Translations under genes and position numbers: made by a program
Shown: positions 1 to 21,736 of the stretch, piece by piece
Layout of the letters: every line of letters starts with the position of its first letter
How positions within the stretch are numbered: the first letter of the stretch is position 1
Assembly: GCA_038845265.1 (NCBI GenBank)
Contig: JAWBQR010000015.1
Coordinates: 1-21,736 of the forward strand
Length of the DNA stretch: 21,736 nt
From: Nitrososphaerota archaeon
GTDB lineage: Archaea; Thermoproteota; Nitrososphaeria_A; Caldarchaeales; Calditenuaceae
Reading direction: 5' to 3'
The notes under the pieces: model-generated
What the model saw: the letters and a program-made list of their open reading frames with translations, nothing else
Database searches by the model: none
Told to the model about the DNA's origin: nothing

Positions 1-1
1 C

Positions 2-658
2 GGTGAACCTACAGGATATCTGCCAGGTGGTGCATTTTTGTATACAAATTCTTCGACGATCAGTCTTGGCCTAGTCATCTTTTTAGACGCAGCCATTAGT
101 AGAATCGACCAACATGTTTATGAACTCCTTGAAGGACTAAGGCTCAGCCCAGTCATGATGAATATCATCGGTGATGGTACTTTACTTGAGTATGGTGCTC
201 ATCTTACACCTGAAGCCGGTCTAAGTCTTTGTCCAAATAAACTATATAGCGATGGATTACTAATTGCTGGTGATGCGGCGGGCCTACTTCTAAACCTAGG
301 ATATACAATAAGAGGCGTAGATTTCGCTGCTTACAGCGGTTATCTAGCAGCCAAAGCAGTAATTAAAGCTCATGAAAACGGTGACTATTCATCTATGACT
401 CTCTCCTACTATCAAAAACTGATAGAGGAAAGTTTTATCATGAAGGAGATGAAGAAACATAGTGATGTCTCAAAATTATTTGGATCAAATGAACTATTTA
501 GTCTCTATCCATCATTAGTGATTGATACTGCTAAAAGGTTGTATGAAATTGAGGAATATTCGCCAAAGTTAATGGAAGCTTTTAGAGAATCTATAAGGGG
601 AAAGAGTAGTATGATTTCTATTTTATTTAAGTTGTTAAAATTGGTGAGAACAATATGA
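2..658 (+). CDS. fixC: FixC/EtfC-type flavoprotein (ETF:quinone oxidoreductase), 5'-truncated by the window edge
   Basis: The frame is open from base 2 (GEPTGYLPGGAFLYTN...), so the TTG at 38 is internal. FixC motifs GGAFLYTN, LEYGAHLTPE and AGDAAG...TIRGVDFA are present. The stop overlaps the fixX start (ATGA, 655-658). Confidence 0.9.
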   Translation, partial: GEPTGYLPGGAFLYTNSSTISLGLVIFLDAAISRIDQHVYELLEGLRLSPVMMNIIGDGTLLEYGAHLTPEAGLSLCPNKLYSDGLLIAGDAAGLLLNLGYTIRGVDFAAYSGYLAAKAVIKAHENGDYSSMTLSYYQKLIEESFIMKEMKKHSDVSKLFGSNELFSLYPSLVIDTAKRLYEIEEYSPKLMEAFRESIRGKSSMISILFKLLKLVRTI

Positions 659-954
659 GTAGCCAAAAAATTGTAAAAAGGGTAAAAGTAGATGACGCGT
701 TAAATTTGAATGTATGGGATGTTGACTCTAAGCCCCATATAATAGTAGATTATGAGAAGTGTAAACGACTTTGTGATAAAAAGATATGCACGTATTTATG
801 TCCTGCTAAATGTTACATTCCTACAGAGAATGGAATACTATTTAGTTATGAAGGATGTTTAGAGTGCGGAACGTGTAGGATAGTCTGTCCACATGAGGCG
901 ATTAATTGGGATTATCCCCTGAGTGGTAGGGGAGTGCAGTATAGATTTGGGTGA
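655..954 (+). CDS. fixX: FixX/EtfX ferredoxin-like protein
   Basis: Cys motifs CDKKICTYLCPAKCY and CLECGTCRIVCP, the typical C-terminus WDYPLSGRGVQYRFG, a GGTGAG SD at 643-648, and ATGA coupling to fixC. Confidence 0.92.
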   Translation: MSSQKIVKRVKVDDALNLNVWDVDSKPHIIVDYEKCKRLCDKKICTYLCPAKCYIPTENGILFSYEGCLECGTCRIVCPHEAINWDYPLSGRGVQYRFG

Positions 955-961
955 ATCAAGA

Positions 962-1765
962 ATGGGACTAAACATTATTGTATCTGTTAAATGGGTTCCA
1001 AATACGCAGATAGTAAATATTGATCCCGTGACTGGAACATTAATTAGAGAAGGGATACCCAGCATAGTTAATCCGCACGATCTGAATGCAGTCGAGTTGG
1101 CTCTGAAGTTAAAAGAGAGATATGGGGGGAAAGTCACTGCGTTAAGCATGGCGCCACCAACAGCAAAGACTGGCTTAGAGTTTGTCCTCGGAATGGGAGT
1201 TGACAGAGCAATACTTATCAGCGATAGATTTTTTGCAGGGGCAGATACATTAGCAACTGCATATACCTTAGCCAAAGCGATAGAGAAGCTCAATCCATTC
1301 GATGTATTAATATTGGGTCAAGAAACCATAGACAGCTCAACTGCGCACATCGGTGCGCAGATAGCATCTTCGTTGAGAATTCCATATCTTTACTACGTGA
1401 TTGATGCCGAGTATATAGATGGATTCATAAGGGCAAAGCGACGGCTTGAGAAAAAAGTCGAGATATATGACCTCCCAATACCATGCTTGCTAGTTACAGC
1501 CATGAAAAGTAACGATCCTAGGCCAGTAAAACTTTCACTAAAGCTTAGAGCTAAACTAGAAAACTTAATAGAGACATGGACGAATAACGAATTAAGGCTA
1601 AACACTGATTGTATTGGGCTCAAAGGCTCACCGACAAGAGTAATGAAATGTATTCCCACTCCGTCGATTCCAAGAAAAAAGCAAATATTCCAAGGAAATG
1701 ACCCTAAAGAGGCTGTGAAATGGCTGCTTGATAGATTAAATGAGGAGGGGGTAAAATTAATATGA
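962..1765 (+). CDS. fixA: Electron transfer flavoprotein beta subunit (FixA/EtfB)
   Basis: Motifs VKWVP, NPHDLNAVELAL, SMAPP, DRFFAGADTLATA and GLKGSPTRV. Start moved from 923 to ATG 962 because GGTGA (950-954) lies 7 nt upstream and the family-like sequence begins at MGLNIIVSVK. Confidence 0.93.
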   Translation: MGLNIIVSVKWVPNTQIVNIDPVTGTLIREGIPSIVNPHDLNAVELALKLKERYGGKVTALSMAPPTAKTGLEFVLGMGVDRAILISDRFFAGADTLATAYTLAKAIEKLNPFDVLILGQETIDSSTAHIGAQIASSLRIPYLYYVIDAEYIDGFIRAKRRLEKKVEIYDLPIPCLLVTAMKSNDPRPVKLSLKLRAKLENLIETWTNNELRLNTDCIGLKGSPTRVMKCIPTPSIPRKKQIFQGNDPKEAVKWLLDRLNEEGVKLI

Positions 1766-2805
1766 GTTCCCAAACAGGTTGCTCAGAGTGGAAGCCTATT
1801 AATAAGAATGAATGGAGAGGCGTTTGGGTATTCATAGAGACATTTGAAGACGAAGTAAATGAATCATCACTTCAACTTCTTAGTCCAGGTAAGATTATTG
1901 CAGAAAAACTTCAAACGAAATTATGTGGTGTTATATTAGGACATAATGTTAAAAGATTCTTAATGGAGCCGATATATTATGGTGCTGATAAAGTAATTTA
2001 TGTTGATGATAAAAAACTAGCTAGCTATTATCCTGATGTTTATGCTGAGACTTTAGCAAAATTGATACTGAAACATAAGCCCGAAGTTTTGCTGGCAGCT
2101 GGGACTCTAAGAGGAAGAGAAATGATTCCTTACGTGGCGAATATTCTAAAGTGCGGGATAACTGCAGATTGTACAGATTTTGATGTAGATACTTCGTCAA
2201 GGGATTTAATTATGATCAGACCACCATACGGCGCAACGCTTCTTGCATATATCAAATCTCCTGAAAGAAGACCACAGATTTCAACTGTGCGTCCAAATGT
2301 CTTCAAGCTGCCAAAAAGAGACGAGTCAAGAAATGGAGATGTGGTCGAGGAAAGGGTAGAGATTCCCGATCCGGTGGCGAAGTTAGTAAGTAGTGAGGAG
2401 ATTAGAACTGAGGACATTCCAATAGAGAAGGCAGATGTCATAGTTTCAGGCGGTAGAGGAATTGGCTCGCCTGATGGCTTTAAGCTACTTGAAAACCTAG
2501 CCATGATGCTGAACGGCGTTGTGGCAGGGTCTAGGAAAGCCGTCGATGCTGGATGGATTCCTCATGAGAGACAAGTAGGACAGACTGGCAAATCAGTAAA
2601 GGCATCACTATACCTAGCTATTGGCATCTCCGGGGCCGCACAACACCTTTTCGGAATAAGAGAGGCAGTCACTGTAGTGGCTATAAATAATGACCCTGAG
2701 GCACCAATATTTGAAAACTCAGACTATGGAATAGTCGGAGACTACAGAGTAATAGTACCTGCATTAATTGAAGAAATCAAAAACAGAAGAAGTATCCATA
2801 AATAA
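1762..2805 (+). CDS. fixB: Electron transfer flavoprotein alpha subunit (FixB/EtfA)
   Basis: Motifs GVWVFIE, GITADCT, TVRP, VSGGRG, RQVGQTGKSV, GISGAAQH and AINNDPEAPIF; ATGA overlap with fixA. Confidence 0.95.
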   Translation: MSSQTGCSEWKPINKNEWRGVWVFIETFEDEVNESSLQLLSPGKIIAEKLQTKLCGVILGHNVKRFLMEPIYYGADKVIYVDDKKLASYYPDVYAETLAKLILKHKPEVLLAAGTLRGREMIPYVANILKCGITADCTDFDVDTSSRDLIMIRPPYGATLLAYIKSPERRPQISTVRPNVFKLPKRDESRNGDVVEERVEIPDPVAKLVSSEEIRTEDIPIEKADVIVSGGRGIGSPDGFKLLENLAMMLNGVVAGSRKAVDAGWIPHERQVGQTGKSVKASLYLAIGISGAAQHLFGIREAVTVVAINNDPEAPIFENSDYGIVGDYRVIVPALIEEIKNRRSIHK

Positions 2806-2907
2806 TGTACTGATTTGATGACCATACTTACTATTAAAATACCGGATATGAATAATATTATTATTTGGGGCAAGAATTAATTAGATGAGATAAATCGTGA
2901 ATCAGCT

Positions 2908-3924
2908 TTGAGGGCTGTATTAATAGGACAAACTGGTAAGCCGGAGCTAGTGGAAGTCCCTTTGCCAATTGTTGGAAGAGGTGAAGTTGTGATTAAAATG
3001 ATTGCATGTGGAATCTGTGGCACAGATATTGAGAAGATTAAGGGGCACTATAAGGGCTCAATGCCAGTGATTGGTCATGAAGCTGTTGGAAGCGTAGAGG
3101 AGGTTGGAGATGATGTGTCAGGGTTTAGGAAAGGAATCATAGTTGTGCCTCATCACCACGTCGAGTGTGGAAAGTGTTACTACTGCATTCACGGAAGCGA
3201 GACAATGTGTCCAGAATACAGAAAATATAACTTTATTCCCGGAGGATTTGCTGAGTTTTTCAAGCTTCCAGCTTGGATTGTAAGTAATGGGGGAATACAT
3301 GTTCCTCCTAGAAATATAAATCCAGAAGAAGCTACCCTCACTGAGCCACTAGCTTGCTGTATAAGGGCTCTAAAGAGGGTGGGACTGAAGCGGGGAATAA
3401 ATGCCTTAATATTAGGATTAGGCCCCATCGGCTTATTATTCATAAAACTGCTTAGGTATTATGAAGCGGAATCAGTAATAGGGTATGATTTGACGGAATA
3501 CAGGCTGAAGATGGCTGAAAAGGCGGGCGCAAAAGTGGTACATAGTGATAACGTGGCTACCGAGTTGCCATACATTGTTGATAGAAGAGGAGTTGACTTA
3601 ACTATTTTGGCGACCGGCAGTATGAAGGGTTTAGCGACGGCCCTCGACTGTACGAGGCCAGGAGGAATCGTTTGCTTATTTGGACTACCTCCACATAATT
3701 CAAAACTAGATTACGATATCAGTAGACTAGTTAATTATGAATTATCAATTGTTACGAGTAATGCAGCGACTAAAAAAGAAATGGATGAAGCATTAAAGTT
3801 GATCTCTGAAGGTGTGATTAAAGTAGATGACATAATTACACATAGGCTGTCTCTTGATAGATTTGGTGAAGCTCTCGAAATATATGAATCAAGAGATTGT
3901 GGAAAAATTATTATTACGCCATAA
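2908..3924 (+). CDS. Zinc-dependent medium-chain dehydrogenase (sorbitol/L-iditol-2-dehydrogenase-like), probably NAD-linked
   Basis: Catalytic Zn motifs CGICGTD and GHE, structural Zn motif CGKCYYC-x7-C, EPLACC, and Rossmann motif GLGPIG followed by an acidic residue (GYD). TTG start. Confidence 0.92.
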   Translation: MRAVLIGQTGKPELVEVPLPIVGRGEVVIKMIACGICGTDIEKIKGHYKGSMPVIGHEAVGSVEEVGDDVSGFRKGIIVVPHHHVECGKCYYCIHGSETMCPEYRKYNFIPGGFAEFFKLPAWIVSNGGIHVPPRNINPEEATLTEPLACCIRALKRVGLKRGINALILGLGPIGLLFIKLLRYYEAESVIGYDLTEYRLKMAEKAGAKVVHSDNVATELPYIVDRRGVDLTILATGSMKGLATALDCTRPGGIVCLFGLPPHNSKLDYDISRLVNYELSIVTSNAATKKEMDEALKLISEGVIKVDDIITHRLSLDRFGEALEIYESRDCGKIIITP

Positions 3925-3934
3925 AAAGAAAAAA
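3922..3934 (-). terminator. Oligo-T terminator candidate for lsrF
   Basis: The minus strand reads TTTTTTCTTTTTA immediately after the lsrF stop, in the gap between two convergent genes. Confidence 0.5.
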
Positions 3935-4726
3935 TCATGCAGAAGTCTTTATTGTTAGTTCTTCTGCTGCCTCTTCAGGAGTAGCATTTTCATGGATGAT
4001 TCTCCTAATTGCTTTTATCATTCCTACTGGATTCTTTGCTTGGAAGATATTCCGGCCCATATCTACTCCTATGGCGCCTTCTTGAATCGCATTGTAAACC
4101 ATCTTTAAGACGTCCATATCACTCTCTAGTTTTGGTCCGCCGGCTATTACTAACGGCACCGGACAAGTATCAGCGACCCTATTGAAGTTTTCGCAGTAGT
4201 ATGTTTTGACAAAATGTGCTCCTAACTCTGCTGCAATTCGGCAAGCTAATGATAAGTATCTAGCATCTCTCTTCTCAAGCTCCCTACCGACGGCAGTTAC
4301 TGCCAAAACAGGCATACCGTACCTCTCTCCTTCATCAACAAGTCTTGCTAGTGAAGTAAGTGTCTGATGTTCAAACTGCGTACCGACAAATATTGAGAAT
4401 GATACTGCTGAAGCGTTAAGCCTGAGTGCTTCTTCAATAGAGGTTATTATCTCCTCATCACCTAGCGCGGGCCCTGCTATGCTTTCACCTCCAGAAACAC
4501 GCAGCACCACGGCTACATCAATTGAAGGATCGAAACAGTTTCTAAGAATGCCTCTAGTTGGCATAATGGCGTCGCAGTATGGTAATAGCGGCGTTATGCT
4601 CCGCCGCGGATCTTCTAAGCCAGAAATAGGGCCGAGGAAGTATCCGTGATCTATGGCCAGCATAACCGTCCTTCCGTCATAAGGCTTAATTATTTTAGAC
4701 AATCGATTCTTTAATCCCCAGCTCAT
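3935..4726 (-). CDS. lsrF: LsrF-family 3-hydroxy-5-phosphonooxypentane-2,4-dione thiolase (DhnA/class I aldolase fold)
   Basis: The N-terminus WGLKNRL...GRTVMLAIDHGYFLGP and the motifs TRGILR, LAVTAVG, RDARYLSLACRIAAELGA, VKTYY (catalytic Lys), IAGGPK and GVDMGRNIFQ match the LsrF subfamily rather than generic DhnA aldolases. Confidence 0.88.
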   Translation of the reverse strand: MSWGLKNRLSKIIKPYDGRTVMLAIDHGYFLGPISGLEDPRRSITPLLPYCDAIMPTRGILRNCFDPSIDVAVVLRVSGGESIAGPALGDEEIITSIEEALRLNASAVSFSIFVGTQFEHQTLTSLARLVDEGERYGMPVLAVTAVGRELEKRDARYLSLACRIAAELGAHFVKTYYCENFNRVADTCPVPLVIAGGPKLESDMDVLKMVYNAIQEGAIGVDMGRNIFQAKNPVGMIKAIRRIIHENATPEEAAEELTIKTSA

Positions 4727-4750
4727 CTCAATTACTATGAAATGTGATTT

Positions 4751-4766
4751 AATATAAATTCTTTCC
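4751..4766 (-). promoter_or_regulatory. BRE + TATA box for lsrF, probably giving a leaderless transcript
   Basis: The minus strand reads GGAAAGAA-TTTATATT, ending 24 nt before the ATG at 4726. No SD is visible. Confidence 0.6.
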
Positions 4767-5036
4767 TTAAAAAGTTCTTTCCCACTCTTTTATCTTGGGA
4801 GCCCTGAATCCCAGTCTACAATATGGGTCTTTGTTAGCTATCTCCTCAGCTTCTGAACGATCGCTAACAAGCAGAATGTACATTCCGCCGCTACCGTCAG
4901 TAAACCTTCCTCCAAGTAATAACTTTCCCCTCCTCTTTTGCTCCTCGAGATATGCTAAATGTTCAGCCCTATGCTTAGCTGCTTCGCTTTGATCGCCTAC
5001 TGGTTCAAGGATGACTACATAATAGTGTTGCTCCAT
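4767..5036 (-). CDS. YciI-family protein (dimeric alpha/beta barrel)
   Basis: Motifs HRAEHLAYL, GGRF..GSGGMYIL and DPY. The SD AAGGAG abuts ATG 5042 but is 6 nt from ATG 5036, which is therefore preferred. Confidence 0.85.
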   Translation of the reverse strand: MEQHYYVVILEPVGDQSEAAKHRAEHLAYLEEQKRRGKLLLGGRFTDGSGGMYILLVSDRSEAEEIANKDPYCRLGFRAPKIKEWERTF

Positions 5037-5054
5037 TCCCATCTCCTTATTTAG

Positions 5055-6212
5055 TTATTGATTATAGTATGATACAAATTTTTCGATCAATTCAATCGCC
5101 TGGATTAATAATTTAGGACTGACTGCGAATGTTATTCTAAAATGCCCTTCTCCCCCACTCCCGAAGGCTTTGCCAGGCATTACTACGACGCCCTGGCTCA
5201 TTAATAGTTTTTTACAAAACTCATAGGAGTTTACCCTTAAAGGAATTCGTGGAAATATGTAGAAGGCTCCCCTCGGCAGTGAGACACTAAAGCCTCTTCT
5301 CTTTAATAGGTCATATATTAGATCACGTCTCGTTCTATAAGAATTAATGTTAAGTTTAACAACCTCGGCAACATATGGGCTTGACAAAGCATGCAGTACT
5401 GCATACTGCGCTGTGCTCGGTGGACAAGCATTCATATATGTCTGAAGTTTTATAACGTACTTAATTAATGACTTATCTCCTATTGCAAAACCAAGCCGCC
5501 AACCAGTCATTCCATAAGTCTTGGAAAAGCTATGAACAGTAATTATTTTATCAAACTTCGTCCTAAATTTATTACAACTAGTGAACTCTCCATCATAAAC
5601 AAATTTCTCATACACTTCATCTGAGAGGATATAGATATCTTTTTCCGACGCTAAATCAACAAGCGAATTCAATAATTCTTCATCATATACGTACCCAGTG
5701 GGATTTGTGGGAGTATTTACAATAATTAGTCTCGTTCTTTGAGTTATACATTCATTGATTTCTTCAATCTTTGGTTTAAAGTCCTCTTCTAATACAGTGG
5801 GTATTTCTACTGGCTTACCACCCACAATGCGCACTATAGCTTCGTAACTGGGATAAGAAGGTGAAGGAATTATAACCTCATCGCCTGTCTTAACTAATGA
5901 AGCAATAATCATGAATAAAGCATTACTAGCACCAGGTGTCAATATTACATTTGAGTAATCAAGGTCAAAATTCCACCAGGAGCCATAATTTTCGGCTATT
6001 AATTCTCTTAGCTCTCTTAACCCAGCAGTAGGTGTATAACGATTCTTCCCTTCAGCTATGGCGCTACAAGCTATCTTTTTCACTTCCTCCGGTACGCCGA
6101 AGTCTGGCTCTCCTATCCCTAGATTGATTATTTCTCTTTTGTCAGATAAACTATCAAAAAACTCCTCTATCCAACTAGTCTCGATTGAATTAATGATCTC
6201 AGATATACGCAA
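5055..6212 (-). CDS. Class I/II PLP-dependent aminotransferase (aspartate/aromatic/methionine aminotransferase-like)
   Basis: Motifs INLGIGEPDF, YTPTAG..ELR, NTPTNPTG, SDEVY, SFSKTYGMTGWRLG (PLP lysine), GAFY and FRITF. TTG start. Confidence 0.93.
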   Translation of the reverse strand: MRISEIINSIETSWIEEFFDSLSDKREIINLGIGEPDFGVPEEVKKIACSAIAEGKNRYTPTAGLRELRELIAENYGSWWNFDLDYSNVILTPGASNALFMIIASLVKTGDEVIIPSPSYPSYEAIVRIVGGKPVEIPTVLEEDFKPKIEEINECITQRTRLIIVNTPTNPTGYVYDEELLNSLVDLASEKDIYILSDEVYEKFVYDGEFTSCNKFRTKFDKIITVHSFSKTYGMTGWRLGFAIGDKSLIKYVIKLQTYMNACPPSTAQYAVLHALSSPYVAEVVKLNINSYRTRRDLIYDLLKRRGFSVSLPRGAFYIFPRIPLRVNSYEFCKKLLMSQGVVVMPGKAFGSGGEGHFRITFAVSPKLLIQAIELIEKFVSYYNQ

Positions 6213-6238
6213 TCTTGCTCAATCGATTTGATCTTTAC

Positions 6239-6253
6239 TATAAAATTTACTTT
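6239..6253 (-). promoter_or_regulatory. TATA box candidate for the aminotransferase
   Basis: The minus strand reads AAAGTAAA-TTTTATA, ending 26 nt before the TTG at 6212. Confidence 0.5.
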
Positions 6254-6309
6254 TCTTTAAACATCGCCATACTTATTTAGAAGATTAATAATAAATAGAT
6301 CAAGGGAAT

Positions 6310-7137
6310 ATGCAGCTTCGAGTTGCGGCAATCCAGCCAACCGTGGTCGACGATCTGAATCAAAATATAGAGGGAGTCATGCGGCTAATACGAACTGCAA
6401 GCAACAATGGTGTAGATATAGCTGTGCTTCCTGAATTGTGGATACATTCAAGACCTATGGAAAAAATCAATCAACTAGCCAGTGCCTCTGATTTGATCGT
6501 TCGGAAACTGATGAGAATTGCGAAGATGTTTGAAGTAGCAATAATTGGTGGAGGCATCTATATCCATGAGGAGAGCCATGTAAAGATAGGCTGCCCAGTT
6601 ATAAACCAAGATGGAGAACTATTAGGGATTCAGCATAAACTTCACCTTATTAATGAGGAGCGCTCCTTAATCTCGCCGGGAGACAGGTTTGACATCTTCA
6701 AAATCATGGGAACAACTATGGGGATAGCAATCTGTCACGACATCGTTTATCCTGAATATATAAGAATTTTAGCCTTGAAAAGTGCAGAGATAATTCTTAA
6801 CCCATCTAGAATCATGACATCTGGAATAAAGCCATGGCACCTTTATCTGCAAGTTAGGAGCTTAGAAAACAGAGTACCTATAATTGCTCCCAATATATGG
6901 ATAAAGGGTCGATTCGGCGGTAACAGCATGATTGTAAAGCCGACAGAGAAAGCGAAGGGAATCTATGTACCATTATGTAAAGTATCAAGAAATGGTTCCT
7001 CAGCTTTAGTTGACGTTATTGAGACAGAAAATCTAAAAAAGGCTCGAATGGATAGACTATTAGCAAGGCGACCGGATATCTATAGTGACGTGATAAACGA
7101 GTTTTTAATAGAAGGTAAAGAAGATGCGAGAGGATAA
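6310..7137 (+). CDS. Carbon-nitrogen hydrolase (nitrilase superfamily; amidase/omega-amidase-like)
   Basis: Glu-Lys-Cys triad in LPELW, HKLHL and ICHDI; also VRSLEN, GNSMIV and a C-terminal RRPDIY. Confidence 0.9.
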   Translation: MQLRVAAIQPTVVDDLNQNIEGVMRLIRTASNNGVDIAVLPELWIHSRPMEKINQLASASDLIVRKLMRIAKMFEVAIIGGGIYIHEESHVKIGCPVINQDGELLGIQHKLHLINEERSLISPGDRFDIFKIMGTTMGIAICHDIVYPEYIRILALKSAEIILNPSRIMTSGIKPWHLYLQVRSLENRVPIIAPNIWIKGRFGGNSMIVKPTEKAKGIYVPLCKVSRNGSSALVDVIETENLKKARMDRLLARRPDIYSDVINEFLIEGKEDARG

Positions 7138-7930
7138 AATCTTAAAAAAACTAATGCGCAGAGAATATATAAGCGATGTTAGACATAGGTTTCTAGAAAA
7201 AGATAAGTCGTTAGACGAGTCGGCTTTTGAAGAAGTTTTCGATAAATTGACTTTATTTACAATTTATGAATTAATGAATAAAGGCATTATTGACGATTTT
7301 TATGGAGTTGTTAGTGCTGGGAAAGAATCTAGAATATATAATGCAAAATCGAAGGAAGGCGAAGAACTCGCTGTCAAGATCTACCTAGTGAACAACGCAG
7401 AGTTTCGCAGATCAAGAAACGTATATGTGTTAAATGATCCAAGATTTAGAAGGGTACCTAATCAATTAAGAGAATTTATTTATCTATGGGCAAGAAGAGA
7501 ATTCACTAATCTGCAGACTGCCTATAGGGTAGGGATTCCTGTTCCCAAACCGGTATTCGTTAGTCGAAATGTCTTAGTCATGGGCTTTTTAGGTAAGAAT
7601 GGCGAACGGTATCCCCTATTAAGAGAAATAGAAATTGAGCCTGAAAAGGCTTTAATTATTTACGAAAAAATAATAAAATATATCGACAAGCTATACAAAA
7701 ATGCCAAACTTATACATGGCGATCTGAGTGAATATAACATCGTGGTTGCTGACACAGATGAAATCTACTTCATAGACCTTTCTCAAGCTATTCATATCTC
7801 TCACCCGATGGCTAACGAATTTCTAAAAAGAGACATCAAAAATGTAAATAGATACTTCTTAAGCATCGGAATAGAACCAATTGACGACGAAACCCTAATA
7901 TCAATGATAATGGAAGAAAATCATGAATGA
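7124..7930 (+). CDS. rio1: RIO1-type atypical Ser/Thr kinase/ATPase (small ribosomal subunit maturation)
   Basis: Motifs EEVFD, VSAGKES, AVKIY, DPRF, WARREFTNL, IHGDLSEYN, FIDLSQA and HP.A.EFLKRD. Overlaps the nitrilase gene by 14 nt. Confidence 0.94.
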   Translation: MREDKILKKLMRREYISDVRHRFLEKDKSLDESAFEEVFDKLTLFTIYELMNKGIIDDFYGVVSAGKESRIYNAKSKEGEELAVKIYLVNNAEFRRSRNVYVLNDPRFRRVPNQLREFIYLWARREFTNLQTAYRVGIPVPKPVFVSRNVLVMGFLGKNGERYPLLREIEIEPEKALIIYEKIIKYIDKLYKNAKLIHGDLSEYNIVVADTDEIYFIDLSQAIHISHPMANEFLKRDIKNVNRYFLSIGIEPIDDETLISMIMEENHE

Positions 7931-8088
7931 TAAAAAGTAAAATAACAAATTATCATGAACATAAAAAATGTGTTGAAAAACTCATACTTTCACGCTAATA
8001 ACATACCAGTTAATTAGTTAAAATTTTGGTAATCCTCAAATGACTAGTTAACTTTAAATTAACGAGTATTTGTCCTATTGATGGTAAT

Positions 8089-8478
8089 ATGACCATTTGG
8101 CATAGTGATTTACACAAAAGAAAGAAGACAGGTGGAAAGAAGGGAATTCAGCGTAAGAAAAAAAGATATGAGAGGGGACGTGACCCAGTTCTAGTGACGA
8201 TAGGAGAAAGAGAAATCAAGATAAAGAGATGTCGTGGTGGGGGAGTGAAGATTAGTGTAAAGTCAGACAAGTTTGCTAATGTCTTTGACCCATCTTCGAA
8301 TAAATGTGTACGTACAGAGATAATCCGAGTTAAGTCTAACCCCGCAAATAAAGATTTTGAAAGAAGGGGCATAATTACTAAGGGTGCAATAATCGAAACT
8401 CCTATAGGAGATGCACGAGTAACTTCTAAACCCTCGATGGATGGCGTAATAAATGCAATATTGATAGCTAAAAAGTAA
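8089..8478 (+). CDS. rps8e: 30S ribosomal protein S8e
   Basis: Motifs RKKTGGK, KKRYERGR, R.RGG..K, NPAN..F.RRGIITKGAII and ARVTSKPSMDGVINA. A TTTAAAT TATA-like box lies at 8053-8059. Confidence 0.96.
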   Translation: MTIWHSDLHKRKKTGGKKGIQRKKKRYERGRDPVLVTIGEREIKIKRCRGGGVKISVKSDKFANVFDPSSNKCVRTEIIRVKSNPANKDFERRGIITKGAIIETPIGDARVTSKPSMDGVINAILIAKK

Positions 8479-8498
8479 TTTATTTAGGTGGAGATAAT

Positions 8499-8783
8499 TT
8501 GATTAGGCGTGATGGAGTTATAGTTTGGTTATCATATTTTGATAGAGGTTTATCTCGAAGTGAAGGGCGACGTGTGCCTATCAATAAGGCTATTAAGTCG
8601 CCAACCAAGGAACAGCTATTAAAGGCTGCTGAAAGACTAGGATGGAAAGCTGAGCCATTAGAGCTTAGCCATCCTTCATATTGGTGGAAAAAATCATCAG
8701 CTATTAGAGTTTATCCTAACAAGCGCGTGAAGAAAGAAATTCTACTGAGACTATTAGCTGATGAGGTTGTAAAGTTAAAGTGA
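8499..8783 (+). CDS. srp19: Signal recognition particle 19 kDa protein
   Basis: Motifs VWLSYFD..LSRSEGRRVP, AIKSP and HPSYWW; TTG start with a GGTGGAG SD; the usual position after rps8e. Confidence 0.92.
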   Translation: MIRRDGVIVWLSYFDRGLSRSEGRRVPINKAIKSPTKEQLLKAAERLGWKAEPLELSHPSYWWKKSSAIRVYPNKRVKKEILLRLLADEVVKLK

Positions 8784-9079
8784 AACCAGGAAGGAGAAAG
8801 GATGTCGAGCATCGACGTATAAGCGAAAAGGTATTGTTGCTCGGTACTTACTTTAAGAAAGTTGGTCATGAGTTATTGATATTGGGAAAAAATTTGCCAG
8901 ATCTAGGGGATAGAGTTTATGATGAAAAGCTAAGAGAAGTGGGATATGTGTCAAATGTATTTGGTCGTGTTGAAAACTATTTCATAATTGTTAGAAATTT
9001 AACGAATAGAGAGTTTCGAGAAGGGGATGTGTTTTATTTAATAAGGAGAGAAAAACAAGCATCTCAGAGTAGAAAATAA
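8780..9079 (+). CDS. gar1: Gar1/Naf1-family H/ACA RNP protein
   Basis: The pattern P.LGDRVYD.KL.EVG.VSNVFGRV..YF matches archaeal Gar1, and the rps8e-srp19-gar1 order is typical. GTGA overlap with srp19; a later TTG start at 8834 or 8837 is possible. Confidence 0.75.
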   Translation: MKPGRRKDVEHRRISEKVLLLGTYFKKVGHELLILGKNLPDLGDRVYDEKLREVGYVSNVFGRVENYFIIVRNLTNREFREGDVFYLIRREKQASQSRK

Positions 9080-9125
9080 TTGTTCAAAATTATTTGTCTT
9101 ATACCTACTTCTTATTTGTATGTTC

Positions 9126-9140
9126 GGAAAAGTTTTATTA
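9126..9140 (+). promoter_or_regulatory. BRE + TATA candidate for the coxD-coxE-moeA unit
   Basis: GGAAAAG-TTTTATTA, followed by an SD-like AGGGTG (9165-9170) before the GTG at 9181. Confidence 0.5.
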
Positions 9141-9180
9141 ATGATGTAGGAGTAAGTATCTACAAGGGTGTGTCTGATAA

Positions 9181-10083
9181 GTGTGTGCTGACTCTTTACT
9201 TGATTCACTAAATATTGATATACTCATGAAAAAGTTGGAGGAAGAATTGTATGTAGCTGATCGAGAGATAGCGACTGCATTATTCTTAGCAATCAAGATG
9301 AGGAAGCCGCTCCTAATTGAAGGAGAGCCAGGCTGTGGCAAGACTGAGATAGCCAAAGTTTTGGCAAAAATTTTAGGTACAGAGTTAATCAGGCTGCAGT
9401 GCTACGAAGGGCTCGAAGTATCTGATGCGATTTACGAGTGGAACTACCCACGACAGTTACTATACATAAAGATGGTTGAGAATAGAAAAGAACCGAAAGA
9501 TGTCGAGGAAGAGATTTTTAGTGAAAAATATCTCTTAAAGCGTCCCCTCCTTAAAGCGCTCCTGAGCGATTGTGAGGTCCCTCCTGTGTTATTGATAGAT
9601 GAGGTTGATAGGGCCGACGAAGAATTTGAGGGATTTCTGCTAGAATTTTTGGCAGAGTATCAAATAACTATTCCTGAGATAGGAACGATCAAGGCAAAAA
9701 ATCAGCCGATTGTAATTCTTACGTCTAATAGGACTAGAGAGATTGGTGACGGCTTAAAGAGACGGTGTTTATATCTTTATATCTCCTATCCATCTATGGA
9801 GAAGGAACTTAAAATATTGAAAATGAAAGTTAAATCTATCGATGACTCAGTCGCTGAAAAGATTGTAAGTTTTGTGAACTTGATCAGACAGAGAAACGAT
9901 ATTTTAAAGAAACCAGGCGTGGCCGAGACCCTTGATTGGGCGAAAGCGCTAACCGAGCTCGGTGCTAAAGAATTCAATAAAGAGATCGTTAAGTCAACAT
10001 TATTATGTATTATAAAGACACAGGAAGATATCTCAAGAATAGACGTAGAATCAATGCTGAACATGTTGTCGAGTGGTGCATAA
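9181..10083 (+). CDS. MoxR-family AAA+ ATPase, CoxD-like
   Basis: Walker A EGEPGCGKT, RLQCYEGL..SDAIYEWNY, Walker B LLIDEVDRADEEFE, TSNRTRE, LKRRC and KKPGVAETLDW; followed by a VWA partner. Confidence 0.92.
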   Translation: MCADSLLDSLNIDILMKKLEEELYVADREIATALFLAIKMRKPLLIEGEPGCGKTEIAKVLAKILGTELIRLQCYEGLEVSDAIYEWNYPRQLLYIKMVENRKEPKDVEEEIFSEKYLLKRPLLKALLSDCEVPPVLLIDEVDRADEEFEGFLLEFLAEYQITIPEIGTIKAKNQPIVILTSNRTREIGDGLKRRCLYLYISYPSMEKELKILKMKVKSIDDSVAEKIVSFVNLIRQRNDILKKPGVAETLDWAKALTELGAKEFNKEIVKSTLLCIIKTQEDISRIDVESMLNMLSSGA

Positions 10084-10086
10084 TAC

Positions 10087-11229
10087 TTGTACGATTTTAT
10101 TGTAGAGCTGTCAAATTTATTAAGAAAGAGTGGAGTAAGGGTAGGTGTCTCTGAATCATTAGACGCATGTCAAGCAGTTAATTTATTATCAAATTATGAT
10201 TATGAAACAATCATGACAGGAATAAAAATAACCATGATTAAGGATTACTCGAAATATTCTATTTTCGAAAAATTATTCAAAGAAATGCTTCAGGCACTGA
10301 TAACTGCGAATGGAAATATAGGAATGGGCAATATAAGTGGACAGATAATGAGTAAAACAGCTACATATGGTAATGCTGGACAAGCTGAGAATACTTCCTC
10401 ATCTGATAAAGCTGGTAAAAACACGATAATGTATAGCCCTGCTGAAGTACTGCACAAGAGAGAGGTTAAGCCAATCGATTTAACAAAGATAAAGACAGGA
10501 AAGAGAATTATGAAGCGTCTAAGGAGAAAATTTGCAATACTCCCAGGCCTGAGGTGGAAACCATCAAAGAAGGGAAACATTGATTTTGTGAGAACCTTTA
10601 GGTCAAGCCTTAACACTTTTGGAGAGATAATTAAGATAAAAAAATCAGAGAGAATAAAAACAAGAGTCCATTTAGTGGCATTTCTCGATATAAGTGGGTC
10701 TATGGATAGCTATAATGACTGGCTGGTAAGGGCAATGTATCTTTTTAGCAGATTTGACAAGAGGGCAGAAATATTTGTCTTCAGCACAAGATTGCTAAGA
10801 ATAACTGATTTATTAATGACTTCTTCGCTCGACGAGATTCGCAGAAGATTGTCTCAGTACATAGATCTATGGGGAAGTGGCACCAGAATTGGATATTCAT
10901 TAAAGACATTTCTGGATAATTATGGATCAATGATTGGCAAGAATTGGATCGCGATAATAGTAAGTGATGGATGGGATACAGGCGATATAGATTTATTAAG
11001 AATTGGAATGGAAAACCTACGGATGAGAGTTTCAAAGATAATATGGCTTAATCCTCATGCGGATAGGCTCAACTTTAGGCCACTAACTATTGGTATGCTC
11101 ACAGCTTTGCCATACATAGATGTATTGGCTGGTACAAGTGTAATTGAGGATTATAGAGCATTCTTGAAGTTCTTTGGAACATATATAAAACCTGATAAGT
11201 ATAGATCTTCACGTATGAGATATGCGTAA
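10087..11229 (+). CDS. CoxE-like VWA-domain protein
   Basis: MIDAS motif DISGSM, FVFSTRL, WGSGTRIG, SDGWDTGD and IIWLNP. TTG start 3 nt after the AAA+ stop. Confidence 0.9.
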   Translation: MYDFIVELSNLLRKSGVRVGVSESLDACQAVNLLSNYDYETIMTGIKITMIKDYSKYSIFEKLFKEMLQALITANGNIGMGNISGQIMSKTATYGNAGQAENTSSSDKAGKNTIMYSPAEVLHKREVKPIDLTKIKTGKRIMKRLRRKFAILPGLRWKPSKKGNIDFVRTFRSSLNTFGEIIKIKKSERIKTRVHLVAFLDISGSMDSYNDWLVRAMYLFSRFDKRAEIFVFSTRLLRITDLLMTSSLDEIRRRLSQYIDLWGSGTRIGYSLKTFLDNYGSMIGKNWIAIIVSDGWDTGDIDLLRIGMENLRMRVSKIIWLNPHADRLNFRPLTIGMLTALPYIDVLAGTSVIEDYRAFLKFFGTYIKPDKYRSSRMRYA

Positions 11230-12481
11230 TAAAGGAATCACTTCTTTTATGGAGATCTCTGACGCCGTTAATCTATTAATAAACAATGCATTAACTATTT
11301 CAAGAATAGTTAAAGGAAGACCATTCAGCTTGATCGGTAGACCACTCGCTAATGCAATCACTTCTCCTGTCGATAGGCCTCCTCTCGATATGTCTCATGT
11401 CGATGGCTTCTCGATAAGGTCTATCGACTCTATTCATGCTTCCAAAGAAAACCCTGTCAGACTCAGGATTGAAGGATGTATTAAGCCATCACAAAACTTT
11501 AAACCAATCGAGCCGGGCAAAGCGGTAAAGATCTATACAGGTGGTTATCTGCCACCCGGTGCGGACACAGTTGCACCCATAGAGGAAGTGGAGGTAGAAG
11601 GGAATGATTTACTAATTTTTAGAAGTTATCACCCATATGAAAATGTAGATAGAAAGGGAAGCGATGTGAAAAAGGGTGACATATTATCTTATGAGAACGA
11701 GATTTTAACTTCAACCAAAGCAGCATTGTTTGAAGCACTAGGCATATATGAAGTTAGTGTCATAGATAGACCAGTAGCTGGATTACTCACATTCGGAGAT
11801 GAATTAACAGATGTTCCCGAGGAGGCTAAGAGTGGAAAGACTCTAAATTTTTTATCACCACTCATAGAGCAGATGCTCAACAATCTTGGATGTAATGTCA
11901 AATACTATGGAATAGTGCCTGACGATGTTGAATTAGCGAAGAGAAGAATAATGGAGGCGCTTGAGGAGTGCGATTTAGTATTGACTATAGGTGGGTCAAG
12001 CGTGAGCGAGATAGACGTCGCCTCGTTAGCATTAAAGGAAATCTCAGAAATCTTCGTTAAAGGTCTAAAATTACAACCAGGAAGAGTGGGAGGCTTTGCA
12101 ATTATGAACCGAAAACCAGTCTTTACGCTTCCCGGACTAATCCATTCGACAGTAAATGTCTTTAACTACATAGTTGCTCCATTAATATGTTATATTCAAA
12201 AAATAAATTATCAATCCCTGATCGAGAAACTTGAGGCAAAGTTAAGTCAAGACCTAACATTAAGAAAGTGGATAAGTTTTAGAAGAGTTGTATGGGTGAA
12301 GCTAAGAGCTATGGGAGACGAATTCATGGCCGTGCCTCGGCATGGCCAATCTTCACTAATATCTCTTATTGGGCTCTCAGATGGATATATCGAAGTCCCG
12401 CCGTCCATAGAATGTCTTAAAGCGCAGAGTAAAGTAATGGTTTATAGACCTGCTTGGATGGACCCAAGAATTCTTAAGTAG
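11222..12481 (+). CDS. moeA: Molybdopterin molybdenumtransferase MoeA-like protein (divergent)
   Basis: Motifs PPLDMSHVDGFS, IYTGGYLPPGADTVAPIE, GSDVKKGD, GDEL, GIVPDD, TIGGSSV and LPG. Overlaps the VWA gene by 8 nt. Confidence 0.88.
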   Translation: MRNKGITSFMEISDAVNLLINNALTISRIVKGRPFSLIGRPLANAITSPVDRPPLDMSHVDGFSIRSIDSIHASKENPVRLRIEGCIKPSQNFKPIEPGKAVKIYTGGYLPPGADTVAPIEEVEVEGNDLLIFRSYHPYENVDRKGSDVKKGDILSYENEILTSTKAALFEALGIYEVSVIDRPVAGLLTFGDELTDVPEEAKSGKTLNFLSPLIEQMLNNLGCNVKYYGIVPDDVELAKRRIMEALEECDLVLTIGGSSVSEIDVASLALKEISEIFVKGLKLQPGRVGGFAIMNRKPVFTLPGLIHSTVNVFNYIVAPLICYIQKINYQSLIEKLEAKLSQDLTLRKWISFRRVVWVKLRAMGDEFMAVPRHGQSSLISLIGLSDGYIEVPPSIECLKAQSKVMVYRPAWMDPRILK

Positions 12482-12538
12482 TCATTTTCACTAAACCCTG
12501 ATAATTTAATTATTTACCACTTTGATATTCAACATAGA

Positions 12539-13699
12539 TTGAGAATCTTTAAAAATGAGGAGAAGCTTTCGCCTGAATATGTACCGTCGAGACTCCCCCA
12601 TCGAGAAGAAGAACTAAACCTACTCATTACTTTCTTCTCGACCCATATTTATGGCAAGAAAGGATATAGCGTCAGAGTACTAATAACAGGGCCCGTCGGA
12701 GCCGGAAAGACTGCGCTTAGCAAATTATTTGGAGCGAAGGCTGAAGAAATAGCGTCACATGCTGGAGTAAACCTGAGATATATTCACATTAACTGCAAGA
12801 TACATACAACTCTCTTCTCTCTTCTTAAACGAGTTGTAGATGCTTTAAGATCACCTATTCCTGGAAGGGGATTATCAAATGAGGAGCTTCTCCACAGCTT
12901 GATGAATTATTTAGAGAATAAACGTCAGACCTTAATTCTAGGACTTGACGAAGTGGACGGACTAATTCGAGAAGAGCCAGAGGCACTATACTTGTTAAGC
13001 AGAATATCAGAAGAGAGAGACGCAGTACCTAGATTATCACTCCTCATGATTAGTAGGAATGTCGAGGTACTGAATATTCTTGATGAGAGCACTAGAAATT
13101 TGCTTCAAAATAATGTATTGTATCTATCAGAATATAATGCTGACCAGTTAAGAGACATTATTGAATATAGATGTTCTGAAGCATTTATTGAAGGAGTAGT
13201 GACGCCTGAGGTTCTCAGCTTGATAGTAGATATGGCCGCCGAGAGGGGTGATGCAAGGTATGCGATTGAAGTATTATGGAGAGCCGGCAAATTTGCTGAG
13301 AACGAAGGTGTCGATAAGGTATCTCCTGAACATGTTAGGAAGGCCGCTGCAAGTGTTTATCCAGCCATAAAGAGGGAGAATCTCGCTCACATTTCTCATC
13401 ATGAGCGATTAATTCTTCTGGCAACTACTAGACTGCTGATGAATGGCGCGAAGTCTCACATCACATCGTCTGAACTATACTCGACTTATAAGGTTGCATG
13501 TGAAGAATATAGCACGTTTCCTAGAGGCTACACTAGGTTCTGGGAATACCTTCAAAGACTCGAAGATATAGGATTCATCAGAATAAGGGTCTTAAGCGAA
13601 GGAATAAGGGGAAGGAGAAGCTACATCACACTACCAGAAATCCCTGCATCAATACTTAACAGAGAATTAAAAGCACTACTAGAAAAAAGAAAAGAATAA
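12539..13699 (+). CDS. cdc6: Cdc6/Orc1 replication initiator AAA+ ATPase
   Basis: Motifs IFKNEEKLSPEYVP.RLPHRE, Walker A GPVGAGKT, INC, Walker B LDEVD, sensor-2 GDARYAI, and a C-terminal winged helix (LEDIGFI...GIRGRR). TTG start 26 nt after TTTAATTA (12505-12512). Confidence 0.95.
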   Translation: MRIFKNEEKLSPEYVPSRLPHREEELNLLITFFSTHIYGKKGYSVRVLITGPVGAGKTALSKLFGAKAEEIASHAGVNLRYIHINCKIHTTLFSLLKRVVDALRSPIPGRGLSNEELLHSLMNYLENKRQTLILGLDEVDGLIREEPEALYLLSRISEERDAVPRLSLLMISRNVEVLNILDESTRNLLQNNVLYLSEYNADQLRDIIEYRCSEAFIEGVVTPEVLSLIVDMAAERGDARYAIEVLWRAGKFAENEGVDKVSPEHVRKAAASVYPAIKRENLAHISHHERLILLATTRLLMNGAKSHITSSELYSTYKVACEEYSTFPRGYTRFWEYLQRLEDIGFIRIRVLSEGIRGRRSYITLPEIPASILNRELKALLEKRKE

Positions 13700-13743
13700 G
13701 TTTATTAATAATTAATCAATTAATTAACCCATTAATATAATAC

Positions 13744-13752
13744 TTATATATA
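13744..13752 (+). promoter_or_regulatory. TATA box candidate for the ABC transporter operon
   Basis: TTATATATA about 28 nt upstream of ATG 13781, preceded by a very AT-rich tract. Confidence 0.55.
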
Positions 13753-13780
13753 GGAAAACATTTAGTACACCTGAAGAAGC

Positions 13781-15145
13781 ATGTCAGCTTCAGAGATTAA
13801 ATTTTCTAGACGTGAAGCCCTCAGCACTGGTGCTAAAGTAGCCATAGGTGTGGTGGGCGCCGCTATAGTTGGTGGCGTAGCTTATGCACTTTATCAACAA
13901 GCGGCTGTGCCTCAAAAAGTAAAACTTGAATTTACTGTGTGGAACTATTCAGTAGAGACGATACGTGACAATATTCAGAAGTTTATGCAACAATATCCAA
14001 ACATAGAAGTCGTACTTTACGACTTTAATTGGCCTGACTATCCATCGACGATGGTCCAGAGATTTACTACCAAGACCCCAACTGACGTATGTTATAATGG
14101 TGAAGACTGGCTAGCCCAATGGGCGGAAGCAGGATGGGTAGTCCCTCTACAAGATTATTGGGACAAATACACTGTGAAGAAGAAATTTAACGAATATGTA
14201 AACGACATGGTGCCCTTTGCAAGAGAATCAATGACTTACAAGGGAAAAATCTATGGATTACCCTACTATTCAGATATGTTTACATTCATGTACAATGATA
14301 AAATACTAAAAGATAATGGTATAGAAGTTCCTCAGACATGGGAGGATGTACTAGATGCATCTTTAAAACTAAAAGAAAAGGGGATAAAGTATCCTTACGT
14401 GCTACAGTATCAGGCAACTAATCCATTTGACTTCTATGCAGTATTCTCTGGAGCAATGGGAAGGGGAGCAAGGTTATTTGACGAAGACCTTAACCCGATA
14501 TTTGCATCAGAAGACCATCCATTCTACGAGCACTTGCAATGGATAGTAGACGGAATCCACAAATATAAGATCGTCAATCCTGATTACCTTGCTACACATG
14601 AAACTGATGCCGCGAAAAAGATGGGCGCAGGAGAAGGCGCATTTACGGTTCTTGCCAAATATATGCTGGCAGCCATGAACGCACCCGGATCTTCACCAAA
14701 TGCAGGAAACTTTAGGCTGGCCCTAATGCCTGGAAAGACACATGAAGCATATGGCTTTGCAAAGATGTATAACATAACCCGTATGTGTGTTGACAGAGGT
14801 GACGCTGCTATTCAAGCTGCAATAACATTCATAGAATATTTCGGCGCCAATGATAGCCCTGTTCTAAAAAGATGGGCCGTAGAAAAAGGACTAGGATTCG
14901 GTTTCTTATCGCCCTACAGCGATCCCGATATCGCTAAGTCACTAGTCGAATATTATGGTCCAGGAGCAGATAAATCAATAAAGGAACAGGCATCGATTGC
15001 TAAGACCATACCACATCCCGTTTGGTTCGGCCAATGGGTAGACTATAGCATTAAAGAAGCTATCGCAAAGGCGTTTGCGAATGAAATTACTGTGAAAGAA
15101 GCAGTAGACAGAATGGCTAAACGCGCAAAAGAACTCAGGGGATAA
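13781..15145 (+). CDS. Carbohydrate ABC transporter substrate-binding protein (family 1) with a twin-arginine signal/anchor
   Basis: SRREAL followed by a hydrophobic helix; family-1 features F.QQYPNIEV, GKIYGLPYY, FMYN.KIL and PQTWED; lies upstream of two permeases. Confidence 0.9.
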   Translation: MSASEIKFSRREALSTGAKVAIGVVGAAIVGGVAYALYQQAAVPQKVKLEFTVWNYSVETIRDNIQKFMQQYPNIEVVLYDFNWPDYPSTMVQRFTTKTPTDVCYNGEDWLAQWAEAGWVVPLQDYWDKYTVKKKFNEYVNDMVPFARESMTYKGKIYGLPYYSDMFTFMYNDKILKDNGIEVPQTWEDVLDASLKLKEKGIKYPYVLQYQATNPFDFYAVFSGAMGRGARLFDEDLNPIFASEDHPFYEHLQWIVDGIHKYKIVNPDYLATHETDAAKKMGAGEGAFTVLAKYMLAAMNAPGSSPNAGNFRLALMPGKTHEAYGFAKMYNITRMCVDRGDAAIQAAITFIEYFGANDSPVLKRWAVEKGLGFGFLSPYSDPDIAKSLVEYYGPGADKSIKEQASIAKTIPHPVWFGQWVDYSIKEAIAKAFANEITVKEAVDRMAKRAKELRG

Positions 15146-15151
15146 CAAAAA

Positions 15152-15180
15152 TTTTATTTATTTTTGGTACTTCTTTTTAT
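15152..15180 (+). terminator. T-rich intra-operon terminator/attenuator candidate
   Basis: TTTTATTTATTTTTGGTACTTCTTTTTAT directly after the binding-protein stop, a plausible way to make excess binding protein. Confidence 0.45.
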
Positions 15181-15194
15181 GATGGGTGGTTGGA

Positions 15195-16103
15195 ATGGTT
15201 ATTAATACAAAAAGAACTAAAGTGAAAGAACCATCCCCGTATATTTTCATACTTCCCACATTAGTAATCGTCGGCTTCTTCACACTTTATCCCTTCTTTC
15301 ATGCAATATCAATGAGCCTAGTTAAGTATGTCATATATGAGCCAAAGACAATCGGAACCTTCATAGCTCTTAAAAATTACGAGGAAATAATCAATTCAAC
15401 ATATTTTAGCGAAGCGATAATTAATACCTTGATATTTACGACAGTTTCGGTCATGATTATTGTCGGCGCGGCACTTGCAATAGCTCTTATTTTAAATCAA
15501 GGATTGAGGGGATCAAATATAGTTAGAGTTATAATGCTAATTCCATGGGCAATACCTCCTGCAGCTGCAGGACTTATTTGGCGATTCATGTTTCAAAGCT
15601 TTGGCTGGATTAATAAAGTGCTCGTCGACCTAGGTATCTGGAATGAGCCGTTTTATTTCTTGTCAGCTCCTAGAAGTGTTCAAATAATTTTTGCAGTGAT
15701 TGCTCAAATGTGGCAGCAATTACCATTCTGTGTTTTATTAATATTGGCAGTTTTGCAATTAGTTCCTAAAGATGTGATAGACTCATCCGAGTTGGATGGG
15801 GCTGTAGGCATCTCTAGGCTTAGACATGTTACACTCCCATATCTAAAATCGGCTCTTGCAGTAGTTGCTGCCTATCAGGCGATACTTGCATTAACTACTT
15901 ATGACATGGTTTACACATTTGCAGGTGGAACTTACGGATTAATCTCGTACTACGCATTCGCCGAGATGTTTCAATGGGGCAACTTTGGACACGGAGCAGC
16001 GCTAGCAGTAGTACTAGCCATCATGACGCTGCTCGTCATTTTGCTAATATTAAGAATTGTGCCGCCTGAAAAACTTTACAGATATTCCTTTACAGGTGAA
16101 TAA
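15195..16103 (+). CDS. Carbohydrate ABC transporter permease (MalF/UgpA-like)
   Basis: Several transmembrane helices, LIPWAIP, GWIN and an EAA-loop variant DVIDSSELDGA. ATG 15195 follows GGGTGGT; GTG 15186 is an alternative start. Confidence 0.92.
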   Translation: MVINTKRTKVKEPSPYIFILPTLVIVGFFTLYPFFHAISMSLVKYVIYEPKTIGTFIALKNYEEIINSTYFSEAIINTLIFTTVSVMIIVGAALAIALILNQGLRGSNIVRVIMLIPWAIPPAAAGLIWRFMFQSFGWINKVLVDLGIWNEPFYFLSAPRSVQIIFAVIAQMWQQLPFCVLLILAVLQLVPKDVIDSSELDGAVGISRLRHVTLPYLKSALAVVAAYQAILALTTYDMVYTFAGGTYGLISYYAFAEMFQWGNFGHGAALAVVLAIMTLLVILLILRIVPPEKLYRYSFTGE

Positions 16104-17008
16104 TGATGAGGATTAGATACTTGATAAGCTATATAGTCATTGCAGTTTTCCTACTTTATCTCTTTTTACCAATAGCCTTCTGCATAATCGGTAGCATTAT
16201 GCCAGAAACCGAGTTACGGTCACCCCCCGGCAGTAAGTTATGGTTTGCACGAGGCCCCACTACAGTTTATTACCAGTATGTCTTCTTAGCTCCTTTTGGA
16301 TTTGAATTCCCATCTCAGGACCCATATATACGTTATGAAATAAGATCACTTGTGATCCTAAACATAGCTTACTTTGGTAGAATTCTTCTCAACAGTGTAG
16401 TTGTTGCAAGCGCGGTGGCAGTGACGAACTTCTTCTTAGCGTCTCTAGCGGCCTTTGCTTTTACTAGGTTTAATTTTAAAGGAAGGACCAGTCTTTTCAC
16501 TTTTGTACTAATTAGCAGGTTATTGCCGCCAGTAGTCCTAGCTGTACCATACTATGTCCTTATGCAGATTCTTGGGCTGGTAAACAATTTAGCATCAATA
16601 ATACTCGTCCACATAGTATTGTCACTCCCATTCTCCATCTGGTATCTAGTTCTTTATTACCGCACAATCCCAATAGAAATAGAAGAAGCATCAAGAGTTG
16701 ATGGGGCATCATTATGGCAGACCATTCGGTACATCACAATGCCTGTTGCCGGGACTGGATTAATTGCCATAGCATTATTCTCATTTTTGACATCTTATAA
16801 CGAATTTCTTTTTGCTCACTTTCTGCTCGGACGTATTGACGTTCAAACAGTACCAGTATTCGTGGCTTCTATGGCCACCGCAACCGATGTATATTGGGCA
16901 ATGATGTATTCAATTCTTACATTAACAATGCTGCCGATGATAGCTGCAGTCCTACTTATTCTAAGGTTCATAAATATCTCACAACTTGCAGGCGCGATGA
17001 AGTTCTGA
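16103..17008 (+). CDS. Carbohydrate ABC transporter permease (MalG/UgpE-like)
   Basis: Motifs LLNSVVVA, AAFAFTRFNF.GR, the EAA loop IPIEIEEASRVDGAS and SYNEFLFA; TAATG overlap with the upstream permease. Confidence 0.93.
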   Translation: MMRIRYLISYIVIAVFLLYLFLPIAFCIIGSIMPETELRSPPGSKLWFARGPTTVYYQYVFLAPFGFEFPSQDPYIRYEIRSLVILNIAYFGRILLNSVVVASAVAVTNFFLASLAAFAFTRFNFKGRTSLFTFVLISRLLPPVVLAVPYYVLMQILGLVNNLASIILVHIVLSLPFSIWYLVLYYRTIPIEIEEASRVDGASLWQTIRYITMPVAGTGLIAIALFSFLTSYNEFLFAHFLLGRIDVQTVPVFVASMATATDVYWAMMYSILTLTMLPMIAAVLLILRFINISQLAGAMKF

Positions 17009-18186
17009 AGCTGAATCTTACATTTATTCCAAGTACATTTACTTTCGAATGCACAAAGTGCGGTAAGTGTTGCTACCCAGCTGGACTTTCACTTACTGCG
17101 AAAGAATTTCAATATTTTTTGAAAATAATTAGTAAAAGAGAACGATTTATACTTACGACAAACCCGCCATTCTTATATAAATTCCAAGTCGGTGGAAGAT
17201 GTCCTTTTTTATCTGAAAATAAATTATGTATAATTTATCAGAATAGGCCAATTGTATGCGTATCATTTCCATTGACCTTTGAGTATTTACCTGACGGTAG
17301 ATTATTTGTGAACTTGATTAGATGCGAAGGAATCGGAGTGGGAGATGAAATAGTTGATCTCAATTTTGTACTAAAAACAATTGAAGAGATCAAAACGAGG
17401 GAACCTAATTTTTTCGACGACCTATTAGTAAATAAATTACAGCAAAATCCTTTTGTCCCATTTTACACATTTAATCATTATGTCTCCTATGATTCGAAAT
17501 TAAATTTTAATAGATACTTATCCATTTTGTTAAAAGATTATGCCAAAAATCATCGCAATTTAAGAACCTACTTACATTCTTTTATTCGGTCAGTCAGACA
17601 AGCGATAGAAAATACATTAAATTTAAAAAGACTTAAAAATGTTGACCGTCTACTGATACTTGACGAAGACTTAGAGGTTTTGAAAGATGAAATAAAGTCA
17701 TATTTTTCTCAAAAATTTGACGAGAATCTCAAAATAATTAATCATTTTATCGAAGAGGCTGAAGCCGAAGCGAAGAAGACGGGCATATGTGAAATCTATT
17801 TAAACGGGAAAATTAAAAAATTAAAAATTAATGAATATGCTAAATTGAATTTTGATTTAAATTACGAAAGTGCCTCAAAATTTCAGGTCTCTCAAGTGTA
17901 TTTCAGGAAAGAATTCGAGCCCAATGCGTTTGAAACTATTATTGATTACATCTCTGAAGTCATGGTTCGGGTGGGGCCTGGAGGATTTCCAATCGATATG
18001 CCTATATCAATCATGCTTGACGTTTTAGGTGAATATACAAATAACTTGGAGTTTAGATGCAACTTATACTCGGGCAAGTCAGAGGTTGTGACTTTAAAGG
18101 AAGCTAAGAAATCCATTGAAGATCTCGATACGAACTTTGCTCTAGCATCAATCTATAGTGCTAGAGCAAGGACATTTACTTTTTAA
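17005..18186 (+). CDS. YkgJ/CxxCxxCC cysteine-cluster protein with a long uncharacterised C-terminal region
   Basis: Motifs FECTKCGKCC, CPFL, CIIYQNRPIVCVSFP and CEGIG. The start is uncertain: CTG 17005 (proposed) or TTG 16894 (ORF track). Confidence 0.8.
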   Translation: MKLNLTFIPSTFTFECTKCGKCCYPAGLSLTAKEFQYFLKIISKRERFILTTNPPFLYKFQVGGRCPFLSENKLCIIYQNRPIVCVSFPLTFEYLPDGRLFVNLIRCEGIGVGDEIVDLNFVLKTIEEIKTREPNFFDDLLVNKLQQNPFVPFYTFNHYVSYDSKLNFNRYLSILLKDYAKNHRNLRTYLHSFIRSVRQAIENTLNLKRLKNVDRLLILDEDLEVLKDEIKSYFSQKFDENLKIINHFIEEAEAEAKKTGICEIYLNGKIKKLKINEYAKLNFDLNYESASKFQVSQVYFRKEFEPNAFETIIDYISEVMVRVGPGGFPIDMPISIMLDVLGEYTNNLEFRCNLYSGKSEVVTLKEAKKSIEDLDTNFALASIYSARARTFTF

Positions 18187-18200
18187 TTATTGAGCATTTT

Positions 18201-19517
18201 TTAAGTTTTTCTCTTTCTTGGTCTCTGAGACGTCTTGACGCTCTCCACTTTTTCTTTATCCTTCGTCAAGCTATTCTCATCCATCACATGAGGAAGCAGG
18301 TTGTCCCCAATTGAAGCTATGGCTATTTCTTCATTGTCTAGTTCGTAATATTTTGCTATATCTGTCTTGCCTGAACCTAAGATTGCACGTATGAACGGCA
18401 TCATCTCTGTCGCGGCCTTTCTCTGAGACATCTTCGACTTCATCGCGAGTTTTCTTAGAATTGACTTTATTTTTTCTCTTTTTTCACGTGTCTCTTGCAT
18501 GAATCTTATTTTGGATGGAAACTCAAATCTTCCTCCCTTATCCGAGGTTTTGGATTTTACGATTCCTGGCCCTGAGCCCAGTAATGGGATTGCGTATTTG
18601 ATATAGTCCCATCTCTGTAGTCTATTTGCCCTAGAATAGTGAAGATCGGCTAATGCAAGAAATTCATACGATTCAAATAATGCCTGAGGGTCTTTTATTT
18701 GGTTGGGCAAATTATCAATAATCCAAGTAAAGAGTGTGTCTAAATCTACATCTAGATTCATGGTAACATTTCTACCTGAAATCACGTTTGTTGCACCAAA
18801 GATTTCGGCCAAGGCTTCAAAGACAGATTTGGTCCTGTCCCTTGTAGAGACAACATTCTTTAACTGCTCGACTATTCTCTGATCTGCTGTCAAAAATAAT
18901 TGTAGATCATTAATTGCGGATCTGAGGTCACCATTGCTTCGAGAAGCTATAAATTTTAATAACTCATCACTGACCTTAACGCCCTCTTTTTCTGAAATTT
19001 TTCTGAGATGCGACATGATTTCATTTTGTCTTATATGGGAAAATTTTATTAATAATGACATATTTCTAAGGACTGCTAGTCTTGGATCCCATGGATCATT
19101 AGCTACTAGGACTATTGGAATATTCGTTCTTGGAATTATGCTTGCAAGAGTATTTATCCCCCCAGTAGCCTCTGAGCCATATGCACCATCAACCTCGTCT
19201 ACGAGGATTATTCTCTTTCTAGTTCCTGCTAATGTTGATTGTTTTGACGCCTCTGCTATAATTGCTTTTATTTGTTCGGCACCCCTTCTATCGCTTGCAT
19301 TTACCTCTATTAGGTCGTAACCATGCTCCTTGGCATATGCTATGACAAGTGAGGTTTTCCCGACTCCTGGCGGACCTACTAGGAATGCTGATTTTTTAAT
19401 AGGCTTCCCCGCCTCCCACGACTTCATCCATTCGAGGAAACTCGAGACTGCTTCCTTGTTACCTATTACTTCTGAGACACTTCTGGGACGATACTTCTCC
19501 GTTAGGGGGATCGACAT
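18201..19517 (-). CDS. rfcL: Replication factor C large subunit
   Basis: Motifs EKYRP, GPPGVGKT, EVNASDRR, LVDEVD, ANDPW, GDLRSAINDLQ and LALAD; directly downstream of rfcS. Confidence 0.95.
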   Translation of the reverse strand: MSIPLTEKYRPRSVSEVIGNKEAVSSFLEWMKSWEAGKPIKKSAFLVGPPGVGKTSLVIAYAKEHGYDLIEVNASDRRGAEQIKAIIAEASKQSTLAGTRKRIILVDEVDGAYGSEATGGINTLASIIPRTNIPIVLVANDPWDPRLAVLRNMSLLIKFSHIRQNEIMSHLRKISEKEGVKVSDELLKFIASRSNGDLRSAINDLQLFLTADQRIVEQLKNVVSTRDRTKSVFEALAEIFGATNVISGRNVTMNLDVDLDTLFTWIIDNLPNQIKDPQALFESYEFLALADLHYSRANRLQRWDYIKYAIPLLGSGPGIVKSKTSDKGGRFEFPSKIRFMQETREKREKIKSILRKLAMKSKMSQRKAATEMMPFIRAILGSGKTDIAKYYELDNEEIAIASIGDNLLPHVMDENSLTKDKEKVESVKTSQRPRKRKT

Positions 19518-19522
19518 TTTAT

Positions 19523-20500
19523 TTATTTCCTCTCTTTAGTTAAGGAGTAGAGATAGGATAAAAGCATCATAAACTGAACCTCTGGTGTTGCGCCTTGTGA
19601 TAATCTATAATCAACCTCACCTATGAGTGATAGTAACTTCAGCTTATCCTCCTCCTTTATTGGTAGGTAAAAAGATTCTCGGTATATTTGGGCTATCAGG
19701 TCGCGTTCAGATACTCCATCGACGTATAATTTTTCTCTCAGTAATTTTCTGGCCTCTTCAAACTTCCCTGCGAGGGATAATTCGAGAATTTTCCTGGCCT
19801 CTCCACCTGTAGTTATTCCTGCTACTCTGAAGATTAAATCATCATCAATATTACTGCTATAAGATGCGGCTGTCTGAACCATGTTTATGGCTCTTCTCAA
19901 GTCGCCTTCGCTGACTTCAAACAATGCCTGAAGAGCTTTCTCGCTGATTTTTAATCCTTCAAGTTGGGCTACCCTCCTTATTGCTTGAACCATATGCTCC
20001 GGATTTATTGGTTTGAATCTAAAAACAGCGCATCTTGATTGTATTGGCTCGATAATCCTATTTGAGTAATTCGCAGCCAGAATAAATCGACAGGTCGTTG
20101 AGTATTGCTCCATCACTCTCCTGAATGCGTGTTGAGCGTCCGCCGTCAGCTGGTCGCTTTCATCAAGTAAAAGTATCTTGAAACCTATTCCGCCCATAGG
20201 TATGGTTCTAGCAAAGGTCTTTACTTTTTCCCTTATGATGTCAATTCCTCTCTCATCGCTAGCATTTATCTCCATGAAATGGCCATCTTCAATATATCTA
20301 TCTCCAAATAGGTCACGGGCAAATGCGTGTGCAGTAGCCGTCTTGCCAACTCCTGGAGGGCCTGTGAATAACATATGCGGTACAGTCTTAGTCGAAAGTA
20401 CTGTTTTAAGGCTCCTGACAATCTCTTCCTGGTTTATTATTTCGTCAAGAGTTTTAGGGCGATACTTTTCAACCCATGGAATTGTTTCCTGAATAGTCAT
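19523..20500 (-). CDS. rfcS: Replication factor C small subunit
   Basis: Motifs PWVEKYRP, GPPGVGKT, NASDERGID, LDESD, the arginine-finger motif IQSRC and GDLRRAIN. No intein. Confidence 0.97.
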   Translation of the reverse strand: MTIQETIPWVEKYRPKTLDEIINQEEIVRSLKTVLSTKTVPHMLFTGPPGVGKTATAHAFARDLFGDRYIEDGHFMEINASDERGIDIIREKVKTFARTIPMGGIGFKILLLDESDQLTADAQHAFRRVMEQYSTTCRFILAANYSNRIIEPIQSRCAVFRFKPINPEHMVQAIRRVAQLEGLKISEKALQALFEVSEGDLRRAINMVQTAASYSSNIDDDLIFRVAGITTGGEARKILELSLAGKFEEARKLLREKLYVDGVSERDLIAQIYRESFYLPIKEEDKLKLLSLIGEVDYRLSQGATPEVQFMMLLSYLYSLTKERK

Positions 20501-20638
20501 GCCTATTAGACTATTTTACCTCTGACTTTTATCGTTTCTCTCAAAAATAATTTTCATAATAGCATTATCCATATTTTGATATTTTGGACGCGAAGTACCT
20601 ATATATTGGATAATTTGATGAAGAGACAGCAATTAGCA

Positions 20639-20920
20639 ATGACTGACATGATGTTAAGATGTATCTGCGGACAGGTGTTGACACCTGACGTGATGATTAT
20701 AAAGGTAGGCTCAGGCTCTGCAGAGATACATTGTCCTAATCCGCGCTGTAGACTGGGAATTATTGGGACTTACACCGAATCAAAAATCAGGAAAAAATTG
20801 AGGCTCGTTAAGATGGTTGAGGAATACAACATGCTATTTATGGGGAGTGAAGACTTACAAGACACTCTTAGACACTGGGAGAGGGCAATTACTGATAAAA
20901 TTTCGCGTAATAATTCATGA
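20639..20920 (+). CDS. Small hypothetical protein with a putative Zn-binding CxC...CxxxxC motif
   Basis: Motifs RCICG and HCPNPRC; the ORF fills the gap between rfcS and the hydrolase gene. TATATA at 20600-20605 favours a start at 20639 or just after it over TTG 20576; ATG 20618 is also possible. Confidence 0.65.
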   Translation: MTDMMLRCICGQVLTPDVMIIKVGSGSAEIHCPNPRCRLGIIGTYTESKIRKKLRLVKMVEEYNMLFMGSEDLQDTLRHWERAITDKISRNNS

Positions 20921-21012
20921 TCAAACTTAATAGATTGATGCAAGAGCATTTAACGGGGATAGGTAATCCTAAAGTATATTTATCTCGCATTTCATGTTAT
21001 TATTGAGCTGGT

Positions 21013-21681
21013 GTGTTAGTATACAAAGGGATAGAAATTTATTGGCTTGGCCATGATGGGTTCAGATTAAAGTCTCCTAAAGTGGAAGTCATAATTGATC
21101 CTTTTAAGCTCCGAACTAGGACGAAGCGTCCAACAGATTTAGTATTTATAACTCATGACCATTTTGATCATTGCTCAGTCGAAGATATAAGAAAGATAGC
21201 TGAGGCGGGCAGGACCATTGTTGTAGCTTCGGAGAATTGCAGGAGCGCTCTCAGAACCTTAGCCGTTAAGGAAAAATTGTTTGTTTCTCCTGGCATGACC
21301 GGTGAGTTGATGGGTGTACGCTACTCAGTGGTCCCAGCATATAATGTAAATAAGTTTCGGGCGCCAGGAGTAGTATTCCACCCTAAGGAATATGGCGGTG
21401 TAGGCTACATCATAGAATTAGATAATATAAGGATTTATCATCCTGGAGATACTGACCTCATAGAAGAAATGAAGACGTTGGGAAGAATTGACGTCGCTCT
21501 GCTTCCTGTGAGTGGTACTTACGTTATGACTGCTGAAGAAGCTGCTAAGGCAGTAGGCATCATTAAGCCCGACCTAGCAATACCGATGCATTTTGGAGAA
21601 ATAGTTGGTTCAGAAAAAGATGCTCAAACTTTTAAGTCAAAAGCTAGCTGCAGAGTAGAAATCCTAAAACCAGAAGAATAG
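21013..21681 (+). CDS. Metallo-beta-lactamase-fold metal-dependent hydrolase (UPF0173/UlaG-like)
   Basis: Motifs WLGHDGF, IDPF, THDHFDH (HxHxDH), YHPGDT, LPVSGTYVM and PMHFG. Confidence 0.92.
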   Translation: MLVYKGIEIYWLGHDGFRLKSPKVEVIIDPFKLRTRTKRPTDLVFITHDHFDHCSVEDIRKIAEAGRTIVVASENCRSALRTLAVKEKLFVSPGMTGELMGVRYSVVPAYNVNKFRAPGVVFHPKEYGGVGYIIELDNIRIYHPGDTDLIEEMKTLGRIDVALLPVSGTYVMTAEEAAKAVGIIKPDLAIPMHFGEIVGSEKDAQTFKSKASCRVEILKPEE

Positions 21682-21692
21682 GTGAGATTTAA

Positions 21693-21736
21693 TTGAACTG
21701 TACTAGTCACAACATGATTTATGAAGGGATAGTCAA
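21693..21736 (+). CDS. Probable 5' end of a next gene, truncated by the window edge
   Basis: A GGTGAG SD (21681-21686) precedes TTG 21693, and the frame is open to the window end (MNCTSHNMIYEGIV). Too short to assign. Confidence 0.35.
   Translation, partial: MNCTSHNMIYEGIV

Follow-up and report, generated by a model that had tools for sequence, protein, structure and literature searches.

LsrF and a zinc-dependent dehydrogenase as a candidate two-gene module for oxidative salvage of 5-deoxyribulose-1-phosphate, with an atypical copy in a Calditenuaceae archaeon

In enterobacteria, LsrF converts 3-hydroxy-2,4-pentanedione-5-phosphate (P-HPD) and CoA to DHAP and acetyl-CoA. The locus described here raises the question of what such a protein would serve in a hot-spring archaeon of the Calditenuaceae, where its gene is the neighbour of a Zn/NAD dehydrogenase gene. 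The window is the whole stretch of DNA analysed, that is, positions 1 to 21,736 (21,736 nt) of contig JAWBQR010000015.1. The original prediction described the two genes as lying tail to tail with a 10-nt gap, and this arrangement was confirmed: the ORFs are convergent, and their stop codons bracket positions 3925-3934 (Table 1). It also took P-HPD to be 5-deoxyribulose-1-phosphate oxidised at C4, which is correct on paper.

Table 1. Coordinates of the gene pair and of its immediate context in the window
Feature	Position	Strand	Basis
Zn/NAD MDR dehydrogenase	2908..3924	+	ORF, TTG start, 338 aa
Spacer, 10 nt, separating two convergent stop codons	3925..3934		Direct sequence reading
LsrF-family protein (P0002)	3935..4726	-	ORF, ATG start, 263 aa
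YCII-family protein	4767..5042	-	Pfam YCII, 54 bits
Class I/II aminotransferase (context only)	5055..6212	-	Pfam Aminotran_1_2, 239 bits

The gene for P0002 is preceded on its own strand by the YCII gene, immediately upstream, and by the aminotransferase gene, whose product reached no NCBIfam equivalog in the profile search. The YCII gene and LsrF may share a transcript; the MDR and LsrF genes are convergent and are therefore not co-transcribed. The YCII gene is not part of the conserved module described below, and the idea that its product is an LsrG-like partner was dropped, since in sister genomes the small ORF lying upstream of LsrF had no YCII match. The ETF/FixCX genes upstream of the MDR were likewise set aside, since sister genomes do not keep this arrangement next to their MDR orthologs. 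Contigs of one RNA-library run overlap positions 3104-3349, 4316-4675 and 5027-5294 at a depth of 3-5, which is insufficient to claim transcription, and the uncovered parts mean nothing.

Profile searches found no further lsr gene in the window, in agreement with the claim that lsrK, lsrG and lsrABCD are missing from it. The search was extended by tblastn to the whole 1.37-Mb genome, which is 93% complete, with E. coli LsrK and LsrR as well as LsrA, LsrC, LsrD, LsrB and LsrG as queries (E <= 1e-3). At this threshold LsrG, LsrB, LsrC, LsrD and LsrR had no match in the 93%-complete genome; LsrA retrieved only generic ABC ATPases; and LsrK retrieved one FGGY kinase of 27% identity, which is xylulokinase-like (371 bits) and falls below the AI-2 kinase cut-off (218 < 528).

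P0002 itself is a member of the LsrF family and a predicted thiolase. It passes the curated LsrF model NF006081 of NCBIfam (386.3 bits, cut-off 297), stays below the cut-offs of the ADH-synthase models (223 < 241; 208 < 299), and shares 49.2% identity over 256 aa with LsrF of E. coli K-12. Residues D26, H27, K174, G196, G197, D222, G224 and R225 of P0002 correspond to D57, H58, K203, G226, G227, D251, G253 and R254 of E. coli LsrF, for which Diaz et al. (2009) described Lys203 as forming the Schiff base, Asp57 as the general base, and His58, Gly226, Gly227, Gly253 and Arg254 as the phosphate site. In the same study Asp251 lies next to the lysine and is replaced by Ala in close aldolase relatives; the window genome's own ADH-synthase paralog has Thr at this position. 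The seven residues other than Asp251 are conserved in 103/103 family sequences, and the LsrF-specific Asp251 in 100 of them.

P0002 is a short form whose alignment begins at residue 32 of E. coli LsrF. The absent N-terminal segment, of about 31 residues, is the one that is domain-swapped in the E. coli decamer, and it is present in some of the Nitrospirota LsrFs that are linked to an MDR gene. The MDR-linked LsrFs of Nitrospirota share 60-64% identity with the characterised thiolase of E. coli, with which they make up one clade (99% support), and in the tree E. coli LsrF nests within the MDR-linked LsrFs. Apparent fusions of LsrF with an MDR (three) or with a radical-SAM protein (one) were singletons in which the DeoC domain ends at profile position 167-205 of 229, and they were judged to be gene-calling or assembly artefacts. 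One further singleton, P0138, is a full-length LsrF+SDR fusion.

The dehydrogenase presents the two domains expected of a medium-chain dehydrogenase (MDR), ADH_N (GroES-like, 82.5 bits) and ADH_zinc_N (Rossmann, 65.3 bits), and reached no NCBIfam equivalog. Its top model is L-threonine 3-dehydrogenase (tdh), for which TIGR00692 and NF003808 score below their cut-offs (180 < 458 and 168 < 380 bits, respectively). The closest named relatives are secondary-alcohol enzymes, namely threonine, inosose and polyol dehydrogenases (138-180 bits), and the nearest solved structures are the Pyrococcus L-threonine 3-dehydrogenases 2DFV/2D8A (152 bits). Residues C37, H57, E58 and E146 and the group C87/C90/C93/C101 are retained; in MDR proteins the Cys, His and Glu residues serve as catalytic zinc ligands and the four Cys as structural ones. 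The H83-H84-V85 motif and D194 are also retained.

A tree from a quick IQ-TREE search, supported by SH-aLRT values without bootstrap, placed the window's MDR in a 27-row clade (97 SH-aLRT) that contains eight LsrF-linked MDRs. The tree also separated the whole LsrF-linked subfamily, as defined within this analysis, from three further MDR paralogs in the window genome. On the basis of this placement the window's MDR appears to be an ortholog of the LsrF-adjacent MDRs, but a divergent one: it has I78, I124, N285 and E86, where R, N, Y and P are found in 68, 66, 68 and 61 of 69 linked MDRs. By our own mapping onto the horse liver ADH sequence, position 285 presumably corresponds to a substrate-pocket position of that enzyme.

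Conservation of the pairing, as predicted originally, was borne out by the comparison of loci. Among 80 LsrF loci drawn from many phyla of bacteria and archaea, 64 have an MDR of the same subfamily next to LsrF, and the next commonest neighbour family occurs at only 13 of the 80. Canonical pairs occur, for example, in Nitrosopumilus maritimus and Nitrospira. All 64 adjacent MDRs are on the strand of LsrF, 58 of them within 400 nt (<=400 nt), and both gene orders are seen, with the MDR downstream in 34 and upstream in 30. Same-strand adjacency was found in 58/60 LsrF-bearing genomes of the home phylum, the window's own family excluded, and in 20/26 of those of Nitrospirota. The adjacency of LsrF and MDR is in general far beyond chance. 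A second MDR copy lies near MtnA in genome G092, with three genes between.

The supply of substrate was the next element of the original prediction. MtnP and MtnA are both present in the window genome above curated cut-offs (MTAP, 385 > 382 bits; MtnA, 421 > 271 bits), along with 12 radical-SAM matches, and no match to PF00596, the class II aldolase family, was found in this 93%-complete genome. According to the accessible part of the literature, PF00596 includes the aldolases Ald2 and DrdA, known consumers of MtnA's product; by the name of its NCBIfam model, the MtnB dehydratase, another such consumer, is also covered.

The expected anti-correlation of LsrF with class II aldolases holds in the home phylum and in Nitrospirota, where the two are almost mutually exclusive. 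In the 2x2 tables, which overstate the signal since related genomes are not independent, the 301 home-phylum genomes comprise 7 with both genes, 64 with LsrF only, 192 with the aldolase only and 38 with neither, and the 121 Nitrospirota genomes comprise 2, 24, 62 and 33, respectively. Thus the aldolase is co-present in 7/71 and 2/26 of the LsrF-bearing genomes. MtnA is nearly universal (296/301 in the home phylum and 113/121 in Nitrospirota), so that finding it together with LsrF has no discriminating value, and it was rejected as a discriminator.

All cells with radical-SAM enzymes must remove 5'-deoxyadenosine, and the disposal routes known to us end in a class II aldolase. MtnA occurs without such an aldolase in 102/301 home-phylum genomes and 57/121 of Nitrospirota, and 64 and 24 of these, respectively, carry the LsrF-MDR pair, which makes the pair a concrete candidate for the missing step. 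We propose, as a reading that falls a little short of probable, that LsrF and a threonine-dehydrogenase-like Zn/NAD MDR constitute a widespread two-gene module for the oxidative, CoA-dependent salvage of the product of MtnA, of which the window holds one copy. In this route MtnP and MtnA would convert the 5'-deoxyadenosine released by radical-SAM enzymes to 5-deoxyribulose-1-phosphate, and possibly also 5'-methylthioadenosine to the methylthio analogue. The MDR would then oxidise the C4 hydroxyl of 5-deoxyribulose-1-phosphate with NAD+ to the beta-diketone P-HPD; Lys174 of LsrF would form a Schiff base; and cleavage of P-HPD by CoA would yield DHAP and acetyl-CoA. In the DHAP shunt, the module would thereby take the place of the class II aldolase.

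In the two Nitrospirota genomes that have LsrF without the MDR and for which context was available (G441 and G421), a fusion of a RuBisCO-like protein (RLP) with a cupin lies directly upstream of LsrF, in the usual place of the MDR. The fusion scores below the MtnW cut-off (201 < 409 bits). Relatives of the RLP and cupin domains act on methylthioribulose-1-phosphate derivatives, according to the accessible part of a review. The combination is not a general pattern: tblastn over all examined loci retrieved only these two (L172 and L173), and a metagenome scan for RLP-cupin yielded five stand-alone cupins, none with RLP or LsrF. That oxidation by the MDR would precede cleavage is favoured by these neighbours, by the secondary-alcohol relatives of the MDR and by the way in which the MDR follows LsrF in Nitrospirota.

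An alternative is a DHAP shunt in which the aldolase is of class I. Here the LsrF-like protein would split 5-deoxyribulose-1-phosphate or methylthioribulose-1-phosphate without CoA to DHAP and acetaldehyde or methylthioacetaldehyde, and the MDR would reduce the aldehyde to the alcohol. LsrF has the class I aldolase fold and keeps both the lysine that forms the Schiff base and the aspartate that acts as general base; a non-orthologous replacement of the aldolase predicts exactly the complementarity described above; and, according to the accessible part of a 2026 review (PMC13474568), no enzyme has yet been assigned as the alcohol dehydrogenase of the shunt. MDR orthologs also persist without LsrF in families f2, f3, f21 and f22, and in two f3 genomes (G261 and G082) the ortholog adjoins a class II aldolase gene, as an aldehyde reductase would, although both genomes belong to one genus. 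On the other hand, the characterised member of the family is a thiolase, to which the MDR-linked members are 60-64% identical with Asp251 kept, and the score of the MDR against the aldehyde reductase Ahr, 68 bits, is far below its scores against secondary-alcohol dehydrogenases. Of the 23 Nitrospirota genomes that have the MDR ortholog (E <= 1e-97), 22 have LsrF and none has PF00596, though both types of aldolase would release the same aldehyde. On balance we consider the class I aldolase unlikely.

Of all the examples of the module, the pair in the window is the weakest. The original prediction stands in part: its three genomic predictions hold, the enzyme activities that it proposes are candidates, and the pair on which it was built is atypical. 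This pair is the only convergent LsrF-MDR arrangement among the loci examined; the MDR ortholog is not beside LsrF in any of 10 other genomes of the family (10/10); and the MDRs of the window's clade (f1) have I/L78, I124 and N285 in place of the near-invariant R, N and Y. In addition, a different MDR, without the zinc ligands, follows LsrF in two sister genomes. The two genes could then be neighbours by descent only, an inversion having broken an ancestral operon, with the MDR now turned to some other substrate and LsrF either idle or supplied by a different enzyme. We think this improbable, since the other genomes of the family keep LsrF (10/11) and the MDR ortholog (11/11), and the zinc ligands, H83-H84-V85 and D194 are intact in the window's MDR. 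All 11 of those genomes have MtnA and none has PF00596, so that with LsrF and the MDR kept a feeder would still be needed, for which the MDR is the closest candidate. Despite its divergence, the window's MDR may continue to serve LsrF.

Quite improbable, in our view, is that the module serves another ketose phosphate whose C4 hydroxyl is free (ribulose-1-phosphate, fuculose- or rhamnulose-1-phosphate, or 1-deoxyxylulose-5-phosphate), giving DHAP and another acyl-CoA, or that it works as a synthesis starting from acetyl-CoA and DHAP. The pair has, at the loci examined, no conserved kinase, isomerase or transporter gene beside it from which the substrate could be read, and its other neighbours have housekeeping roles (RecR, DnaX, a class I tRNA synthetase and GNAT, for example); the near-universal MtnA is uninformative; PF00596 genes, some adjoining a second MtnA-like gene, occur in 17/35 LsrF-bearing genomes beyond the two surveyed phyla; and 1-deoxyxylulose-5-phosphate oxidised at C4 would, on paper, also be P-HPD. 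Against this, the module is found in small-genome autotrophs and in archaea, the archaea that bear it are not known to have a 1-deoxyxylulose-5-phosphate pathway, and both the exclusion of PF00596 in two phyla and the RLP-cupin neighbour point to the products of MtnA.

As to its history, we tentatively suggest that LsrF and the MDR form an old housekeeping module across Bacteria and Archaea, which would dispose of 5'-deoxyadenosine without release of an aldehyde. RLP/cupin may reach the same diketone without NAD, by methanethiol elimination from the methylthio analogue, and AI-2 degradation in enterobacteria would have arisen later, feeding a pre-existing thiolase. If so, an origin is supplied for the enterobacterial AI-2 thiolase, and the lsrF genes of ammonia-oxidising archaea and Nitrospira would be read differently, as salvage of SAM waste and not as signalling. 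In the accessible part of one report (PMC11442133), lsrF in these organisms was interpreted as a sign that they use AI-2 quorum sensing, and an "lsrF quorum-sensing gene" is reported, likewise in accessible text, in nearly all ammonia-oxidising archaea. A literature search that reached only a minority of subscription-journal papers and no supplements found no paper tying LsrF to the salvage of 5-deoxyribulose, methylthioribulose or SAM by-products.

Among known systems, the enterobacterial LsrF (PDB 3GKF, 3GLC, 4P2V) belongs, like P0002, to the curated family, at about 49% identity, and P0002 keeps every residue, Asp251 included, that Diaz et al. (2009) assigned to the active site or to phosphate binding. 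The enterobacterial protein has the N-terminal segment of about 31 residues that P0002 lacks; its system includes LsrK, LsrG, LsrR and LsrACDB, none of which was found in the 93%-complete window genome; and the partner is the LsrG isomerase there, whereas the conserved partner here is the MDR dehydrogenase.

With the DHAP shunt or 5-deoxyribose salvage (MtnP, or MtnK with MtnN; MtnA or DrdI; Ald2 or DrdA), the window genome has MtnP and MtnA in common, and the proposed route would share the input 5-deoxyribulose-1-phosphate and the product DHAP. E. coli K-12 lacks the shunt. The module replaces the aldolase in the phyletic pattern: the shunt uses a class II aldolase and releases a free aldehyde, while the window genome has no such aldolase and would use an oxidative, thiolytic cleavage giving NADH and acetyl-CoA. 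In the MTA-isoprenoid shunt of Rhodospirillum rubrum, a RuBisCO-like protein and a cupin methylsulfurylase act on the product of MtnA, according to the accessible part of the source (PMC6302742). RLP and cupin are fused upstream of LsrF in the two Nitrospirota genomes, in one lineage only. The R. rubrum shunt is not known to include an LsrF.

A parallel in logic is Tdh/Kbl (L-threonine 3-dehydrogenase and 2-amino-3-ketobutyrate CoA ligase), where oxidation by an MDR turns a CH3-CHOH- group into a methyl ketone and a CoA-dependent C-C cleavage then yields acetyl-CoA. The cleaving enzyme is a PLP enzyme there and a Schiff-base TIM barrel in the case of LsrF, and the window's MDR is below the Tdh equivalog cut-off; Tdh is nonetheless the best named relative of the MDR, and the proposed MDR-LsrF route would follow the same order of oxidation and thiolytic cleavage.

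LsrF and the Zn/NAD dehydrogenase (MDR) represented in the window by P0002 and P0001, respectively, form a strong, cross-domain gene pairing. The best 80 LsrF loci, with one genome per species, came from archaea (Nitrososphaeria, Thermoplasmata, Bathy-, Alti-, Undin- and Jordarchaeia), from Omnitrophota, Binatia, Nitrospiraceae, Thermodesulfobacteriota, Dehalococcoidia, Coriobacteriia and Acidobacteriota, and from further groups; one locus, L066 (G306), belongs to an unpublished genome, and no count depends on it. An MDR 31–47% identical to P0001 lies within 2.6 kb of LsrF in 64/80 loci, on the LsrF strand in 64/64, within 400 nt in 58, downstream of LsrF in 34 and upstream in 30. The other 16 loci comprise one truncated MDR at a contig edge, three in which one flank is shorter than 600 nt and 12 with sufficient flanking sequence but no MDR. 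Clustering of neighbouring ORFs recovered LsrF in 75 loci, the MDR in 62 and the next family in only 13, which represents lineage synteny; the remaining neighbours are housekeeping genes.

LsrF exceeded its cut-off in 71 of the 301 sampled genomes of the home phylum, in which LsrF and MDR coordinates were compared by hand. Outside f1, the window's family (Calditenuaceae), the MDR is on the same strand and within 1 kb of LsrF in 58/60 LsrF-bearing genomes, 57 of them within 200 nt; in the two exceptions the genes are at separate contig edges or 82 kb apart. LsrF occurs in 26/121 genomes of the Nitrospirota sample: 20 have the MDR adjacent on the LsrF strand, 3 have it on another contig and in 3 it was not found. 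The original prediction had pointed to similar pairs in other archaea and anaerobic bacteria, and this is borne out.

The pair of the window is a degenerate instance of this module. Its tail-to-tail arrangement, noticed at the outset, was confirmed by the ORF coordinates and the stop codons, which are separated by 10 nt. As the two genes are convergent, a shared transcript is impossible, and this is the only convergent LsrF-MDR pair among the arrangements examined; P0002 runs in the same direction as the genes of a YCII protein and an aminotransferase. In the 10 other LsrF-bearing genomes of f1, the MDR ortholog (48–51% identity) always lies apart from LsrF, and sister genomes do not conserve the FixABCX-type cluster next to their MDR orthologs. 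RNA-library contigs overlap both genes at low depth, a weak hint of their expression. The window is an entire contig (C15, 21,736 bp) of a 1.37 Mb genome in 34 contigs, 93% complete; the closest named relatives of its proteins are from Nitrososphaerota MAGs, and near-identical DNA is present in hot-spring metagenomes of nine studies.

Coordinates of the genes and loci discussed in the text
Feature	Location	Strand	Remarks
FixABCX-type cluster	window 2-2805	+	directly upstream of MDR P0001
FixC-like flavoprotein	within window 2-2805	+	cut by contig start
FixX-like ferredoxin	window 655-954	+	FixABCX-type cluster
ETF beta	window 923-1765	+	FixABCX-type cluster
ETF alpha	window 1762-2805	+	FixABCX-type cluster
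MDR P0001	window 2908..3924	+	TTG start, 338 aa; Pfam ADH_N, ADH_zinc_N
LsrF P0002	window 3935..4726	-	263 aa; passes curated LsrF thiolase model
Housekeeping and transport genes	window 9181-20500		include MoxR-type AAA ATPase and VWA CoxE-like protein, MoeA, Orc1/Cdc6; replication factor C large and small subunits (-)
ABC transporter	window 13781-17008		solute-binding protein, two permeases
430-aa ORF	window 16894-18186	+	CxxCxxCC zinc/iron-chelating domain; overlaps end of second ABC permease by ~115 nt, true start may be further downstream
ADH synthase	C1:21036-21842		window's genome
FGGY kinase	G000:C17:4985-6568 (L167)	-	window's genome; adjoins glycerol-1-phosphate-dehydrogenase-like gene and D-2-hydroxyacid dehydrogenase
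Other MDR	L129:5849-6859	+	f1 sister genome; after LsrF, same strand
Other MDR	L134:3921-4949	-	f1 sister genome; after LsrF, same strand
MDR-aldolase locus	L168 (G261:C42) 6069-7996		f3; second Tdh-like MDR on other side
MDR-aldolase locus	L169 (G082:C26) 7640-9901		f3; cupin ORF after class II aldolase
MDR, LsrF, convergent class II aldolase	L170 (G183:C96) 6673-9520		side by side; genome with both systems
RLP-Cupin_2 fusion	L172:9846-11432	-	directly upstream of full-length LsrF
RLP-Cupin_2 fusion	L173:2210-3790	-	directly upstream of full-length LsrF

An MDR tree of 104 sequences (quick IQ-TREE search, LG+G4, SH-aLRT only) was built, with three further MDR paralogs from the window's genome serving as the root. 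P0001 and nine f1 orthologs formed one group (SH-aLRT 99), and a 27-row clade (SH-aLRT 97) united the f1 MDRs, P0001 included, with eight MDRs linked to LsrF and nine from f21, a family with MDR orthologs and no LsrF. This placement makes P0001 an ortholog of the LsrF-partner enzymes, yet a divergent one. Of the 69 linked MDRs, 68 have R78, 66 have N124, 68 have Y285 and 61 have P86, whereas the f1 clade has L/I78 (R in 2/10), I124 (10/10), N285 (10/10) and N/E86, and P0001 itself I78, I124, N285 and E86; N285 is common to f1 and f21 (9/9 in the latter). The Zn ligands, the H83-H84-V85 motif noticed at the outset and D194 are kept in P0001. By our own mapping, position 285 would correspond to the pocket residue Ile318 of horse liver ADH and position 83 to Phe93. 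P0001 reached no equivalog cut-off in the NCBIfam profile scan, the best match being L-threonine 3-dehydrogenase (180 bits, cut-off 458), with inosose, YdjJ-type and AdhP models next and the aldehyde reductase Ahr at only 68 bits; the nearest solved structures are Pyrococcus threonine dehydrogenases (152 bits). The other MDR found after LsrF in two f1 sister genomes, for which the window's genome has no ortholog, is 25% identical to P0001 and without the catalytic zinc cysteine.

The enzymes presumed to supply the substrate are present in the window's genome, as the original prediction required: MTAP (385 bits, cut-off 382) and MtnA (421 bits, cut-off 271), together with 12 radical-SAM matches; the class II aldolase family PF00596 had no match in this 93% complete genome. 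MtnA is nearly universal (296/301 in the home phylum, 113/121 in Nitrospirota); among the 35 other LsrF-bearing genomes it occurs in 34, above cut-off in 33. PF00596 includes the Ald2 and DrdA aldolases, described as consumers of MtnA's products, and, by NCBIfam model names, another consumer, the MtnB dehydratase. LsrF and PF00596 are almost mutually exclusive, the anti-correlation that had been anticipated: both occur in 7, LsrF only in 64, PF00596 only in 192 and neither in 38 of the 301 home-phylum genomes, and in 2, 24, 62 and 33, respectively, of the 121 Nitrospirota, related genomes not being independent in these counts. Both Nitrospirota overlaps are weak PF00596 matches in ORFs of ~720 aa, and the one Pfam-scanned (G441) is an aldolase-SDR fusion. 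The switch between LsrF and PF00596 also occurs inside families f6, f15 and f33, and in f10 PF00596 is near MtnA. PF00596 genes are also found in 17/35 other LsrF-bearing genomes, some adjoining a second MtnA-like gene. Absences need care, as the NF006081 control gave no match in 14 control genomes, E. coli included, though K-12 carries lsrF; either the control strain is without lsrF or the first-look filter misses matches.

The best-supported reading, to which we give slightly less than an even chance on an entirely comparative-genomic basis, is that the MDR would first oxidise 5-deoxyribulose-1-P to P-HPD and LsrF would then act on it as a thiolase. Eight Nitrospirota LsrFs score 479–507 bits across the full LsrF model, with the MDR directly after LsrF in six. 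The 60–64% identity to E. coli LsrF (four of the eight computed) and the 99% clade joining five of them to it favour a thiolase fed by a dehydrogenase; this clade nests among MDR-linked LsrFs, with an uncertain root on a single long outgroup. Alternatively, LsrF would be an aldolase and the MDR a reductase of the released aldehyde, which we regard as unlikely. This is favoured by the MDR orthologs adjoining a class II aldolase in two f3 genomes without LsrF (G261 and G082), by those persisting without LsrF in f2, f3, f21 and f22, and by the DHAP shunt, whose alcohol dehydrogenase is described as still unidentified (PMC13474568). However, a reductase of a common aldehyde should serve either aldolase type, and the 23 Nitrospirota genomes with MDR orthologs (E <= 1e-97) have LsrF in 22 and PF00596 in 0; that the MDR tracks LsrF favours the thiolase.

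A thiolase is also favoured by G441 and G421: of the three LsrF-bearing Nitrospirota in which the MDR was not found, these two have a fusion of a RuBisCO-like protein (RLP) and a cupin (526–528 aa) immediately upstream of LsrF. The two fusions are 87% identical, from related genomes, and the best match of the RLP part is the DK-MTP-1-P enolase model (201 bits, below the cut-off of 409). In R. rubrum, a RuBisCO-like protein is described to isomerise methylthioribulose-1-P and a cupin to remove methanethiol (PMC6302742). By our own redox count, P-HPD plus methanethiol equals methylthioribulose-1-P in oxidation level, but a two-electron oxidation would be needed to convert 5-deoxyribulose-1-P to P-HPD. 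This difference would explain the use of either an NAD-dependent MDR or the RLP-cupin, seen in one lineage only, before the same thiolase.

A search of the main texts of full-text papers found none that connects LsrF with 5-deoxyribulose, with methylthioribulose or with the salvage of SAM by-products. In PMC11442133, lsrF candidates are reported for every ammonia-oxidiser genome examined apart from two single-cell genomes and are interpreted as AI-2 processing; further information on distribution may lie in the supplementary tables of that paper and in the SEED subsystem of Beaudoin et al. 2018 (PMC6079011).

P0002 scored 386 bits against the curated LsrF thiolase model (cut-off 297) and failed the ADH-synthase models. 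The primary paper on the LsrF thiolase is Marques 2014. The genuine ADH synthase of the window's genome passes TIGR01949 (307, cut-off 299) and has Thr at the Asp251 position. LsrF homologs of 465–549 aa (P0123-P0135), about 60% identical to P0002 and several of them on long contigs, have a C-terminal extension of 200–280 aa, without a Pfam match in the two scanned (P0123, P0127). The single FGGY kinase of the window's genome is xylulokinase-like (371 bits, slightly below the cut-off of 380 for XylB). LsrG, LsrB, LsrC, LsrD and LsrR had no tblastn match in this genome (93% complete), from which the Lsr AI-2 system of E. coli is missing beyond LsrF. In E. coli LsrF, Lys203 forms the Schiff base, Asp57 is the acid/base, His58, Gly226, Gly227, Gly253 and Arg254 form the phosphate site, and Asp251 is replaced by alanine in the closest aldolase relatives, as described by Diaz et al. 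2009 (PMC2728841). The first seven residues are kept in 103/103 sequences of the family alignment, E. coli included, and Asp251 in 100/103. Compared with E. coli K-12 LsrF (49.2% identity over 256 aa), P0002 is without the N-terminal ~31 residues and retains all eight of these residues, Asp251 included.
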